From Arenicellales bacterium (GTDB taxonomy: Bacteria; Pseudomonadota; Gammaproteobacteria; Arenicellales; JAANXG01): a DNA stretch of 64,000 nucleotides. This document shows positions 1 to 64,000 of the stretch, piece by piece; position 1 is the first letter of the stretch; every line of letters starts with the position of its first letter. The position numbers and the translations under genes were made by a program. The notes under the pieces were generated by a model. The model did not search any database. It saw only the letters and a list, made by a program, of their open reading frames with translations, and was not told the origin of the DNA. The stretch covers positions 2,232,368-2,296,367 of the forward strand of contig OZ244194.1 in the NCBI GenBank assembly GCA_965216665.1. The letters are read 5' to 3'.

Positions 1-133
1 GTGTTTGTAAGGATTACAAAAGTGCGCGGTTCAACACCCCACAGGACATCCGTGAGCGGACACACGCAAGGACGGATGATTCCTAACGCTATAATCGCCC
101 TTAAACGCAGAGCGCAGAACTAGGATCTTCGCC

Positions 134-370
134 ATGAGAAACGAATCCAGGTACGAGCAAGCGCGGCGCAACCCCACCGGTGTCTATGATTGCCCCCGCG
201 CCGTCATTGAGGACGAGGCGCTCGACGCGCAGCAGAAATTGGACATTCTTAGAACCTGGGAGAACGAAGCGGCCCACCTACAGGAATCCGAAGCGGGGGG
301 CTTGGAAGGTGGCGAGCCCAGTCTATTGAGGGAAATCAAACAGGCGATCAGGGAATTGTCGGTGCGCTGA
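134..370 (+). CDS. hypothetical small acidic protein (78 aa)
   Basis: Intact ATG ORF in DNA not covered by a better gene. No motif recognised and no clear SD. Confidence 0.3.
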   Translation: MRNESRYEQARRNPTGVYDCPRAVIEDEALDAQQKLDILRTWENEAAHLQESEAGGLEGGEPSLLREIKQAIRELSVR

Positions 371-458
371 TCCGCCGCGTCTCGGCTTCCGGCATTCGCC
401 GTCGCTGGCGTCACGCCCATACGCGGGATGAGGAGCCGAATTGGTTTTGACGGACTAC

Positions 459-665
459 TTAGCTTTTCCAAAACGGTTTATTGATTTCGCGCCAGACCTC
501 GGTACGGTTGATGCCGATGTCTTTGCATTGCGTGGCCGAGAATGCGGCCAGTTGCTGCCGTTCCCGGCTGCGGGCCTGCCACGCCTTCACGCTGTCAAGC
601 CAGTAGCGCCACGGTTTCGCCACCGTCACCTTAACTCGCTTACGATCCACGTTTTCGCCTTGCAT
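459..665 (-). CDS. DUF1127 domain-containing small protein
   Basis: 68-aa ORF. The C-terminal half RSRERQQLAAFSATQCKDIGINRTEVWREINKPFWKS fits the DUF1127 pattern (Arg-rich helix, L.DIG..R, KPFW tail). Confidence 0.65.
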   Translation of the reverse strand: MQGENVDRKRVKVTVAKPWRYWLDSVKAWQARSRERQQLAAFSATQCKDIGINRTEVWREINKPFWKS

Positions 666-849
666 ACGCTGCGCCTCTTCATGGTTACCTGACGGCCAGC
701 ATGATAGGGGCGTCCTGTTTCAGCCCGATGTCGCCGCCACGGAATCGTGTTTCAGTTTGTATCAGCGGTCGGTGGGACACCCGTGGCGGTGTCGGTAAAC
801 TGGCTTTCGCCGCGCCGCCCGGCCAGGCAGCGCCTGTACACCAGCGGTT

Positions 850-861
850 CTTATATATAAG
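850..861. promoter_or_regulatory. perfect 12-bp palindrome CTTATATATAAG in an AT-rich patch upstream of the dsrC/tusE-like gene
   Basis: Read directly. A TAATAT -10-like hexamer follows at 869-874, and the ATG is at 895. Confidence 0.25.
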
Positions 862-894
862 CACTTACTAATATAGTGTCCGGTGCGTACTGTG

Positions 895-1206
895 ATGACC
901 TACGTCCTGGACCACAAAACGATAGAGACTACCGAGGCCCGTGATCTAGTGAACGCCGAGGACTGGAGCGAGTCGGTCGCTGCACTGATCGCGGAACAGG
1001 AAGGCGTCGAGCTCACCGACCGCCACTGGGACGTGTTCCGTTATCTGCGCGATAAGTACGTGAACCAGAGGGGAAACCAGTCCAACGAACGCACTATCGT
1101 GAAAGCCATGAGCCGCAAATGGAACACGCGGGTAACGAGTCAGGACACGTTCAAGTTGTTTCCCAAGATGCCAAGCAAGCAGGTCGGCAAAATCGCCGGG
1201 CTGCCG
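895..1206 (+). pseudogene. DsrC/TusE-family sulfur-relay protein, C-terminal Cys tail lost (fused to read-through)
   Basis: MTYVLDHKTIETTEARDLVNAEDWSESVAALIAEQEGVELTDRHWDVFRYLRDKY...FKLFPKMPSKQVGKIAGLP is colinear with TusE/DsrC up to AGLP. The expected K-P-x-x-C-x end is missing. The frame instead runs on as Arg/Gly-rich sequence to 1935, antisense to panE. Confidence 0.6.
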
Positions 1207-1213
1207 GGCGGAG

Positions 1214-1600
1214 CGGGGACGTCGCGTGCTCCCGGAATGGTTCGTAGAGTGCCGTTACACGGTCGTGGACGGTCGATGTGCTTTCCGGCGCATCATGTCG
1301 GCGGCTCAGCGGCCGTCCGCGGTTATCTGCGGGAACGACCTACTGGCGCTCGGGGCGGCGTTCTAAGCACAGGCCATGGACATCGACGTTCCCGGCGACG
1401 TTTCCATTACCGGTTTCGACGACCTGGAGCTCGCGTCCCACGTGTCTCCCGCTTTGACCACCGCTCACGTCCCGGTCGAGGCGATGGGGCGTGCCGAATT
1501 CCTGCTCGCGCGCATCGACAAACGACCGATCGTCGCGAAGACCCGGCTCGACGTTACGCTCGTCGTGCGGGATACCACCGGCCCGGTTCGGGCTTCTTGA
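1214..1600 (+). pseudogene. LacI/GalR-family regulator, C-terminal remnant with an in-frame stop
   Basis: The frame encodes ...RPSAVICGNDLLALGAAF*AQAMDIDVPGDVSITGFDDLELASHVSPALTTAHVPVEAMGRAEFLL.... No HTH or N-terminal sugar-binding half is present. There is an in-frame TAA at 1364-1366. Confidence 0.7.
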
Positions 1601-1612
1601 ACCCCGCCCCCC

Positions 1613-2530
1613 TCAGCGTCCGTCGATATAAGGATGCAGCGCTCGGTATACCGTGGCGTGTACTGGCGCCTCGACACCGGCCGCGGTGCCCAGACGGACC
1701 ACCGCACCGCTCAAATACTCGAGTTCGATGCGCTTGCCCCGCTCCAGATCATCGAGCATGGACGCGCGCATACCGGCGGGCAACGACTGCACGAACCCCC
1801 ACTGGCGGTCAGCGATGTCGGCAGACAAACCCGGGCAGTGCGCAAAGCCCACGTGCGCGGTCTCGTGCAGGGCATCCTGCAACAACCCGGCGCATTCTAA
1901 ATCGGCAAGCACTTCCCCTACCGACAACCGGGTGAGAGCGGTAACCGCGGCGAGCGACGATATCAACACGAATTTTTCCCACAGCCGTACTTCGATATCG
2001 TCCACCAGCTCGCACTGCACGCCGGCGCCCCGCAATGCCTGGGCCAGGCGCTCCGCTTTGCTGCTCCGGCGCCCGTCGAACGCTCCGAATATCAGTCGCG
2101 CCAGCGAACCGCTGTGGCGGATCACCCCCGGCGCACGCACATCGGCAAAGATATACGCCACCCCGCCCAGCACGCGCTCATCGCCCACCACCGCCGCAAT
2201 GCGTTCGCGACTTTCGACGCCGTTTTGAAACGACACCACCTCCGTGTCGTCCGCGAGTAACGGCGCCAGAGCCTGCGCCGCGGCGTCGGTGTCATACGCC
2301 TTGACGAGGAACATAACCAAATCGACCGGACCCACATCCCCCGGGTCATCACTCGCACGCACCGGATGCAGATGTACATCGCCGAGCTCGCTTTCCAGCG
2401 TTAAACCCCGCTGTCGCAGGACCTCGAGGTGACCGCCTCGGGCGATGAACGAAACGTCATTACCCGCTTCGAGAAGCCGGCCGCCGAAGTAACCGCCCAA
2501 CGCGCCGGCGCCGAATACGGCGATCTTCAC
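1613..2530 (-). CDS. panE: 2-dehydropantoate 2-reductase (ketopantoate reductase, ApbA/PanE family)
   Basis: VKIAVFGAGALGGYFGGRL Rossmann motif at the N-terminus. The C-terminal ...MLDDLERGKRIELEYLSGAVV... is typical of PanE. I chose the GTG start at 2530; the ORF extends to 2593. Confidence 0.8.
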   Translation of the reverse strand: MKIAVFGAGALGGYFGGRLLEAGNDVSFIARGGHLEVLRQRGLTLESELGDVHLHPVRASDDPGDVGPVDLVMFLVKAYDTDAAAQALAPLLADDTEVVSFQNGVESRERIAAVVGDERVLGGVAYIFADVRAPGVIRHSGSLARLIFGAFDGRRSSKAERLAQALRGAGVQCELVDDIEVRLWEKFVLISSLAAVTALTRLSVGEVLADLECAGLLQDALHETAHVGFAHCPGLSADIADRQWGFVQSLPAGMRASMLDDLERGKRIELEYLSGAVVRLGTAAGVEAPVHATVYRALHPYIDGR

Positions 2531-2600
2531 ACCGCTCCCGCTCCGATCATACCTTTCATACCGCACCCCGCGACGCGCCGCCGCAATCTGCACATCGGCG

Positions 2601-2771
2601 TCAAGCCAGTAGTTCCTGCGCGCCCCGGTCGATCTCTACCGCGCCGCTTCTCATCACCGCAGTAATCATCGTATAGGCCTCCGCCCATACGGCTTTCACT
2701 GCCGGTGTCCATTCGTCGCCGTCGGGCGCGAGCCGGACCAAGTGTGTCGCAGGTCTCTGTTGTCGTGTCAT
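2601..2771 (-). CDS. hypothetical 56-aa protein (below the 60-aa ORF-track cutoff)
   Basis: My own translation: MTRQQRPATHLVRLAPDGDEWTPAVKAVWAEAYTMITAVMRSGAVEIDRGAQELLA. The ATG is preceded by GGTAGGAGTACAGTCCC, with AGGAG about 9 nt upstream. It lies 70 bp upstream of panE on the same strand. Confidence 0.35.
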   Translation of the reverse strand: MTRQQRPATHLVRLAPDGDEWTPAVKAVWAEAYTMITAVMRSGAVEIDRGAQELLA

Positions 2772-3152
2772 GGGACTGTACTCCTACCGGTTTGGTTTGC
2801 CAACTGGAGAACGTGTGTTCACACACAGCGCATTTGACGAGCCGCCACTCGCTTCATCAGCGGCGCCCAGTTCCCGGACTCGTCCCCCGATTCGAACCTG
2901 GTGTAGGTGATTGGTCATCGGGCACTACGGATACACCTTGCAGTGCAACGCGTCTCCGCATTCGCCCAAATTGTCGAGGTGGACGCGTACATCGCGCGCG
3001 TGAATAAATATCCCGCTACGACTGTCTCCCCGCCGGACGGTGCGGGATGTTAAGTAATACGATACGGCCGGTCCGTGGTATGAGTGCACCACGTTGTAGT
3101 CAGTCACAGGATAACTCTCGATCGTTAGAGCATGCTAGTATCATTTCCGTGT

Positions 3153-3167
3153 AATAAATCTGTCCCC
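3153..3167 (+). repeat. 15-bp motif AATAAATCTGTCCCC, copy 1 (upstream of the algH-like gene)
   Basis: Identical to 3895-3909. It ends 8 bp before ATG 3175. Confidence 0.6.
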
Positions 3168-3174
3168 CTTTTAC

Positions 3175-3834
3175 ATGTCCGCGCTAGAGAGAGATGGGTT
3201 TCGGGCGGTCTGGTTTGCGGTCTGTATGATCGCTGCCATGCTCCCTTATGTCGGCGTCGTCGAAGCGAATTCCACGGTCGCGGTCGTCGACGTGCCGGCG
3301 GCGGGTAAATTCCTGGTCGCACGGCGCGGTCTTCCCGATCCGCGCTTCAGGCGTACGGTAATCTTGTTGCTCCATCATGATCGCGGCGGTTCCGCCGGCC
3401 TGATCATCAATCGTCGCACCTCGGCGGCCCCGTCTCATCTCGATCCGGACCTCGACGGGATCGGTGATCCGGGACAACGCCTGTTTTACGGCGGTCCGGT
3501 CGCGACCGCCGGGCTGACTTTTCTCGTGCGCAGCAAATCCCGTCCGGAGGACGCCCGAGCCGTGATCACCGAGGTATTTCTCGGCACCCAAAAAAAACGG
3601 GCCGAGGCACTGCTCCGCATGGGTAAAACCATGGACGAACTGCGATTGTATTTCGGACACGCGGGTTGGGCGCCGGGGCAACTCGACGGCGAACTGGCGC
3701 GCGGCGATTGGTACGTCGTTGACGCCGACGCCGATGCCGTCTTCACCGACGAAGGAGAACAATTGTGGCAACACTACATAGATCGCCACGCGCCGCCCGG
3801 GCTGATGGCGGCGCGTACGCGGACCAACGGCTGA
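3175..3834 (+). CDS. algH: YqgE/AlgH family protein (UPF0301) with an N-terminal hydrophobic extension
   Basis: GKFLVARRGLPDPRFRRTVILLLHHDRGGSAGLIINR ... LYFGHAGWAPGQLDGELARGDWYVV is the family signature. Residues ~10-30 (AVWFAVCMIAAMLPYVGVV) are signal/anchor-like. Confidence 0.8.
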   Translation: MSALERDGFRAVWFAVCMIAAMLPYVGVVEANSTVAVVDVPAAGKFLVARRGLPDPRFRRTVILLLHHDRGGSAGLIINRRTSAAPSHLDPDLDGIGDPGQRLFYGGPVATAGLTFLVRSKSRPEDARAVITEVFLGTQKKRAEALLRMGKTMDELRLYFGHAGWAPGQLDGELARGDWYVVDADADAVFTDEGEQLWQHYIDRHAPPGLMAARTRTNG

Positions 3835-3894
3835 CGCGCGGTCGACACTTTGTAGCGGGTGGATTTTCTAAGTCACAGGCCTATCGCGGCGGAA

Positions 3895-3909
3895 AATAAA
3901 TCTGTCCCC
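3895..3909 (+). repeat. 15-bp motif AATAAATCTGTCCCC, copy 2 (upstream of the small secreted-protein gene)
   Basis: Identical to 3153-3167. It ends 64 bp before ATG 3973. Confidence 0.6.
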
Positions 3910-3972
3910 GGAACGGGAACCAAAGCGCAGTGGCGGGCTCTAACGCTTGGAGACAGCATAAGGAATCACGGC

Positions 3973-4257
3973 ATGAAAAAAGTACGTATCGCAGTCTTCA
4001 CCGCGGCGGCGGCGTTGTCACCGAGCGCGGTGTGGGCCTGCTCCGCGGCCGGCCCCAGCACCCACGTCGGTAATGTACTGTCGGTGGAGGCCGACCAGGG
4101 CCGGTTCACGATCCGCGATGCCGAGACCATGAGCCCCATTACGTTCACCGCCAGTGAGTCGATCCTGAAAAGCCTGGAAGCCGGGAAGGGCGTGGTTTTC
4201 GTCGACTACGAGGAGGACGGCGACGCGCTGAGAGCGGTCGACGTGACGCTTCAGTAA
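3973..4257 (+). CDS. small exported protein, possibly a lipoprotein (94 aa)
   Basis: MKKVRIAVFTAAAALSPSAVWAC is a signal peptide with a lipobox-like AVWAC. AGGAAT SD lies upstream of ATG 3973. The longer ORF from 3859 has no support. Confidence 0.55.
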   Translation: MKKVRIAVFTAAAALSPSAVWACSAAGPSTHVGNVLSVEADQGRFTIRDAETMSPITFTASESILKSLEAGKGVVFVDYEEDGDALRAVDVTLQ

Positions 4258-4916
4258 CGGCGTTAGACCGGCATTTATACACTGACGGCGTCGCGCGTCG
4301 ACGTAACCGTGAACTTCGCCTCGCTCCCTGGTTCGTCATAACGTCTGCGCCGCGCTCGCCGTACTCTCACACACGATCTTGACCGACGTCCGTGCGCGCG
4401 TGAGGGGTTTGGACGTCGCGATCGTCACCTGCTTCGTTTCGCGCGGTGCTACGGTACCGAGATTTGCACTCTTTTCAGTCTTCCCGCCGGCGCGCACGTT
4501 GGAGGGGATTTGCGTGCATTCAGAGCCGTTACTGACTACGGTGATCGCGGGTACCTTGACGCGTGGGTATGCCTCGAATCCGCCCGTGGCTGACGCCTCG
4601 CCACGCACCAAAAACAGCCCCGTACCCCAGCGTCAACGACCAGTGTTTCGGGCTCTGGCATTTGTAATTCACGGTGTACCGCCTCGGTCGATGTTGGTGG
4701 TTCGGTTCGGTACCGGTGAGTCGGCCGCTGCGATGACGCGGCTCATGGAATCGGCCCTTTCGTGAAGCCGCGATCCCGGCTCGGCCTCCCCGGCCACTCC
4801 GGTTCCCGCCCCTTGGCCGCAGGAACTGTCTTACGTGCCTTATGGCGTCGCCACCATGCGGGTACTTGCGTAGGCATCGCCTGGATGCGGGTCGGCGCGC
4901 CCCGGAAAGCGATGAC

Positions 4917-4944
4917 CGCCCGCTCCGCCGGGCGTGCTTTTTTT
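4917..4944 (+). terminator. rho-independent-terminator-like hairpin plus T7 run
   Basis: CGCCCG-ctccgc-CGGGCG (6-bp GC stem), then tgc and TTTTTTT (4938-4944). No confident upstream + strand gene explains it. Confidence 0.4.
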
Positions 4945-5072
4945 CGAGCCTCCAGCCACCCCCCGACACCCCCACCGCTGGGCCGCAGCACCACCCCGCG
5001 TGTTGAATCGGTGCCACAACACGACCGACGGTGTTCCGCGAAACGGGACCGCAGAGTTTCAAAATACCAGTA

Positions 5073-5091
5073 ATGAGCATAATAGTCTCAT
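5073..5091. promoter_or_regulatory. inverted repeat ATGAG-N9-CTCAT (candidate operator 1) upstream of TRAP operon 1
   Basis: atgagcataatagtctcat, read directly in a strongly AT-rich island. Confidence 0.35.
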
Positions 5092-5134
5092 TTTATGGCG
5101 TTTTTTATTGACTTTTTCCATTTTATTGGTGATC

Positions 5135-5153
5135 ATGAGACTTACAAGCTCAT
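5135..5153. promoter_or_regulatory. inverted repeat ATGAG-N9-CTCAT (candidate operator 2) upstream of TRAP operon 1
   Basis: atgagacttacaagctcat. Same arms and spacer length as 5073-5091, with centres 62 bp apart. It lies 63 bp before ATG 5216. Confidence 0.35.
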
Positions 5154-5215
5154 AACTGCTTGTCATGGCCCTACACAGGGGGCGTTCACACACCAAAGGC
5201 GAATGGAGAACCAGC

Positions 5216-6445
5216 ATGACCAAACTCGATCCTACTCCGACGGGTCGTCGGGAATTTATGAAAGTCGCAGGTCGATACGGGCTCACGTCCACAGTCATCG
5301 CCGCGGCGGGCCTCGGCGGGACCGCGACGCTGTCCGAACTGGCCCGCGCCGCCGAACACACGAAATCGAAGCGAGCAGCCACCACCCCCAAATTCGAATT
5401 GAAATTCGGGGCATCCGGTTTCAACGAGACCAACCTCGATATCCAGAAGTCGGGACAATTGTTCTTCGCCCAAGACCTCGAGGAGCGCACCGACGGCGCG
5501 GTACGAGTCGAATTCATCGGCAGCAATCAGTTGTGCGGTCAATTGAATTGCGTAAAGAAAACCCAGCAGGGCATCGTCGACGTATATTCCGCGTCGACAC
5601 AGAATTCTGCGGGCGGCGCCCCTTACCTGAATGTTCTCGATTACGCGTACATGTTTCCGTCACGCGCGTCCCAGTATCACTTCTTCTACCATCCGAAAAG
5701 CGAAGAAATCCTGCGCAAACCTTTGCGCGAACGCCACAAGATCCAGTTTCTGTTCACCCACTGTGAGCTTCGCGGAATCATGCTCGGGTTGAAATGGAAA
5801 GATAAGCCGCTGGTCAAGTCGGTGGAGGATTTGGCCGGCACCAAAAACCGGGTGACGGGCACACAGCTCGGGCGCATCGCAATGCAGTTGATGAACCTGA
5901 ACCCGGTGCCGATCGCCTGGGAGGAGACGTTGGACGGATTGAAACAAGGTTTGATCGACGGTGCAGAGACGTGGATGGGCGCCGTCGCGTACGCGGGCAT
6001 GTCCCCGGTGGTATCCCAAGCTGTGGACCTGAAGTTCTTTTGTGGAACGGAGCACACCGCCATGAGCCTGCCGGTATTTGAGAAACTCGGTAGTGACCTG
6101 CAGGAAGCGGTCATGGAGTCGGCTTATACCGCGCAGGTGTATGTCCAGGGGATGCACGAAGCGGCGCTTTACGACATCGTTGGCGGCACCAATCCGCAAA
6201 AACCCGGAACGGTTTTCGCCGAACACGGCGTGAAGGTCGCCTCCCTTTCTGACGAGGAAATCAAGAAGGCCGAGCAGATGTGCTCACCCGAGTTCAATCC
6301 CGAGCCCTGGAGCGAATGGCGCGAACGCCTGGACAAGTGGTCGGGAGGCCAGGATACGTACAAGGTTATCTATGATATCGCCAGGGAGATTCCCACGGAT
6401 CTACCTACCGTCAACGTCAAGCCGCGGCGTTGGTGGAAGGCGTAG
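5216..6445 (+). CDS. dctP: TRAP transporter substrate-binding protein (DctP family) with a twin-arginine signal
   Basis: MTKLDPTPTGRREFMKVAGRYGLTSTVIAAAGLGG is Tat-like. It is followed by dctQ and dctM. GGAGA SD precedes ATG 5216. Confidence 0.8.
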   Translation: MTKLDPTPTGRREFMKVAGRYGLTSTVIAAAGLGGTATLSELARAAEHTKSKRAATTPKFELKFGASGFNETNLDIQKSGQLFFAQDLEERTDGAVRVEFIGSNQLCGQLNCVKKTQQGIVDVYSASTQNSAGGAPYLNVLDYAYMFPSRASQYHFFYHPKSEEILRKPLRERHKIQFLFTHCELRGIMLGLKWKDKPLVKSVEDLAGTKNRVTGTQLGRIAMQLMNLNPVPIAWEETLDGLKQGLIDGAETWMGAVAYAGMSPVVSQAVDLKFFCGTEHTAMSLPVFEKLGSDLQEAVMESAYTAQVYVQGMHEAALYDIVGGTNPQKPGTVFAEHGVKVASLSDEEIKKAEQMCSPEFNPEPWSEWRERLDKWSGGQDTYKVIYDIAREIPTDLPTVNVKPRRWWKA

Positions 6446-6520
6446 CATAAGTAATGGTGAGCGGGGACCGAATCGGTCCCCGTTTTTCCACACAAACCTT
6501 TCACCAAAGGGGATGAGAGC

Positions 6521-7048
6521 ATGAATCCAATCAAGCTCGTTTTCCGCTGGCTGGACAACAACATCGAGAAAGTGATCCTGCTGGTCAGTTATACCGGAAT
6601 GGCAGGCATCATCTTCGTGGAAGTCGTGCGGCGGTTTGCGTTGAACCAACAGGCGCCATGGAGCAGTACCATCCCGGTGCTGCTCTTTTTGTGGGTCACC
6701 TGGTTCGGCGCAGCCTCCAATATTCGCAACCGCAGCCATTTGTCACTCAACGAAGTTCGTTTGCGACTGCCCTATGCGGCGCAGTTTGCCTGCCTGATTC
6801 TGGATGCGGTGCTGTGGATCATATTCGCTGCCATCGTGATCTATTTCTGCTCCGAACAAGTGGCACTGGCCAGGGACAACTTCGCGATCGTCGAAGGCAC
6901 GGACAACGTTATGCAATGGTGGTTCTATCTCGCCACTCCACTCGCCTGGGCGCTGCTGGTGATCCGAGTTCTGCAGAACCTTTGGGAGGACTTACATCGC
7001 TTCCGCGCTGGAGAGCCATTTGTCCTGCAACCGACATTGCTGGAATGA
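6521..7048 (+). CDS. dctQ: TRAP transporter small permease (DctQ family)
   Basis: 175 aa with four hydrophobic segments, positioned between dctP and dctM. Confidence 0.85.
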   Translation: MNPIKLVFRWLDNNIEKVILLVSYTGMAGIIFVEVVRRFALNQQAPWSSTIPVLLFLWVTWFGAASNIRNRSHLSLNEVRLRLPYAAQFACLILDAVLWIIFAAIVIYFCSEQVALARDNFAIVEGTDNVMQWWFYLATPLAWALLVIRVLQNLWEDLHRFRAGEPFVLQPTLLE

Positions 7049-7063
7049 GGGGAGGAATAATCG

Positions 7064-8353
7064 ATGAGTGATGGCGCTCTTATCGCGCTCACGTCGATCG
7101 GCGTGACGATACTTTTCATTTTCGGCGTTCCGATCTTTCTAGTGATCGGGTTTTGGATCGTTGGGGTCAGTTTGATCATCGACTTCACGCTCGCCAACGT
7201 CGGAGTTACCCTGTTTGAAGGACTCAACTTCTTCGGTCTTCTTGCCCTACCGCTATTCATCCTGACCGGCGACTTGATCAACGCGGCGGGCATTGCCAAA
7301 CGATTGTCCGATTTCGCTTACTCGGTGCTGGGATGGATACGCGGCGGGATGGGCCTTGCCACCATAGGCGCCTGCGGGCTGTTCGCCGCGATTTCGGGAT
7401 CAAACTCCGGTACAACGGCCACCATCGGGTCGATCATGTATCCGGAGATGAGAGAGAACGGTTACGACAAACACTTCGCCGCGGCGACTGCAGCGGCCGG
7501 GGGAACAGTCGGAATCATCATTCCACCCAGCATTATTTTCATCGTCTACGGATTTCTGCTCAATCTGCCGATCAGCGATTTGTTCATCGGCGGAATGCTG
7601 CCCGGCATATTGATGCTGCTGGCGATGATGGTGGCGTGCATCGTCATGTCGTGGCGGAACAACTGGGGCACAATCCTGGCGTGGAACACGAAATACATTG
7701 CTCGCTGCGCGGGTAAGGCTTACCTGGGATTCATTGCCATCGGTATCGTGTTGTACGGCATTTACTCCGGTAAGTTCTCCCCCACTGAGGCAGCCGGCGT
7801 CACAGTCGGATTTTGTCTCTTGGCCGGAGTATTGATCACGCGCGAGATCAGCCTTCGTTCTCTCCCGTCCGTGGTGCTTCGCTCGGCACAGATCAACGGC
7901 ATGCTGGCCCCGCTGATTGCGGTATCGGTGGTCATGCAACAGATACTGTCGCTACTTGGGGTCGGCGAAGTCGTCACCGAATGGGTAACCGGCCTCGGCG
8001 GTTACGCCATCATCCTTCTGACCTGCATGTTCCTGGTATTGGCCGCCGGCACCGTGCTCGAGAGTCTGCCGAACACGATTATTCTCGCGCCGATCCTCGC
8101 CCCCATCGCATACAGCATCGGGGTCGATCCGATTCATTTTGCGGTCATTTTCCTGGTCGGTGATGCGATCGGTTTCATCACGCCGCCTTACGGCCTCAAT
8201 CTTTATGTAGCCAGCGGCATTACGGGAATTCCGTATTTCAGATTGTTGAAGTACTCGATGCCGTACTTGCTCGCCCTGCTGATCGCGTGGTTCATCATCG
8301 CCTTCTGGCCGCCGCTCTCGACCTACCTCTTAAGTTTCGGAGGGGTCGGCTGA
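7064..8353 (+). CDS. dctM: TRAP transporter large permease (DctM family)
   Basis: 429-aa polytopic membrane protein with the typical DctM N-terminus ...LALPLFILTGDLINAAGIAKRL.... Confidence 0.9.
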   Translation: MSDGALIALTSIGVTILFIFGVPIFLVIGFWIVGVSLIIDFTLANVGVTLFEGLNFFGLLALPLFILTGDLINAAGIAKRLSDFAYSVLGWIRGGMGLATIGACGLFAAISGSNSGTTATIGSIMYPEMRENGYDKHFAAATAAAGGTVGIIIPPSIIFIVYGFLLNLPISDLFIGGMLPGILMLLAMMVACIVMSWRNNWGTILAWNTKYIARCAGKAYLGFIAIGIVLYGIYSGKFSPTEAAGVTVGFCLLAGVLITREISLRSLPSVVLRSAQINGMLAPLIAVSVVMQQILSLLGVGEVVTEWVTGLGGYAIILLTCMFLVLAAGTVLESLPNTIILAPILAPIAYSIGVDPIHFAVIFLVGDAIGFITPPYGLNLYVASGITGIPYFRLLKYSMPYLLALLIAWFIIAFWPPLSTYLLSFGGVG

Positions 8354-8378
8354 CGCCAGGCCGCGCAAAGGTTGTCCG

Positions 8379-9182
8379 ATGAGCAGCGATAAGATCCCGC
8401 CCGTTATGCGGGGTCTTATCGTTGCGGAGAGTATTGCCGCAGCGGGGCGCCCGGTGACCGGTACCGAGCTCGAAGAAATGCTGGGTATTCCCAGACAGAC
8501 GATCCACCGTATCGCTCTTCGACTCGAGGGTCAGGGTTTCATACAGCGCGAACCCGGAGGCAGAAGATTCGTCGCCGGCCCGCGCGCCCGGCGGCTGGCG
8601 ATCAATATCCACGCCAATTCCGTGTTCAGCGCTCCACGCCACGCGGTGCTGCGGTCTCTGGCTGAAGAAGTCAACGAGACTTGCAACTGCACGCTACTCG
8701 ATGGCGGTGAGATCGTCTATTTCGACCGCGTGGAGGCCAATTGGCCGCATCGAATTCAGTTGCCCGCCGGGTCGCGGCACCCGCTTCACTGTACGGCGAG
8801 TGGAAAACTTTTCCTCGCTTACTCAGACGCGGCGCGCCGCAAACGTTTATTGTCCGGGGCGCGCCTCGAAAAGTACACCGAGCGAACCATCACCGATGTC
8901 GACGCGCTGATTCATGAACTGGCGCGAATCAAAGACCGGGGCGTCGGGACGGATAACGAGGAATATCTCGCGGGCATGGTGGCGATCGCCGTCCCCGTAT
9001 TCGATCAGGACACGAACATCTACCACACGGTGGCCGTGCACGCCCCGACAATCCGTATTTCCTTTCAACGGTTACTACGATTTCTTCCAGCACTGCGCCG
9101 CGCTACCAGCGCATTGTCGGATCTGTATAGTGAAGAGAGAAAATCCGTTGGCTTGGCACGGCTTGCGAAGGTCGGACGGTAA
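8379..9182 (+). CDS. IclR family transcriptional regulator
   Basis: N-terminal wHTH (GRPVTGTELEEMLGIPRQTIHRIALRLEGQGFI) plus an IclR effector domain (...LHCTASGKLFLAY...EEYLAGMVAIAVPV...). Confidence 0.85.
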   Translation: MSSDKIPPVMRGLIVAESIAAAGRPVTGTELEEMLGIPRQTIHRIALRLEGQGFIQREPGGRRFVAGPRARRLAINIHANSVFSAPRHAVLRSLAEEVNETCNCTLLDGGEIVYFDRVEANWPHRIQLPAGSRHPLHCTASGKLFLAYSDAARRKRLLSGARLEKYTERTITDVDALIHELARIKDRGVGTDNEEYLAGMVAIAVPVFDQDTNIYHTVAVHAPTIRISFQRLLRFLPALRRATSALSDLYSEERKSVGLARLAKVGR

Positions 9183-9217
9183 CGAGCTCGGGCGATCGAT
9201 GCGTACTTGCCGCGCGT

Positions 9218-10825
9218 CTATTGCAGGAATTCCAGCAGCCTGTTTACCGTACCGCCGAAATCGTCATGCCGATACGTTACCGAGTGGTACGACGCGATTT
9301 TCGAGATCTCATCCGGGAGCGCATCGCTTTCTGGAAACGTAAAACGCGGTAGTAGTACCGGGACCACATTACGCCGGGTACGTATCGCGTGGGCGATTTC
9401 CCTTCGCAACCAGTCATCCGGCTGTGCACAGGCGTCCAACGCACGCTCGTTCAGCAACACGATGAAATGGGGGGCGGTCGAGATGCGATTCATGAGCGCC
9501 GGTTCGAACGGTCCCGCCCGTAAACTTTCTACGTCCAGAAAGATGTCGTACTCACCCTTTAACGCCTCGCGAAGCGCTTGCGCGATCTCCGAACCGCCAT
9601 CCCGACGGTAGCTCATGAATATGTCGTGTCTTGCGCCCGCGAACAGATGATAGCGGTCGAAGTCATCCTCAATATGTTTCATTCGGAATGGCTCCAACTT
9701 TTCGACGTCAACCCACGACAGGTCCCGCGCTTCCCCCAGTTCTCGGTAAACGAGCTGATCGCACAGAATTCGTTTACCTCTCCGGGCTTGATTGGCCAGC
9801 GCCGACGCAAAGTTCACCGCCCTCCCGATGACGGTGAAGTCGAAACACTTGCTGCGACCGATTCGACCCACAATGATCTTATCCTCGTCATCCGTAGCCA
9901 GACCGACGCCAACGTCCAGATAGTCGAGGTTTTCGCGGGTTTCTTCGTCCCACTGGGTTCGGAGAACGCCAAATTCCTCGATGATCGAAAACGCGGTGCC
10001 CACCGCGTCGACGAGCTGATCTGCACCGCGAAAAATAGCAATCATCCCGTCCCCCATCAGCTTGTTGACGATACCGCTGTGGGCAATCACCTGTTCGGTC
10101 AACACTCTGAAAAATTCGTCGAGGCAGCGTTTGATTTCCGTGGGCGACTTGGACTGGCAGAGTTTGCTGAATCCACGCATATCGGCGACGAGTAAGGTGA
10201 GCTTTTCGGCTACGGCACGATGCTGCTCCTCACCGGTCAAAAGCGGCAGATAGTCCGCACGCACCGCCGGCTGCGCAAACAAGCCGCTGCTACCCAACAT
10301 TTGTTCATAGAGTTCGGCGTTTCGAATGGACAACGCCGCTTGGTCTGCAAAGCGGGTCATGAGCTCCAGATCGCGTTTCCCGTAGGGCTTTCGGCCCCCC
10401 GACTTATTAATGATCTGCATCACGCCCTTGGCCTCGCCACGATGTACGAGCGGCACGCATATCATCGCCTTGGTCGAAAATTCCGTCTCGCGGTCGACGG
10501 ATTCGTAATACTCGGTCAAATGATTTTCGACCTCGGGCTCGCCTTTGGAGAACACCTTGCCGGCGAAACTCCCTTCCACGGGTACGCGCACGTCATGAAG
10601 CTCTTCGGCGACCGGTCCGTTGGCCGCGGCAAAGTAAAGATCCTCCCTGTCCGGGTCAAACAACAAAACCGAACCGGCCTCGGAATCGGCCAGGCGACAC
10701 GCGAGATCAAGTATATGGTCCAAGACCTCCTCGAGAGTCCGCATACGGTTCAGATGCGTCGCCGCATCCAGCAGGGCAAGCAACTCTTCACGCTCGAGCA
10801 AGGTGGTCGCGGAAGTATCGGTCAT
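9218..10825 (-). CDS. GAF / class III nucleotidyl-cyclase homology domain / TIR domain fusion protein
   Basis: GAF spans about aa 28-175. The cyclase domain spans about aa 205-375 (LLVAD215MRGF, NK255LMGD259G, VIGRAVN338FASA342L). The TIR domain spans about aa 399-535 (HDIFMSYRRDG, HFIVLLN, DWLRRE476IAHAI). Confidence 0.8.
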   Translation of the reverse strand: MTDTSATTLLEREELLALLDAATHLNRMRTLEEVLDHILDLACRLADSEAGSVLLFDPDREDLYFAAANGPVAEELHDVRVPVEGSFAGKVFSKGEPEVENHLTEYYESVDRETEFSTKAMICVPLVHRGEAKGVMQIINKSGGRKPYGKRDLELMTRFADQAALSIRNAELYEQMLGSSGLFAQPAVRADYLPLLTGEEQHRAVAEKLTLLVADMRGFSKLCQSKSPTEIKRCLDEFFRVLTEQVIAHSGIVNKLMGDGMIAIFRGADQLVDAVGTAFSIIEEFGVLRTQWDEETRENLDYLDVGVGLATDDEDKIIVGRIGRSKCFDFTVIGRAVNFASALANQARRGKRILCDQLVYRELGEARDLSWVDVEKLEPFRMKHIEDDFDRYHLFAGARHDIFMSYRRDGGSEIAQALREALKGEYDIFLDVESLRAGPFEPALMNRISTAPHFIVLLNERALDACAQPDDWLRREIAHAIRTRRNVVPVLLPRFTFPESDALPDEISKIASYHSVTYRHDDFGGTVNRLLEFLQ

Positions 10826-11149
10826 GGCCGCTAGCGATCGCCGGTTTTCGGTGTACGATAGACATTATCATGCAACCGAAGGGCGTGATACGCAATCACT
10901 CGCTCAAAGTGCACCAGGCCGTAATGGGATTGCACGCGCGCGGTCCGTGCCGACCGGCGCGGCGGTAGGCAACGGTCGAATCCTGGCGCTATCGGCGACA
11001 CGCTCGCGCAACCGTAAGGGCGCCCGGCTGCCTTGCACCCACGCACCGCGTCCCTGTCATCGTCCTGGTGCCGGCTCTTTTTCCGAGTTCAGGTTGTCAA
11101 GCCCGCACCTCACCACTAGACTAACCCGAGCGCCTTGCCCGAACCACGC

Positions 11150-12640
11150 ATGAAAAGTCGCCCCGATGACATCATGTGGGATCAGCTTTTCGATCTCTCA
11201 TCCAGCCGCGGAATCAGCCTACAGGGCCAGCTGAGGGAACAACTGGTTACCGCGATTCTTGACGGCCATATCCCCCGAAATCAACCCATACCCTCCTCCC
11301 GCGAGCTGGCAAAACAGCTTGACGTCGGACGCAACACTGTCGTACTCGCCTATCAGCATCTGGTGGATGAAGGCTTTCTTATTCCACAGGAACGCCGCGG
11401 CTATTACGTCAACCCGGACATACTCACGGGAAGAGTACAGCGCGTCGAAAAACAACGCTCCGGCGGTTCGAAACCGGCCTGGGAGAAACGTTTTGCCTTC
11501 CTACCGTCTGTACAACGGAACATCAAGAAACCCCACAATTGGCAGGAGCTGCGCTATCCGTTCATTTACGGTCAACCCGATCCGAGCCTGGTTCCCGTCG
11601 CCGACTGGCGGGAGTGCTGCCGCCAAGTACTGAACGTGAATACGATTGTGGAGACGTCACAGGATCATTTTGACCACGACGATCCACTGCTGGTAGAGCA
11701 GATACTGTCGCGCGTACTGCCACGACGCGGTATCTGGGCCTCCCCGGATGAGATACTCGTCACCCTGGGAACCCAACATGCTTTGTATCTGATCGCGAGC
11801 TTGCTGATTTCGGGATCCGACACCGTCGGTTTCGAAGAACCGGGCTATCCCGATGCACGTAACATCTTCCTGAGGCGCACTCCTAACGTGGTTCCCATCG
11901 ACGTTGACGCGAGCGGCCTGGTGGTGAACGATGTCCTAGACCGATGCGATTACGTGTATGTAACACCGAGCCACCAGTCCCCCACGACCATTACATTGTC
12001 CGCGCAGCGCCGCGCCGATCTCCTGGCACGGGCGGACCGCGCGGATTTCATCATCATTGAAGACGACTACGAAAGCGAGACGAATTTCGTCGGCCAGCCG
12101 ACCCCGGCGTTGAAAAGCCTGGACAGCAGCGATCGGGTGATCTACGTGGGCAGCCTGTCGAAGACCGTCGCCCCCGGCCTGCGTGTCGGATTCATGGTCG
12201 GGCCGGCGGAGTTGATACGGGAGGCGCGCGCCCAGAGACGACTGATGTTACGGCATCCGCCCACGAACAACCAAAGGATCCTCGGACTGTTTTTGTCTCT
12301 CGGCCACCACGACTCACTGATCGCGCGGCTCAGCCACCACTACCGCCAACGCTGGTTGACTATGGCGGCGGCCTTGGAAAAGCATTTGCCCGAATCGACC
12401 CGGGTACCGAGTTTCGGCGGAACGGCCTTCTGGGTCAAAGGGCCCGACACCCTGGATGCCAACGACTTGTACGAACGCGCATTGAAAGCCAGCATCCTGA
12501 TCGAACCCGGCGACGTTCATTTCATGGCTCCGGATCCGCCGAAGCACTTTTTCCGTCTCGGTTTCTCGGCAATCCCCGCGGACCGCATCGAAGCGGGTAT
12601 TGAGAGAATCGCGGGGCTCATCCGCGACACTGCCGGCTAG
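11150..12640 (+). CDS. MocR/PdxR-type GntR regulator (wHTH plus fold-type I aminotransferase-like domain)
   Basis: GntR HTH PIPSSRELAKQLDVGRNTVVLAYQHLVDEGFL. PLP-lysine context VIYVGSLSKTVAPGLRVGF. I chose ATG 11150; the ORF opens at TTG 11135. Confidence 0.85.
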   Translation: MKSRPDDIMWDQLFDLSSSRGISLQGQLREQLVTAILDGHIPRNQPIPSSRELAKQLDVGRNTVVLAYQHLVDEGFLIPQERRGYYVNPDILTGRVQRVEKQRSGGSKPAWEKRFAFLPSVQRNIKKPHNWQELRYPFIYGQPDPSLVPVADWRECCRQVLNVNTIVETSQDHFDHDDPLLVEQILSRVLPRRGIWASPDEILVTLGTQHALYLIASLLISGSDTVGFEEPGYPDARNIFLRRTPNVVPIDVDASGLVVNDVLDRCDYVYVTPSHQSPTTITLSAQRRADLLARADRADFIIIEDDYESETNFVGQPTPALKSLDSSDRVIYVGSLSKTVAPGLRVGFMVGPAELIREARAQRRLMLRHPPTNNQRILGLFLSLGHHDSLIARLSHHYRQRWLTMAAALEKHLPESTRVPSFGGTAFWVKGPDTLDANDLYERALKASILIEPGDVHFMAPDPPKHFFRLGFSAIPADRIEAGIERIAGLIRDTAG

Positions 12641-12698
12641 CCCCGCCGATCGGCAGGGGCGGCGCATTAACCGGTGTGCCTGACCCGCCCGCGCCGTT

Positions 12699-13184
12699 CT
12701 ACTTGGGCGGCAGGGGCACGACCAGTACCGGCACCGTCGCATTGTTCAACACACTCTTCGCCACGCTGCCGATGAAGGTGCTCATAAATCCCTTTTCGTG
12801 CGTCCCCATCACGATCAAATCGCAATCCACGCTTCGTTTCACGATCTCTTCGACCGGATAGGATTCACTCACATCTACCGATACGATTTTCTCCCGTAAT
12901 CGTCGGTCGTCTCCCGCTAGGCTCGCGACAAAATCGTCCAGGCACTGAGTCAGCAGCTTTTGCGCAGTCGTTACTCGTTCGTTCAGTATTCGGTCGCGCT
13001 CGTCTTCATCCAGCACGTACGACTCCAGCGTAATTTTCGCGTCGTGGGAGAGCCTCTCAACGACGTGCAGCACGTGTATGTCGGCGCCGGTTTTCTTTGC
13101 CAGCCATATGGCGTAACGCAACGCGGGCAACGAATTATCCGACATGTCGGTGGCGTAAAGTATGTTTCGCACGTCAGGCAGCAT
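12699..13184 (-). CDS. universal stress protein (UspA family)
   Basis: ILYATDMSDNS...ADIHVLHVV...CDLIVMGTHEKGFMSTFIGSVAKSVLNNATVPVLVV. Confidence 0.85.
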   Translation of the reverse strand: MLPDVRNILYATDMSDNSLPALRYAIWLAKKTGADIHVLHVVERLSHDAKITLESYVLDEDERDRILNERVTTAQKLLTQCLDDFVASLAGDDRRLREKIVSVDVSESYPVEEIVKRSVDCDLIVMGTHEKGFMSTFIGSVAKSVLNNATVPVLVVPLPPK

Positions 13185-13211
13185 AACTCAGATCCTCTCG
13201 TCTACCGCCGG

Positions 13212-14552
13212 CTAATAACCGAGGGCCCTGGGCAACCACAGTGAAATTTCTGGAACGTAGGCAATAACAAAGATCGCAATCACCGAAACGATGGCAAACG
13301 GTATCGCCTTCACCGAAATATCTTCGATCGTGGATCCTCCGATACCGGAAGCCACAAACAGATTTTCGCCCAGTGGAGGGGTCTGAAAACCGATTGCGAG
13401 CGTCGCCACCATGACCACACCGAAATGAACCGGGTCGACGCCCAGATTGTACATAATCGGCAGCAGAACCGGGGTCAGGATCATAATGGTTGCCAATGTC
13501 TCCATGAACATGCCGACGAACAGCAGAAACGCGATGATCAATGCCCAGATCACATACATGTTGTCGGTGAAGTCGAGCAGCGCCGCGGCGACGATCGCAG
13601 GAATCTGGTTCTCTACGAGTAAGCGGCCGAATACCGTGGCAGTGAACAAGATCAACAGGACGCGACCGGATATCCAGGTAGTGGTCTCCAAGGTGTGAAA
13701 CGTTTCCTTCAACTTCAGTTCCTTGTGGATGAATACACCAACGAACAAGGTGTAAAAGATCGCGACGATGGCCGCTTCCGTAGGGGTAAAAAAACCACTA
13801 TAGATTCCACCCAGGATGATGAGCGGCGCGAGCATGGACCAGACCCCCTGCTTCAGGGTGGCGCCTATGTCTGCGAAGGACCAGCTCTCGGTGATTCCTT
13901 TGTACCCGCGCTTGGCGGACCGAATGTGATTCATGATCAGAACGCCCGCGGCGATCACGAATGCGGGGAAAAATCCGGCAATGAATAGCTTGGGAATCGA
14001 CAGAGACTGGAACTCACCGAACTTTTCCACGGCTTCCGGGGGCGGTTGCAAGCCCAGGCCGGATATCCCGAATATCACCATCGGTATCGACGGCGGGATC
14101 ACCACACCCAAACCTCCCGAAGACGCGGTTACCGCCGAGGCGTAACCGCGATCATATCCCCGGTTCACCATCGCCGGGATCATCAACATACCCACTGCCG
14201 CCGTGGTGGCGGGGCCGGAACCGGAAATGGCGCCGAAAAATATGCACGCGAACACGGTCGCCGCTCCCAGCCCACCGGTCACCGGTCCGGCCACGCTTTC
14301 GGCGACATTGACCAGCCGTTTTGAAATACCCGCGGCTTCCATCAGGGCGCCCGCCAGGATAAACGCCGGTAGCGCCATGAGCGGGAACGAACCGACCGAG
14401 GTAAAGGCGATCTGTACGAACTTGATTGGATTCTCACCCAGGTACATGAACGCCGCAAGCGCCGAGACACCGAGCGACACTGTAATCGGCGCACCGAGTA
14501 GCAACAAGAAAATGAAGGCGCCGAACAATATCCAAACTACTGTAGTTTCCAT
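13212..14552 (-). CDS. dctM: TRAP transporter large permease (DctM family)
   Basis: 446-aa polytopic protein with DctM-type sequence (...MALPAFILAGALMEAAGISKRL...). Confidence 0.9.
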   Translation of the reverse strand: METTVVWILFGAFIFLLLLGAPITVSLGVSALAAFMYLGENPIKFVQIAFTSVGSFPLMALPAFILAGALMEAAGISKRLVNVAESVAGPVTGGLGAATVFACIFFGAISGSGPATTAAVGMLMIPAMVNRGYDRGYASAVTASSGGLGVVIPPSIPMVIFGISGLGLQPPPEAVEKFGEFQSLSIPKLFIAGFFPAFVIAAGVLIMNHIRSAKRGYKGITESWSFADIGATLKQGVWSMLAPLIILGGIYSGFFTPTEAAIVAIFYTLFVGVFIHKELKLKETFHTLETTTWISGRVLLILFTATVFGRLLVENQIPAIVAAALLDFTDNMYVIWALIIAFLLFVGMFMETLATIMILTPVLLPIMYNLGVDPVHFGVVMVATLAIGFQTPPLGENLFVASGIGGSTIEDISVKAIPFAIVSVIAIFVIAYVPEISLWLPRALGY

Positions 14553-14567
14553 CGTGGCGACCCTCCT

Positions 14568-15158
14568 TTAACGCTTACCGGCATCCCGGCTCTCGGCTTT
14601 CACCGGTTCCGGTTGCTCACCTTCCACCATTAGGTCCACCATGTGCTCCCGTTCCGCCTGTTCGGGATCGCGGAGGTCGATGCCCTTCACGAGCTTCAGA
14701 TAATTTACCTGAACGATTCGGATCGACATAATGGCGAACGCAATGGGCAGAATCATGTAGATGTACTTCATCGGGACGCCCAAAGTCTGCGATTTCCAGA
14801 ACAGGTTCATCTTGTTGAACACAAAATCGTAACTCAGGTATACGAAGTACAAGTTGAAACACAACCATATGAAGTCGGCAATTGCTTCGCACACTGTGGC
14901 GACAATCGGAGGTAGGGCCTTGAATTGGAACGTGACCCGATTGTGGGCCGCCATTTTTGCAGCGTGACTGGCGCCGAAGAACGCGAACCAGACGAACAAA
15001 TACGTTGCGAGTTCTTCGCCCCACGGAATGGAGTATTCGAAAAACTCACGCGATACGATCTGGACGAACAACAACGTTACGAAAAATGCGAGCAGTGCCC
15101 GGCAAATGTACGTTTCTATGTTGTTCAGGATCGTAGAGAACACGTTGGAACTCGCCAT
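14568..15158 (-). CDS. dctQ: TRAP transporter small permease (DctQ family)
   Basis: Hydrophobic and located between dctP and dctM. GGAGGG SD precedes ATG 15158; the ORF opens at 15179. Confidence 0.8.
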   Translation of the reverse strand: MASSNVFSTILNNIETYICRALLAFFVTLLFVQIVSREFFEYSIPWGEELATYLFVWFAFFGASHAAKMAAHNRVTFQFKALPPIVATVCEAIADFIWLCFNLYFVYLSYDFVFNKMNLFWKSQTLGVPMKYIYMILPIAFAIMSIRIVQVNYLKLVKGIDLRDPEQAEREHMVDLMVEGEQPEPVKAESRDAGKR

Positions 15159-15241
15159 CACCACGCCCTCCGGTAACAAGGGCGCGCCCTGCCGGCCAGC
15201 CGGCGGGTAGAGCGCGCCCTCATGCGGACCCTAAGCCCGAC

Positions 15242-16249
15242 TCAGCCGCGACCCAGCAGTTTGAGTACTCGATCGAGTTTTTCTTTACCGCCTATGCTGT
15301 CGTAGTACTTCGGCCATACTTCTTGGGTGGCCTTCTCGATCCACGCCTTTTCCCCGTCGGCCGGATCGGAAATTTCCATGCCCTTTTCGGCCAACTCTTT
15401 GCGAATCGCTTCCTCGGTCTCGGCCAGATACTTGGCGCTGTGCTCAGTGGCCGCTTTACCGGCCTCCAGAATCGCCTTTTGCACATCCTCGGACTGACTC
15501 TGAAAAACCGACTCACTCACGATGAGCGGCTCGAGCGAGAATATGTACCGGATATTGGTGATGTACTTCTGCACCTCGTAGAACTTCATCGCGTGGACGG
15601 TGATGTAGGGATTATCCTGCCCGTCGACCACCTTTTGTTGCAACGCGGTGAAGGTCTCCGACCACGCCATCGGCGTCGGGTTGACACCCCACGCTTGGTA
15701 CGTGGCGATCATGATCTCGTTCTTTGGCACCCGGACGATCACCCCTTGCAGATCGTCGACGGATTTGATCGGTTTCTTCGAGTTGGTCAGCACACGAAAT
15801 CCGGAGTACGCCCAGCCGATGATCCTCACCCCGGCGTCGCGAATCGTGTTCTCGACCAACTCCTGACCCACCTCTCCCTGGGTCAGTTTGATCGCCTCAT
15901 CCAGGCTTTGAATCACGTAAGGCATGGTGAAAACGCCCACGGTTGGAGAGAACGGCGTGATGTTGTTGATCGCCAGCACGGAGAAATCCAGGGTGCCGAT
16001 GGAGGCGTCGTTCACCGTATCCTGCTCGCTCCCCAACTGACCGTTCGGAAACATGTTGATATCGTGCTTCCCGCCGGTTTTTTCCTTGAACAGCTCGACG
16101 AATTTCGAGCCCATCTCCCACTGTGTGCCGCCTTGCGCGTCGCCGAGAGCCATTTTGAACGTCTTGGCCATCACGGCGGAGCTCGAGAAAACCAACACCA
16201 CAGCGGCCACGCCGAAAATCCTACCAACCTGTCGTTGCAATCGCATCAC
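15242..16249 (-). CDS. dctP: TRAP transporter substrate-binding protein (DctP family)
   Basis: Signal peptide MMRLQRQVGRIFGVAAVVLVFSSSAVMA. DctP-type core includes VIVRVPKNE (carboxylate-binding Arg context). GGAGG SD. Confidence 0.85.
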   Translation of the reverse strand: MMRLQRQVGRIFGVAAVVLVFSSSAVMAKTFKMALGDAQGGTQWEMGSKFVELFKEKTGGKHDINMFPNGQLGSEQDTVNDASIGTLDFSVLAINNITPFSPTVGVFTMPYVIQSLDEAIKLTQGEVGQELVENTIRDAGVRIIGWAYSGFRVLTNSKKPIKSVDDLQGVIVRVPKNEIMIATYQAWGVNPTPMAWSETFTALQQKVVDGQDNPYITVHAMKFYEVQKYITNIRYIFSLEPLIVSESVFQSQSEDVQKAILEAGKAATEHSAKYLAETEEAIRKELAEKGMEISDPADGEKAWIEKATQEVWPKYYDSIGGKEKLDRVLKLLGRG

Positions 16250-16553
16250 TGCCTCCTCTCGTTGAGTTTCGTTCTCCGGAGTCCGTCACTCCCGGTCAGG
16301 GACTGACCGCCGGACCGCACACTTAATCGCCGGCCCGCTCCCAAGTGTTCCAGGGGTCGCCCGTCTGCGCAACCGTACACCGGAGCGCGACAAGAAATAT
16401 AGGGCCAGGGCGGCCCCATCCATGGGGCCAGGCGCGGTCACTCCGGGTCGCCGGCCGGCTCTCCATCCCGATGAATGTGCGCTTGCGGCCCCATCATCGC
16501 GCAATTCGGTCCCCAGCACGGGCCGCCAAACCGCTTGATAAACATCGGTTTTT

Positions 16554-17951
16554 CTACAACACTTCATCCCGCAAGTAGTACCACTTGTACAACATCCGCT
16601 GACCCAGGCGGCGGAAGGGAGCCAAAACGTGGCCCGGCAATGAGGATGTGTATATCGGCAGCGTGTGCTGGTCGCCCTTGCCGGCGACCTTTTCCGCCAT
16701 CCGCCGGCCCGCTTGCGCCGAGTACATGACACCGTTGCCGCCATAGCCCAGCGAATAGTAAATCGACTCACCCGGATCCGGCTGACAGATACGGGGCATC
16801 ATGTCATGGCTGACGTCTACCCAGCCCCACCAGGAGTAATCGATATCGATGCCTTTGAGAGCGGGAAACTTTCGTGCCATACCCGCCAACAACATAGCCA
16901 AATACTTCGGATCATCCGCGTGGGCGCCGGTAACCGCGCTGCGGCTGCCGATCTGTAAACGCCCATCCGGCAGCAACCGATAGTAGTGGCGCAACTTCCG
17001 TGTATCCGTGATAACCAGGTGCGTTTTGAATCTGCACGCCTCTATTTCGTCATTTGTGAGCGGCCGCGTCACCACGGAATTCGACAATATCGGCATGATG
17101 CGGTTCTTGGTGAGGAGCGGATACAAACCCGGCGGAGTATAACCGCCGGTGGCGATCGCAACCGCCCGCGCACGCACCGTGCCGCCTGGCGTGCGCAAGT
17201 GATAAGTGCCGTTTCGGATTTCGCAGCCCGCTACCGGGCTCCCCGGATGTACGGTGGCGCCCAACTCACGCGCCAGATTCACGTATCCGAACGCCAGTTT
17301 TGCAGCGTGCACCCCGATACCATCGGGCTCTAGCATGGCGCCAGCTGCCTCTCGGTCGTCCACATATTCGGCTTTCACCGTTTGTGTATCGAGAATTTTC
17401 GTCTCGTAGTCGAACAGCCGGTTCAGCACTTCCGATTCCGCTTCCAACATCTTCATCGCCTTGGGGCGATGCGCGATGTACAAGTGTCCGCCGCGCTGTG
17501 GCTCGCAGTCGAACTCACCGGACAAAATCAATTCCCGGAAGACGTCGAACGCTTCGCTGATCTCCGCGTGCAGCGCCCGTGCGGTGTCGAGCCCCCAACG
17601 CTTTATCCACTCGGAACGCGTAAGTCGCCCGGAAGCGATCTGCGCCTGCCCGCCGTTGCGCGTGCTGCACCCCCAACTCACGCGGTTCGCCTCGAGTACG
17701 GTTGCCTTGATACCGTGCTCACGGGCGAGAAAAATTGCACAGGCGAGACCCGTATAACCGGACCCGATAATCGCTACATCCACGTCGATGTCCTGCATAA
17801 CCGGCCCATCATCGGCAGGCGGGTCGCCCGCCGTGGCCACCCAGTATGTGGGCGCATAGTCGCAACGGTGGCCGGGGCCGGCATCCACTAGCGGATCGTA
17901 CTTGGGATTGTAAGCGTTGAGTTCTGCGCCGGACGTATCGATGCTGTTCAT
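16554..17951 (-). CDS. FAD-dependent oxidoreductase (DAO family, PuuB/OrdL-like)
   Basis: DVAIIGSGYTGLACAIFLA dinucleotide-binding motif, about 465 aa. I chose ATG 17951 with a GGAAGGA SD; the ORF opens at TTG 17957. Confidence 0.75.
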   Translation of the reverse strand: MNSIDTSGAELNAYNPKYDPLVDAGPGHRCDYAPTYWVATAGDPPADDGPVMQDIDVDVAIIGSGYTGLACAIFLAREHGIKATVLEANRVSWGCSTRNGGQAQIASGRLTRSEWIKRWGLDTARALHAEISEAFDVFRELILSGEFDCEPQRGGHLYIAHRPKAMKMLEAESEVLNRLFDYETKILDTQTVKAEYVDDREAAGAMLEPDGIGVHAAKLAFGYVNLARELGATVHPGSPVAGCEIRNGTYHLRTPGGTVRARAVAIATGGYTPPGLYPLLTKNRIMPILSNSVVTRPLTNDEIEACRFKTHLVITDTRKLRHYYRLLPDGRLQIGSRSAVTGAHADDPKYLAMLLAGMARKFPALKGIDIDYSWWGWVDVSHDMMPRICQPDPGESIYYSLGYGGNGVMYSAQAGRRMAEKVAGKGDQHTLPIYTSSLPGHVLAPFRRLGQRMLYKWYYLRDEVL

Positions 17952-17999
17952 CGTCAAGAGTCCTTCCGTATCTAGTACCGGACCAACCGACGACCGGTT

Positions 18000-18392
18000 C
18001 TAATCAATGATCGGGCGTTCCTTACGAAACGCCTGTTTGCGCACGATCTTTCCACCGGCGAAGGTAAACAGATCGCAACCGTCCACGTCGATTCGTTTCC
18101 CGTCTTCTCGGGTCGCCGTAAACCTCCACTCCGAAACGCCCCGGTCACCGGCGACGAAGTGGCGCGTGTTTCGCCACTGCACATCGGGAAACGAGGTCCA
18201 CACCTGCTCAAAGGCGGCGCGCACCGCGGCCGCACCGGTATGGCGGGTACCGTGCGCTTCTGAACCCGCCGCAGTCTCGAACACACAGTCGTCGGCGATG
18301 AAAGCCATCACAGCATTGATGTCGTGCCGATTGAACGCTTCGAACAACGCGCCCAGCATCTCAGTACCGGCGCCGGTGGGGTTGGCTGACAT
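18000..18392 (-). CDS. SnoaL-like / NTF2-fold protein
   Basis: LGALFEAFNRHDINAVMAFIADDCVFE...GDRGVSEWRFTAT...GCDLFTFAGGKI is the typical SnoaL-like pattern. Confidence 0.7.
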   Translation of the reverse strand: MSANPTGAGTEMLGALFEAFNRHDINAVMAFIADDCVFETAAGSEAHGTRHTGAAAVRAAFEQVWTSFPDVQWRNTRHFVAGDRGVSEWRFTATREDGKRIDVDGCDLFTFAGGKIVRKQAFRKERPIID

Positions 18393-18635
18393 GTGCCTTT
18401 TCCTCTAGGTTGAATCGGTGACTCGAAAGCATCCGCAATATCCGGACACCCCATCTCCACGCCCGCACCGACGCCGCGGTCCGGGGCAGATACCCAATGT
18501 AAGGCAAAGGCGACAGTTAGAACAGAGCCAGATGGCACTGGTCGCTAGAGCCAGAATCGATCACCGAAAAGAACCATCGCTACGTGACCGGACCGGTGGT
18601 CCTCGCGTCAGCGACACGTTCCCCCGTCGCTCGTC

Positions 18636-20201
18636 CTAGCCGGGGGCTACCCGAGCGCGAAGCACCCCTCTCATGGTCGAACTGTGTCCCGGCACCAGAC
18701 AAACGAACGGGTAATCACCCTCGCTGGAGAACGTCAAAGTCAACGTTCCGCGGGCCCCCGGCTCGACGGTGCCGGTGCTCGCCAGCACCGCGGGATGTGC
18801 CGGGATGAAATCCGTCTCGGCGGCTCGCAACGCCGCCACCGTCACCGCTTCGACGTCTGTACTGGCGCGTATTACCGTGAGGTTGTGGCGCATCTGCGCC
18901 CCAGCGTTATCGAGAATCACGGTCACGGGGGCCCCGACCGGAACCGTTATTTCGGTCGCCGCGAAACGCAGATTCCCAGGCTCGGGCCGCACGACCACGG
19001 TCTCGTCCGCCGACTGCGGAGCCGGCAACCGAGTTGTGGGCTCGTCTACGTAGGTGGCACGCAGATAGCGGATGATCTCAACCAGTTCCACCTTGTCGGC
19101 CCGCAACCCGTTTCGGACCATCCGCCCAATCAGCGCGATGATCTGACTATCGCTGCGCGGCGGCTGCTGTTCGACTTGCGATAACTCGTGACATTGTCCG
19201 CAGTGGACTTCGAACACAGCCCGCGCAGAGCCGGGCACGTACGGGCTGGATTTCAGGAATTCCGGATTGCTCGCCAAAGCTTCGGCGTCGCGCAAAGCAT
19301 CCTGTGTCTGCGCCGCGCCGAGATCGAGCGACCGTCTTTGTTTTAAAGTCTTCTGCAGAGTTGGCGATATTGCGATCAAGTACGCGGTAACCTGCCACTG
19401 TTCGCGTTCAGTGATGGATTGCAGAACCGTCGAACGATTCGCCATCCGCCGTACCGTTTCCCGCCATACCGAGGGAGTGCGCGGTCGAGCCAGCACCGTC
19501 CGTAGGTCGTGACACTGAGTGCACCGCCGCTTGAGCACTTCCCGCCCGGCCATCAACCCCTCGCGCGTGGACAGCTCCTGAATAAGCTCGTTGTCGCTAA
19601 GCCCGGTCTTCGGCAGATATTCCTTTATTCTATGGAGGTTCTTCTTCTCGAAAGCCTCGCCACTCAACGCCTGACTACCGAGCAGATACTCTCGGAACAC
19701 GATAGGCAACGCCAGTCCCATGAGCAAGACGGTGCATACGAACAAAGCGGTGCCGAGGAACGGCGCAAGTTTTGCCTCCATATGTTTGTAAAAGCGCACC
19801 ACGACGATCTTGGCAACCAGAAGTGCGCCGATGGTAAATCCGGTAGCAAGATGGGCGACGGTGCGGGCCGGCAGCTCGATCTGATAAGTCCACATGCGAG
19901 GCACCATCCGAAACATCAAGTAAACGTAGATGACGATGAACGCGTAACCCAAGAGGCGATGAACAAGGATCAGTCCTTTCGGTGCTTGGCTGCGGTGCCT
20001 TTCATGGTCGTAGGGAAATGCCCAGACACGAAACATGATCAGCATCGCTACTGCAGCGACGATCATGAAAGTCACACCCAACAATGCATTGTTGAGCGCC
20101 GTCATCGTCCGGTTTCGTATCCTGCCGACTTCATCACTCTCCTGGTTTGACGGAACCGGGCACATATCTATTCCACGCCCAACCGTTCGATCGATGAACA
20201 C
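18636..20201 (-). CDS. membrane-anchored dihaem cytochrome c fused to a type-1 copper (cupredoxin) domain
   Basis: Four TM helices (aa ~35-170). Two CxxCH motifs (C227TQCH, C334GQCH). Cupredoxin ligands H439, C501, H506, M510 (FVCLVPGHSSTMRG). An alternative start is ATG 20105 (MTALNN). Confidence 0.75.
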   Translation of the reverse strand: MFIDRTVGRGIDMCPVPSNQESDEVGRIRNRTMTALNNALLGVTFMIVAAVAMLIMFRVWAFPYDHERHRSQAPKGLILVHRLLGYAFIVIYVYLMFRMVPRMWTYQIELPARTVAHLATGFTIGALLVAKIVVVRFYKHMEAKLAPFLGTALFVCTVLLMGLALPIVFREYLLGSQALSGEAFEKKNLHRIKEYLPKTGLSDNELIQELSTREGLMAGREVLKRRCTQCHDLRTVLARPRTPSVWRETVRRMANRSTVLQSITEREQWQVTAYLIAISPTLQKTLKQRRSLDLGAAQTQDALRDAEALASNPEFLKSSPYVPGSARAVFEVHCGQCHELSQVEQQPPRSDSQIIALIGRMVRNGLRADKVELVEIIRYLRATYVDEPTTRLPAPQSADETVVVRPEPGNLRFAATEITVPVGAPVTVILDNAGAQMRHNLTVIRASTDVEAVTVAALRAAETDFIPAHPAVLASTGTVEPGARGTLTLTFSSEGDYPFVCLVPGHSSTMRGVLRARVAPG

Positions 20202-20417
20202 CCGATTCGACGCGCCGGCCGTCGACTCCGCAGAAAGAATCTTCAGAGCAAGCGGGTCTTGTTATCGGGAAAGGTCCCTTGGGCGCGCCGTTGCGTCGTC
20301 CCAACGGACGCGCCACATCCTGACCTGTACCGGCCGCGAGCCGGTCTTCTGTAGTTCGCAACGGGAACGACCCGCTCCGAAGCGACTTCCTACGCCCATT
20401 ACACTATACTGAGGTCC

Positions 20418-21137
20418 ATGGATCGCTACGGTTTTCAGAAACATATTTCGCAACGCTTCAACGAAGAATTGGAGTCGATTCGTACACGAGTTTTGGAAAT
20501 GGGGGGTCTGGTCGAAGCACAGTTGTCCCAAGCAGTGACCGCCATCGTCGAGGGTGATAGCTCATTGGGTGAAGCGGTGATGACCAACGACTACAAGATC
20601 AACGCCCTGGAAGTCGAGATCGACGAGCGTTGCAACCAGTTGCTCGTGCGTCGCCAGCCGGCGGCCAGTGACCTCCGGTTCGTGGTCACGGTGATCAAGA
20701 CCATCACTGATCTGGAGCGCATGGGTGATGAGGCGGAACGCATCGGCCGGATGGCGGTGCAACTGGCACAACGCGAACGTCCGACAAACCAGTACCGCGA
20801 GATCGGACACTTGGGTAATCTCGTCAAACGCATGTTACACGATACGTTGGACGCCTTTGCCCGAACCGACGTCGAGTCCGCGTTGCAGATTCGGCAGTGG
20901 GACCGCGAGATCGACAAAGAATACGAAAGTATCGTGCGGCAGATGGTAACGTTTATGATGGAGGACCCCCGGGAGATTCCGCGCGCTCTCGAGACCATGT
21001 GGTCGGCACGTGCGCTGGAACGAATCGGCGATCGCGCCACTAATATATGCGAATACGTGATCTACCTGGTCCGCGGGCGCGATGTCCGCCATACGAGTTG
21101 GGATAGAGTCCAGGCTGAGCTTAGAGATTCGCGTTAG
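20418..21137 (+). CDS. phoU: phosphate signalling complex protein PhoU
   Basis: Two PhoU repeats (...ITDLERMGDEAERIG... and ...ARALERIGDRATNICE...). Confidence 0.9.
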   Translation: MDRYGFQKHISQRFNEELESIRTRVLEMGGLVEAQLSQAVTAIVEGDSSLGEAVMTNDYKINALEVEIDERCNQLLVRRQPAASDLRFVVTVIKTITDLERMGDEAERIGRMAVQLAQRERPTNQYREIGHLGNLVKRMLHDTLDAFARTDVESALQIRQWDREIDKEYESIVRQMVTFMMEDPREIPRALETMWSARALERIGDRATNICEYVIYLVRGRDVRHTSWDRVQAELRDSR

Positions 21138-22391
21138 CTACATGAAAATGCCCTTGAACACGTAGAAAAACAAGACCGCAAGTAGGCCCCCCGCTGGAAG
21201 AGTCACGATCCACGACATAAAGATATTTCGCACCACGGTGAGATTCAGGGCACCGATACCGCGTGCAATACCGACGCCTAGTACGGCGCCCACCAGGGTA
21301 TGCGTTGTGGAGATCGGCAAACCGGTACCGGATGCGAGCACAACTGTTGTCGCCGCCGCCAACGTCGCAGCGAACCCGCGGCTCGGCGTCAACTCAGTGA
21401 TGTTGTTCCCTACCGTGGCTATCACACGACGCCCGTACATCAGCAGGCCCAGCACGATTCCGGCGCCGCCGATGAGCAGAATCCACGGTGCCAGCAAGGC
21501 CTTTTGACCAAGCTGTCCACCGCTCTTGACCACGCTTACCACCGCGGCAAGCGGCCCCACCGCATTGGCCACGTCATTCGACCCGTGGGCGAACGCCATA
21601 GCACAGGCGGTAACGACCATGAGTACGGCAAAGACTTTTTCCACATTGGCGAAGTGAAACTGTTTGTTCGACGCCGGATCGATTTCTATTTTTTGAATTC
21701 GCCAATACCCGATAGCCATGATCGCCGCGCCGACTGCCACGGAGATAGCCAGGCTCTCGAACGCCGAAAACCCCAGCCCAACGTGTTTCAGACCCTTGAG
21801 CAACGTCACCAGCGCAATAATAAAACCGACCAGGAAGATATATATCGGGACGTACTTTTTGGCGTTTCTGAATGGTTCTTCCGTCCCCAGAATCAGTCTT
21901 TGTACGCTGCCGAACAACACAAAAGCCAGCGTGCCCGCCAGTAACGGCGACACTACCCAACTACTCACTATCGAACCGATTTTCTCCCATCGAACCGCTT
22001 CCATTCCGATTCCGGCCACGGCAAACCCGACGATGGCGCCGACGATGGAGTGGGTGGTCGACACAGGCCAACCGTATGTCGACGCCACCAGCAACCATAT
22101 TCCGGCCGCCAGCAATGACGCGAGCATCCCGAATATCAGATACTCCGGCGTACCGCTCAATACGCCGACATCGATAATCCCCTTCCTGATGGTGGCAGTC
22201 ACCTCACCACCGGCGAGAAACGCGCCCAAGAACTCAAACACGGCAGCGATGACAATCGCTTGCTTTATCGTCAGCGCGGTAGAGCCGACAGAGGTAGCCA
22301 TGGCGTTCGCCACGTCGTTTGCCCCAATTCCCCACGCCATGAACAAACCGAACACCGCGGCAAGGATGAGATAGACCGTGCCGTGATCCAT
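21138..22391 (-). CDS. pit: inorganic phosphate transporter, PiT family
   Basis: MDHGTVYLILAAVFGLFMAWGIGANDVANAM and a second GSNDVANAVGP repeat. Start set at ATG 22391, just downstream of the DUF47 gene. Confidence 0.9.
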   Translation of the reverse strand: MDHGTVYLILAAVFGLFMAWGIGANDVANAMATSVGSTALTIKQAIVIAAVFEFLGAFLAGGEVTATIRKGIIDVGVLSGTPEYLIFGMLASLLAAGIWLLVASTYGWPVSTTHSIVGAIVGFAVAGIGMEAVRWEKIGSIVSSWVVSPLLAGTLAFVLFGSVQRLILGTEEPFRNAKKYVPIYIFLVGFIIALVTLLKGLKHVGLGFSAFESLAISVAVGAAIMAIGYWRIQKIEIDPASNKQFHFANVEKVFAVLMVVTACAMAFAHGSNDVANAVGPLAAVVSVVKSGGQLGQKALLAPWILLIGGAGIVLGLLMYGRRVIATVGNNITELTPSRGFAATLAAATTVVLASGTGLPISTTHTLVGAVLGVGIARGIGALNLTVVRNIFMSWIVTLPAGGLLAVLFFYVFKGIFM

Positions 22392-22402
22392 GGCTAACTC
22401 GG

Positions 22403-23083
22403 CTATCGCGCCAACAGATATTCGAGCCGGCTGCCCACCCGCTGTGCCAAATCCGCGATCTCCCCCACCCACTCAATGACTTGGTAGAGAAATATGACCC
22501 TGACCGGAGACAGCGTTTCCTCTACCTCGAACAGTCGCGCACGCAACGTCACCTGCTTATCGTCCGTTTCCTTCTCGATCTTGTCCAATTCCTTGATCAT
22601 GGACTGCACTAAATCGACCTCCGCACCGCGAAACCCTGTTTCTATCAACTCGTCAAGCTCGTTGATGGCAATTTGCGCCTGCTCGGTCGCGTCGGCGGAA
22701 CGCCGCACGAAATACAGCAGATCCTTCTTCAAGGTCTCCGGGAATTCCATGCGTCGTCCCAGCATTAATCCAGCGATATCTTTGGCCTTATTCGCGACGA
22801 GATCCTGAATACGCAACATCTCCAACAGATCCACTCTGGATACCGGCATGAAAATGCCCCTGGGCAGGTGCAGCCGGATGGCTTTCTTGAGCTCATCGGC
22901 CTCGTTTTCGAGCGCCCCAATACGACTCTGGATGGATTCCGCCGCCTCCCAGTCCTGGCGGCATACCGCCTCAAAGAATTCCACCAGTTGTCGCGTGCAC
23001 TCGCTCACCTTTCCCATGTGCTGTTGCATGGGTTCCACCGGGGAACTTCCGAATATGCGCGCGAGGTAACTTTTTCGAGCCAT
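22403..23083 (-). CDS. DUF47/TIGR00153 family Pit-accessory (PhoU-like) protein
   Basis: MARKSYLARIFGSSPVEPMQQHMGKV... is the typical N-terminus. It lies immediately upstream of pit. Confidence 0.8.
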   Translation of the reverse strand: MARKSYLARIFGSSPVEPMQQHMGKVSECTRQLVEFFEAVCRQDWEAAESIQSRIGALENEADELKKAIRLHLPRGIFMPVSRVDLLEMLRIQDLVANKAKDIAGLMLGRRMEFPETLKKDLLYFVRRSADATEQAQIAINELDELIETGFRGAEVDLVQSMIKELDKIEKETDDKQVTLRARLFEVEETLSPVRVIFLYQVIEWVGEIADLAQRVGSRLEYLLAR

Positions 23084-23262
23084 GACTGAACCAGGGCCGG
23101 CAGACGTGTTGGCGGAGCGTCCATGATACCAGGGAGGCGTAGAGTGCAAAAAATTTGTCACATCGGGGAAATATCCTGTGTGTGGCTACCCCGCAGCCCA
23201 AACGCCGCCAACGGACTCGGGAAGCCCCCGGGACCCGCGAGGAAAGCGGCACCAATACGAAC

Positions 23263-24399
23263 CTACGCGGCGCGGAAATGCTTGCTGAGCTTGAGCCCCT
23301 GCCGTTGATAGTGCGACTGCACACCCTCGCCGTAGATCTTCTCCGGCCACTCGATGAGGGGTTCGTAAACGAGCCGTCCGACGACCTGGCCGTGCTCGAT
23401 CACAAACGGCACTTCGAAAGAACGGACTTCCAGAACCGCACGCGCCCCGTCGCCGCCAGCCTGCGGATCGCCGAAACCGGGATCGAAGAATCCCGCATAG
23501 TGAACGCGAAACTCGCCGACCAACGTATCGTAGGCAATCATCTCGGCGGCGTACCCGACTGGAATACGCACCGCCTCCTTTGAGGCGAGAATGTAGAACT
23601 CACCCGGATCGAGGATCAGACCGCTGTCGGGCTGACCGTGCACCGGTTCCCAGAAATCGTGAATCGCATAGTGCCCTTTCTTGTCGACGTCGATAAGGCC
23701 GGCGTGAGCCTTGGCGCGATAGCCGATCAAGCGACCGTCGCCGCGGCCCTCGAGGTCCACCGAGACCGGCACGCCGTTCTTGATGTCTTCGGCGGCAAGG
23801 GGGGTGTCGACCACCCGGTGCTCTTCCTGCAGTTTCTTGTGTTGCTCATCGGAACGTACGACCGCCCCGCGACGCACTCGCAACTGACTCAGACGGGAGC
23901 CCTTGCGAACCAGGATACTGAACGTGCGCGGCGCGATCTCGGCGTACAGGGGTCCGGAGTAACCGGACCGAATGCGGTCGAATTCGTTGCCGTAATCGGT
24001 GATGATGCGCGTGAAGATGTCCAGTCGGCCAGTTGAGCTCTTGGGATTAGCGACCGCCGTGCAGTCCGCGGGCAGGTCCAGCCCTTCCATCAGCGGGACG
24101 ATATAGACGCACCCTCTTTCCAGGACCGCACCCTGTTCGATGTCGATTTCGTGCATCGCAAACTTCTGGACGCGCTGCATCACGGTAGCTCCTTTCCCGG
24201 GCAGGAAGCTCGCACGCACGCGATACGCCCGCGCCCCCAAACGAAGGTCAAGACTCGCGGGCTGAATTTGTTCTTCACCGATTGCTTCCGCGGCCCTGAT
24301 TGCGCCGCCGCGAATCAGACCGACCAGTGCCTGGCTCGGCAGGATTCCCGCGCCAAGGCACCGGGCGCGCGGGCCGCTCAGGGGTTCCGCATGTTCCAA
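23263..24399 (-). CDS. dcd: 2'-deoxycytidine 5'-triphosphate deaminase, long two-domain form
   Basis: GILPSQAL...IQPASLDLRLG... plus a second dUTPase-fold half, 378 aa. Confidence 0.7.
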   Translation of the reverse strand: MEHAEPLSGPRARCLGAGILPSQALVGLIRGGAIRAAEAIGEEQIQPASLDLRLGARAYRVRASFLPGKGATVMQRVQKFAMHEIDIEQGAVLERGCVYIVPLMEGLDLPADCTAVANPKSSTGRLDIFTRIITDYGNEFDRIRSGYSGPLYAEIAPRTFSILVRKGSRLSQLRVRRGAVVRSDEQHKKLQEEHRVVDTPLAAEDIKNGVPVSVDLEGRGDGRLIGYRAKAHAGLIDVDKKGHYAIHDFWEPVHGQPDSGLILDPGEFYILASKEAVRIPVGYAAEMIAYDTLVGEFRVHYAGFFDPGFGDPQAGGDGARAVLEVRSFEVPFVIEHGQVVGRLVYEPLIEWPEKIYGEGVQSHYQRQGLKLSKHFRAA

Positions 24400-24440
24400 G
24401 TTCTAAGAGCTCCTTTCGGGGCCGTGGGCAAATACACCGA

Positions 24441-25103
24441 TCAACCGCAGTCCGACTCCCCGCAGTTGAGACATGTCTTGCATCCATCCAGCCTTACCAC
24501 AGCCTTGGTGTAGCACTTCACGCATACCGTGGCGGTATCGGGAAAATCGCTGTCACCACTCTCGGCGCTTTCCGCGAGTTTGGCTTGGACGTTCTCGATG
24601 TGCTGGCGGCGGTGCGGATCCATTTCGCGCTCCTCGAGCAACCCGATCTCCTTCAGGTGCTGTTCGAGAATGTCTCCCAGCTCGGCAACCAACGACGGAA
24701 TGTAACGCCCGCCCTTCTTGAAGTAACCGCCGCGCGGATCGAACACCGAGCGCAGTTCCTCCACCATGAACGTCACGTCACCGCCCTTGCGGAACACCGC
24801 CGACATGATGCGAGTCAGCGCCACAATCCACTGAAAATGATCCATATTCTTGGAATTGACGAAAATCTCGAATGGCCGGCGCAATTCGTGCTCGGTACCG
24901 GGATTCAGAACGATATCGTTGATCGTCACGTACATCGCATGCTCCGACGCCGGTGTCTTCGCGATCTTGTAGGTATACCCCTGCAACACCGGAGGCCGGT
25001 CCACCTTTTCATGCATGTGAATGATATCGGCACGCGGCTCCGAATCGGGTGTTGTCGTGGAGACACGGTAGCCCACTATCGGTTTATCGATCTTGATCGT
25101 CAT
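24441..25103 (-). CDS. nrdJb: class II (B12-dependent) ribonucleotide reductase, C-terminal split subunit NrdJb
   Basis: Continues the RNR barrel (...YVTINDIVLNPGTEHELRRPFEIFVNSKN...). Ends in the Cys cluster CVKCYTKAVVRLDGCKTCLNCGESDCG. It lies 11 bp after nrdJa. Confidence 0.75.
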   Translation of the reverse strand: MTIKIDKPIVGYRVSTTTPDSEPRADIIHMHEKVDRPPVLQGYTYKIAKTPASEHAMYVTINDIVLNPGTEHELRRPFEIFVNSKNMDHFQWIVALTRIMSAVFRKGGDVTFMVEELRSVFDPRGGYFKKGGRYIPSLVAELGDILEQHLKEIGLLEEREMDPHRRQHIENVQAKLAESAESGDSDFPDTATVCVKCYTKAVVRLDGCKTCLNCGESDCG

Positions 25104-25114
25104 GACTTACCTTC

Positions 25115-27274
25115 CTAAAACTTGCCGTAGTAGCCTTCTTTGAGCGCATCGAAAAGGTTGGCCGCAGTATGCGTTTCTCCATCGTAGTCGATTTCTTCGT
25201 CACCCCGCGCGGTGATGACAGTACCGTCTTCCAGCACAAACTCATACACCGTGTTCGCCAGATCGCGTTCCTGTACCAACACCCCCTGAAACGCCTCTGG
25301 GTTGAAGCGGAATGTCGTGCAACCTTTAAGGCCCTGGTCATAGGCATAAAGGTAGACGTCCTTGAACGCGTCAAATGCGAAACCGGTGGGCACGTTGGCG
25401 GTCTTGGAGATGGACGAATCAATCCATTTCTGCGCCGCCGCCTGGATATCCACGTGTTCCTTCGGCGTAATGTCGTCGACGGAGGTAAAGTAGTCGGGCA
25501 GCGCGTGATCCGCGTCGGAAGCGTCCGGCACGGCTTCGGGGTCTACGAGAGCGCGGTAGGCCAATAGCTCGTAGGAGTATACCTCGACTTTGTCTTTCGT
25601 CTTTTTCCCTTCGCGGATCAGATTGCGGTAGTAGGCGTGCGCAAAACTGGGCTCGATGCCATTGCTCGCGTTATTCGCCAGCGCCAACGAAATCGTGCCG
25701 CTGGGGGCGATGGAACTGTGGTGGGTAAACCGCGCGCCGACCTCCGCAAGTTCAGCGACCAGCTCCGGCTCTATCGACGCCAACCGCTGCATATATCGGC
25801 TGTAGCGTGCGTGCAGGACCTTACCCCGCACCTCATCGCCTTCCCGGTAGCCGTCCTTCTTCATTTCCGGACGCCGAGCCAGCATGCCCCGCGTCACAGT
25901 GAAAGCCTGGTCCAGAAGCGGGGCCGGGCCTTTCTCCTTCGTCAGCGCCAAGGCCTGCTTCCAGCCGGTAACAGCCAGCTCACGCGACACACGCTCCGTG
26001 AATTCGATCGATTCCGGCCCGCCGTACCGCATCCGCAGCATCGCCAGGGCCGAACCCAGGCCGAGAAAACCCATTCCATGACGCCGCTTCTGGGCGATCT
26101 CCTCACGCTGTTCGGCGAGCGGCAAGCCGTTGATCTCTACCACATTGTCGAGTAAGCGCGTGAAGACGGCGACGATTTCGCGAAAGCGCTCCCAGTCGAA
26201 GCGCGCGTTCGGGGTGAAGGGGTCTTCGACGAACACGGTCAGGTTGATCGAGCCCAACAGGCAGGCGCCGTAGGGCGGCAGCGGTTGCTCGCCACATGGG
26301 TTGGTCGCACGCACCTCTTCGCAAAACCAGTTGTTGTTCATCTCGTTGATGCGGTCGATAAGAATGAACCCCGGCTCCGCGTAGTCGTAGGTCGACCTCA
26401 TGATCAAGTCCCACAATCGTCGCGCCTTGACGGTATGGTAAATGCGACACGCCACTCGGCCCGCGTCGTCGGCGATGTAACCGTCGTTGACAGGCCAGTT
26501 CCGCCACACGAACTTGTCGGCATCGTCAACATCCAGGTCCTCCTCCTGGACTTCCTGCTCCAGGACCGGGAACGCCAGCGGCCAGTCCGCGTCATCCTTT
26601 ACCGCTGTTACGAATTCGTCGGTGATCAACAACGACATGTTGAACTGCCGCAAACGGCCCTGCTCCCGTTTCGCGCGCACGAAGTCCACGACATCAGGGT
26701 GTCCAACATCGAACGTGGCCATTTGCGCACCGCGCCGCCCACCCGCCGAAGACACCGTGAAACACATACGGTCGTAAATGTCCATGAACGACAACGGGCC
26801 GGATGTATACGCCCCGGCGCCGGACACGTAGGCGCCCTTCGGACGCAGCGTAGAGAACTCGTACCCGACTCCGCATCCAGCTTTGAGCGTCAGACCCGCT
26901 TCATGCACGCGGCCCAGAATATCGTCCATGGAATCGTGTATCGTCCCGGAAACCGTGCAGTTGATGGTGGAAGTGGCGGGCTTTTCCGCCGCCGCACCGG
27001 CATTGGAGACGATGCGTCCGGCGGGAATCGCACCGTTACGCAACGCCCACAGGAACCGCTCGTACCAGGTCTCCCGGATCTCCTCGCGCTCGAGATCCGC
27101 CACCGTTCGCGCGACGCGCTTGAACGTATCATCCAGCGTTTCGTCTATCGCCCGCCCGTCTTTGCTGCACAAGCGATATTTCGTGTTCCACACGTCGCGC
27201 GAAACGGGTTGTAAAGCCACGCCGTTGGTCTTGTTATCGGTTTTCAGAGAAGCTTTGTTCATAAAGTCAGTCAC
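25115..27274 (-). CDS. nrdJa: class II (adenosylcobalamin-dependent) ribonucleotide reductase, large fragment NrdJa
   Basis: TNPCGEQPLPPYGACLLGSINL active-site loop, 719 aa. Confidence 0.9.
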   Translation of the reverse strand: MTDFMNKASLKTDNKTNGVALQPVSRDVWNTKYRLCSKDGRAIDETLDDTFKRVARTVADLEREEIRETWYERFLWALRNGAIPAGRIVSNAGAAAEKPATSTINCTVSGTIHDSMDDILGRVHEAGLTLKAGCGVGYEFSTLRPKGAYVSGAGAYTSGPLSFMDIYDRMCFTVSSAGGRRGAQMATFDVGHPDVVDFVRAKREQGRLRQFNMSLLITDEFVTAVKDDADWPLAFPVLEQEVQEEDLDVDDADKFVWRNWPVNDGYIADDAGRVACRIYHTVKARRLWDLIMRSTYDYAEPGFILIDRINEMNNNWFCEEVRATNPCGEQPLPPYGACLLGSINLTVFVEDPFTPNARFDWERFREIVAVFTRLLDNVVEINGLPLAEQREEIAQKRRHGMGFLGLGSALAMLRMRYGGPESIEFTERVSRELAVTGWKQALALTKEKGPAPLLDQAFTVTRGMLARRPEMKKDGYREGDEVRGKVLHARYSRYMQRLASIEPELVAELAEVGARFTHHSSIAPSGTISLALANNASNGIEPSFAHAYYRNLIREGKKTKDKVEVYSYELLAYRALVDPEAVPDASDADHALPDYFTSVDDITPKEHVDIQAAAQKWIDSSISKTANVPTGFAFDAFKDVYLYAYDQGLKGCTTFRFNPEAFQGVLVQERDLANTVYEFVLEDGTVITARGDEEIDYDGETHTAANLFDALKEGYYGKF

Positions 27275-27414
27275 AGTGCTATTGCAAGTCGGTAAAACGT
27301 GTCAGGACAGGGAAGTGTACTGCCAAGCCGTGTCCCGGCGAAAGCGGTGAATCCCGCCGCAAGTCGCGGGCGAACCGCAGCACCGGGAATCGGGCGTACT
27401 TTCCGGAAATAACC

Positions 27415-27442
27415 GGGGGAGAGCCCGAACGGACTCTCCCCC
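27415..27442 (-). other. strong GC hairpin between the nrdAB-orf unit and nrdJa (possible attenuator or terminator)
   Basis: GGGGGAGAG / CTCTCCCCC perfect 9-bp arms plus 2 inner pairs around a GAAC loop. On the - strand it is followed by GGUUAUUUCC, which is only weakly U-rich. Confidence 0.35.
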
Positions 27443-27541
27443 CAATGTAACGCGGCCCGAAGTGGCGCCGCCGCGGTTATTATTGTTATTGAGTCAAGCC
27501 CCTGTTGTTGTGCAACTGCGTTCCCTGATTCTTTCGCCCGT

Positions 27542-27826
27542 CTAATGGCTCGACGAGACAGTGATCGATTCCATCGCGACATCTCCCAATTGCTCACGAA
27601 TTCTCCGCACCACCTCCGGTGAGCCCTGGATTTCGTAACGCAAGTTCGCAAAATCTTTCCCCACTACCCAGACACGCGGTGGCCGGCCCGTCACCGGATC
27701 GGAAATATCGCCCAACTTTCGGTTGATTTCGCGCATCATGAAGATCAAGGTCTCCCGCTCCGCCGAATCACCGAAGTACAGGGGGTCCAAAAAACGCCCA
27801 CCGATCTCGAATTTCACGTCTAACAT
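27542..27826 (-). CDS. hypothetical 94-aa protein downstream of nrdB
   Basis: MLDVKFEIGGRFLDPLYFGDSAERETLIFMMREINRKLGD.... It has no Cys, so it is not a YfaE-type ferredoxin. It starts 47 bp after the nrdB stop on the same strand. Confidence 0.5.
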   Translation of the reverse strand: MLDVKFEIGGRFLDPLYFGDSAERETLIFMMREINRKLGDISDPVTGRPPRVWVVGKDFANLRYEIQGSPEVVRRIREQLGDVAMESITVSSSH

Positions 27827-27873
27827 CGAACGTTATCTCCGCGCGCAAAGAAATCTTGTGCCCGCCGTCCGCA

Positions 27874-29070
27874 TCAATCCCAGCTCAGCGAGCCGCCTGT
27901 CTGGTACTCAATGACACGAGTCTCGAAGAAATTCTTTTCTTTTTTCAAGTCCATCATCTCGCTCATCCATGGGAACGGATTGCTCGCGCCGGGATACAGT
28001 TCGGACAACCCGATCTGGCTGCAACGCCGGTTGGCGATGAATTTCAAATACTCGTTGAACATGTTTGCATTCAATCCCAGGACCCCGCGCGGCATCGTGT
28101 CATGAGCGTAGCGAATCTCCAAGTCCGTGGCTTCGGCGATCATTCCATGTACTTCGCGTTGGAAATCCGCGGTCCAGGCGTGTGGGTTCTCAATCTTGAT
28201 CTGATTGATGACATCGATGCCGAAATTCATGTGCATCGACTCATCACGCATGATGTACTGAATCTGCTCGCTGGTGCCCATCATCTTGTTTCGGCGCCCG
28301 AAACTGAGTAATTGAACGAACCCCACGTAGAAGAAAATCCCTTCGAAAACCACATAGAAAGCGATCAAGTCCCGGAGCAGGCGCTGATCATCCTCCAGAG
28401 TCCCGGTTTGAAAGTCGGGATCGGCGAGAGACTGTGTGTACGGCAGCGCCCAGGCTGCCTTGTCATGTACTGCCGGCACCTCGCGGTACATGTTGAACAC
28501 CTCGGCCTCGTCCAGCCCGAGGCTTTCCACACAATACTGGTAGGCGTGGGTGTGCACGGCCTCCTCGAACGCCTGCCGCAGCAGGTACTGGCGGCACTCG
28601 GGGTTGGTAATGTGGCGATAGACCGCCAGCACCAGATTGTTCGCGACCAGCGAGTCGGCGCTTGCAAAAAAACCGAGACTGCGCTTGATGATGGTTCTCT
28701 CGTCGTCGGTGAGGCCGACCGGGTCCCGCCACGTGGCGATATCCGCCGACATGTTGATTTCCTGGGGCATCCAATGGTTGGCACAACCCTGAAGATACTT
28801 TTCCCACGCCCACTTGTATTTGAACGGTACGAGCTGATTCAGGTCAGCCTTGCAGTTGATGATCTGTTTGTCGTCCACCTGAATACGCGACGCCCCCATC
28901 TCCAGGTTTTCGATACCGGTGGCGCCGGCGTGCCGCTCGCTGTCAAAGGGGGCGGATACGGATGACGGCCCCAACAACGGCTCCGGCACATCGCACGGCT
29001 GCAACGTTGCCGGATCACCGACAGGCTCGGGTCTTTCTCCGGCGCCCGCCGGTTCGTCCCAACTCAACAT
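27874..29070 (-). CDS. nrdB: class Ia ribonucleotide reductase beta subunit
   Basis: ...[12 protein letters not shown]... and ...[10 protein letters not shown]...[10 protein letters not shown]... are the di-iron/tyrosyl motifs. GGAGG SD. Confidence 0.9.
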
Positions 29071-29190
29071 CGGTCTACCTCCACAAGTTTTATAGGTGGT
29101 GTACCCGCCTCACGTGCCCGGGATCTATACCTTTGGTTATTACTTGGTTTACCCCGCCCACCCGGTGCGGCTCAGCGTCGCATCCCTATA

Positions 29191-29213
29191 CCCTCCCCCA
29201 TGAAGGGGGAGGG
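29191..29213 (-). other. perfect 9-bp-stem hairpin in the nrdA-nrdB intercistronic spacer
   Basis: CCCTCCCCC-atgaa-GGGGGAGGG, read directly. No U-run follows it. Confidence 0.5.
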
Positions 29214-29257
29214 ATAAGGAGACGTCCATGTCACCGGGAGGAGGAGAAAGCCGGTCC

Positions 29258-32131
29258 TTATTGACAAGCCTCACACTCCGGATCATCGATCGCGCAGGCA
29301 GCCGGCGTTCCGGCGGCACCGGGTTCCGACTGCACGCGGTTCAGTTTCCCATCGGCAATAGTGCTTTTCTCGGAATGCGTCGCACCCATCGTTCTCAGGT
29401 AATACGTTGTTTTCAGGCCCCGCTTCCAGGCCAGCTTGTACAGCGCGTCCAATTTCGGTCCCGAGGGTTCGGCCATGTACAGGTTGAGGCTCTGCGCTTG
29501 ATCGATCCATTTCTGCCGCCGCGACGCCGACTCCACCAACCATTTCGGGTCGATTTCGAACGCACACTTGTATATCGCTTTCAAATCATCCGGGATGCGA
29601 TCGATGGATTGCACCGATCCGTCGAAGTACTTGAGATCATGGGCCATGACTTCGTCCCACAGACCTCGCTCCTTGAGGTCCTGGACGAGATATGGGTTGA
29701 CCACCGTGAATTCGCCGGAGAGATTCGATTTCACATACAGGTTCTGGTACGTCGGTTCGATGGACTGACTGACGCCGGTAATGTTGGCGATGGTGGCCGT
29801 CGGTGCAATCGCCATCGTATTCGAGTTGCGCATACCGGTCGCCTTGACCCGCTCGCGCAGCGCATCCCAGTCCAGCATCTGGTTGATATCCTGCTCCAGA
29901 TACTCGGCACCGCGCTCGCGCTCTACGATGCGGATGGAGTCGATCGGCAAAATGCCCCGACTCCATAGCGACCCGTCAAAGCTCGAATACACCCCGCGCT
30001 CTTGAGCGAGCTCGGTCGAAGCCTGGATCGCGTAATAACTGATGTACTCCATAGTCGTATCGGCAAACTGCACTGCCGCCTCCGACTCATACGGCGTCTT
30101 CAGCATATACAACGCGTCCTGAAACCCCATCAGCCCCATACCCACCGGTCGGTGTCGAAGATTGGAACGTCGGGCCTGGGGTACGCTGTAGTAGTTGATA
30201 TCGATCACGTTGTCGAGCATCCGGATCGCCGTGCGGACGGTGGCGGCGAGCTTTTCGGTATCCAATCGATCACCGACGATGTGTGCCGGGAGGTTGATGG
30301 AGCCCAGATTGCACACTGCGATCTCTTTGTCCGATGTATTCAGAGTGATTTCCGTGCACAAGTTGGAACTGTGCACGACGCCTGCGTGCTGCTGCGGGTT
30401 GCGCAGATTGCAGACATCCTTGAACGTCATCCATGGATGGCCGGTTTCGAACAGCAGCGACAGCATCTTGCGCCATAACTGTACGGCCGGCATGCGCTTG
30501 TAGTTTCGGATTTCGCCGCGGTCGGCGCGCGCCTCGAACTCGGTGTACGCCTTCGCAAACGCCTCGCCGGACAGGTCGTGAAGCGCGCCGACTTCGTCGG
30601 GCGAGAACAGGGTCCAATCCTGGCCCGCGGCCACCCGTTTCATGAACAGATCCGGAATCCAGTTGGCGGTGTTCATGTCGTGGGTGCGTCGCCGATCGTC
30701 GCCCGTGTTCTTACGCAGTTCGAGGTATTCTTCGATATCGAGATGCCACGTTTCCAGATAAGAACAAACAGCGCCCTTACGCTTGCCGCCTTGATTTACC
30801 GCCACCGCGGTATCGTTCACAACTTTGAGAAACGGCACCACGCCCTGCGACTTGCCGTTGGTCCCCTTGATGTGCGCACCCATGGCGCGCACCCGTGTCC
30901 AGTCGTTACCGAGTCCACCGGCGAACTTCGACAACAGAGCGTTGTCTCTGATCGCGCTGTATATGCCATCGAGATCATCCGGTACCGAGGTCAGATAACA
31001 AGACGACAGCTGCGGGCGCAGTGTACCTGCGTTGAACAGGGTTGGCGTACTGCTCATGAAATCGAATTTCGACAGCACGTTGTAGAATTCGATGGCGCGC
31101 TCTTCGCGATTGATCTCCTGTAGGCTCAAACCCATGGCGACGCGCATGAAAAACGCCTGCGGCAGCTCGAAACGCGTACCATGGCTGTGTATGAAGTATC
31201 GGTCGTACAGAGTCTGCAGACCGAGGTAGGTGAATTTGAGATCCCGATCGGGCGCCAACGCACTGCCCAACTGATCGAGATCGAACTCCAACAATTTCGG
31301 ATCGAGAAGCTCGAGTTCGACACCATGCGCGACGAAGTTCCTGAAATACTCGGCGTAGAGCCCGGCCATCTCCGCTTGGGTCGCGGTCTGGGTGTGAAAA
31401 TCGATGAACTGCAATGCTTCGTGCCGCGCCTGGTCGAGTAACAGGCGCGCGGCGACGTAGGTGTAGTTGGGCTCCGCCTCGATCAGCGCGCGGGCGGACA
31501 GGATCAGAGCCTGCGCCAGTTCGTGTTCGGTGATCCCATTGTAGACGTTGCGCAGCGTATCCTGGATGATGCGCGCGGCGTCGACGTCATCCGTCCCTTC
31601 GCAAGCCTCGGTGATCAAACGTTCCAAACGTCGAACGTCGAGGGTGGTGGATGTGCCGTTCTTGCGCGACACCTGAATCTCGAGTTCGCCGCCGCCGCTT
31701 TCTTGCGTGGCGCTCTTCGCCGCACGCGCCTGCGCCCGCTGCTCGCGATATAGGACGTAAGTTCGCGCGACCTTCTGCTCGCCGGCGCGCATCAGCGCCA
31801 GCTCCACGTGGTCCTGGATGTCCTCGATGTGAACCGTGCCCCCGCCCGGCAGATTGCGCGTCACCGCCCGCATCACGTCTTCGGTCAAACGACTGACGAG
31901 CTCGTGCACACGCGCACTGGCAGCCGCCGTGCCCCCCTCCACGGCCAAGAACGCCTTGGTCATCGCGACCGCAATTTTGCTGGCGTCGAAAGGCGTGACT
32001 TTCCCGTTGCGCCGGATGACGCGCATGTCGCCCGGCCGGTTGGCACTCAGATCGACCGCGGCCGGCACAGGCGTCGGCCGCGGGCCGTTCTCCGGCGCCT
32101 GATCCTCCCGAATGAATGGTGTGTTCTGCAT
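29258..32131 (-). CDS. nrdA: class Ia ribonucleotide reductase alpha subunit
   Basis: ATP-cone (VIRRNGKVTPFDASKI). Catalytic ...SNLCTEI... and a C-terminal CxxC tail (DDPECEACQ). I chose ATG 32131 with a GGAGGAG SD; the ORF opens at 32167. Confidence 0.9.
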   Translation of the reverse strand: MQNTPFIREDQAPENGPRPTPVPAAVDLSANRPGDMRVIRRNGKVTPFDASKIAVAMTKAFLAVEGGTAAASARVHELVSRLTEDVMRAVTRNLPGGGTVHIEDIQDHVELALMRAGEQKVARTYVLYREQRAQARAAKSATQESGGGELEIQVSRKNGTSTTLDVRRLERLITEACEGTDDVDAARIIQDTLRNVYNGITEHELAQALILSARALIEAEPNYTYVAARLLLDQARHEALQFIDFHTQTATQAEMAGLYAEYFRNFVAHGVELELLDPKLLEFDLDQLGSALAPDRDLKFTYLGLQTLYDRYFIHSHGTRFELPQAFFMRVAMGLSLQEINREERAIEFYNVLSKFDFMSSTPTLFNAGTLRPQLSSCYLTSVPDDLDGIYSAIRDNALLSKFAGGLGNDWTRVRAMGAHIKGTNGKSQGVVPFLKVVNDTAVAVNQGGKRKGAVCSYLETWHLDIEEYLELRKNTGDDRRRTHDMNTANWIPDLFMKRVAAGQDWTLFSPDEVGALHDLSGEAFAKAYTEFEARADRGEIRNYKRMPAVQLWRKMLSLLFETGHPWMTFKDVCNLRNPQQHAGVVHSSNLCTEITLNTSDKEIAVCNLGSINLPAHIVGDRLDTEKLAATVRTAIRMLDNVIDINYYSVPQARRSNLRHRPVGMGLMGFQDALYMLKTPYESEAAVQFADTTMEYISYYAIQASTELAQERGVYSSFDGSLWSRGILPIDSIRIVERERGAEYLEQDINQMLDWDALRERVKATGMRNSNTMAIAPTATIANITGVSQSIEPTYQNLYVKSNLSGEFTVVNPYLVQDLKERGLWDEVMAHDLKYFDGSVQSIDRIPDDLKAIYKCAFEIDPKWLVESASRRQKWIDQAQSLNLYMAEPSGPKLDALYKLAWKRGLKTTYYLRTMGATHSEKSTIADGKLNRVQSEPGAAGTPAACAIDDPECEACQ

Positions 32132-32255
32132 CGCTCCTCCCGCTGTGAGTCTCGCAGCGCGACGCATCCTGCCCGTGAACCCCTCGCTCCCCTGAGTGCG
32201 CCCTTCTTAAGACTTGACGACTGCCATACCACTGCTGCGGCCCGGATTCCGCAAA

Positions 32256-32271
32256 CCCCTATATATTGTGG
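32256..32271 (-). promoter_or_regulatory. candidate NrdR box 1 upstream of nrdA
   Basis: The - strand reads CCACAATATATAGGGG, matching 13 of 16 positions of the remembered consensus acaCwAtATaTwGtgt. Confidence 0.5.
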
Positions 32272-32287
32272 TAACGAGCCGTAGCGA

Positions 32288-32303
32288 ACCTAAGATAATG
32301 GGT
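32288..32303 (-). promoter_or_regulatory. candidate NrdR box 2 (weaker) upstream of nrdA
   Basis: ACCTAAGATAATGGGT matches about 11 of 16. Its centre is 32 bp from box 1, the usual tandem-box spacing. Confidence 0.35.
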
Positions 32304-32382
32304 TTTGGGCGAAATCGCAATAGCGAACGGCGGAAAATGACGAGCCCGGCGACAGACGGGCGCGCGGGCGTGTACGCTGCGC

Positions 32383-33480
32383 CTAGCGGCGTTCCGTCAG
32401 TGCCCAGAATCGGGCGATGTGGTAGGCGGCGCAGATACCGGCGGCAAGTACGTAGTCGGTCGCGCGGCCGCACTGATCCGGCTGCGGATCGACCCCGGCT
32501 GGGGCCGGATTGATCGGGACACCGTGGTCCATGCCGTCCAGTAAGAACCATTCGACCACCGGTCGCCCGTGCGCGTCGTGGTACTCGCGACGGAGGTGAC
32601 CGGCGATCGATTGTTCGTGATCGGCGCGCGCGTCGGTACCGTGCACACCGGTCCACTGATCGACGAGCTCGGCCGCGTTCCGCGCGCCGACGGTTCGGTC
32701 GGCGGTCCCGTGCCAGATCGACACGCGCGGCCAGCGCGGCGGGCGCGGCGCGCCGGACTCCCACACGCGTTCTCGCCAGACGTGCGGCGCGTGGTCGAAC
32801 CCGGGCTCCATACAGGCGAAGGGATCGGTAAAGCCCAACCACAGCGCGGCATAGGACACGGACGCCAGGGGAACGTAGTCGGGAACCCGCGAACACCGAT
32901 AGGGAATCCCGGCGACAATGGCGCCCCCGGCAAACGTCTCCGGGTACGCTGCCAGCATCACGGCGGTCATCGCGCCGCCGGCGGACAGTCCCGTGATGAA
33001 CACGCGTTCCGGGTCCAGCGACCACTCGCGGATCGCCGTGTCGGTCATCTGTTTGATCGACAACGCCTCGCCGTGGTCACGCACTTGGTCGCCGCGGTAG
33101 AACCAATTGAAGCAACCGAGCGGGTTGTTGCCCCACCAAGGGTGGGTCTTCTGTTCCGGAAACACGAGTGCAAACCCAAAGCGGTTCGCCACTTCAACCC
33201 AGCCGGTCTCGTCGTCGTAGGCGGCCGCCGACTGTCGACAACCGTGTAACGCGACCACCAGCGCGGCGCCGGTCGCAAGACCCGCAGGCCGATATCCCCA
33301 CATCCGCAAGTTGCCCGGATTGCTGCCGAACTCCTCGATTTCGACGCGCTGGGCGGTCGCTACGTCGCTACTCCCCAGACCCGCGACCAGCGCCACTGCC
33401 GGCAGTCCGCCGACGACACGGCGGCCCAGACGCGAGAACCGGCTACCAGGCCCGGAACGGGTGCTGCGCGAGGTACGCAT
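32383..33480 (-). CDS. secreted PHB-depolymerase-family esterase (LpqC-like)
   Basis: RR-containing signal peptide. FGSNPGNLRMWGYRP; nucleophile elbow GLSAGGAM; ...WHGTADRTV.... Confidence 0.8.
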   Translation of the reverse strand: MRTSRSTRSGPGSRFSRLGRRVVGGLPAVALVAGLGSSDVATAQRVEIEEFGSNPGNLRMWGYRPAGLATGAALVVALHGCRQSAAAYDDETGWVEVANRFGFALVFPEQKTHPWWGNNPLGCFNWFYRGDQVRDHGEALSIKQMTDTAIREWSLDPERVFITGLSAGGAMTAVMLAAYPETFAGGAIVAGIPYRCSRVPDYVPLASVSYAALWLGFTDPFACMEPGFDHAPHVWRERVWESGAPRPPRWPRVSIWHGTADRTVGARNAAELVDQWTGVHGTDARADHEQSIAGHLRREYHDAHGRPVVEWFLLDGMDHGVPINPAPAGVDPQPDQCGRATDYVLAAGICAAYHIARFWALTERR

Positions 33481-33910
33481 TCAGATACCGGACATCTCCG
33501 GATACCTCTTCGCCGAGCCATTCCGGGCGTTCGAACGGCTGGTTCTCGCTTTCCAGCTCCAGCTCCGCGACCACCAGACCGGTATTGTCGCCGCCGAACT
33601 CATCCACTTCCCAGGTATGGCCCCGATACTCGATGAAATGTCGCCGTTTGACGAGTTGCCGGCCGGCGCAGAGCTCGCGGAATATCTGTTCCGCGTCCGT
33701 CATCGGAATGTCGTAGTCGAACTCCACCCGGCGCAGAGCGGTGCTGGCCTGCTTGATGTTCAGGGTCGCGCGACCCGCCTGCAGACGCACCCGCACGGCG
33801 CACTGATCATTGATCGCCAGATAACCCTGACGGTAGTCGGCGGTGCGTGTCGCCTGGGTACGCCACGCATCACCGACAACCAGGAATTTTCGCTCGATTT
33901 CTTCAGCCAT
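33443..33910 (-). CDS. stand-alone CYTH domain protein (triphosphate tunnel metalloenzyme)
   Basis: MAEEIERKFLV (ExExK signature) and ...LVVAELELESE.... ATG 33910 overlaps the ParA-like stop by 8 nt. Confidence 0.85.
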   Translation of the reverse strand: MAEEIERKFLVVGDAWRTQATRTADYRQGYLAINDQCAVRVRLQAGRATLNIKQASTALRRVEFDYDIPMTDAEQIFRELCAGRQLVKRRHFIEYRGHTWEVDEFGGDNTGLVVAELELESENQPFERPEWLGEEVSGDVRYLNAYLAQHPFRAW

Positions 33911-34673
33911 GATCCTCTCCGGAGCTTGCCGGATACAGGGCTTGCCGGATCTCCGACCACAACAGGCGAAACGCGTGCGCGGCGGCGCCACGCGGGGCAA
34001 ACACGTCGACCGCGGCGCGCTGCGGGCCCATGCGCTCCACGTCCGCGGCGTACGGAACGAAACTGCGTAATACGCCGTCGGTGCGCTGCGGCAGGGTTTC
34101 CATTATTTCGCGATGCAATCGCTTGCGGCGATCTACCATGGAGAAAAACGGCAATACACGCAGATCCGCGTCGCGCGAACCGTACAGAAATTCGCGTAAC
34201 TGCCGCAAGGTACGCAGCGACAACGTCGTCGGAATGGTGGGGACCAACAGAGCGTCCGCGGCGCGAAACACGTTTTCCGAGACCAGCGAAATACTCGGTG
34301 CACAGTCCAAAAACACGTAGTCGTACTCGTCCTTGAGGGGCTTTAAGAGACTGCGCATATGTTTCTTGCGTTTCGTCTGGTCGTCGAGCACCAAATCCAG
34401 GTTGCGATGAGAAAAATCCGCGGGAACCAAATCGAGATTCGGATAGTCGGTGGCCTTGATGCGCCGCCTCAAGCCGTGCTTGTGCTCCAGCAGGCCCTCG
34501 CTCCCGCCTTTGAGTTTGGGTTTGATACGAAAGTAATAGGAGGCAGCGCCCTGCGGATCGAGATCCCAAACCAACGTGCGGGTACCCCCGAGCGCACTCA
34601 GATAGGCCAGATTCACCGCCGCCGCGGTCTTGCCGACACCGCCCTTGATGTTGTAAATCGCGAGTACTTTCAT
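33903..34673 (-). CDS. orphan ParA/MinD-family ATPase (deviant Walker A)
   Basis: MKVLAIYNIKGGVGKTAAAVNLAYL, ...YVFLDCAPS.... No ParB-like gene is adjacent. Confidence 0.85.
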   Translation of the reverse strand: MKVLAIYNIKGGVGKTAAAVNLAYLSALGGTRTLVWDLDPQGAASYYFRIKPKLKGGSEGLLEHKHGLRRRIKATDYPNLDLVPADFSHRNLDLVLDDQTKRKKHMRSLLKPLKDEYDYVFLDCAPSISLVSENVFRAADALLVPTIPTTLSLRTLRQLREFLYGSRDADLRVLPFFSMVDRRKRLHREIMETLPQRTDGVLRSFVPYAADVERMGPQRAAVDVFAPRGAAAHAFRLLWSEIRQALYPASSGEDHG

Positions 34674-36214
34674 GTCTTGAACAGTTTCTTGAACGCACCG
34701 TGATGAGCGGTGAAACCGGCGAACCGGTCCGCGAACTCGGCGCGCGTAGCGTGCTGCGCGGTGCGCAGGCGTTCGACCAGTTGGCCGATTTCCATCAGCA
34801 CCTCCACGTCGTTACCGTTCTGGGCCGCCAGTGCACGGCCGATGCGACGCAGGTTTTGCTGCTGTACGCTCTGGTCCTGAAACGTGCCGAGATAGTCTTG
34901 CAGGCGGCGCAGATCCTTGATGCGTCGCGCCATGCGGCGCTTAGGATACAGGTTTTGGTAGGCTTCCATAACGTATCGCAGCTTCTTGCACGTCTTGCGC
35001 AGATCGTGCAGCGCCTCGTCGCCAGACGTCGCGTTTACCGACCGCCCGTCACGCAGCACGCGGCGATACAGCCGGTAGATGCGCCGGCTCGCAAACTCTC
35101 GCGCCGGCGCTTCCGCCTGCGCGCCTTTACCGTCTGTCGCCGCGTCGAGGAACGTCGACCACCGGTGCATCAGGTTGCGGTACCGGGTGCCGGCCAGCGC
35201 CCGCTTCAGATCCGCTCGTGCGGTGTCCCGTTGACGGCGTAAATAACGGACCAACGGCGCCAAGCGCTGGTCCTGCGTCGCGGCAAATTCGAGACACTGG
35301 ACGTCCAGATCCCGTGCATCGCTGGTTTCACCGGCCAACCAACGGAACTCGTCGCGAAACGGTTGCAGCGCGTCGTCGGCGAACAACCCGGCCGACTGCG
35401 CCAGCAGGGCGCGCGTACGCCGGATCGCCACGCGAAAATCGTGCAGATACTCCGGGTCCGCACCGGCCACGGTTCCGGCTTCGTTCCACTGCATCACACG
35501 CGCCAAGTGTCTCAGCACCGCGACCGTCGCCTGTTGGGCGGTCTGACCGGTGTCCAGCGGCACCTCCAATTTCGGCGAGTAGTCCCCGGGAGCGCGGTCC
35601 GCCTTCGCCAGCGCCGCACCCAGCATATCCAGCTCGCTTTCCTCGGCACCGCTCGCCTGCAGCACCGCGGCGACCCGCGCGGTAGCGCGCGGATAACCGC
35701 GTAACGGGGTGAGCACCACGCGCGTTTCGAGCGCGCCGCGCCGGCGTCTACCGATCCAAACTTGCGGCGCTCCCTTTTCGAGCCGGGCGAGGGTTTTGCC
35801 CTGGTCGTCCAGCACCGACACCGAAATAATCGGGCCGCGCAGTTCGCATACTGCACACAACTCACGCGGTTCGATGAGCGCCGCCAGCCGGCGACCCAAG
35901 GGCTCCGGCAACGACGCGGCATCGCTCGGCGCGGCGTCCACCGCAAGCGACAGGTGCGCGCCGCTGCGCGTATCGAGCCAGACCAACCGTCGTCCGCCTC
36001 GGCGCCCGTAACGTTCGCCGGTGAGGAGGTGACCGGCGCGAAACAGGCGCCAGTCGAAGGTGTCGTAAAAGGTACGGACGATGGAACGCGGCGCATTAAC
36101 GTCGACGCGAAAAACGCCACGCAGCGTGGTCAGGCACCGCTCCCAGGTGGCGTCATCTGGAAGCCGAAGCTCGCGTGCGCGGTAATTCCCGAGCACTCCC
36201 CGTATGCCCCCCAT
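34670..36214 (-). CDS. CYTH-like (degenerate) / CHAD domain protein
   Basis: CHAD repeats LHDFRVAIRRTRALL and LHDLRKTCKKLRYVMEAY. The N-terminal ~200 aa are CYTH-like, but ExExK is replaced by RELRL. I set the start at ATG 36214 (TGATG overlap with the MFS stop). Confidence 0.8.
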   Translation of the reverse strand: MGGIRGVLGNYRARELRLPDDATWERCLTTLRGVFRVDVNAPRSIVRTFYDTFDWRLFRAGHLLTGERYGRRGGRRLVWLDTRSGAHLSLAVDAAPSDAASLPEPLGRRLAALIEPRELCAVCELRGPIISVSVLDDQGKTLARLEKGAPQVWIGRRRRGALETRVVLTPLRGYPRATARVAAVLQASGAEESELDMLGAALAKADRAPGDYSPKLEVPLDTGQTAQQATVAVLRHLARVMQWNEAGTVAGADPEYLHDFRVAIRRTRALLAQSAGLFADDALQPFRDEFRWLAGETSDARDLDVQCLEFAATQDQRLAPLVRYLRRQRDTARADLKRALAGTRYRNLMHRWSTFLDAATDGKGAQAEAPAREFASRRIYRLYRRVLRDGRSVNATSGDEALHDLRKTCKKLRYVMEAYQNLYPKRRMARRIKDLRRLQDYLGTFQDQSVQQQNLRRIGRALAAQNGNDVEVLMEIGQLVERLRTAQHATRAEFADRFAGFTAHHGAFKKLFKT

Positions 36215-37419
36215 CAATCCGCGACGGTGGCGATATCCGCACGGGTCTCGAGTCTTGCGGACGGCAGCCAGGCCGCCATGACGACTGCCGTCAGCGCGAC
36301 ACCAGCGAGCAGTGCGAACACCCAGTAGAATCCGCCGGTGGTTTCGGTGATCTTGGCGACCAATAACACACCCAGCGGCGCAGCGCCGAAGGTCAGTACG
36401 AACTTGACGCCAAACGCGAGTCCGTGCCGCCGGTCCGGCGTATAGCGCGCGAGCAGCATCACCTCGGCCGGCAATGCGCCGACGCTGGCCATTACCATCA
36501 GCGCCGCCACCATCAGCAGCGGTAACCCACTGAAACCCGCCGCCAGCCACAACAGAGGCACCTGCAGCAGTATGGCACCGACATACACCCGTTTGAGGGG
36601 AAATCGATCGGCCAGATACCCACCCCCCATCTGCATGAAAGCAGCAGCGGTGTACACCGCGGCAACCAGCAATCCGACCCCCAGCGTGCCGTCACCCGCC
36701 AGGCCCTCGTGCCTCAGCGCGAAGGTTTTCGGCAGCGCGGTCTGGGTGGTCTGAAAAATCAGCCCACCGCAGAACATGGTAACCAACAGTATCGCGAACA
36801 CCCGCACGAGATCGGCGCGCGAGTGGACCTCCGCAGGCTGTGCGTCGGTGGCGCGGTCGGCAACCCATCCCTTGTGAACGTAGACGAGTAGCGCCGCGCC
36901 GGTGGCCACACAAATCACGCCCGGTACGATAAAGGCCGCGCGCCAGTGAATCAGGTCGATCAGCGCGCCCGCCGTGACCCCCGCGAGAGCGGCGCCCAGC
37001 GTGCCGAAGATACCGTTAACCCCCAGCGCCTTTCCACGCCCGGCGCCGGCGTTGCGCACCAGCCACGGAATCCCCACCGGGTGGTAGATGGCGGCAAATA
37101 CACCCAGGCCGGTGAGCGCCAGCATCAAACTGACGGTGGATTCGGTCAAACCGGCCGCTATCGAACACAGCCCTAATCCGAAGAAGAACACCACCATCAT
37201 GCCCGGTGCACCGAACCGGTCGCTCAGCACACCGGCGGGCAGCGCCGCGACGCCGACCATTAACGCACCCAAGGTCCACAGTTCTATCAACTCGTGGTAC
37301 GGCAACTGCCAGTCGCGCTCCAATGCGAGCACGATGACGAAATAAAACGCCGTACACAGGTGAATGTACAAGTGGCCGAGGCACGAGAATACGACGGTGG
37401 CGGTGGGCAGGCGCGTCAT
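36214..37419 (-). CDS. MFS transporter
   Basis: 401 aa with about 12 TM segments and ...LPAGVLSDRFG... (an MFS loop 2-3-type motif). Confidence 0.85.
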   Translation of the reverse strand: MTRLPTATVVFSCLGHLYIHLCTAFYFVIVLALERDWQLPYHELIELWTLGALMVGVAALPAGVLSDRFGAPGMMVVFFFGLGLCSIAAGLTESTVSLMLALTGLGVFAAIYHPVGIPWLVRNAGAGRGKALGVNGIFGTLGAALAGVTAGALIDLIHWRAAFIVPGVICVATGAALLVYVHKGWVADRATDAQPAEVHSRADLVRVFAILLVTMFCGGLIFQTTQTALPKTFALRHEGLAGDGTLGVGLLVAAVYTAAAFMQMGGGYLADRFPLKRVYVGAILLQVPLLWLAAGFSGLPLLMVAALMVMASVGALPAEVMLLARYTPDRRHGLAFGVKFVLTFGAAPLGVLLVAKITETTGGFYWVFALLAGVALTAVVMAAWLPSARLETRADIATVAD

Positions 37420-37487
37420 GGGTTACATAGGTAACAAGAAAACCTGGGCACGGCAACCGATCTGCCGCGATTTCCCACCGACTTATG

Positions 37488-38537
37488 TCAACGCCAGATA
37501 TCCACGTCCCTACCCTGTTCGCGAATGTGTTCGGCACGCGCCGATATATAGCGCTGGAAACTGGGCTGCTCCCGATAAGCGGCCGACCGCACGTAGTCGA
37601 AAATAGACTGGGTGTGAAAGATCTTGAAAAAGGCCTCGCTGCGGATCACCTCGATACCGTCGTCGAACAAGACAATGGTCGGCGCATATTTCACGTCGAG
37701 CTCGCGCGCCCAGTCCCGCGCGGTGGTGTGCTCACCGGACGGAGTGACGAGCGGTGTTTTCGACCACATGTCGAGCTGCACGCTGTGGAAAGCGGTCACG
37801 ATGGTCCGGGTTTCCGGGTCGGTGAGTACGTATTCGTGAAGACTGTCACAGTTGGGACACTGGGTTTGTTCGAAAAACACCGCCACCGGCCGCCCGTCGG
37901 GCGGGGCCGATAAATCAAACGGCGGCGGCGTGAAGAAATCTTCGCGGTGCAATGCGCCGGCGTCGGCAGCCGGGGCCTGTTTCTCCAGAAACTCCCGGTA
38001 GGTCAGATCCTGCTCCATGCGCCCGGTCACGTAGTCCAAGGCCAACTTGAACCGGGTCGGCGGCAGATAACCGTCAACCCGCAGCGCCACACCGCCCTGC
38101 TCGTTGAAGAACAGCAAGGTCGGTGTGAACTGGACTCTGAGTGCGCGCGCGAACTGCTTCTCGGTGTAGGCCTGCCCGTCGACACTCACCACCTCGCGGT
38201 CCCCCCACATGTTCAAGGCCACGACGTCGAACTTGGCGCGCACTTGCTCTTCGATGTCCTTCTGGGAAAGATTCCGCTCCACCAATGCATTGCAGTACGG
38301 GCACCCGTCCTGATGGAACAGAACCAATACGCGCTTGCCCCGGTCGCCCGCCTCGCGTACGTCTTCGGCGAAATCGAGAAAACTCTCTTTGAACCAGGAG
38401 GGATATTCGGTGGGCTTGGCACCCAGAAACCGGCCGGTTGGGGGCTTAGGGGTGGTTTCGGCGTACGCGACGGCTGCCGGCGCGACAAGCGCCCAGGCGA
38501 ATCCCAGCAACAACAAGATCGAACGTACCGGATGCAT
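37488..38537 (-). CDS. periplasmic double thioredoxin-fold protein (SoxW-like)
   Basis: Signal peptide MHPVRSILLLLGFAWALVAPAAVAYA. Two Trx-like halves with CPYC and CPNC. Confidence 0.7.
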   Translation of the reverse strand: MHPVRSILLLLGFAWALVAPAAVAYAETTPKPPTGRFLGAKPTEYPSWFKESFLDFAEDVREAGDRGKRVLVLFHQDGCPYCNALVERNLSQKDIEEQVRAKFDVVALNMWGDREVVSVDGQAYTEKQFARALRVQFTPTLLFFNEQGGVALRVDGYLPPTRFKLALDYVTGRMEQDLTYREFLEKQAPAADAGALHREDFFTPPPFDLSAPPDGRPVAVFFEQTQCPNCDSLHEYVLTDPETRTIVTAFHSVQLDMWSKTPLVTPSGEHTTARDWARELDVKYAPTIVLFDDGIEVIRSEAFFKIFHTQSIFDYVRSAAYREQPSFQRYISARAEHIREQGRDVDIWR

Positions 38538-38648
38538 CAACACTCCCCCGCCGGTGGCGGCGTGCACACCGGAGTGTAATTCGCAATCTGGGCGCCGACT
38601 ACCCACCATGCGGGATAACCGCACGGCGGGCCGTCTATGGCGAATCGT

Positions 38649-38915
38649 TCACACTGTGCAGCCCGGATGACCCTCCAGATAGTGGTCGAGAACGGTACGC
38701 AAATGCGCTATGTGCCGCGTGTGGCGTAGTGTCTCGGCGTGATGCATTTCGTCGGCGAGAATGTCGCAGATCCTCTGCTCCCCTTCACGCGTATGCAGCA
38801 AACTGTCGGCGAGCTCGATAGCGGCCAGTTCCGTAATACGCTCATGGTGGGCAATAACGCTGATTTCGTCTTCCGTGAGCCCGCAGTAAGCCAGGCAATC
38901 GCTGAACGTGAGCAT
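38649..38915 (-). CDS. hypothetical 88-aa His-rich protein
   Basis: MLTFSDCLAYCGLTEDEISVIAHHERITEL.... Strong GGAGGAGG SD before ATG 38915. Confidence 0.5.
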   Translation of the reverse strand: MLTFSDCLAYCGLTEDEISVIAHHERITELAAIELADSLLHTREGEQRICDILADEMHHAETLRHTRHIAHLRTVLDHYLEGHPGCTV

Positions 38916-39049
38916 GTTTCCTCCTCCGCGGTTCACCGTGTCCAACTGTAACCCCTGAACCACGATTCGATTTGACCACATTCGCGGTCCCCCGTTTCAC
39001 CACCGGTCGGAGAAACGCAAACGCAGGTCAGCGTCGCGCCGACCGCCGC

Positions 39050-39463
39050 TCAACCCACGCCGAACATCTTCTTGAGGTTGTCGAACCCCGCCTCATAAAT
39101 GCCCTGAATCGCTTTCATGGCGTCGGTTTCCGATGCACCGGCGGGTTCGAACGAACTCGACCATTCCACCTCACAACCGTCCCCGTCCGGACGCACGCGA
39201 ATTTCGGCCGTATAGCCCTCGACCGGGAGCGGACTTTCCAGTATCGAGTAGGCATACACATGCGCATCATCATCCGACGGCTGGAGACGTTCTACAATCT
39301 GACCGCCGCCCACCAGATGCAGACGCCGGATCGTCCCGCCCTCCTCCAATTCGCTTTTTTCCACGGCCGGATGCCAGTCCGGCAACGCATTGAATCCGCC
39401 GATCAGATTCCAGACTTTATCCGGGGCAACATTGAAATGAGACGACATTTTGACATTTGCCAT
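39050..39463 (-). CDS. SRPBCC-superfamily (polyketide cyclase/dehydrase-like) protein
   Basis: VAPDKVWNLIGGFNALPDWHPAVEKSELEEGG..R.L......IVERL is the typical pattern. Confidence 0.75.
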   Translation of the reverse strand: MANVKMSSHFNVAPDKVWNLIGGFNALPDWHPAVEKSELEEGGTIRRLHLVGGGQIVERLQPSDDDAHVYAYSILESPLPVEGYTAEIRVRPDGDGCEVEWSSSFEPAGASETDAMKAIQGIYEAGFDNLKKMFGVG

Positions 39464-39672
39464 GAGTTTCTCCTTCGGTTATGAAACGCCGTCCAAGCCG
39501 CAACGAGCGCTTGTGCCCGGCGACGGACGGCTCACAGATTACTGCAAATCCCGATCGCGCACCACGGACCCATCGGCGCCCGATCCGCCCGCCGCCGGGA
39601 TTTGCCTTGGAAAACGTCGAGCATTCTGAAAGAATCCCCCGCTCGTCGTCGCAAACTCATCCTTAGGAATCC

Positions 39673-40344
39673 GTGAAACGCCTAGTGTTGATCTTCTGTG
39701 TCTCGGCCGCGCTGTCCCCCGGGGCGCTGGCCGAGACCCGCTTCGTCACCGACCAGTTCAAGATTACCATGCGTTCCGGGCAAAGCACGTCGCACAAGGT
39801 GTTGCATATGCTGGAAAGCGGCACCGCGGTCGAAGTGCTAGACAGCAACGCGGATACCGGTTACAGCCAGGTACGCACCACCGACGGGCGCACCGGTTTC
39901 GTGCTGACGCGCATGCTGATGAGCGAACCGAGCGCGCGGAACCGTCTTCAGTCCGTCGAATCGCAGCTCGCGGAGCTCAAGCAGGAGCCGGAGAAGCTCG
40001 CCAGTAAGCTCACCACGCTGGAAGAGGAATACGAGACCCTGAAGACCGCTCATGCGCTGCTGCAAGAGGACAACAACGCGCTTGAGCAGGAACTGGAGAC
40101 GATCCAGAAAACCGCCCGGGACGCGGTCGCGATCGCCAAGGAACGCGAGGGATTACGCAAGCGAGTGGCCTCGCTGACCCGTCAGGCGGGCGAACTGAAG
40201 CTCGAAAACCAGGATTTGCGCAACCAGTCCGACAAGAAATGGTTTCTGACCGGCGGCGGTGTGCTGGTGGGCGGCATCCTGCTCGGGTTGATCCTACCGC
40301 GCCTGCGCGTGCGGCGGCGCCGCGATTCCTGGGGATCTTTCTAA
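39673..40344 (+). CDS. TIGR04211-type SH3 domain protein (YgiM-like: signal, SH3, coiled coil, C-terminal TM)
   Basis: Signal peptide. ...RFVTDQFKITMRSGQSTSHKVLHMLESGTAVEVL.... Coiled coil, then C-terminal WFLTGGGVLVGGILLGLILPRL. Confidence 0.8.
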   Translation: MKRLVLIFCVSAALSPGALAETRFVTDQFKITMRSGQSTSHKVLHMLESGTAVEVLDSNADTGYSQVRTTDGRTGFVLTRMLMSEPSARNRLQSVESQLAELKQEPEKLASKLTTLEEEYETLKTAHALLQEDNNALEQELETIQKTARDAVAIAKEREGLRKRVASLTRQAGELKLENQDLRNQSDKKWFLTGGGVLVGGILLGLILPRLRVRRRRDSWGSF

Positions 40345-40444
40345 AGCGCGCCGGCGGTGGGCAGAATGAGCCTTTCGGTTGCGAACCAACGCAGCGGCCA
40401 GGTTGCGGTATCATGACCGCCGAGCCGACGGCTGCGGTGCGACC

Positions 40445-40939
40445 GTGAAACAGAAAGTCCTGAGTGCATTTCCCGATGCCGCCCACGACCATGTGAGCTG
40501 CGTGCGCGATGCGATCGCTGCGGCGGAGTCGGTATGCGGTCTACACCGGGCGCGTCTCACGCCGTTGCGAAAAGCGGTCCTGGGGTTGATCTGGGGCAGC
40601 CACAGCCCGGTCGGCGCCTACGACATCCTCGAGCAGCTACGCGCCGAACGGGAACGGGTGGCGCCGGCCACGGTATACCGAGCGCTCGATTTCCTGATCG
40701 AATACGGATTGATTCACAAGATCGAATCCTTGAACGCATTTGTCGGCTGCGGCGACCCACGTATTCCCCATAGCGGCCAGTTCATGATCTGTAAACGCTG
40801 TCAGAGCGTGGCCGAGCTAGCCGACCCGGAGATCGATCTCGCCGTGGAACGGCGCGCACGCAGCCTGGGTTTCGCCGTCGATCGTCAAACGGTCGAGGTG
40901 ATCGGCGTGTGCGGGGCATGCGCCGGGGCCAGCGACTGA
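40445..40939 (+). CDS. zur: Fur-family regulator, probably Zur
   Basis: ...RLTPLRKAVLGLIW....PVGAYDILEQL...ATVYRALDFL...H, CKRCQ and CGAC pairs. I chose GTG 40445; the ORF opens at 40379. Confidence 0.6.
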   Translation: MKQKVLSAFPDAAHDHVSCVRDAIAAAESVCGLHRARLTPLRKAVLGLIWGSHSPVGAYDILEQLRAERERVAPATVYRALDFLIEYGLIHKIESLNAFVGCGDPRIPHSGQFMICKRCQSVAELADPEIDLAVERRARSLGFAVDRQTVEVIGVCGACAGASD

Positions 40940-40948
40940 CTGTACTAC

Positions 40949-42136
40949 CTAGCCGTTGGCGCTCTGGTAGTACTCCATCAAGATGTGCGCCACTTCCGGC
41001 CGGGAGAACTCGGGCGGGGGTGCGATTCCCTGGCCCAGCATCTCCCGCACTTTGGTCCCCGACAACAGCACGAAATCCTCTTTGCTGTGATCCGGCGCGT
41101 CGCGCATCATCACGACCCGGCCCAGTTTCTTTGAATAGGCAGTGTGATCGGCACGAAAAATCTCGATTTCCAGCGCGCCGGCCGGCACCTCTTCGTCGAA
41201 TATCGTCTGTGCGTCGAAAGCCCCGTAATAATCGCCTACCCCGGCGTGATCGCGGCCCACGATGAAATGCGTCGCGCCCATGTTCTGGCGAAATATGGCG
41301 TGCAGCACCGCTTCGCGAGGGCCGGCGTACAGCATGTCGAATCCGTAGCCGGTGATGAGCACCGAATTGGGCGGGAAATAGAGCTCAACCATCTTGCGGA
41401 TGGCGGCGTCTCGCACCGGGGCCGGAATATCGCCTGGTTTGAGCTTGCCGAGCAACATGTGCACCACGCAGCCGTCGGCGCCGACCGCCTCCATCGCCAT
41501 TTTGCACAACTCCTCGTGGGCACGGTGCATGGGATTCCGGGTTTGGAACGCCACAACCCGTTCCCAACCGCGTGCAGCGATCTCTGCGCGGATCTGCCCG
41601 GCGGTACGAAACGTCCCCGGGAAATCATCGGCGAAGTAACTGAAATTCAAAACCCGCAACGAGCCCGACAATGCCGTGCGGCCGTGTCCGAGAAACGTCG
41701 CTACCCCGGGATGTTTGGGGTCCAGAGTACGGTAGACTTTCTCAGCGACGAACTCCATCTCTTCCTGGCTGAATTCGTCCACCCCTTCGATGTCCATGAC
41801 GGCGAGTACCGGATGTCCGTCCACGTTCGGGTCACGTAATGCGATCCGTGTTCCGGGCGAAAAATCGCCGCCGTCCACCATATTCAATATCGGCACCGGC
41901 CAGAACAAACCACTCTTCGTGCGCATGTCCTGAGCTACCGCCAAGGCATCTTCCCGGTCCATGTAGCCGCCAAGCGGATTGAAGTATCCGGCGCCGAGCA
42001 TCACTGCGTTCGACGCCGCCGCCGAGCTGAGTAACGCCGATGGCATGTTTTGCGCGTCGCGCTCAAGTTCGGCGCGTTCTTCGTTGTCGTCTATGTACAA
42101 TGCCTGCAACGTGTCTGAACCATGCGGTCTTATCAT
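40949..42136 (-). CDS. sat: sulfate adenylyltransferase (ATP sulfurylase)
   Basis: VAFQTRNPMHRAHEEL and VGRDHAGVG motifs. GGAG SD before ATG 42136. Confidence 0.9.
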   Translation of the reverse strand: MIRPHGSDTLQALYIDDNEERAELERDAQNMPSALLSSAAASNAVMLGAGYFNPLGGYMDREDALAVAQDMRTKSGLFWPVPILNMVDGGDFSPGTRIALRDPNVDGHPVLAVMDIEGVDEFSQEEMEFVAEKVYRTLDPKHPGVATFLGHGRTALSGSLRVLNFSYFADDFPGTFRTAGQIRAEIAARGWERVVAFQTRNPMHRAHEELCKMAMEAVGADGCVVHMLLGKLKPGDIPAPVRDAAIRKMVELYFPPNSVLITGYGFDMLYAGPREAVLHAIFRQNMGATHFIVGRDHAGVGDYYGAFDAQTIFDEEVPAGALEIEIFRADHTAYSKKLGRVVMMRDAPDHSKEDFVLLSGTKVREMLGQGIAPPPEFSRPEVAHILMEYYQSANG

Positions 42137-42280
42137 TAATCGACTCCTCAAGCCTCCCAGTCACTATGTTACGACGCCATCGGCGTGTCCGCCGCCCTCA
42201 CGATACTCAAAGCCGGTGGGCGACGACAATTCCGCTGCGCCAAAAATTTTCAATCGAGCGATAAGTATCGTTACGCGGGC

Positions 42281-43357
42281 TTACGAAGCCGCGGCGGGCT
42301 GTCGGAGCGCGCGGCGAGCGCGCACTGCCTCGGCGAGCGTGTCCAGCAGGGCCGCGCTTTCATCCCAGCCCAGGCACGCATCCGTGATGCTTTGCCCGTA
42401 GGTGAGAATTCTCCCGGACACGACATCCTGCCGACCCCCCACCAGATGACTCTCGATCATGACACCGATAATCCGCCGGTCGCCGGCGCTGATCTGATGG
42501 CCTACCGTCTTGCCGACCTCCACCTGCCGGTTGGGTTGCTTGCGACTGTTGGCATGACTGAAATCGATCATCACGCGCGGATCCAGCCCCGCGTCGGTAA
42601 GCACCGTCGCGGCCTCTTCGACGCTTGGCGCATCGTAATTGGTGTCATTACCGCCGCGCAGGATAACATGGCAGTCCTCATTGCCCGCGGTCGCAAAAAT
42701 CGCGGAGCGACCCTCTTTGGTGACCGACAGAAAATGATGCGGGTTTCGTGCGGCTCCGATCGCGTCCACTGCAATCTTCAGGTTTCCGTCGGTGCCATTC
42801 TTGAATCCCACTGGGCACGACAAGCCCGAAGCCAGTTCGCGGTGGCATTGACTTTCGGTGGTACGCGCCCCGATCGCGCCCCAACTGATGAGATCGGCGA
42901 CGTACTGCGGCGTAATGAGATCCAGGTATTCGGTTCCCGCCGGGACACCCATGGCGTTTAGGTCCAATAACAGTTCCCGCGCCAGACGAATCCCTTTGTT
43001 GATATGGAAGCTCGAATCGAGGTCGGGATCGTTGATCAAGCCTTTCCAGCCCACCGTGGTGCGCGGCTTTTCGAAATACACGCGCATGACGATAAACAGG
43101 TCCGCACCCAGCGTGTCGCGTACCGCGCTGAGTCGCGCGGCGTACTCCCGCGCGGCTTCCGGGTCGTGGATCGAACACGGACCGATCACCACCAACAGTC
43201 GGTCGTCGCGCCCGCGCAGGATTTCATGAATCACCGCGCGCGCGCGCGCGGTCGTTTCGGCGGCCTCGTCAGTGATCGGATATTGCTCGTGAACCTGGGC
43301 GGGGGACACGAGTTCCTTGATCTGCTCGATGCGAAGATCGTCGGTTTGAAAAGTCAT
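42281..43357 (-). CDS. 3-deoxy-7-phosphoheptulonate (DAHP) synthase, class I
   Basis: LLVVIGPCSIHDPEAAREYA...EKPRTTVGWKGLINDP.... Confidence 0.9.
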   Translation of the reverse strand: MTFQTDDLRIEQIKELVSPAQVHEQYPITDEAAETTARARAVIHEILRGRDDRLLVVIGPCSIHDPEAAREYAARLSAVRDTLGADLFIVMRVYFEKPRTTVGWKGLINDPDLDSSFHINKGIRLARELLLDLNAMGVPAGTEYLDLITPQYVADLISWGAIGARTTESQCHRELASGLSCPVGFKNGTDGNLKIAVDAIGAARNPHHFLSVTKEGRSAIFATAGNEDCHVILRGGNDTNYDAPSVEEAATVLTDAGLDPRVMIDFSHANSRKQPNRQVEVGKTVGHQISAGDRRIIGVMIESHLVGGRQDVVSGRILTYGQSITDACLGWDESAALLDTLAEAVRARRALRQPAAAS

Positions 43358-43464
43358 GTTTGCTCGCTAAATACGTCAACAAAATGAAGAGATTGAGCGA
43401 ATTTTACTAGAAACCGAGACGTCTATTCGAGAAAACCGTTCGATTTGACGTAAAATGGGGAAAT

Positions 43465-43482
43465 CTGTAACAAGTCTGCAAC
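43465..43482 (+). promoter_or_regulatory. candidate Pho box upstream of ppk1
   Basis: CTGTAAC-aagt-CTGCAAC is two 7-nt direct repeats with a 4-nt spacer (compare CTGTCAT-N4-CTGTCAT). A TATCCT -10-like hexamer lies 10 bp downstream. Confidence 0.4.
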
Positions 43483-43527
43483 AATCCCGGGTCTATCCTC
43501 GCACACGCAAGCATACCGACGACCGCC

Positions 43528-45621
43528 GTGTCCACTGCCGAGAATCACGTTGTTTCTGCAGACCTGAATCGCCCGGAATGGTACATCAACCGGGAATTGA
43601 GCCAGTTGGCGTTCAACCGGCGCGTGTTCGAGCAGGCGCAGAGCCCCGAGGTGCCGTTGCTGGAGCGATTGCGGTTCTTGTGCATTACGAGCTCCAACCT
43701 GGACGAATTCTTCGAAGTACGCGTAGCCGGGCTCAAACAGCAGGCCGAGTATGGCGCGGTACAGACGGGGGCCGACGGATTGACGCCACTGGACGCGTTG
43801 CGCCGCATCAGCGACACCGCCCACGAACTCGTGGCCGCTCAGTATGCGCTGTTGAACGACGTGTTGTTGCCGGAGCTGGAGCGGGAAGACATCCGGTTTC
43901 TGCGCCGTGAACAGTGGCGCAGAGCACAACAGGCGTGGTTGGACCGCTATTTCGACGACGAGTTACTGCCGATTCTGACTCCCATTAGACTCGATCCGGC
44001 GCACCCGTTCCCGCGCACGCTCAATAAGAACCTGAACTTCATCGTTACGCTGGAAGGTAAAGACGCATTCGGTAATCGCGACGGCATGGCGATCGTACCG
44101 ATTCCCCGCGCGCTGCCTCGCCTGATACGTATCCCGCCGGAAGAAGCTTCCGGCGCGAACGATTTCGTCTTCCTTTCGTCAGTGATCCACATCCATGTTG
44201 GCGATCTGTTTCCCGGCATGAAAGTCACCGGCTGTTACCAGTTCCGCGTGACGCGCAACAGCGAGTTGTTCGTGGACACCGAAGAAGTCGACGATTTACT
44301 GCGCGCCCTGGAGGGTGAACTGCCGTCGCGGCGCTACGGTGATGCGGTGCGTTTGGAAGTGGCCGACAACTGCCCGGACAGCCTGGCCGGATTTCTGTTG
44401 CGCCGTTTCGAGCTCGCGGTGGAGGACCTGTACCGTGTCAACGGCCCGGTCAATTTGAACCGTCTCATTGCCCTGCCCGATCTCGTCGAGCGGCCGGACC
44501 TGAAATACGCGAGCTTCACTCCCGGTCTGCCGGCCAAGGTGCCTGCCGGCACCAACATGTTCAAAGCCATCGGCAGCGGCGACATCCTCTTGCACCATCC
44601 GTTTCAATCCTTCATGCCGGTAGTGGAGTTCGTCCGCCAGGCGGCAAACGACCCGCATGTGCTGGCGATCAAACAGACCCTGTACCGGACCGGCGTCGAA
44701 TCGGTGTTGGTCCAGGCGTTAATGGACGCGGCGCGAGGCGGTACGGAAGTCACCGTCGTCGTGGAGCTGCGCGCGCGCTTCGACGAAGAGACCAATATCT
44801 CGATCGCCACGCAATTGCAGGAAGCGGGTGTACATGTGGTGTACGGAATTGTGGGGTACAAGACCCATGCCAAGATGCTGATGGTGGTACGCCGCGAGCA
44901 GGGCAAGCTGCGTCGCTACGTGCATCTGGGCACCGGCAACTACCATCAACGTACGTCGCGTTTGTATACCGACTACGGTTACTTCACGTGCGACAAAAAG
45001 ATCTGTGAGGATGTACACGCCATCTTCATGCAACTGACTACGCAGAGCCGAAGCGTCGCGTTGCACAAGCTGCTCGAGTCCCCGTTCACTCTGCAATCCG
45101 GCATCATCGAGCGCATCGAGCGGGAGGCCAAACACGCCCGGAGCAAGCGCCCGGCGCGCATCATCGCGAAAATGAACGGCCTGGTGAGCCCCGGCGTCAT
45201 CCAGGCGCTGTACCACGCCTCCTGCGCCGGAGTAAAGATTGACCTGATCGTGCGCGGCGTATGCTGTTTGCGTCCGGGTGTGAAAGGCGTATCGGAGAAC
45301 ATCACTGTCCGGTCGATCGTCGGACGTTTTCTAGAGCACACGCGCGTCTACTACTTCGAGAACGACGGTGACCCGCAAGTTTTCTGCGCCAGCGCAGATT
45401 GGATGCCGCGAAACCTGGTCCAGCGCGTGGAGCAATGTTTTCCCATCACGAGCAAGCGCCTGAAGCGGCGCATCATCGCCGATTTGGAGTTGTATCTCCG
45501 GGACAACACGCAATCCTGGCAGATGGGGTCGGACGGTCAGTATCGACGGATCGAGACTGTGGAAAACGAACCTCGGATTTCGGCACAGCAGTCGCTGCTC
45601 GAGGACCTGGCTGGCGCTTGA
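43528..45621 (+). CDS. ppk1: polyphosphate kinase 1
   Basis: 697 aa. N-terminal ...YINRELSQLAFNRRVFEQA... and two PLD-like HKD-type regions (...YKTHAKMLMV..., ...RFLEHTRVYYF...). GTG start. Confidence 0.9.
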   Translation: MSTAENHVVSADLNRPEWYINRELSQLAFNRRVFEQAQSPEVPLLERLRFLCITSSNLDEFFEVRVAGLKQQAEYGAVQTGADGLTPLDALRRISDTAHELVAAQYALLNDVLLPELEREDIRFLRREQWRRAQQAWLDRYFDDELLPILTPIRLDPAHPFPRTLNKNLNFIVTLEGKDAFGNRDGMAIVPIPRALPRLIRIPPEEASGANDFVFLSSVIHIHVGDLFPGMKVTGCYQFRVTRNSELFVDTEEVDDLLRALEGELPSRRYGDAVRLEVADNCPDSLAGFLLRRFELAVEDLYRVNGPVNLNRLIALPDLVERPDLKYASFTPGLPAKVPAGTNMFKAIGSGDILLHHPFQSFMPVVEFVRQAANDPHVLAIKQTLYRTGVESVLVQALMDAARGGTEVTVVVELRARFDEETNISIATQLQEAGVHVVYGIVGYKTHAKMLMVVRREQGKLRRYVHLGTGNYHQRTSRLYTDYGYFTCDKKICEDVHAIFMQLTTQSRSVALHKLLESPFTLQSGIIERIEREAKHARSKRPARIIAKMNGLVSPGVIQALYHASCAGVKIDLIVRGVCCLRPGVKGVSENITVRSIVGRFLEHTRVYYFENDGDPQVFCASADWMPRNLVQRVEQCFPITSKRLKRRIIADLELYLRDNTQSWQMGSDGQYRRIETVENEPRISAQQSLLEDLAGA

Positions 45622-45659
45622 CCGCCGCAACGGCCGCACCCGAATCGAGAATTCGTGAC

Positions 45660-46211
45660 GTGGGTCGACTCATCTACGTGATCGGCGCGTCCGGCGTGGG
45701 GAAAGACACCGTGCTTCGCCATGTTCGGCGTCGGACGCTGCCCGACAGTCCGTGGGTCGTCGCCCACCGGTACATTACCCGTGCGCCGGACGCGGGCCCC
45801 GAAAACCACATTACCCTCAGCGAATCGGAGTTCGAGCAGCGCCGGACAGCGGGCCTGTTCGCGCTGCACTGGGACAGCCACGGCTACCGCTACGGAATCG
45901 GTATCGAGATCGAGGCGTGGCTGGCGCGTGGCCTTGATGTGCTGGTGAATGGTTCGCGCGGTTATTTGTTTGCGGCGCAAAAACGCTTCCCGGAACTGCT
46001 ACCGGTGAAAATTACGGTTTCCGATTCGGTACTCAGAACACGACTGGCGCGCCGCGGCCGGGAATCCGGCACCGAAATCGACGCGCGCCTGGTGCGCGCC
46101 GACCGATTGGACGCGGTACGCTGCCCGAATCTTTACGAAATCAATAACGATGGGCGCGTGGAAATCGCCGGCGACGCGTTGCTCGCGTTATGCGGGGCTA
46201 ACGATAGCTGA
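45660..46211 (+). CDS. phnN: ribose 1,5-bisphosphate phosphokinase PhnN
   Basis: RLIYVIGASGVGKDTVL...VAHRYITR....ENHI.LSE.EF...VLVNGSR... is colinear with E. coli PhnN. The start is uncertain (GTG 45660 or TTG 45618, which overlaps the ppk1 stop). Confidence 0.85.
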   Translation: MGRLIYVIGASGVGKDTVLRHVRRRTLPDSPWVVAHRYITRAPDAGPENHITLSESEFEQRRTAGLFALHWDSHGYRYGIGIEIEAWLARGLDVLVNGSRGYLFAAQKRFPELLPVKITVSDSVLRTRLARRGRESGTEIDARLVRADRLDAVRCPNLYEINNDGRVEIAGDALLALCGANDS

Positions 46212-47736
46212 GCTCGAATCCAGCCGCGCGCAGAAACTTCGCTTCTCCTTCCAGATCGGCCACCGTCAGCGGGTGGGAGTCCAGCCACTCGGATGGGAAT
46301 TTCACCGTGAGCGCGTTACCCTCGGTATTCAAGCGTAGCTGCGGCGGAGCGGATTCGCTGCGCCCACGGTGCAGGAGCACCGCCAATCGCAACAACACGC
46401 ACAAACGTTTACTCGATTCCACCAGCCGGCGCGGTAAACCCTCAAACTCGGTGCTCGGGAACTTGCGCCGGTGTCCGCGTATCAGTGCCGCCAGCGCTCC
46501 TTGTTCGCTGCGCGAAAACCCCGCCATATCGGCATTCGCCACCACGTAGGCGCCGTGTTTATGGTACTGACCGTGGGCAACGGACAGCCCGATCTCGTGC
46601 AGCTCCGCGGCCCAAGCCAGCCGATCGGCGTAAACGCCACCGGCCAGTTCCCAGGACTCTGCCACTTGTGCCAGCAATCCGGCCGCGGTGGTCTTGATCC
46701 GACCCGCGTGCACCGAATCCACGGTCCAGCGCCGGGCCAGTGTTTCCACGGTGTGCGTGCGCACGTCAGTATGACGAATGCGTCCAATCAGGTCATACAG
46801 CAAACCTTCGCGCATCGCCTGGTCGGACACATACAAGCGGTCGATATCCAGCAGTTCGAACAAGGCGCTCAATATCGCTACGCCTCCCGGCAGAATCGGC
46901 CGGCGGTCGGGGCTCACGCCCATTTCTTCGAGGCCGTCGACATGCCCAGCTTCGATCAACGCGTCGCGCAGTTTGGCGAGCGCCGAACGCGTGATACCGT
47001 GTTTGCACCATCCGCGCGCCTGCACGACGCTGCGCACGGCGCGTACCGTACCGGAACAACCGATCGCCCGCTCCCAACCGGTGCCCCGAAACAGCGCCAT
47101 TACCGGTTGCGTGGCCAGCTCCGCGTCGATTTCCGCCGCGCAAAACTTTTTCTTTCTGATACGCCCGTCCGCGAAATGCCTGTTACTCAAGGTTACGCAG
47201 CCCACATGCAGGCTTTCCCGGTGGGTCGTGGCAAATCCGGTGCCGGCGATGACCTCGGTGCTGCCGCCGCCGATGTCTATAACTAACCGCCGCTCATCTC
47301 CCGCCGCCAGACCGTGTGCGACGCCGAGATAAATCAAGCGCGCTTCCTCGCGCCCGCCGATCACCTCGATCGGGTGGCCCAAGGCATCTTCGGCTTCGGC
47401 CACGAACGCCGAGGAGTTGCGCGCCAGACGCAGCGTGTTGGTGCCCGCGGCGCGGACGTTCCCCTGCTGAATGCCGCGCAGCCGTTGACCAAACCGTTGT
47501 AGACACTCCAGTGCTCTGTCCATCGCCTCGCGCGTCAGACACTTGTCGTCGTCGATGCCCGACGCCAGACGTACCGTTTCCCGCAGGCGATCGATAATCG
47601 ACAGTTGACCATGGTCGAGCCTAGCAACGATGAGATGAAAGCTGTTGGACCCGAGATCGATGGCGGCAACGGTCTCGTCACCATCGGCCCCGGCATCGAC
47701 GTTCGGCGGTCGCGTCGTATTTGCGGCTTGGGCCAT
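46198..47736 (-). CDS. ppx: exopolyphosphatase (Ppx/GppA family)
   Basis: AAIDLGSNSFHLIVAR...DIGGGSTE..., 512 aa. Confidence 0.9.
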   Translation of the reverse strand: MAQAANTTRPPNVDAGADGDETVAAIDLGSNSFHLIVARLDHGQLSIIDRLRETVRLASGIDDDKCLTREAMDRALECLQRFGQRLRGIQQGNVRAAGTNTLRLARNSSAFVAEAEDALGHPIEVIGGREEARLIYLGVAHGLAAGDERRLVIDIGGGSTEVIAGTGFATTHRESLHVGCVTLSNRHFADGRIRKKKFCAAEIDAELATQPVMALFRGTGWERAIGCSGTVRAVRSVVQARGWCKHGITRSALAKLRDALIEAGHVDGLEEMGVSPDRRPILPGGVAILSALFELLDIDRLYVSDQAMREGLLYDLIGRIRHTDVRTHTVETLARRWTVDSVHAGRIKTTAAGLLAQVAESWELAGGVYADRLAWAAELHEIGLSVAHGQYHKHGAYVVANADMAGFSRSEQGALAALIRGHRRKFPSTEFEGLPRRLVESSKRLCVLLRLAVLLHRGRSESAPPQLRLNTEGNALTVKFPSEWLDSHPLTVADLEGEAKFLRAAGFELSYR

Positions 47737-47846
47737 GTGAGCGGCTTATCCCCCGGGCTGCGAGGCGCGCTGTACGGGCACTTCCTGCGGGGTCAGGTCC
47801 GGCAACGCCGTTCCGGAACGCGGGTGATGAAGGTTCGCCTCACCAC

Positions 47847-48434
47847 CTAACCGGCGTGTTCCTGCAATAACCGGTCGATCTGCGCTTCGATCTGCTTGGC
47901 CGTCGGATCGCCATCATGCACTTCGCCGACGTACTTGGCGCGCACGCGGCCGGTCTTGTCGATCAAGTAAAACGTCGGCCAATAGTGGTTATTCATCGCC
48001 TTCCAGTATGAGAAATCGTTGTCGATCATTACCGGATGGGTGATTCCGAACTCCCGGGTTTTGCGCAAGACCTGTGCACGGTCCTTCTCGTGCACGAATT
48101 CCGGCGTATGGACACCGAGGACCTGAAACGCCTGACCCTGAAGACGATCCTCCAACGCCGTCAACCAGGGGAAGGAACGGAAACAATTCCAGCATCCGTA
48201 AGTCCAGAAGTCGACCAGCACCACGCTGCCTTTCAGATCGCCCAACCGCAGCGGCTCGGAGTTTATCCAGTTCTGCGGTTCAACATGGGTCAATTCGGGC
48301 GCGTCCCACGGCGCATCGGACTGGCGTGCCCCGGCAGTCCAGAGGCTGGTGGACAACAGCGCCGCCAAACAGGCAGCGGCCAAACCCCAGACTAGCGGTT
48401 TAAATCGCCATATCGGCGCGCTGGATTCGGGCAT
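47847..48434 (-). CDS. TlpA/redoxin-family periplasmic thiol-disulfide oxidoreductase
   Basis: N-terminal anchor, then VVLVDFWTYGCWNCFRSFPWL. Confidence 0.8.
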   Translation of the reverse strand: MPESSAPIWRFKPLVWGLAAACLAALLSTSLWTAGARQSDAPWDAPELTHVEPQNWINSEPLRLGDLKGSVVLVDFWTYGCWNCFRSFPWLTALEDRLQGQAFQVLGVHTPEFVHEKDRAQVLRKTREFGITHPVMIDNDFSYWKAMNNHYWPTFYLIDKTGRVRAKYVGEVHDGDPTAKQIEAQIDRLLQEHAG

Positions 48435-48506
48435 GGGGCGGTGTTAAAAACTGGAATCGGTTGTTTTTGTGTCGGGGTACCGTCTTACAACTATGAGTAT
48501 AGCTCA

Positions 48507-48572
48507 TTTTAACGGCGGTAACGATGCGCGGTTAACATGTTTTAACGGCGGTAACGACGCGCGGTTAACATG
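48507..48572. repeat. 2 x 33-bp tandem direct repeat (one mismatch), each unit containing TTAAC...GTTAA
   Basis: ttttaacggcggtaacgaTgcgcggttaacatg / ttttaacggcggtaacgaCgcgcggttaacatg. It is preceded by ATGAG-tatag-CTCAT at 48493-48507. Confidence 0.9.
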
Positions 48573-48682
48573 ACCGAGTTGGGTGGTGGCGCGCGACCGC
48601 GCGCCTGCGACCTAAACAAAAACCATAGCGGGTTGATCAACAACCCGTACAATATCCCGTATGCCCAGATACGACTACCGGC

Positions 48683-49534
48683 ATGCCCGCGCCCCGCTCT
48701 GCAGTGACGACTGACCTGGTGGGAGTGCTTACCGCGGCAGCCATCGCGTACGGTCTGCTTCTGGTCGCGATGTACACCTTTCAAGCGCAGTTCGTCTATT
48801 TCCCCGCTTCGACCGTGGATGCGACGCCCGCCGACGCGGGTCTTGTCTTTGAGGAGGTTTCACTCCGCACGGAGGACGGTGTACCTCTGCACGGCTGGTG
48901 GCTGCCGGCCGCGCGACCTGCGCGCCAGACCCTCTTGTTCCTGCACGGCAACGCGGGAAACATCGCCCATCGCCTCGATTCACTCCGTATTTTTCACGAA
49001 CTCGGCGTCGACACACTCATCATCGACTATCGCGGCTACGGCAAGAGCGGAGGGACTCCCTCCGAATCCGGAACCTACGCGGACGCAAGCGCCGCGTGGC
49101 ACTATCTCACCCGGGTACGCGCCGTGCCGGCGGGGCGTATCGTGGTGTTCGGGCGCTCGCTGGGGGCCGCGGTAGCCGTGTGGCTGGCCACCCACCGAAC
49201 CGTCGGCGCTCTGATCATCGAGTCGGGGTTCACGTCGCTACCCGATCTCGCGGCGCACCACTATTCGTGGCTGCCGGTTCGGCGCCTCGCACGCTACTCG
49301 TACGACAGCGCCGCGCGGCTGCCGCGCGTATCGGTGCCGATCCTGGTGGTACACAGTCGCGACGACGAGATCATCCCCTTTGAGCACGGACACCATCTGT
49401 TCGCGGTTGCCCCCGAGCCTAAGCAGTTCCTCATCCTTGACGGCGATCACAACGCCGGTTTCCTCACGTCGCGGACCCGCTACGTCGCCGGCCTACGGCG
49501 GTTTCTCGACGGTCTCGATCAACCGGCGACCTGA
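48683..49534 (+). CDS. alpha/beta hydrolase with an N-terminal membrane anchor
   Basis: ...LFLHGNAGN...IIDYRGYGKSGG...VFGRSLGAAVA...HSRDDEIIPFEHG.... Confidence 0.8.
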   Translation: MPAPRSAVTTDLVGVLTAAAIAYGLLLVAMYTFQAQFVYFPASTVDATPADAGLVFEEVSLRTEDGVPLHGWWLPAARPARQTLLFLHGNAGNIAHRLDSLRIFHELGVDTLIIDYRGYGKSGGTPSESGTYADASAAWHYLTRVRAVPAGRIVVFGRSLGAAVAVWLATHRTVGALIIESGFTSLPDLAAHHYSWLPVRRLARYSYDSAARLPRVSVPILVVHSRDDEIIPFEHGHHLFAVAPEPKQFLILDGDHNAGFLTSRTRYVAGLRRFLDGLDQPAT

Positions 49535-49539
49535 CGCCG

Positions 49540-50073
49540 ATGCCTTATGACTACTACTTCCGATTGTCCCGCCGGCAGCAGCAAATTTATCGCGCCAGCG
49601 ACCGCATCGCGACGATTGCCGTGCCCGACGCGGGCGCACTGCGTACCGTGTGCGGTGACTTGGGCGCCGCGCTCGCGAACGCCGATCGGCGCGCCACGCA
49701 GGCCGCTTGTGGAAAACTGGTGAATGACCTGGTCGCCCAGCTCAACGCGCCGCGATTGCGGGTATCGGTGCGCACGACGAGGCCCTCCCATCACTGGGGG
49801 GAATTGCACGGGCTGTACGAACCCGCCGACGACATCCAACCGGCGCGCATTGTGGTCTGGATGCGTACCGCAAAACGGCGTCAGGTCGTCGCGTATAAAA
49901 CGTTTCTGCGTACGCTCCTGCACGAAGTTTGTCACCATCTGGACTACACCCACCTGAAACTGCCGGATTCTTTTCACACCGAAGGGTTTTACCGGCGCGA
50001 AACCTGTCTGTACAAGGCGGTGACCGGTCCGACACCAGGCGATTTGCACCATGTCGACCCCCGACAACGCTGA
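49540..50073 (+). CDS. hypothetical protein with an HExxH zinc-metallopeptidase-like motif
   Basis: TLLHEVCHHLDY, 177 aa. It starts 5 bp after the hydrolase gene. Confidence 0.5.
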   Translation: MPYDYYFRLSRRQQQIYRASDRIATIAVPDAGALRTVCGDLGAALANADRRATQAACGKLVNDLVAQLNAPRLRVSVRTTRPSHHWGELHGLYEPADDIQPARIVVWMRTAKRRQVVAYKTFLRTLLHEVCHHLDYTHLKLPDSFHTEGFYRRETCLYKAVTGPTPGDLHHVDPRQR

Positions 50074-50665
50074 CCAATTCTGGGAGTCGCGTTACCACGA
50101 CGCCCACACGCCGTGGGACCGGGGTAAGGTGAGTCCGGCCCTGCGCGGCTGGCTGGACACCGGGGTGCTGACTCCCGGCCCGATCCTGGTGCCCGGCTGC
50201 GGCAACGGCTACGAGGTCGTGGCACTGGCGCGCCGCGGGTTCGCAGTCACCGCCGTGGACATTGCGCCGACGCCGCTGGCGGCGCTGGCACAAGCCTTGC
50301 GGGATGCCGCCGCGACCGCGCGGCTCATACACACCGATCTCATGGACTGGCAGCCGCCGCGGCGGTTTCCGGCGGTCTACGAACAGACCTGTTTGTGCGC
50401 GCTGACGCCGGACCGGTGGACCGATTACGCCGCCCGGCTCGCGCAGTGGCTGGAACCCGGTGGTCGGCTGTATGCCTGTTTCATGCAGACCGGCGGCTCC
50501 GGCGGACCACCGTTTCATTGTGCGCTGGACGCCATGCACGGACTGTTCGCGGCGCCCACCTGGCGGTGGCCGACCGAAGCACCGGTCAAAATCCCGCACC
50601 CAGCGGGTTTTCACGAACTGGCCGTCATTCTGACACGCGGCCCCGGGCGCGCGTCAGGCGGTTAA
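50051..50665 (+). CDS. SAM-dependent methyltransferase, thiopurine S-methyltransferase (TPMT)-like
   Basis: FWESRYHDAHTPWDRGKVSPAL...ILVPGCGNGYEVVALARRGFAVTAVDIAP. Confidence 0.7.
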   Translation: MSTPDNADQFWESRYHDAHTPWDRGKVSPALRGWLDTGVLTPGPILVPGCGNGYEVVALARRGFAVTAVDIAPTPLAALAQALRDAAATARLIHTDLMDWQPPRRFPAVYEQTCLCALTPDRWTDYAARLAQWLEPGGRLYACFMQTGGSGGPPFHCALDAMHGLFAAPTWRWPTEAPVKIPHPAGFHELAVILTRGPGRASGG

Positions 50666-50732
50666 CGGTTGCACGCGAACCCCGTAATCCTTAAAGTCCG
50701 GCCCTTGGATTTGAATGGGGAGACGAATTCCG

Positions 50733-51053
50733 ATGAAAACGATTCTGCCGAGCGCGGTGTTCCTGGCGCTATTCGGCGTGGGCCCTGCCGCGCTCGCCGC
50801 CGGTGACGCGGAACAGGGGCGCCTCAGAGCGCAGACCTGTATGGGATGCCACGGCGCACCGGGGATGCGCAACGCCTACCCGGGCTATCGCGTGCCGAAG
50901 CTGGGGGGTCAACACGCCCAGTATTTGGCGGACGCACTCAAGGCCTACCGACAGCGGACCCGCGCGCACCCCACCATGCAGGCCCAGGCCGCCGACTTGA
51001 GCGACGAAGACATCGCCAACATCGCCGCCTATTTTTCCGCGCTCGGTAAATAG
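50733..51053 (+). CDS. monohaem class I cytochrome c
   Basis: Signal peptide, CMGCHG, and a distal Met context (HPTMQAQ). GGGGAGA SD before ATG 50733. Confidence 0.8.
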   Translation: MKTILPSAVFLALFGVGPAALAAGDAEQGRLRAQTCMGCHGAPGMRNAYPGYRVPKLGGQHAQYLADALKAYRQRTRAHPTMQAQAADLSDEDIANIAAYFSALGK

Positions 51054-51075
51054 ATCACGAAGGAGTCTCTCTAAT

Positions 51076-51417
51076 ATGACGCGAAACCTCATCTATGGAG
51101 CGGTCGCCATCGGGCTGGTGAGTCTTCCCGGGGCCGTGCTGGCCGCGGGCGACCCGGTCGCCGGTAAAGAAAAGGCGCAGGTTTGCGCAAGCTGCCACGG
51201 CACCGACGGGATCAGCCCAACACCGAACTTTCCCATCCTGGCGGGCCAATACGCCGACTACATCGAGCGTGCGCTCAAGGATTACCAGACCGGCGAGCGC
51301 GACAATGCGGTCATGAAAGGGTTGGTGACCAACCTGAGCGACACGGACATCCGCGATCTTGCGGCATGGTTCGCCAGTCAGGAAGGCCTCGCGGCACCCG
51401 AGATTACCAACCCTTAG
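51076..51417 (+). CDS. monohaem class I cytochrome c
   Basis: Signal peptide, CASCHG, ...NAVMKGL.... Confidence 0.8.
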   Translation: MTRNLIYGAVAIGLVSLPGAVLAAGDPVAGKEKAQVCASCHGTDGISPTPNFPILAGQYADYIERALKDYQTGERDNAVMKGLVTNLSDTDIRDLAAWFASQEGLAAPEITNP

Positions 51418-51457
51418 CCGCACCACCGGTAATGCGGTGATGCCGGCGGCGCGCCGG

Positions 51458-54400
51458 TCAGTGCGCGGCGCCCAAACGGCCGGGGACCGCACGTCGCAAC
51501 AAGACGTTACGCGCGTTCCATTCCAGTTCCGGCGTCAGTGGTTCCATGAACGCCACGTCCTTGCCCCGCTGCACCGCAATCGGCGCCCCGTCGCGGAACA
51601 GAATCCGATTGCGCGCGGTCGCCGGAACGCGGGGACCGGGGAATATGCTGCCCAATAGGTTCAGCGGATCAGCGGCGCAAATCGACACCAGCGTGCCGGT
51701 GTTCGTCCGTTTGCGGACTTCGCGCAGCGCAGCGACCGTTCCAGGCAACGCGAACTGTTCTCCGGAGAAACCGGCCACAAAACGACCGCCCCGAACTTCG
51801 CCCCGCGCCTCCATACGTCGCAGGACGTGCAACAAATCGCGCCACGGGGGCAGCCAGATCGCTTCGCGGTCGAGCAGCGCCCGGAACACGATCCCGTAAC
51901 GGTTGAGCAGCACTTCCGCGACGCGCCGCAGTGCAGCATCGGACGGCACGGCCGGTGTGCCGGGATGGACCAAAGTCCAGCGCCCCGCCTCGTCCATCAA
52001 AGGCGTTGCGCCACGGCGACGGCCGAGGGTGTCGCTGCGGCGCCGCGGCGTAATCAACCCGCGCAGACCGCTGAAGCCGTCAGCACGAACCAGTCCCAGC
52101 GCCACCAATTCCGCAAGCCCCGTCTCCACCTGGCTCGCCAGCAACCCGGTCAGCCGCTGCAGTTCGTCGAAAAACAACGTCTCCCGCTGTACCAGGGTCT
52201 CGTGCACACGACGTGCGCCCGCGGACAGATTCAGCGTGCACGTGTCCGGGGGGGCGGCGAAAGTGCACCAGACCCCGTGGTGCGCCCGTTGCACCAGCGC
52301 GATGGGTGTGGTGCGCAGCGGCCCGGCCCGACTTCGCGCCGCGCCGTTGCGGGGCGTTTGCAAACGCATCCATTGCCAACGGCCCGACAGGCACAGACCG
52401 TCGAGATCGCGCGTGTCGTAGTGATACAGTCGCGTCGGGAGAATCTCCGCTTCCCAGGCACCGGCCGGCACTTCAAACCCCTCGAGGAGCTCGAGGACCG
52501 CCTGCAGTGCCGCGCGGCCTTCGCCCTGCTCACCGGGGGTAACCCGGTGCCGGTCCAGGAGATAGCGCATGAACACGGCACGTGACACGGGCTCGATTTC
52601 ACGCCGCAACCGCTTCACCGTGCGCCGGTGAATACGCGCCAACAGGCGTCGTTCACACCACTCCTCACCGACCCCGCGATAGTGCCCGCGCAGGATGACA
52701 CCCTCCGCCTCCAACGCTCTGAGCGCGGCTTCCATCCGCACCCCGGGTACATCGAACGACGCCACCAACGCCGAGGTCGTCACCGGCCCGAGTCCCTCCA
52801 AGCGACCGCGCAGCAACTCTCGCAGGGCGTCCTCGGCGCTCACCGGAGCGGCCGCCGTCGCGGTAGCCGGTGGATCGAGGATCGCATCCGGATACACACT
52901 GCGGACGGTGGCGATTCGTTCGGCGGCCACCCACCATGCGCTGCCGGCGCGCCGTCGGATTCGCACCGCGCGCCGCTCCGCGACCAGCTCCGCAAACAGG
53001 TGCTGCCACCCGAACGCCAGCTCGGTGCCGTGCCGGGCGTCGTTGCGGCCTTCTTCCTCGGTCATGAACCCGAGCCACAACAGCGCGTCGTGCAGCTCGT
53101 CGGCGTCGCGCGCGTCCGGCCACGCTTCCCGGCACACCTCATCAATCACGTCGGGATCCAGGCGCCCCAGGGCTTGCGCGGTTTCCAGGTCGAGAAACGG
53201 TCGCGCTTGCACGGCGCTGGTGCGGCGCTCTTCGGCAGGAGCGTCGTCCAGAAACGCATACGGCCGGGCGCTCAAGATCTCCTGTGCGAGCGGCGACGGT
53301 TCGGTGAGATCACGCGTCACGACCTCGACGCGCCCGCACACGATTTCGCCCAGTAACCGTTCCAGGCCGACGACGTCCATGACCTCGTGTAAACAGTCGG
53401 CAAGCGTCTGCGCCACCAGGGGGTGATCGGGAATCTGCCGATACCCGGTGAGATTGTCCTGGCAGGCCAATTGGTCCGGGAACACCACGGCGATCAGGTC
53501 CTCGGCATCCATCCGCTGTAACTGCGCGGGCACTCGGCCGCTCGACCGCATGCGCCGAACAGCCAGGGCGATGTTGGCGTTCCACCGCCAGTGCGTGGGA
53601 AACATCGGCGCGGCCAACAGCGCCTGAGTCAGTATCTCGCGCACCGAATCAGGATTGAGGTAACGGGCCACCTCGCCGAGGTCAAAACTGTGCGTCGCCC
53701 CGAGCGACAAGACAATCGTGTCCTCCAGGGCCGCCGCCTGGAGTTCGAAATTGAACTGTCGACAGAATCGCTTGCGCAGGGCCAGCCCCCAAGCGCGGTT
53801 CACACGCGAACCGAAGGGCGCATGAATCACCAGATGCATGTCTCCGGACTCGTCGAAGAAGCGTTCGAAAACAATGCGCTTCTGCGTGGGTAACACCCCC
53901 AGCGCGGCATGCGCGGTGGCGAGATAGTCGACCAGCTGCCGCGCGGCACCCCGGTCCAAGCCCAGCGTTCGTTCCGCATAGTGCAGGGCGTCGTCCGGGC
54001 CGGTCTGCAACTCGACTTCGAACCGCGACCGCAGGCGCGACACCGCCGCTGACAGTTCGTCGCTGCGCCCGGGGGCTTCGCCGAACCAGAACGGAATATT
54101 GGGCGGCTGCCCGCGGGCATCCGCGACCCTGACCCGGCCTGGTTCGACTTTGAGAATTCGATATGAAGTATTACCGAGCTGAAAAATGTCGCCGGGTAAA
54201 CTTTCGAACGCGAAATCCTCATTCAACGTCCCGATTCGCTGCTCTTCCGGTTCCAGGACCACGTCATAGTCGAATTGGTCCGGGATCGCGCCGCCGTTCA
54301 TGAGTGCGGTCAGACGCGCACCCCGGCGACCGCGCAGGCGACCGTTCACGGCGTCCCGGTGCAGATGCGCACTGCGCCGACCGCGCTGGGTGGCGAAACC

Positions 54401-55765
54401 GGTCGCGAGCATGTCCACGACCTGGTCGAATTCCTCTCGCGACAGGCACCGGTACGGCCAGGCGCTGGTCACCAGTTCGTACAATGCGTCTTCCCGCCAC
54501 TCGCGACTCGCGACTTCGGCCACGATCTGCTGGGCCAAAACATCCAAAGGTTGCGCCGGAATCGACAGCGTTTCGAGTTCGTCGCGCCGTACCGCATCCA
54601 GGAGCGCCGCGCATTCCACGAGCTCGTCACGGCTGGTTGGAAATACGCGACCTTTGGGCAGCGCGTTGAGCGTGTGCCCAGAACGTCCGACGCGCTGCAA
54701 CAAAGTTGCGATTGCGCGCGGCGAGCCAATCTGACACACCAGATCGACCTCTCCCACGTCGATGCCGAGTTCCAGCGAGGCGGTTGCGACCAGTGCTCGG
54801 AGCTGGCCGGATTTGAGCCGCTGCTCAGCCTCGAGTCGATGTTCGCGCGCCAGGCTGCCATGGTGTGCGGTGACCGTTTCCTCGCCGAGAAGCTCGGCCA
54901 GGTGGCGCGCCGCGCGTTCCGCGAGTCGCCGCGTATTGACGAAAATCAGTGTCGTGCGGTGGGTGTCGATCAGGCTCGCCAGACGTGCATACACTTCTTG
55001 CCACACCTCGGTGGACATGACCGGGACCAACGGAGACGCGGGGATCTCGATCGCCAGATCCCGCTCGCGGACGTGACCCGTATCGACCATCCGACACGGC
55101 TCCTTAGCGCTACCGATCAGGAAACGCGCAATGTCCTGCATGGGTTTCTGCGTCGCCGACAACCCGATACGCGTCATCGGCGCATCGCGCAACGCGGTCA
55201 GACGCTGCAGCGACAAACTGAGGTGCGCACCCCGCTTGTTGGACACCAGGGCGTGTATCTCGTCGACGATAACCGTATCCACGGTGGCGAGCATGGCGCG
55301 GCCCGATTCCGATGTGAGCAGGATGTATAGGGATTCCGGTGTGGTGACCACGATGTGCGGGGGTTGACGGCGCATGCGGTGGCGTTCGGCCGGAGTCGTG
55401 TCGCCGGTGCGTACCCAGGCGCGAATCTCCACGTCCGGCAGTTCCAGGCGTGCGAGATGCGCACGGATTCCAGCCAGCGGTTCCTGCAGGTTCTTCTGTA
55501 CATCGTTCGACAGCGCCTTCAACGGCGACACATACAATACGCGCGTCGCGTCGGCCAGCGTCCCGCCCTGGGACAGCGCTTCGTCGAGCAACCCGTCGAT
55601 GGCGCTCATGAACGCCGCCAGCGTCTTTCCCGAACCGGTGGGCGCCGCGATCAACGTGTGATGGCCGGCCTGAATGGCTGGCCATGCCTCGCTCTGGCAG
55701 GCGGTCGGCGTGCCGAAACGCTCTTTGAACCACGCCGCCACCGCGGTATGAAAGGAGAACGTCAT
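51458..55765 (-). CDS. lhr: large ATP-dependent helicase Lhr (full-length, about 1435 aa)
   Basis: AAPTGSGKT (motif I), VIVDEIHAL (DEIH box), and a long Lhr-type C-terminal extension. I chose ATG 55765; the ORF opens at 56017. Confidence 0.9.
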
Positions 55766-55937
55766 CGTCGCAGTAAACCACTGTTCGCGCGGCCTGTACA
55801 AGGGCGTTCCGCACCGACGCCGCAACTGATAAAGTCGTACCGGGCGCACGAGGATCGCGCCGCTAAGCTGCGGTGACGGGTCCGAGCCCGATGTATTCGT
55901 TCCGGCAACCCGTGGCGCGGCACGGTCATCTCGAACC

Positions 55938-58028
55938 ATGGATCCGATCCCGGCAAACCAACTTGAGGAGCGGCTCGAATCGGCGGTGTACGCAGCGCTC
56001 GGTACGCACCGCAGCATACGCGCGCCCGCCGCCCGCTTGTCCCGTTTGTCACCGCGATTGCAACGCCGATTCCTGGACGCGCTGGATTCGATCGCTGGCG
56101 CCAGCGCAGAGCTCGGTTACCATTTTTGTTACGCGGGTCAAAACGGTCTGCAGCGGATGGACGAGTGCGAGTGGCGTGCGTGGACCCACCATTTGCTCGA
56201 CCGCTATCGTTCCGGCGGCGTCATCGCCAGTGTGAGCGCGATGAATCGGGGGGCCGACTTCGTTGCCGACGCCCGTCACCTTCTGAGTGCGGTGCGTTTC
56301 GATGACGTCGCTGGGCTGTTGGAACGCGTAGTCACCGGATTGAACGGGCGGTCGTTGCGACTCGAGACCGCCGAGGAGCCGTACACGGATACGGAAACGC
56401 TGTTTCTACCCGTGGTCGTCAACCAGTGCCCGGACCGTGACCGGAATTTCCAGTTATGCAAATCGATGCTCCTGCATTTGTGGGCGCAGACCTGGTTCGG
56501 AACCTGGCGCGTGCCACTCGACTCGACCATCAAAGCATTCCCGGATACGGGCCGCGCGCTGGCCCGCTTCCAGGTCCTGGAGGTGATGCGCCTCGACGCG
56601 TGTGTGGCCCGCGAGTTGCCCGGCGCTTACCGGGTCCTGCGAAGTTTCCAGCGCTGCAATGCGCACTCCGCGCAGAGCGTCTGGCGCGCCGCTCGGCAAC
56701 GACTGGCGCATGCCCAAGCGCGCGTCGAAGACTGTCACCGACTCCTCGCTGACGTCTATCGCGTCGACCGCGTTCCCCCGCTGCCCCCCTACGCCGGCCG
56801 CTTGCATCCGCGGCGCACGGAAGCGGTGCGCGCGGCGCGCTTGGCGCGCGAGAAGGCCGAGCTCGGCGAGCGCCTGGCCGGCCTGGGCCATCGCGGTGCC
56901 GATCATGCCGCGGGCGGTGGCCCGCCACGGGGTGCACGTTTCGAGATCGAGAACCGCGCGACCGGCCACGCGGATGCGGCCCTGGCGGTGTGCGTGGATG
57001 GCAGACCGGCGCAGACCGATCCAGACACCAGCCGGTTACTGCAGTCGATCTACCAGGATCTGGGCGAGATTCCCGACCCCTACCTAGAGCCTGGGGACGC
57101 GCTTCAACAGCGCGGTGGGGCGGAACGGGTAAACCGTCCGGCGACCGCGGCGGATCCCGCGGCCCTTCGCTACGACGAATGGGATTACGTTCGTCAGGAC
57201 TACCGCAAGGGCTGGTGCTCGTTACGCGAACGCGACGGGGTGATGATCCGTGACGGTTTCGTCGCCGCTACGCTTCGCAAACATCGCGGCTTGCTCAAGC
57301 ACGTATTACGTCTGTTCGAGGCGTTGCGCCACGACGAGCGCACATTGCGCCGGCAACCCGACGGAGACGGCATCGATATCGATGCCGCGATCGCCGATCT
57401 CGCGGAGTTGCGTATGGGCCGCGAGGGCTCGCAACGCCTGTTCATTCAGCGGCGGCCCCGGGAACGCGATGTGGCGGTGCTGTTCATGGTCGACATGAGT
57501 GGCTCCACCAAAGGGTGGGTCAACGATCTGGCGCGGGAGTCTCTCGTGTTGTTGTGCGAATCTCTGGATGTGCTGCGGGACCGATATGCGATATACGGTT
57601 TCTCCGGATTTACCCATCGACGCTGTGAGTCGTTCCGCGTGAAATGTTTCGCGGACGCATACGATGACGACGTGCGCGCCCGTATCAGTGGTATTCGTCC
57701 CCACAATTACACGCGCATGGGCGTCGCCATTCGCCACCTCTCGTCGATATTGAGTCGCGTCGAAGCCCGTACCCGCATTCTCGTCACGCTGACGGACGGC
57801 CGACCTGACGATCACGACGGTTACGACGGTGTCTACGGGATCGAGGACACGCGCCGGGCACTGATTGAAACACGGCAGCTGGGAATACATCCGTTCTGCA
57901 TTACCATCGATGAGCAAGGGCTCGACTACCTGCCGCGCATGTACGGACCGGCCAACTTCGTAATCGTAAACCGCGTGGAGACGCTACCGTTCAAGGTCTC
58001 CGATATCTACCGACGTCTCACCACGTAG
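55938..58028 (+). CDS. NorD/CbbO-family von Willebrand factor A protein
   Basis: C-terminal vWA with [16 protein letters not shown], ...[10 protein letters not shown]...[13 protein letters not shown]...IEDTRRAL...PFCITID...[13 protein letters not shown]. Confidence 0.8.
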
Positions 58029-58035
58029 CACGACC

Positions 58036-59193
58036 TTGGATCGGCAGATCATACATGTCGACATGGATGCGTTTTACGCCGCGGTGGAGATCCGCGATCG
58101 ACCCGAATTGTCGGACAGACCGGTGGTGGTCGGAGGCAATCCCGAGCGGCGCGGCGTGGTGGCGGCTGCCAGTTACGCCGCGCGGCGCTACGGAATCAAG
58201 AGCGCGATGCCGACCCGTCGCGCCGCACGCTTGTGTCCGCACGCGGTGTTTCTGCCGCCACGCATGGGGCACTATGCAGCGGTATCCAGGGACCTGCGCG
58301 CGCTGCTGGACCGGTACACGCCGCTCGTGGAGCCTCTGGCGTTGGACGAGGCGTTCCTGGACGTCACTGAAAGCCAACGCCTCTACGGATCCGCGCCACA
58401 CATCGGCATGCGTATCCGCGACGAGCTGCATACCGAACTGGGTTTGACGGCATCCGTGGGCGTTGCGCCGAACAAGTTCCTCGCCAAACTGGCCAGCGAC
58501 ATCGAAAAACCGAACGGTTTCGTGGTCGTGGACCGTGACCGGATCGACGAGTTCCTGGCGCCCTTGCCGGTGAGCCGGCTGTGGGGCGTGGGTAAGTCCG
58601 TCGAACAGCGCCTAGCATCGCTCGGTGTGTTCTGTATCGGTGACTTGCAGACCCGCGGTTCACAGTGGGCGGCGCACCACCTGGGAAGGCTCGGTGGGCA
58701 GATCTCGAAGCTCGCGCACGGCATCGATGATCGGCCGGTAGTCGCCGGCCGACCCGCGAAATCGATCTCGCACGAAACCACGTTCGCCACCGACGTCACC
58801 GATGCCGCCCAACTCGCGACAACGCTCTCACGTCTGACCGACCGGGTGGCCCGCCGCCTGCGCGCTCAAGGGCGTCACGCGCGCACCGTCGCGGTGAAAG
58901 TGCGTTTCCGGGATTTCACCACCGTGACGCGAAGCAAACACTTGCCGTCTCCGCAGCGTAGTACCCCGCCCATCTGGCGCACCGTGCAGACTCTGTTCAC
59001 TGTAGCCCGACATGCGAGACCGCAGCCGATTCGCCTGTTGGGCGTGGCGGTGAGCGGCCTCGTCGAGGCGCATCCGCAGGAGGAACTATTCCACTGGGCA
59101 ACGGACCAAGGTGACAGCACGGTCGACGATCTCACCGACCGTATCGTCGAGCGTTTCGGCGAAGGTGCGCTGTATCGGGGCTCTTCTTCCTGA
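58036..59193 (+). CDS. dinB: DNA polymerase IV
   Basis: IIHVDMDAFYAAVE...LDEAFLDVT.... TTG start. Confidence 0.9.
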   Translation: MDRQIIHVDMDAFYAAVEIRDRPELSDRPVVVGGNPERRGVVAAASYAARRYGIKSAMPTRRAARLCPHAVFLPPRMGHYAAVSRDLRALLDRYTPLVEPLALDEAFLDVTESQRLYGSAPHIGMRIRDELHTELGLTASVGVAPNKFLAKLASDIEKPNGFVVVDRDRIDEFLAPLPVSRLWGVGKSVEQRLASLGVFCIGDLQTRGSQWAAHHLGRLGGQISKLAHGIDDRPVVAGRPAKSISHETTFATDVTDAAQLATTLSRLTDRVARRLRAQGRHARTVAVKVRFRDFTTVTRSKHLPSPQRSTPPIWRTVQTLFTVARHARPQPIRLLGVAVSGLVEAHPQEELFHWATDQGDSTVDDLTDRIVERFGEGALYRGSSS

Positions 59194-59235
59194 TGCGGCG
59201 CGGGACTTGACTACGCGACAATCCTCTAGGAGCAC

Positions 59236-59643
59236 ATGAACGACCAGCAGAAGATCCACAAGACGAAAGCCGAGTGGTTCCGGGAACTGACTCCGGAGCA
59301 ATTCCACGTGTGTCGAGAGAAGGGCACCGAACGCCCGTTCAGCGGCAAATACCACGACTGCAAGAAGCGCGGTGTCTATCGCTGCGTGTGCTGTGGGTCG
59401 CCCTTGTTTTCGTCGCGTACCAAGTTCGATTCGGGAACCGGCTGGCCGAGTTTCTATCGTCCAGTGTCCGAGGATGCCGTCGAGGATGCGCTCGACGAAA
59501 GCCACGGCATGCGCCGTACGGAGGTGGTCTGCCGGAGATGCGACGCCCACCTGGGGCACGTTTTCGAAGACGGCCCGCAGCCCACCGGACTGCGCTACTG
59601 CATTAATTCGGCTGCGCTGGCGCTCGACGAAGACCCAAACTAA
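59236..59643 (+). CDS. msrB: peptide-methionine (R)-S-oxide reductase
   Basis: [22 protein letters not shown]...[26 protein letters not shown]. Confidence 0.9.
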
Positions 59644-59662
59644 AAGCCCGGGGGGCGCGGCC

Positions 59663-61822
59663 TCAACTCTTGTCCGTGATCGGTGGTTCCTGTTGCGGGG
59701 CGCGTGCACGGACTGTCGGTATGCGCACCTGATCCCCCACGTTCAATCCTCCCGCGTCGGGGTTGTAGCGCGTCAAGACCCAGTAGGGTAGCTCGTATTC
59801 ACGAGCCAGCTTCCAAAGATTGTCACCCTTTTTGAGGGTGTGGGTCTCGATCCCGGACACATCATAATGTTCACGGAACTCATCCACCAGGGTACGATGA
59901 TATTCGGCCCGTTTTTCCTCGAACCCGCTACGCTGCTGGTCGTTGTTTATGGGCAGCCGCAACTTCTGACCGATCCGCAACTGCCGCCCGTACTGGAGCC
60001 CATTGAGCTTACGCAGCTTGGTGGCGACCCCGATACCCAGCCAGTCCGCATAGTGCCCCAGCGTCTCCTCGGGCAACACCCGAATCGAATATGTGGAACG
60101 CCCCTTCCGGCTGGCGACCACGACGCGACCATCCACATCGGTGGTAAGCGGCGCCAACGCCTCGCGCGTGCCGACCGGTCCTGCGCCCGCCGTTCCCGTG
60201 ACCCGTTCACGCGGCTTTTCAGGCGCGGGTTCCTTGAAAACCTCCGGCGTTTGTGCGGCGTCGGTGCGCGGCGCCGGTGCGGAACGGCGCTTCGACGGCG
60301 CCGGACTCATGGCTTTGGGTTCCGCCTTGGCCACTACGAGCTTCGGTTTGGTGCTCGGACGACCTGGAATGTCCAGTTTCTGGCCCACCCGAATCAAAGC
60401 ACGCCGGCCGAGCCGGTTGAGCTCGATCAAGTCCCGGCAACGCACGTCGAACGCCCGTGCGATGCGACACGCGGTGTCGCCGCGCCGGACGATGTATTGA
60501 CGGCCGCTCAGTTGTGGTTGTTCGGCGGGCAACGAGTTGAGCTTCGCCACCTGCTCGAACCACTGATCTTTACGGTACGGTAAGCGCAGCGTATAGCCCT
60601 CCGGAATGAGCCGCCAGCCGTTCCACACGAACCGTGTCAGCGCGGGATTCAGCGCTTTCAGTTCCGCCGCCGAAACGCCGAACACTTGCGTGACGCGATC
60701 TACGGAGGTCGGCTGCTTGAGCGCCGCCGCCGAATAGCGCAGAGGTTGTGCGCGGGCCACGGAACCGAAGTATCGTTCGGCGTTCTTGGCCACGTAGCGG
60801 GCGGCCAGGAAACTCGAATAAAAATTCTTCACCGCGGTGCGAAATGCACGGGACCGGTACTTTTTCAGGACTTGCACGTAGTCGGGCCCGATCTTGTTGA
60901 TCGCGCGCGACATGCCCGCCACGCCGTAGTTGTACGACGTGATCACGAACGGATTGATTTGACCCTTGGTGATTTTCCCGTTTTTCTTCTCCGCCAGTGC
61001 AGTCAGCGTGGCGGTACTGCGGCTCAGGTAGCGCGCCGCCCCCCAGGTGGCGGCTTCCGGATCGAACCGTTCATCGATCGTCGCGTTTAGTTGCAGTCCC
61101 AACTTACGCGCGGTGCGCGGCATGATCTGCCAGAGACCAGCGGCCCCTACCCGGGAATACGCTTTCGGGTTGTAGGCCGATTCCACGAACGGCAGATACT
61201 GGATATCTTCGGACAGGTTGTGTTCGCGCAAGACCTGCACCACGTGATTGCGGTACCGACCGTAACGTTTCAAGGCGCCAACGAAACGATCCCGATTGCC
61301 TTGCTGGCAGCGAATGTTTTTCGCCGACGTACGCAGCGTCCCTGCACGGCGATCGGGAAACAATTCGAGCAATGCCTGTTCCTCATCGCTCCACTTGGTC
61401 GTCTTTTTGTCCAGCTTGGTTGCGATGCCGTTCAGGAGTCGCCGAATGCGTTTCCGCTCTCTCTCGATCGCCGGCGCCGCACCGCGCCGCCGACACGTGG
61501 CGGTGGTACGCTTTACGGAGTACACGCGCTCCGGGCGTTGCGTGTCGTGGAAGATGACCTGGTCTGTGGTCCACGACCGAAATACCTTGACCCAGAAATC
61601 CACGCGCCGGCGAATTTCGGGCGGGCACGGAAAGGTGTCGTCACACTGTAGATCGTGCCGTTCGACTTTGGGTACGGCATGCGCGGGGCCCCCTGCCACC
61701 GCCAGGAACAGCACCAGCGGAAGTACAGCCATTGTAAGACGCGAGGCGAACATCGATTTTACGGTGTTAAGTCCGGTCTTCCTTTCCAGTCGGGGAAATG
61801 CGACGAGGCGCGCGGTGCGCAA
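59663..61822 (-). CDS. mltD: membrane-bound lytic murein transglycosylase D-like (SLT domain plus LysM repeats)
   Basis: VESAYNPKAYSRVGAAGLWQIMP, and several LysM-like repeats (YIVRRGDTACRIA, HTLKKGDNLWKLA). An alternative start is ATG 61753. Confidence 0.8.
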   Translation of the reverse strand: MRTARLVAFPRLERKTGLNTVKSMFASRLTMAVLPLVLFLAVAGGPAHAVPKVERHDLQCDDTFPCPPEIRRRVDFWVKVFRSWTTDQVIFHDTQRPERVYSVKRTTATCRRRGAAPAIERERKRIRRLLNGIATKLDKKTTKWSDEEQALLELFPDRRAGTLRTSAKNIRCQQGNRDRFVGALKRYGRYRNHVVQVLREHNLSEDIQYLPFVESAYNPKAYSRVGAAGLWQIMPRTARKLGLQLNATIDERFDPEAATWGAARYLSRSTATLTALAEKKNGKITKGQINPFVITSYNYGVAGMSRAINKIGPDYVQVLKKYRSRAFRTAVKNFYSSFLAARYVAKNAERYFGSVARAQPLRYSAAALKQPTSVDRVTQVFGVSAAELKALNPALTRFVWNGWRLIPEGYTLRLPYRKDQWFEQVAKLNSLPAEQPQLSGRQYIVRRGDTACRIARAFDVRCRDLIELNRLGRRALIRVGQKLDIPGRPSTKPKLVVAKAEPKAMSPAPSKRRSAPAPRTDAAQTPEVFKEPAPEKPRERVTGTAGAGPVGTREALAPLTTDVDGRVVVASRKGRSTYSIRVLPEETLGHYADWLGIGVATKLRKLNGLQYGRQLRIGQKLRLPINNDQQRSGFEEKRAEYHRTLVDEFREHYDVSGIETHTLKKGDNLWKLAREYELPYWVLTRYNPDAGGLNVGDQVRIPTVRARAPQQEPPITDKS

Positions 61823-61907
61823 AGCTTCCCGCCACCAACCCGTGTTTTGTTGCTACTAATCATAGTGAATCCATCGTCCATATGCCACGTCGGGCCGCCC
61901 TATCCGA

Positions 61908-63992
61908 TCAACGGAATTCCACCAGGCGGTCCGGCGCCGCTACCGCGCGCCGTTCGACTTGCCCGCACAGGTGGCGGACCGTCACCGTCACCGGCCCGGA
62001 GTAGGTACCGAGACCGAAGTGCGCAACAAACGGATCCTGGGAACCGGTACCCCGCCCGGCCGTTACTTCGCTGACCGACCGGCGCGCGCCGTAGTCGACG
62101 ACGATGCGCGCACCGACCCCGTAATGGTTGCACAACCGGGAACGGATGCGCACCTTCAACCAGTGCCGATCGCCGCCGCGGTTACGGAATAACCGCACGC
62201 CGTCGCGGCTTGCAACGAATAGATCGAGGTAACCGTCATTATCGTAGTCTGCCGCCGCCGCACCCCAGCCGTTCGCGACTGAGGTACCGCTGTAGGCGGT
62301 GATGTCGTCGAATTGCGCCTTACCCCGATTCTGATACAGATGACTTAAGCGACCCGGATACACACTGGTGACATAAAGATCGAGGTCGCCGTCGTTATCG
62401 AAATCCGCCAGCAACGGATCGGAACTCGTCTCCTCGAAACCAATTCCGGAGTTCGGCGATGCGTCGCTGAAGCGACCGGCTCGTTTCTGCAACAGCAGCC
62501 GACTGGTGTCGGAAACATCCAGGTACCGGGGGTGGGCCAGATTCGACAGATAGACATCGACGCGCAGGTCGCCATCGACGTCGGCGGCAACGCTGCCGAT
62601 GCTGTGTCCGTACACGCCCCCGTCGTTGCGGCCGCGAAATCCCCACTCGCCGGCGGCGTCGACGAATACTTTACCGGCCTGGTTTTTCCACAACAGGTTT
62701 GGATCGAGCCGGTAATTGGCGACGAGAATGTCCTGGTAGCCGTCCTGGTCCACGTCGCTCCAGGTCACACCGCGCCCGCAGTGGGGTTCGTCGGTGATCA
62801 CCGCCAACGCCGCGCCGGCCTCCACGAACCGCCCGGCACCGACGTTGCGAAACAGCTGGTCGCGGCGACAAAGACCGCGTTCCAATCCACCCTCTTCGTA
62901 ATTGGCGGTGTAGACATCGATCCAACCGTCATTGTCGTAATCGCCCCATGCGGCAGCCTCGGTGCGACCCACGAACGGATCCGCAAACGCCAGTGCGGTG
63001 ATGTCCGAGAACCCGTGGTCGCGGTCGTTTCTGAGTAGTCGGTTACCGTTTCGTCGGGTCACCAGTACGTCGAGATCACCGTCGTTGTCCACGTCGGCCC
63101 ACACGCCGCCGGTAGCCGGCTCGGTGTCCGGATCGGACAGGACCGCATCCGCAAACCGGTGGCCGTTGTGGTTACGTAACAGATATCGACCATCGAGCAG
63201 CAGGTCTGGAAATCCGTCGTTGTCGTAGTCGGCCCACGCCACGCGTTCAGCGCGATAGCCACCGAGTCCCGCACCCTCGGTGACCTCCTCGAACCGCGCG
63301 CTGGTCTGGGTGACACCCGCCAATCGCGTCTGTTCGCGCCAGCTCGGGAAGCGGATTTCGAGCCGGCGCCGCGCGTCAGGATCAGGATGGCCGGCGGCCA
63401 CGGACAGCGCCAGATAGTGCATTTCACGGGGCGCGTCGCCGGCCGCATTTTCGGACAGTGCGGCGTACACACGCCAGCGCTCCGGGTGACGCGCCAACGC
63501 CGCGTTCAACCACGCTTGGGCCAGCGCGCGCCGACCGCGTTGCCGGGCCAGCAGTCCCCGCAAGTATGCGGTGTGAGCGCCTTCATCACCTATGGCGGTG
63601 CGCCACGCCGCGGCGTGCGTGTACCAGCGTGCTTCCGCGACCTGCGAAGCCCGCCACGCCCGCCGGTGTGCGGCGAGCAGCCGCTCCGCCCTGGGCAGCC
63701 CGCGGCCGCCTAGAATCAGCCGCTCGGCGAGCGCCTGGGCCAGGTGCCGGTTGCCGGGCAACCGCATCCACAAACGGTCCACGCTGTCCTCGTCCAACGT
63801 ATCGTGCGCCGCTACGTAGGCGCGCGCCGCCAAGCGGGCCCCGCGCAGCTCGCCGAACTGGGTAAGAAACAGTTCCGCCAAGCGCTTCCGCTCCAACTGG
63901 GTGGGGGCGGCGAGAATCTCTTCGATCAGAAATGCGGCCACCGCGGACCGCGACGGTGTGCCGGTCACCCGTGGGGCCAGACGTGTGATCAC
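61908..63992 (-). CDS. CRTAC1-family protein (TPR-like N-terminus, FG-GAP/VCBS repeats, ASPIC/UnbV C-terminus); possibly 5'-partial
   Basis: Repeated DYDNDG.(L/P)D(L/V) motifs. C-terminal ...GVGARIVV......EVTAGRGTGSQD.... No stop lies upstream of 63992 before the window ends. Confidence 0.75.
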   Translation of the reverse strand: MITRLAPRVTGTPSRSAVAAFLIEEILAAPTQLERKRLAELFLTQFGELRGARLAARAYVAAHDTLDEDSVDRLWMRLPGNRHLAQALAERLILGGRGLPRAERLLAAHRRAWRASQVAEARWYTHAAAWRTAIGDEGAHTAYLRGLLARQRGRRALAQAWLNAALARHPERWRVYAALSENAAGDAPREMHYLALSVAAGHPDPDARRRLEIRFPSWREQTRLAGVTQTSARFEEVTEGAGLGGYRAERVAWADYDNDGFPDLLLDGRYLLRNHNGHRFADAVLSDPDTEPATGGVWADVDNDGDLDVLVTRRNGNRLLRNDRDHGFSDITALAFADPFVGRTEAAAWGDYDNDGWIDVYTANYEEGGLERGLCRRDQLFRNVGAGRFVEAGAALAVITDEPHCGRGVTWSDVDQDGYQDILVANYRLDPNLLWKNQAGKVFVDAAGEWGFRGRNDGGVYGHSIGSVAADVDGDLRVDVYLSNLAHPRYLDVSDTSRLLLQKRAGRFSDASPNSGIGFEETSSDPLLADFDNDGDLDLYVTSVYPGRLSHLYQNRGKAQFDDITAYSGTSVANGWGAAAADYDNDGYLDLFVASRDGVRLFRNRGGDRHWLKVRIRSRLCNHYGVGARIVVDYGARRSVSEVTAGRGTGSQDPFVAHFGLGTYSGPVTVTVRHLCGQVERRAVAAPDRLVEFR

Positions 63993-64000
63993 TTGTCGCC

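Follow-up and report, generated by a model that had tools for sequence, protein, structure and literature searches.

We identified a single polypeptide in which a GAF domain, signalling helices, a class III cyclase-homology domain (CHD), and a SARM1-like TIR domain follow one another from the N to the C terminus. Its gene occupies positions 9218..10825 on the minus strand of the window (the whole stretch of 64,000 nucleotides that was analysed) and is a complete open reading frame with an ATG start, 535 amino acids, and a stop codon at 9218-9220. Both the frame and its sequence, as quoted by an earlier interpretation of this DNA made from the letters alone (hereafter the sequence-only reading), matched the open reading frame listing. 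We give an even chance to the interpretation that the product is an NAD+ hydrolase of the conflict or cell-suicide type, gated by cyclic nucleotides and acting as a stand-alone single polypeptide, in which an attenuated or non-catalytic cyclase dimer would serve as the transducer.

A GAF sensor and a SARM1-like TIR domain in one chain

Each of the three domains exceeded its Pfam threshold. In Foldseek searches with the AF2 model of the 535-aa monomer (pLDDT 90, pTM 0.75), the GAF, cyclase, and TIR folds were all recovered. These results bore out the three-domain fusion proposed in the sequence-only reading, and the residues named there (D215, K255, D259, N338, A342, and E476) as well as the TIR coordinates were all located as it had given them. 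Its statement that the three modules normally reside on separate proteins was too strong, because GAF and cyclase domains are often fused in one protein, as in CyaB2 (1ykd) and in the relatives P0201 and P0150; the only unusual addition to the GAF-cyclase is the TIR domain. The literature searched, supplements included, contained no account of a GAF-cyclase-TIR protein, and the earlier remark that none has been characterised held within that literature.

The TIR domain (9221..9631, minus strand; aa 399-535) matched Pfam TIR_2 over aa 402-519 (E 5.9e-8, 33.7 bits; cut-off 28). A phmmer search against the PDB retrieved the SARM1 TIR with E 4.7e-24 over aa 397-535, and Foldseek superposed the two domains with TM 0.94 and rmsd 1.2-1.3 Å at 34% identity, pairwise identity across the full length being 34-35%. 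The phmmer alignment placed DWLRRE476 opposite DWVHKE642 of SARM1, so that E476 (codon GAA, 9398-9400, minus strand) aligned with the catalytic E642. Further correspondences were Y406/R407/R408, D431, G438, F440, W472, and H520 with SARM1 Y568/R569/R570, D594, G601, F603, W638, and H685, and the nine equivalents of SARM1 NAD-site or BB-loop residues, E476 included, were invariant in 31/31 relatives. The TIR fold and the placement of the catalytic Glu, both anticipated from the letters, were thus confirmed by profile and structure searches. Judged from these alignments, the domain is of the SARM1 type with every known NAD-site residue intact and is predicted to be an NADase. It ranks with the closest bacterial relatives of SARM1, the human axon-degeneration enzyme.

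The likeness to SARM1 covers the catalytic Glu, the SYRR motif, the BB-loop D-x-x-x-x-x-x-G-x-F, the Trp before Glu, and the C-terminal His, and it presumably extends to the overall logic by which an N-terminal allosteric small-molecule sensor restrains a TIR NADase. Orthology with SARM1 (ARM-SAM-SAM-TIR) was rejected: the N-terminal part consists of GAF and CHD, and the TIR alone is SARM1-like. In contrast to SARM1, the protein has no ARM or SAM domains, carries a GAF sensor and a cyclase-homology dimer in place of the SAM octamer, and probably responds to a cyclic nucleotide instead of NMN/NAD+. A TIR under an N-terminal allosteric sensor could make the gating of SARM1-type catalysis accessible in a simple bacterial system.

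The GAF domain (10301..10744, minus strand; aa 28-175) was assigned by Pfam and PDB comparison to the cNMP-binding PDE/CyaB subtype. It matched Pfam GAF_2 over aa 29-167 (E 5.8e-19, 69 bits; cut-off 28.6), and its best PDB matches were GAF domains that bind cAMP or cGMP, namely those of CyaB2 (1ykd), Lcd1 with cAMP (5w10), and PDE2A (GAF-B). Foldseek aligned the GAF of the AF2 model with the Lcd1 GAF-cAMP complex 5w10 at TM 0.80. The motif EYYESVDRETEFSTKAMICVPL aligned with its PDE2A counterpart, and the hallmark motif [FY]xxxVDxxTx[FY]xTx[SN]xxCxP was found in the domain. We take the PDE2A GAF-B pocket to consist of S424, A459, Y481, D485, T488, T492, and E512, plus the NK...[FY]xxxD motif. 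The equivalents in our alignment were S52, A88/G89, Y107, D111, T114, T118, and Q137, which were near-invariant among the 83 family members on which all residue counts for the core are based (those for the TIR being based on 31); Q137 was kept in 83/83 and D111 in 81/83. No counterpart of PDE2A F438 and D439 appeared in the alignment. The pocket strand GVMQIINK resembled GVTQLVNK of CyaB2, in which the Gln is likewise present. The domain is accordingly placed in the cNMP-binding PDE/CyaB subfamily, with a cyclic nucleotide, putatively cAMP or cGMP, as the predicted ligand.

Between the GAF and the CHD lies a helical linker (10217..10300, minus strand; aa 176-203) with a conserved 'SSGL(Y/F)A' hinge, in which G181 is invariant and L182 is conserved in at least 90% of sequences. 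The AF2 model places linker helices at aa 150-182 and 186-197. The arrangement matches that of regulated dimeric cyclases, and Foldseek matched the entire sensor-helix-cyclase layout to 6fht and OaPAC.

A cyclase-homology domain without the transition-state arginine

The CHD (9638..10216, minus strand; aa 204-396) matched Pfam Guanylate_cyc (PF00211) over aa 207-361 (E 1.1e-6, 28.8 bits; cut-off 21.9) and superposed on CyaB (3r5g) with TM 0.89 and rmsd 2.0 Å in Foldseek. Alignment to 2w01 and 3r5g identified D215 (10181-10183) and D259 (10049-10051) as the two metal Asp residues. The base contacts are K255 (10061-10063), at the purine-specifying position, and T331 (9833-9835), which aligns with the Thr of CyaB, and N338 (9812-9814) is the transition-state Asn (all codons on the minus strand). 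The domain also keeps the DxRGF triphosphate loop and the gamma-phosphate Lys, and K383 is a conserved Lys in its C-terminal beta-hairpin. Across the family, D215 was retained in 82/83 members, D259 in 83/83, K255 in 80/83, and Thr or Ser at position 331 in 83/83; the transition-state Asn was found in 72/83 and lost in 11/83. Overall conservation was similar in the CHD (58%), GAF (62%), and TIR (63%).

The missing residue is the transition-state Arg. A342 (9800-9802, minus strand) sits exactly where the solved cyclases Cya2 (2w01) and CyaB (3r5g) carry this Arg (VNLxxR), and only 1-2 of the 83 members have Arg there, so that about 98% of the family lack it; the canonical relative P0201 retains VNLAKRLQE. 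The Arg-to-Ala change seen by the sequence-only reading is therefore real, yet it is not peculiar to this gene, since the trait defines the whole family. The G-R ahead of VN, which had been called unusual, is not, because CyaB carries GREVN as well.

Because the Arg is absent and A342 stands in its place, we speak of a cyclase-homology domain and not of a demonstrated canonical cyclase. Pfam cyclase scores in the family ranged from 22 to 52 bits, compared with about 90 for canonical cyclases. The best reading of the residue pattern is that the CHD retains nucleotide binding and not canonical catalysis, and we predict it to be attenuated or non-catalytic. In characterised Arg mutants the loss lowers kcat; if it does no more than that here, the CHD may be a real cyclase. 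Two arginines were considered as substitutes: R348 is shared with canonical relatives and for that reason appears to be inherited framework, and R266 is family-specific (70/83) and, judged by the geometry of the beta-hairpin, is not expected to reach the phosphate. Conflict systems include cNMP cyclase domains that are inactive and may merely bind nucleotide (PMC7159879). Loss of the Arg with the metal and substrate residues kept raises the question of whether domains of the class III cyclase kind can serve as NTP-binding switches in place of enzymes.

The closest parallel for the sensor and transducer is Anabaena CyaB1/CyaB2, with which the protein shares an N-terminal cNMP-type GAF, a helical linker, a class III CHD, and Lys/Thr substrate residues of the purine type. 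It differs from them in its single GAF in place of their GAF-GAF-PAS tandem, in the Arg-to-Ala change and the C-terminal TIR, and in belonging to a rare, effector-swapping family instead of being a housekeeping signalling enzyme.

Genomic setting and exchange of effectors

The gene stands singly between convergent and divergent neighbours, in a part of the window where TRAP-transporter operons, regulators of the IclR and MocR types, and a Usp gene lie on its two sides. From the gene layout, the 309-bp intergenic region at 10826..11134, shared with a divergent MocR/GntR-type regulator gene, presumably holds its promoter. A promoter scan of this region returned one sigma-70-like match (plus strand, 11094-11122), no better than chance, and none for the minus-strand GAF-CHD-TIR gene; promoter and terminator scans around the gene gave nothing exceeding chance. 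Other scans of the window found no tRNA and no Rfam family.

The sequence-only reading had remarked that the gene is not in an obvious defence island. In agreement, we found no conserved operon partner or defence island in the window, in three long metagenomic contexts, or among 116 neighbours of 15 loci, and no Pfam family recurred in more than 3 of these 116 neighbours. Homologues were found near housekeeping genes, with L31/RF-1 directly adjoining in one context and an mreBCD/PBP2/rodA block 3.6-9 kb off in another. A few of the 116 neighbours matched MADS and PD-T4-6 models; the ten proteins taken for a second scan did not include them. A link to mobile elements was sought in IMG/VR viral contigs and PLSDB plasmids, where only generic cyclase-domain matches were obtained. 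Composition, which the sequence-only reading had put forward as a check against the flanking genes, was native: GC3 was 0.675 (neighbours 0.66-0.76), with a codon-usage cosine of 0.925. There was no compositional signal of recent horizontal acquisition in the host genome. Given the missing defence-island, viral, and plasmid links, the native codons, and the transporter and regulator neighbours, support for an anti-phage role is weaker than usual.

The family is rare (about 40 clusters at 50% identity), chromosomal, and sporadic, and examination of the architecture's spread and neighbourhoods, another check suggested earlier, showed a patchy occurrence in no fewer than seven phyla or classes with no recurring neighbour. 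In other members the GAF-CHD core carries a different effector, be it another TIR subtype, SEFIR, caspase, CHAT, or EAD1. These variants comprise at least four TIR_2 subtypes, an N-terminal SEFIR/TIR, CHAT (member P0116), EAD1 (E 1.1e-20), and caspase, which is attached at either the N or the C terminus (member P0121 is one caspase fusion). Effector swapping among the members was seen on an NJ tree without support values. Beside the EAD1 variant (L016) no EAD1 partner effector was found among four neighbours, which had no Pfam match, on a contig that ends 0.6 kb downstream.

Comparable assemblies are known from the conflict systems of Kaur, Burroughs, and Aravind, in which cNMP cyclase domains, some predicted to be inactive, occur with TIR, caspase, CHAT, and EAD (PMC7159879). 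Effector swapping and a patchy phylogenetic spread are further likenesses ('immune clade 1' of the Pucsar preprint), whereas those systems are multi-gene (vWA-MoxR-VMAP, STAND NTPases). The texts searched do not describe a single-gene GAF-CHD-effector family: the Pucsar preprint (10.64898/2026.08.12.744502) never uses the word 'GAF' (0 occurrences), and the eLife 2020 paper mentions it only among several nucleotide-binding domains (PMC7159879). A family with interchangeable death or conflict effectors of this build is uncharacterised in the literature searched. Pycsar, Pucsar, TIR-SAVED, and TIR-STING are currently understood as two-component systems; in this family, sensor, cyclase-like transducer, and effector are all parts of one chain. 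Together with the natural effector swapping, this could make the family a minimal and genetically tractable means of finding out how nucleotide signals activate a TIR or a caspase.

Gating of the TIR domain and alternative readings

To our knowledge, every characterised GAF-cyclase has its cyclase regulated by the GAF, and we therefore expect the signal to flow from GAF to CHD to effector and not from cyclase to receptor to TIR. The self-contained, cyclic-nucleotide-linked TIR switch suggested by the sequence-only reading gained strength from the cNMP-type GAF and the swappable effectors, but a cyclase-first order was not supported. In the mechanism that we prefer, the protein would form a parallel dimer joined by its GAF, helices, and CHD. 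A cyclic purine nucleotide, most likely cAMP, would occupy the GAF pocket, and its binding would be relayed along the helices to close or re-orient the CHD dimer, which would bind NTP with slow turnover or none. This change would lead to higher-order association, in which BB-loop-mediated composite TIR active sites would hydrolyse NAD+, with growth arrest or death as the outcome. Ligand-driven oligomerisation is needed for the composite sites of TIR NADases (Pucsar preprint 10.64898/2026.08.12.744502). Because the effectors of sister lineages differ in kind and can sit at either end of the core, proximity-driven activation is favoured, and a position-specific relay fits less well.

The attenuated cyclase may also supply the ligand of the GAF, in which case positive feedback of the CyaB1 kind would produce an all-or-none fuse, a possibility that we rate somewhat below even. 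Rather unlikely, in our estimate, is the broader proposal that the GAF-CHD core is a self-priming 'nucleotide fuse', in which a crippled cyclase slowly makes the cyclic nucleotide for its own GAF and thereby forms a bistable trigger that would fire any attached death effector (TIR, caspase, CHAT, SEFIR, or EAD1). If true, it would add a one-gene class, as yet unrecognised, to the cyclic-nucleotide systems of immunity or programmed death and would provide a bacterial model for the allosteric gating of a SARM1-type NADase.

Among the alternatives to the GAF-gated NADase, the one that survives best, unlikely as we consider it, is Pycsar in cis: a trigger such as phage would activate the cyclase, and its product (cAMP or a non-canonical cNMP) would bind the GAF of that molecule or of a neighbour and switch on the TIR NADase as a self-amplifying abortive-infection fuse. 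Strong selection on the substrate- and metal-binding residues of the CHD and the cNMP-binding type of the GAF are both consistent with this scheme. Anabaena CyaB1/CyaB2 show that a cyclase product can activate the GAF of the enzyme that makes it, and the CyaB2 GAF is among the best PDB matches here; a cyclase coupled to a cNMP-activated TIR NADase is proven defence logic. However, the nearly family-wide loss of the Arg and the partial loss of the Asn disfavour an efficient cyclase, a phage-cue sensor other than the GAF is not evident, and neither the neighbours nor IMG/VR and PLSDB gave a link to defence islands or mobile elements.

Similarity to PycC adds little to it. The matches of the CHD to PADLOC PycC models looked suggestive before the canonical GAF-cyclases P0201 and P0150 were scored as a control, but these outscored it (93 and 82 bits, compared with 58 bits for the best PycC model of the CHD); the match therefore reflects generic class III similarity, and Pycsar membership was rejected. 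The earlier analogy with Pycsar accordingly fails as membership, as the receptor is a GAF and not a CNBD and the base-contacting residues are of the purine/adenylate type. The base-contacting residues reported for pyrimidine cyclases differ from this K255/T331 type (PMC11224242), which argues against a cCMP or cUMP product. What the protein shares with Pycsar and Pucsar is a class III-type cyclase domain tied to a cNMP receptor and a TIR NADase, together with an expected firing of the TIR by ligand-driven oligomerisation. Those systems use two genes (PycC/PucC plus CNBD-TIR) instead of one polypeptide, and the Pycsar receptor is a CRP-like CNBD; the gene here lacks an operon, a defence island, and the transition-state Arg, and its CHD is not specifically PycC-like. 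No separate gene for a CRP-like CNBD with a TIR or TM effector was found in an operon with it, and no partner recurred in the 15 genomes.

We regard as improbable a physiological, non-suicidal regulator that would convert cAMP/cGMP status into controlled NAD+ turnover or ADPR/cADPR, for example in dormancy or a starvation shift. The chromosomal location, the native codon usage and GC3, the setting among TRAP-transporter operons, IclR/MocR regulators, and a Usp gene, the homologues near housekeeping genes, and the absence of the family from phage and plasmid collections would all suit such a role. On the other hand, its rarity and patchy spread over distant phyla better fit a dispensable, horizontally moving conflict module, as does the exchange of the TIR for caspase, CHAT, SEFIR, or EAD1, and SARM1-type TIRs are potent depleters of NAD+.

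Bacterial TIRs can also act as signal synthases (10.64898/2025.12.03.692087), and in a Thoeris-like scheme the TIR would make a cADPR isomer or another NAD-derived messenger for a separate effector, with GAF-CHD as the sensor. We consider this very improbable: the ThsB-type matches that point to it are weak (27 bits in PADLOC; 37 bits for NCBIfam Thoeris ThcB4 against a cut-off of 220), but the TIR is far nearer to SARM1 than to ThsB, no ThsA-like, SLOG, or Macro effector recurred beside the gene in the 15 genomes, and sister proteins carry terminal effectors (caspase, CHAT) in the same position. Least credible of all is an inert CHD that binds nothing and serves purely for dimerisation, since, despite the family-wide loss of the Arg and the low Pfam cyclase scores, the metal Asp residues, the base-contacting Lys and Thr/Ser, the DxRGF loop, and the hairpin Lys would not persist in such a scaffold.

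Domains and conserved residues

The gene at 9218..10825 on the reverse strand begins with ATG and encodes 535 aa, and its protein in the ORF listing is identical to that quoted in the sequence-only reading. The fusion of a GAF domain, a class III cyclase-homology domain (CHD) and a TIR domain in one chain, claimed in that reading, was borne out by three Pfam matches above cut-off: GAF_2 at aa 29-167 (E 5.8e-19; 69.1 bits vs 28.6), Guanylate_cyc at aa 207-361 (E 1.1e-6; 28.8 bits vs 21.9) and TIR_2 at aa 402-519 (E 5.9e-8; 33.7 bits vs 28). Its numbering of D215, K255, D259, N338 and A342 was correct, as were its coordinates for the TIR (nt 9221-9631) and the GAA codon of E476 (9398-9400). The AlphaFold2 model, for which the family alignment served as input, was confident (mean pLDDT 90, pTM 0.75). 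Foldseek searches of this model against the PDB matched the CHD to P. aeruginosa CyaB (TM 0.89, rmsd 2.0 Å), the TIR to that of human SARM1 (TM 0.94, rmsd 1.2-1.3 Å, 34% identity) and the GAF to the Lcd1 GAF-cAMP complex (TM 0.80), while the GAF-helix-cyclase layout resembled the sensor-regulated cyclases 6fht and OaPAC.

The SARM1 TIR was also the top match in a phmmer search of all PDB sequences (E 4.7e-24); the alignment is full-length (aa 397-535) and places DWLRRE476 on DWVHKE642. In SARM1, Y568, R569, R570, D594, G601, F603, W638, E642 and H685 make up the NAD+ site and the BB-loop. When SARM1 numbering was mapped onto the family, the window protein kept equivalents of all nine, and each position was invariant in the members with a SARM1-like TIR subtype (31/31). 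Because these residues are all conserved, NAD+ hydrolysis is strongly predicted, and the TIR is very probably competent as an NADase.

The closest solved relatives of aa 1-185 were all cAMP- or cGMP-binding GAFs, including Anabaena CyaB2 (E 4e-16), Lcd1 with cAMP (1.7e-15), PDE2A GAF-B (4.7e-13), PDE10A and PDE5. The segment EYYESVDRETEFSTKAMICVPL aligned with a 22-letter segment of PDE2A, and S52, A88/G89, Y107, D111, T114, T118 and Q137 fell on positions that contact cGMP in the PDE2A GAF-B structure. Among 83 members, Q137 was conserved in all 83, D111 in 81 and A88/G89 in 80. The same alignment gave no counterparts in the window-protein GAF of PDE2A F438 and D439, the latter implicated in cGMP/cAMP discrimination. 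These comparisons best support some cyclic nucleotide as the probable GAF ligand.

In the CHD, alignments to Cya2 and CyaB placed D215 and D259 on the metal Asp residues, K255 at the site that specifies a purine, T331 opposite the CyaB Thr and N338 opposite the transition-state Asn, with A342 at the position of the transition-state Arg. Occupancy in the core alignment of 83 members was high for D215 (82), D259 (83), K255 (80), T/S331 (83), R217 of the DxRGF loop (82) and N338 (72). Loss of the Arg is family-wide: position 342, Arg in canonical cyclases, is Ala in 48 members, Ser in 12, His in 5 and Tyr in 4, besides other residues, and Arg in only 1-2 of 83. The canonical REC-GAF-GAF-cyclase relative P0201 retains VNLAKRLQE. 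The C-terminal hairpin retains its Lys, which in canonical cyclases is the gamma-phosphate Lys, and the G-R before VN, previously considered unusual, is unremarkable because CyaB also has it. Mean pairwise identity of the CHD (58%) is comparable to that of the GAF (62%) and TIR (63%) and the metal and substrate residues are kept; thus the CHD is not decaying. Judged from these residue patterns, selection keeps NTP-metal binding, not canonical transition-state chemistry, and the CHD may be a slow cyclase or else an NTP-binding pseudo-enzyme. Two further residues are family-specific, R266 (10028-10030; 70/83) and D329 (9839-9841; 71/83, plus 9 with Glu), where canonical GAF-cyclases have G/N and N/E, respectively; they might be a co-evolved pair close to the base pocket or dimer interface.

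Effector exchange on a shared core

A word-indexed search recovered 37 relatives (35-48% identity in BLASTP), all in GAF-CHD-TIR order except P0034, which has an N-terminal SEFIR/TIR. When 1.84 billion representatives at 50% identity were searched exhaustively, about 40 proved to be single-stretch GAF-CHD(-X) proteins, and giant multi-GAF proteins made up most of the remaining strong matches; P0105-P0249 cover hundreds of giants of 1,000-3,700 aa, with 6-15 tandem GAFs of the same cNMP-type subfamily. Scanning GTDB species representatives, we found members in Gemmatimonadota, Planctomycetota, Bacteroidota, Alphaproteobacteria, Acidobacteriota (Thermoanaerobaculia, Vicinamibacterales and Terriglobales), Candidatus Thiodiazotropha, Thermodesulfovibrionia and Desulfuromonadales. 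The GAF-CHD-effector proteins are a real, well-defined and uncharacterised family.

The effector is modular, on a core that is about 35-45% identical between variants over aa 1-365. Besides the SARM1-like TIR, variants carry one of at least three further TIR_2 subtypes, an N-terminal SEFIR/TIR (also in P0108), an N-terminal CHAT (P0116), a C-terminal (P0121) or N-terminal (P0178) caspase, or a C-terminal EAD1 effector-associated domain (E 1.1e-20; locus L016, 9995-11539, of a Gemmataceae MAG); P0111 is the core without an extra domain. None of the four neighbours of the L016 core, on a contig that stops 0.6 kb downstream, carries EAD1. A neighbour-joining tree built from the core, without support values, showed the effector types intermingled. 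Prokaryotic conflict systems have TIR, caspase/CHAT and EAD domains as their signature effectors and adaptors (PMC7159879; 10.64898/2026.08.12.744502). We slightly favour a conflict or suicide role for the window protein.

Proposed mechanism and known systems

The protein would dimerise through its GAF, helices and CHD, as in its structural relatives, and the GAF would take up a cyclic purine nucleotide. The helical linker would relay this signal to the CHD dimer, which would bind NTP-Mg with slow or no turnover, and higher-order association would then build composite TIR active sites and deplete NAD+. Proximity-driven activation is favoured because effectors of unrelated folds sit at either terminus. 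We give this overall route, from cNMP-gated GAF-CHD dimer through TIR assembly to NAD+ depletion, an even chance of being right; production of the GAF ligand by the CHD itself, as a feed-forward step, is a more tentative proposal.

In Pycsar/Pucsar, one operon encodes a class III-type cyclase and a CNBD-TIR or TM effector, and the TIR is switched on by cNMP-driven oligomerisation (10.64898/2026.08.12.744502; PMC11224242). The overall logic resembles that of the window protein, which differs in its GAF receptor, lack of a partner gene and purine-type substrate residues. Pycsar membership was rejected, as PycC models gave the window protein 58 bits vs 93 and 82 for ordinary signalling cyclases. 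A true Pycsar in cis, with an active cyclase, is unlikely, and a non-lethal physiological regulator connecting cNMP to NAD+ is improbable. The window protein has GAF-to-cyclase coupling in common with CyaB1/CyaB2 and sensor gating of a TIR NADase in common with SARM1. The family falls within the known theme of cyclic nucleotide to TIR NADase and is not a categorically new system; it merits experiments because all modules share one chain, the TIR is of SARM1 grade and the cyclase is selectively crippled. No description of the architecture was found in the literature and supplements searched, whose incomplete coverage leaves room for an earlier mention.

Genomic setting

The gene is monocistronic in the window. 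A complete DctP/DctQ/DctM TRAP-transporter operon (5165-8353, forward strand) precedes an IclR-family regulator (8379-9182) that is convergent with the GAF-CHD-TIR gene; a MocR/GntR-aminotransferase-type regulator (11135-12640) is divergent from this gene, followed by a universal stress protein gene (12699-13184) and a second complete DctP/DctQ/DctM operon (13212-16249, reverse strand). GC3 and codon usage, a comparison proposed in the sequence-only reading, agree with the flanking genes. No two of three long metagenomic homologue contexts had a neighbour in common. Housekeeping genes were among the neighbours: in one context L31/RF-1 directly adjoins the homologue, and in another an mreBCD/PBP2/rodA block lies 3.6-9 kb from it. 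Among 116 neighbouring ORFs at 15 loci, no Pfam family occurred more than three times, and PADLOC matches were scattered. Searches of IMG/VR viral contigs and of PLSDB plasmids brought up no family member. With neither a recurrent neighbour nor members on mobile elements, the gene therefore stands alone, and the earlier remark that it lies outside any obvious defence island holds, guilt-by-association evidence for anti-phage defence being absent at the loci examined.

A few of the 116 ORFs (loci L003-L083) gave strong PADLOC matches to mad2, mad3, mad6 and mad8 of MADS and to PD-T4-6 (E down to 2e-59), so at least one family member may adjoin a defence system. The metagenomic contigs L081 and L082 share an identical homologue (P0003) and the same upstream genes. 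Downstream of 11602 they differ, as the peptidase genes of L081 give way in L082 to DDE transposase genes and a weak SIR2 fragment, which suggests IS-mediated rearrangement beside the P0003 gene.

The remaining window is chromosomal housekeeping, including an SLT/LysM transglycosylase. Two ribonucleotide reductase large-subunit genes lie near each other on the reverse strand (25115-27274 and 29258-32167), the larger encoding 969 aa with two ATP-cone stretches. A PHO4 phosphate transporter (21138-22472), a 626-aa CHAD-domain protein (34670-36550) and the polyphosphate kinase PPK1 (43528-45621) form a loose phosphate/polyphosphate theme. A 696-aa ORF (55938-58028, forward strand) had no Pfam match at E<=1e-5; it is divergent from the gene of a 1519-aa Lhr-type helicase (51458-56017), whose start its 5' end overlaps by about 80 nt.

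Follow-up and report, generated by a model that had tools for sequence, protein, structure and literature searches.

The window, the whole 64,000-nucleotide stretch of DNA analyzed here, contains five minus-strand genes whose stop and start codons overlap throughout, as well as a terminator-like hairpin and several polyphosphate and phosphate genes nearby:

36214..37419, minus strand: MFS transporter, heading the overlapping chain (MFS_1, 130 bits)
34670..36214, minus strand: CYTH-like/CHAD protein, 514 aa (Pfam CHAD, 194.5 bits, residues 233-455)
33903..34673, minus strand: ParA/MinD-family ATPase, 256 aa (AAA_31 and CbiA)
33443..33910, minus strand: stand-alone CYTH/TTM enzyme, 155 aa (Pfam CYTH, 58 bits; ExExK intact)
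32383..33480, minus strand: esterase with a signal peptide, typed as an extracellular short-chain PHA depolymerase (NF050058), the last gene of the chain
32344..32361, minus strand: terminator-like hairpin, from a consensus scan only (GCCCGTCTGTCGCCGGGC followed by a T-rich tail)
43528-45621, plus strand: ppk1 (polyphosphate kinase 1), 6.1 kb away from the chain; the four Pfam domains of PPK1 are all present
46198-47736, minus strand: ppx (exopolyphosphatase; Ppx-GppA plus domain III)
20418-21137, plus strand: phoU (Pfam)
21138-22472, minus strand: pit/PHO4 (Pfam)
22403-23161, minus strand: PhoU_div/DUF47 gene (Pfam)

Read on the minus strand, the MFS stop and the CHAD start share TGATG (36216-36212), the CHAD stop and the ParA-like start share ATGA (34673-34670), and the ParA-like stop and the CYTH start share ATGGCTGA (33910-33903). 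The CYTH stop codon (TAG, 33445-33443) falls inside the esterase ORF; if the ATG at 33480 is the real esterase start, the two genes overlap by 38 nt, and the same 38-nt overlap was found in an 81%-identical relative, locus L165. The hairpin lies 22 nt 3' of the esterase stop and plausibly forms the 3' end of the transcription unit. An earlier note on this DNA had described the five-gene, same-strand overlapping chain, and every junction that it gave was found in the sequence; its domain calls (MFS, CHAD, ParA-like, CYTH, and esterase) were upheld by profile scores, the motifs that it quoted (NIKGGVGKT, EIERKF, AELELESE, and GLSAGG) are each present in the translations, and the ppk1, ppx, pit, and phoU genes that it had placed near the chain lie at distances of 6-12 kb.

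The CHAD protein consists of two domains, an N-terminal triphosphate-tunnel (CYTH/TTM) fold and a C-terminal CHAD polyphosphate-binding domain, an architecture proposed in the same note and borne out by an AlphaFold model (pLDDT 93.7, pTM 0.90) and Foldseek searches. In these, the CHAD domain matched the polyP-bound CHAD of C. tepidum (6qva, TM 0.88), the N-terminal domain matched TTM enzymes, and the whole protein matched full-length E. coli YgiF (5a60, E 1.4e-12), which has the same two-domain TTM+CHAD layout. Strand beta-1 of the N-terminal domain reads ELRLP (family pattern x-E/Q-F/Y-L/I-L/I-P), so the ExExK catalytic signature is absent, which distinguishes the tunnel domain from those of known CHAD proteins and phosins (R. 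eutropha PptA/PptB, YgiF, and C. tepidum CHAD). The conserved His/Arg/Lys set of those proteins is shared, the invariant CHAD residues being H258, R261, R265, R268, R301, H403, R406, K410, and R413. Further differences are a family-specific, conserved C-terminal tail ([RK]F[RK]xLF) and the obligate pairing of the CHAD gene with an ATPase gene, which we did not find described in the literature for PptA, PptB, or YgiF. CHAD domains bind polyP (PMC6537752), and granule localization of CHAD proteins has been reported, as cited in PMC13081873; we propose that the CHAD protein of the window is a granule adaptor.

The ATPase belongs to a clade in which the deviant Walker A motif (K10GGVGK15T) and the Walker A'/B aspartates (D37/D39 and D123) were invariant in 46 members, as in ParA/Soj of ParABS systems. 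Its MVDRRK motif aligns with the M(Y/F)D(G/S)R of Soj/ParA, with the Soj-type arginine kept, and sits within one of two clade-specific motifs, PFFSMVDRRKxLH and IPTTLSLRT. The folds nearest to its AlphaFold model (pLDDT 93.1) were Soj/ParA (TM 0.88) and then McdA (0.82); the best ParABS matches were 8ray, 1wcv/2bek, and 6iub (TM 0.84-0.89, identity 21-29%), and a clear structural relationship to BcsQ and FlhG was also seen, with MinD and FlhG ranked under Soj and McdA. The best PDB sequence match was the chromosomal ParA of M. xanthus. The ATPase scored below every NCBIfam subfamily cut-off (ParA_partition 72.7 bits against 180, MinD 37 bits against 213), and past its last fold helix there is no extra C-terminal amphipathic helix, the tail being acidic and modeled at low confidence. 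Identity between clade ATPases and ordinary ParA was at most 37%, and when grouping with chromosomal or plasmid ParA was checked, the ATPase fell in its own clade, separate from ParB-linked ParA/Soj in a neighbor-joining tree whose stem is short (0.019) and without bootstrap.

A CHAD gene was found directly upstream on the same strand at 64 of 79 evaluable clade loci vs 0 of 61 ordinary ParA loci, a pairing far above chance (Fisher p ~1e-25). Clustering the 64 CHAD-linked ATPases at 70% identity gives 26 groups, and the least similar pairs are 35% identical, so the adjacency, the persistence of which beyond close relatives had been a check set by the earlier note, is conserved at that range; the named records in the genome scan came from Actinomycetota, Thermodesulfobacteriota, and Alpha- and Gammaproteobacteria. 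The 4-nt stop/start overlap between the two genes recurs at 41 of 63 loci, and one cluster is a natural CHAD+ParA fusion. Reciprocally, the ATPase follows all four CHAD-subfamily genes that were looked up, their neighbors being otherwise unrelated, and the same succession was seen in Endoriftia and Sedimenticola. ParB adjoined 0 of 102 clade loci vs 55 of 61 ordinary ParA loci, and a profile built from those 55 controls found no ParB homologue within the whole window, in keeping with the earlier description of the ATPase as an orphan; no Min, flagellar, chemotaxis, or carboxysome genes were among those annotated at 16.5-49.5 kb. The gene gidB is upstream of ParA in 14 of 61 controls, and clade ATPases were not found beside it. 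What is conserved is a translationally coupled pair, a CYTH-like/CHAD gene followed by the gene of a dedicated ParA-like ATPase. The adjacent CHAD gene is absent at 15 of the 79 evaluable loci (e.g., Acidobacteria Mor1, Bacteroidota, Steroidobacteraceae, and Sphingomonas). Plasmid-borne members without it occur in Marinobacter and Pontibacter, and one clade ATPase is fused to a sucrose-6-phosphate phosphatase, from which it follows that the clade may serve more than one partner.

This conservation does not extend to the five-gene operon, which the earlier note had treated as the module: only the CHAD and ParA-like pair is its conserved core, and the MFS and esterase genes are shared with 81%-identical relatives only. 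The MFS gene, which reached no specific NCBIfam cut-off, adjoins the pair only in the window and L165, and no homologue of it was found in the first 84 clade loci. The esterase (NF050058, 286 bits, cut-off 150; TIGR01840, 187 bits) occurs only in the window and in L165 and L166, both of which keep the window's gene order; given its extracellular-depolymerase match and signal-like N-terminus, it probably acts outside the cytoplasm. Both genes are lineage-specific passengers of the local operon, outside the conserved module. The stand-alone CYTH enzyme, the closest solved structure to which is Nitrosomonas NE1496 (3typ/2fbl, E 4e-14), adjoins the ATPase in six clade loci and on one Paracoccus plasmid, where the ATPase gene lies within a CHAD-ParA-CYTH-NUDIX set and not at a partition locus, and ParA+CYTH fusions make up at least seven protein clusters. 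This catalytic CYTH is an accessory partner in some lineages only, often either a neighbor of the ATPase or fused to it, and the fusions are as compatible with an enzymatic or regulatory function as with positioning.

Polyphosphate and phosphate genes (ppk1, ppk2, pstS, pstCA, or phoU) were nearby at 22 of 102 clade loci vs 1 of 61 ordinary ParA controls, and in Methylophaga ppk1 is directly upstream of the clade ATPase. The pst/phoU/HhH neighbors are mostly in the same clade loci and so probably represent one lineage. Genes of CNNM/CorC-type transporters also recur near clade loci.

Given the linkage, fusions, folds, kept ATPase motifs, and polyphosphate/phosphate gene context, we lean modestly toward the pair being a ParA-type positioning system with the polyphosphate granule as its cargo and the CHAD protein as its adaptor. 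Inferring cargo from gene neighborhood is accepted practice in the field (PMC10241942). The CHAD domain would coat the polyphosphate granule while ATP-bound sandwich dimers of the ATPase would bind the nucleoid non-specifically; dimers touched by granule-bound CHAD protein would hydrolyze ATP and be released, and the local depletion of ATPase would cause granules to spread along the nucleoid, become spaced, and be inherited by both daughters. Such depletion-driven movement is the mode of McdAB for carboxysomes and of ParABS for DNA. Most ParA/MinD ATPases are stimulated by a disordered basic N-terminal peptide of their partner, and a peptide of this kind is absent from the CHAD protein, in which the trigger element could be the basic-hydrophobic C-terminal tail or the degenerate tunnel domain. 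The motor-and-adaptor idea of the earlier note passed that note's comparative tests of adjacency, clade, and absence of ParB and is partly supported, the positioning function itself being a proposal.

The proposed system resembles McdA/McdB in that a small ParA-type ATPase without a ParB partner has as its gene neighbor the proposed adaptor for one particular cargo, a body in the cytoplasm other than DNA, and in the nucleoid-based ratchet proposed here. The cargo here would be an inorganic polymer granule rather than a protein shell, and the adaptor is a folded protein of ~515 aa with a pLDDT-94 model, whereas McdB is largely disordered and condensate-forming; the ATPase also differs from McdA in keeping the classical signature lysine and is just 18-19% identical to it. 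The same cellular problem, granule spacing along the nucleoid, is met in P. aeruginosa by AlgP, with which polyP granules are evenly spaced (PMC9239181), but AlgP is a histone-H1-like DNA-binding protein and no ATPase, while the module described here would be ATP-driven and is unrelated in sequence. Granules are also ordered in S. elongatus, though reportedly without a dedicated ParA (PMC13081873), and such a positioning system therefore cannot be universal. The arrangement, of which the earlier note knew no description, is not wholly undescribed, as a folD-ppk-parA-CYTH/CHAD cluster has been drawn for Acidithiobacillus as a conserved neighborhood in one genus, its parA being assigned to plasmid or chromosome partition and its CYTH/CHAD protein interpreted as copper-related or as an adenylate cyclase (PMC6416229, PMC10892726). 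By its description this seems to be the same set of linked genes, ppk1 included, and granule positioning is not proposed in those papers; nor did we find any paper proposing ParA-type positioning of polyphosphate granules via a CHAD protein. The CHAD-coupled ATPase, present in several phyla, is the first concrete testable candidate for a granule spacing and inheritance machinery.

A serious rival, which we consider rather unlikely, is that the ATPase is an ATP-dependent switch regulating polyphosphate metabolism or granule biogenesis and not position, for example by gating, in response to ATP level, PPK or the CYTH/TTM hydrolase at the surface of the granule, or by nucleating or limiting granule formation as FlhG, MipZ, and BcsQ regulate the assembly of their targets. 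The ParA+CYTH fusions, the catalytic NeuTTM-like CYTH translationally coupled in the window, the Methylophaga ppk1, the missing N-terminal stimulatory peptide, and the kinship with BcsQ and FlhG all agree with a switch; however, in both fold and sequence the ATPase is closest to nucleoid-binding Soj/ParA and McdA rather than to the regulators, the Soj-type arginine is kept, and, with ExExK lost from the partner's tunnel domain, there is no obvious always-present enzyme to regulate. Regulation and positioning are also not mutually exclusive. That all five genes serve one pathway, for instance MFS uptake and esterase processing coupled to polyphosphate/PHB storage, is improbable: the overlapping chain is unbroken, its order is the same in L165 and L166, and alpha/beta-hydrolase genes lie near several clade loci, but hydrolases and MFS proteins are very common families, homologues of the MFS and esterase are missing from the other ~100 clade loci, and the esterase's probable site of action is extracytoplasmic. 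We give similarly little weight to a MinD-like tether in which the ATPase, on a membrane or polar landmark, would anchor granules without the nucleoid, e.g., near phosphate transporters. The recurrence of pstS, pstCA, phoU, and CNNM/CorC-type genes, the MFS gene heading the window's operon, and the polar granule migration mentioned for Agrobacterium (PMC11894788) are consistent with it, but the phosphate neighbors largely share loci of probably one lineage, the last fold helix is followed by an acidic tail and no extra amphipathic helix, and both the MinD profile score and the ranking of MinD and FlhG beneath Soj and McdA argue against it. That the ATPase is simply a partition ParA for chromosomal, chromid, or plasmid DNA, beside CHAD by accident, is already disfavored and very improbable, since, despite the few clade members carried by a plasmid or chromid (Paracoccus, Halomonas, Marinobacter, and Pontibacter), the M. 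xanthus match, and the Acidithiobacillus papers' naming of a partition protein, the clade differs from partition ParA in its ParB and CHAD linkage, its subthreshold ParA_partition score, and its low identity, and the Paracoccus plasmid gene sits in its CHAD-ParA-CYTH-NUDIX set and not at a partition locus.

The five genes of the operon, which run on the minus strand in the order MFS permease, CYTH-like/CHAD protein, ParA-like ATPase, stand-alone CYTH enzyme, and esterase, are chained by overlapping boundaries as the earlier note had observed, and all four junctions were present in the window sequence. The MFS stop and CHAD start share TGATG, the CHAD stop and ParA-like start share ATGA, the ParA-like stop and CYTH start share ATGGCTGA, and the CYTH end overlaps the start of the esterase ORF by 38 nt, provided that the ATG at 33480 is the true start. 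The domain assignments made from sequence (MFS_1, CHAD, ParA/MinD-type ATPase, CYTH, and esterase) were upheld by Pfam and NCBIfam, including MFS_1 for the product of the MFS gene, and the ppk1, ppx, phoU, and pit genes named as context are present in the window. The operon and its surroundings comprise the following:

37419 to 32383, minus strand: five-gene chain with overlapping boundaries
37488-38624, minus strand: double thioredoxin-like gene, 68 nt upstream of the MFS gene and on the same strand
40949-42151, minus strand: ATP sulfurylase gene, flanking the operon
43528-45621: ppk1
46198-47736: ppx
20418-21137: phoU
21138-22472: pit
22403-23161: PhoU_div gene
25115-27274, 27874-29070, 29258-32167, and 23263-24399, all minus strand: ribonucleotide reductase and dCTP deaminase genes
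51458-56017, minus strand: very long ORF (1519 aa), where the window is richest in GC

A terminator-like hairpin lies 3' of the esterase gene, and a sigma-70 consensus scan of 32.0-38.8 kb returned no promoter; the thioredoxin-like gene and the operon may belong to one transcript. A Pho box search (CTGTCATNNNNCTGTCAT, up to 3 mismatches) gave 2 matches in the window against 3.1 expected, none of them upstream of the operon, and PADLOC found no meaningful defence-system match for any of the five proteins. Directly downstream of the operon are two genes for ribonucleotide reductase large subunits, of which one is accompanied by a small-subunit gene, and the dCTP deaminase gene; the ORF at 25115-27274 was first suspected to be ppk1 and is the second ribonucleotide reductase, ppk1 being on the operon's other side. 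The nrdAB position is retained in the window's 81%-identical relatives, and the ATP sulfurylase and double thioredoxin-like genes were also found in one of them (L165). The nearest named carriers of the ATPase are the sulfur oxidisers Sedimenticola and Endoriftia, a hint that the window's host is a sulfur-oxidising gammaproteobacterium.

Conservation of the pair formed by the CYTH-like/CHAD gene and the ATPase gene was assessed in loci from three sources (exact look-ups, a one-genome-per-species scan, and a metagenome scan), which were searched with profiles derived from the window proteins. Scanning the reference genomes with the generic motif KGGVGKT returned at least 19 members of the clade of CHAD-linked ParA-like ATPases and 61 ordinary ParA genes, about 30% identical, which served as controls; given this yield, the metagenome scan used the clade motif [PSA]F[FY][SA]MVDxR[KR] instead and added 80 further clade loci. 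Of the 79 clade loci with at least 300 nt of upstream sequence, 64 had a two-domain CHAD gene of the same subfamily directly upstream of the ATPase gene and in the same orientation, while none of the 61 controls had one next to it (Fisher p ~1e-25); a CHAD gene lay directly downstream in two more clade loci (L114, L117). The 64 linked ATPases comprise more than one lineage, since they fall into 26 clusters at 70% identity with pairwise identity down to 35%, and the adjacency thus extends well beyond close relatives; the named records of the genome scan are from Actinomycetota, Thermodesulfobacteriota, and Alpha- and Gammaproteobacteria. In 41 of 63 loci the stop codon of the CHAD gene overlaps the start of the ATPase gene by 4 nt, and in nearly all others the two are no more than 30 nt apart. 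In the reciprocal check, four CHAD-subfamily genes chosen from long contigs (32-39% identical to that of the window) were each followed by the ATPase gene amid otherwise unrelated neighbours. The pair therefore has the arrangement of the cargo-positioning class, an ATPase gene conserved beside the gene of a cargo-specific adaptor. The ATPase is part of a large and well-conserved clade. Its homologues number in the thousands (446 clusters at 50% identity and E <= 1e-30); the best 120 share 58-81% identity with it, and most of these have a length of about 247 aa.

Carriers of the pair in culture include Paracoccus, Sedimenticola, and Rhodothalassium, and the pair is also present in Desulfobulbaceae and Microthrixaceae, lineages with conspicuous polyphosphate (polyP) granules. 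Acidithiobacillus, likewise cultured, appears to carry it as well, to judge from the cluster drawn in the literature (PMC10892726, PMC6416229). Just upstream of the CHAD gene stand folD in Endoriftia (L001:5301-6158) and pepN in Sedimenticola (L003:3573-6212), and both genes also flank the Acidithiobacillus cluster (PMC10892726). The arrangement has the look of an ancient synteny surrounding the module in these proteobacteria.

The AlphaFold model of the 514-aa CHAD protein was of high confidence (pLDDT 93.7, pTM 0.90). Its CHAD domain (PF05235, residues 233-455) scored 194.5 bits against a cut-off of 25.6, its C-terminal half superposed on the polyP-bound CHAD domain of Chlorobium tepidum (6qva) at TM 0.88, and the conserved His, Arg, and Lys residues of the domain are invariant, giving the protein a CHAD/phosin domain with a basic/histidine surface. 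The "CYTH-like/CHAD" label of the earlier note was borne out, since Foldseek matched its first 210 residues to many triphosphate tunnel metalloenzymes (target-normalised TM 0.5-0.67) and the full chain aligns with E. coli YgiF, a tunnel-enzyme and CHAD protein. Pfam CYTH had no match in this protein at E <= 0.01, and the ExExK motif of the N-domain has been lost, strand beta-1 reading ELRLP in the window and x-E/Q-F/Y-L/I-L/I-P across 41 homologues, whereas in the tunnel domain D51, D54, R117, and K140 never vary and R56 hardly does. Members of the family share a conserved C-terminal tail, [RK]F[RK]xLF, and their N-terminal extension is all but absent. The stand-alone CYTH enzyme (33443-33910; PF01928, 58.1 bits against a cut-off of 23.2) retains ExExK as EIERK at residues 4-8 and is closest to Nitrosomonas NE1496 (E 4e-14), a characterised inorganic triphosphatase. 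By analogy with other CHAD proteins, whose CHAD domains bind polyP (PMC6537752) and which were found on granules by Tumlirsch and Jendrossek 2017, as related in a citing paper (PMC13081873), the subfamily in the window would be expected to bind polyP and localise to granules.

The ATPase (256 aa) has a deviant Walker A motif, K10-G-G-V-G-K15-T, in which residues K10, G11, G12, V13, G14, and K15 are invariant among 46 clade members, as are the Walker A' and Walker B aspartates D37, D39, and D123. Structures of Soj, ParA, McdA, and MinD align with its AlphaFold model (pLDDT 93.1) at TM 0.75-0.89, the nearest being chromosomal Soj/ParA (TM 0.88, 28% identity), followed by McdA (0.82), and by motif, aspartates, and fold it belongs to the deviant-Walker-A ParA/MinD family. 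The clade motif FFSMVDRRK aligns with the Soj/ParA motif M(Y/F)D(G/S)R, which contains the DNA-binding arginine (B. subtilis Soj R189), and its arginine matches the conserved Soj/ParA arginine, an indirect pointer to possible nucleoid binding.

Fusions and neighbouring genes connect the ATPase with polyphosphate and phosphate functions. Of the 150 best representative clusters, 13 reach 500 aa or more; seven of these 13 are ATPase and CYTH fusions and one is a CHAD and ATPase fusion. When neighbouring ORFs were clustered and representatives annotated, the recurrent ones encoded PPK1, PPK2, PstS-like binding proteins, Pst permease, and PhoU, as well as a small helix-hairpin-helix protein, CNNM/CorC transporters, and a histidine phosphatase. 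Phosphate or polyphosphate genes were present in 22 of the 102 clade loci versus 1 of the 61 controls (p 3e-4); several of the 22 probably represent one lineage. In Methylophaga only 6 nt separate the end of ppk1 from the ATPase gene, and a Paracoccus aestuarii plasmid carries CHAD, ATPase, CYTH, and NUDIX genes in the order of the window.

Linkage, fusions, folds, and motifs were observed directly; the mechanism that we propose draws on analogy with ParABS and McdAB. The CHAD protein would cover polyP granules, the ATP-bound ATPase would dimerise on the nucleoid, the adaptor on the granule would trigger ATP hydrolysis and local release of the ATPase, and granules would climb the resulting ATPase gradient, which would space them evenly and ensure their inheritance. 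We lean slightly towards the module being a ParA-type system of this kind that positions polyP granules through a CHAD adaptor, and we regard as evenly balanced the broader proposition that a widespread, dedicated two-component ParA-type system (CYTH-like/CHAD adaptor and ATPase, sometimes with a catalytic CYTH) actively spaces and segregates these granules on the nucleoid. DNA binding, interaction of the two proteins, stimulation of the ATPase, and a granule phenotype are the parts of it that we infer. The main rival, in which the ATPase acts as an ATP switch controlling polyphosphate turnover or the biogenesis of granules, would fit the CYTH fusions of the ATPase and a partner devoid of the usual basic N-terminal stimulatory peptide, and we judge it a possible but distinctly less probable account.

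Other roles known in the ParA/MinD family agree less well with the data. A membrane or pole tether is unlikely; unlike MinD, the modelled ATPase appears to have no C-terminal helix after residue 246, its low-confidence tail being acidic, MinD structures (with FlhG and BcsQ) superpose only at about TM 0.75, the protein scored 37.4 bits against the MinD cut-off of 212.9 (TIGR01968), and no Min genes were among the annotated neighbours. Plain DNA partition is likewise unlikely. The ATPase fell below every NCBI curated subfamily cut-off (NCBIfam), including ParA_partition NF041546 (72.7 bits, cut-off 180), RepA TIGR03453 (72.8, cut-off 348), SopA (56.6, cut-off 725), and BcsQ (54, cut-off 158). 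The controls have the usual parAB layout, ParB following ParA in 55 of 61 and gidB preceding it in 14 of 61, whereas the ParB profile matched none of the 102 clade loci and nothing in the window, which agrees with the earlier note's remark that the ATPase has no ParB beside it. In a neighbour-joining tree, which had a short stem and no bootstrap, the smallest clade with all CHAD-linked sequences held 88 sequences and no controls, separating the ATPase from ordinary ParA. It differs from the McdAB system in having a CHAD protein rather than a McdB-type partner and in being only 18-19% identical to McdA structures, and carboxysome genes were absent from the recurrent neighbours of the clade loci. 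The ATPase lacks the tested hallmarks of a ParABS partition ParA, a MinD, and a McdAB component.

Placement and inheritance of polyP granules in bacteria, which the pair would address, is a standing question. Henry and Crosson 2013 (PMC3806658) offered, among models of how granules are inherited, partitioning "similar to ParA-family proteins" and named no candidate; AlgP contributes to granule spacing in P. aeruginosa and explains only part of it (PMC9239181); and a 2026 preprint describes the molecular basis of polyP spatial organisation as still unclear and reports polyP organisation in S. elongatus to be independent of McdA, its only ParA-family ATPase (PMC13081873). A 2024 review of ParA/MinD cargos and a survey of H. 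neapolitanus do not mention polyphosphate as a cargo, and both endorse gene-neighbourhood analysis for inferring such cargos (PMC10241942). The earlier note, which knew of no description of the arrangement, was right in part. A conserved folD-ppk-parA-CYTH/CHAD cluster has been drawn for Acidithiobacillus, with parA read as a partition gene and CYTH/CHAD as an adenylate cyclase or copper-related protein (PMC6416229, PMC10892726), but searches of the literature on polyP granules and ParA, phosin, CHAD, or partition turned up no proposal of a granule-dedicated ParA, a scope outside which lay the CYTH/CHAD definition of Iyer and Aravind 2002. What the comparisons describe, for which the comparative evidence is strong, would be a positioning system of the ParA/MinD kind in which both cargo and adaptor are new. 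If true, a storage body made of an inorganic polymer would for the first time have a known positioning machine, and the ParA-like partitioning model of 2013 a molecular answer (PMC3806658); if confirmed, the system would add an inorganic polymer condensate to the ParA/MinD cargo list, give a large CHAD subfamily a function, and have possible relevance to engineered phosphate removal. As a specific gene pair open to deletion, tagging, and reconstitution in cultured bacteria, the module reduces a long-standing question about granule placement to ordinary experiments.

Not all of the five-gene module that had been suggested is conserved. The CHAD-ATPase pair is widespread, but the MFS and esterase genes accompany it only in the 81%-identical relatives, in which the whole thioredoxin-MFS-CHAD-ATPase-CYTH-esterase-RNR order is preserved; they are local operon passengers. 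A single five-gene pathway, to which the chained genes might point, is unlikely, as the esterase scores 286 bits on the model for the catalytic domain of extracellular type-1 short-chain PHA depolymerases (cut-off 150) and its N-terminus resembles a signal peptide. The earlier interpretation is right in its central part and goes too far at the margins.

The CHAD gene is also missing beside some clade members, namely at 15 evaluable loci that include Acidobacteria Mor1, Bacteroidota, Steroidobacteraceae, Sphingomonas, and a soil group. The copy on Marinobacter nauticus VT8 plasmid pMAQU02 (L167, 6001-6747) has no CHAD gene and sits beside phbB, pyruvate kinase, and family-1 glycosyltransferase genes, a Pontibacter plasmid copy likewise has none, and one ATPase cluster (P0152, 561 aa) is fused to a sucrose-6-phosphate phosphatase domain. 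From these cases, either the CHAD linkage has been repeatedly lost or part of the clade serves other partners, and the phosphatase fusion and Marinobacter neighbours indicate that one sub-branch may have a different partner.

Several minor features recur around the ATPase. Eleven clusters bear C-terminal extensions of about 100-290 residues (P0175, P0195, P0219, and P0266, 521-537 aa; P0124, P0145, P0159, P0191, P0207, P0162, and P0128, 342-443 aa), which had no Pfam match and could be divergent tunnel domains or something else. A long ORF at L163, which extends the ATPase reading frame upstream by some 890 codons, had no Pfam domain in that part and was taken as GC-rich read-through, not a fusion. 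Alpha/beta-hydrolase, esterase, or lipase genes lie near several clade loci, some of them CHAD-less, and may recur by chance since the family is very common; NUDIX hydrolase genes, a possible recurrent neighbour, lie a few kb or less from the module in genomes that are not related to one another (Paracoccus, Pontibacter, and two other carriers):

Window 32383-33480 and 48683-49534; L005:8741-9913; L012:7769-8521; L022:3289-4290; L175:1-467 and 7480-8460: alpha/beta-hydrolase, esterase, or lipase genes
L168:7253-7651; L173:8171-8641; L175:491-1006; L170:3606-4301: NUDIX hydrolase genes

The gene for the small helix-hairpin-helix (HHH_5) protein, for example at L125:3786-4334 (plus strand), was found in 14 clade loci (the others being L097, L104, L107, L127, L133, L136, L140, L143, L152, L155, L156, L157, and L159) and in no control locus, lying on the downstream side of the ATPase gene and on the same strand in 11 of 11 loci with a recorded position, and often co-occurring with pstS, pstCA, phoU, and a CNNM/CorC transporter gene. 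Since HhH is a non-specific DNA-binding motif, the HHH_5 protein could be an additional link to the nucleoid in the lineage that carries it.
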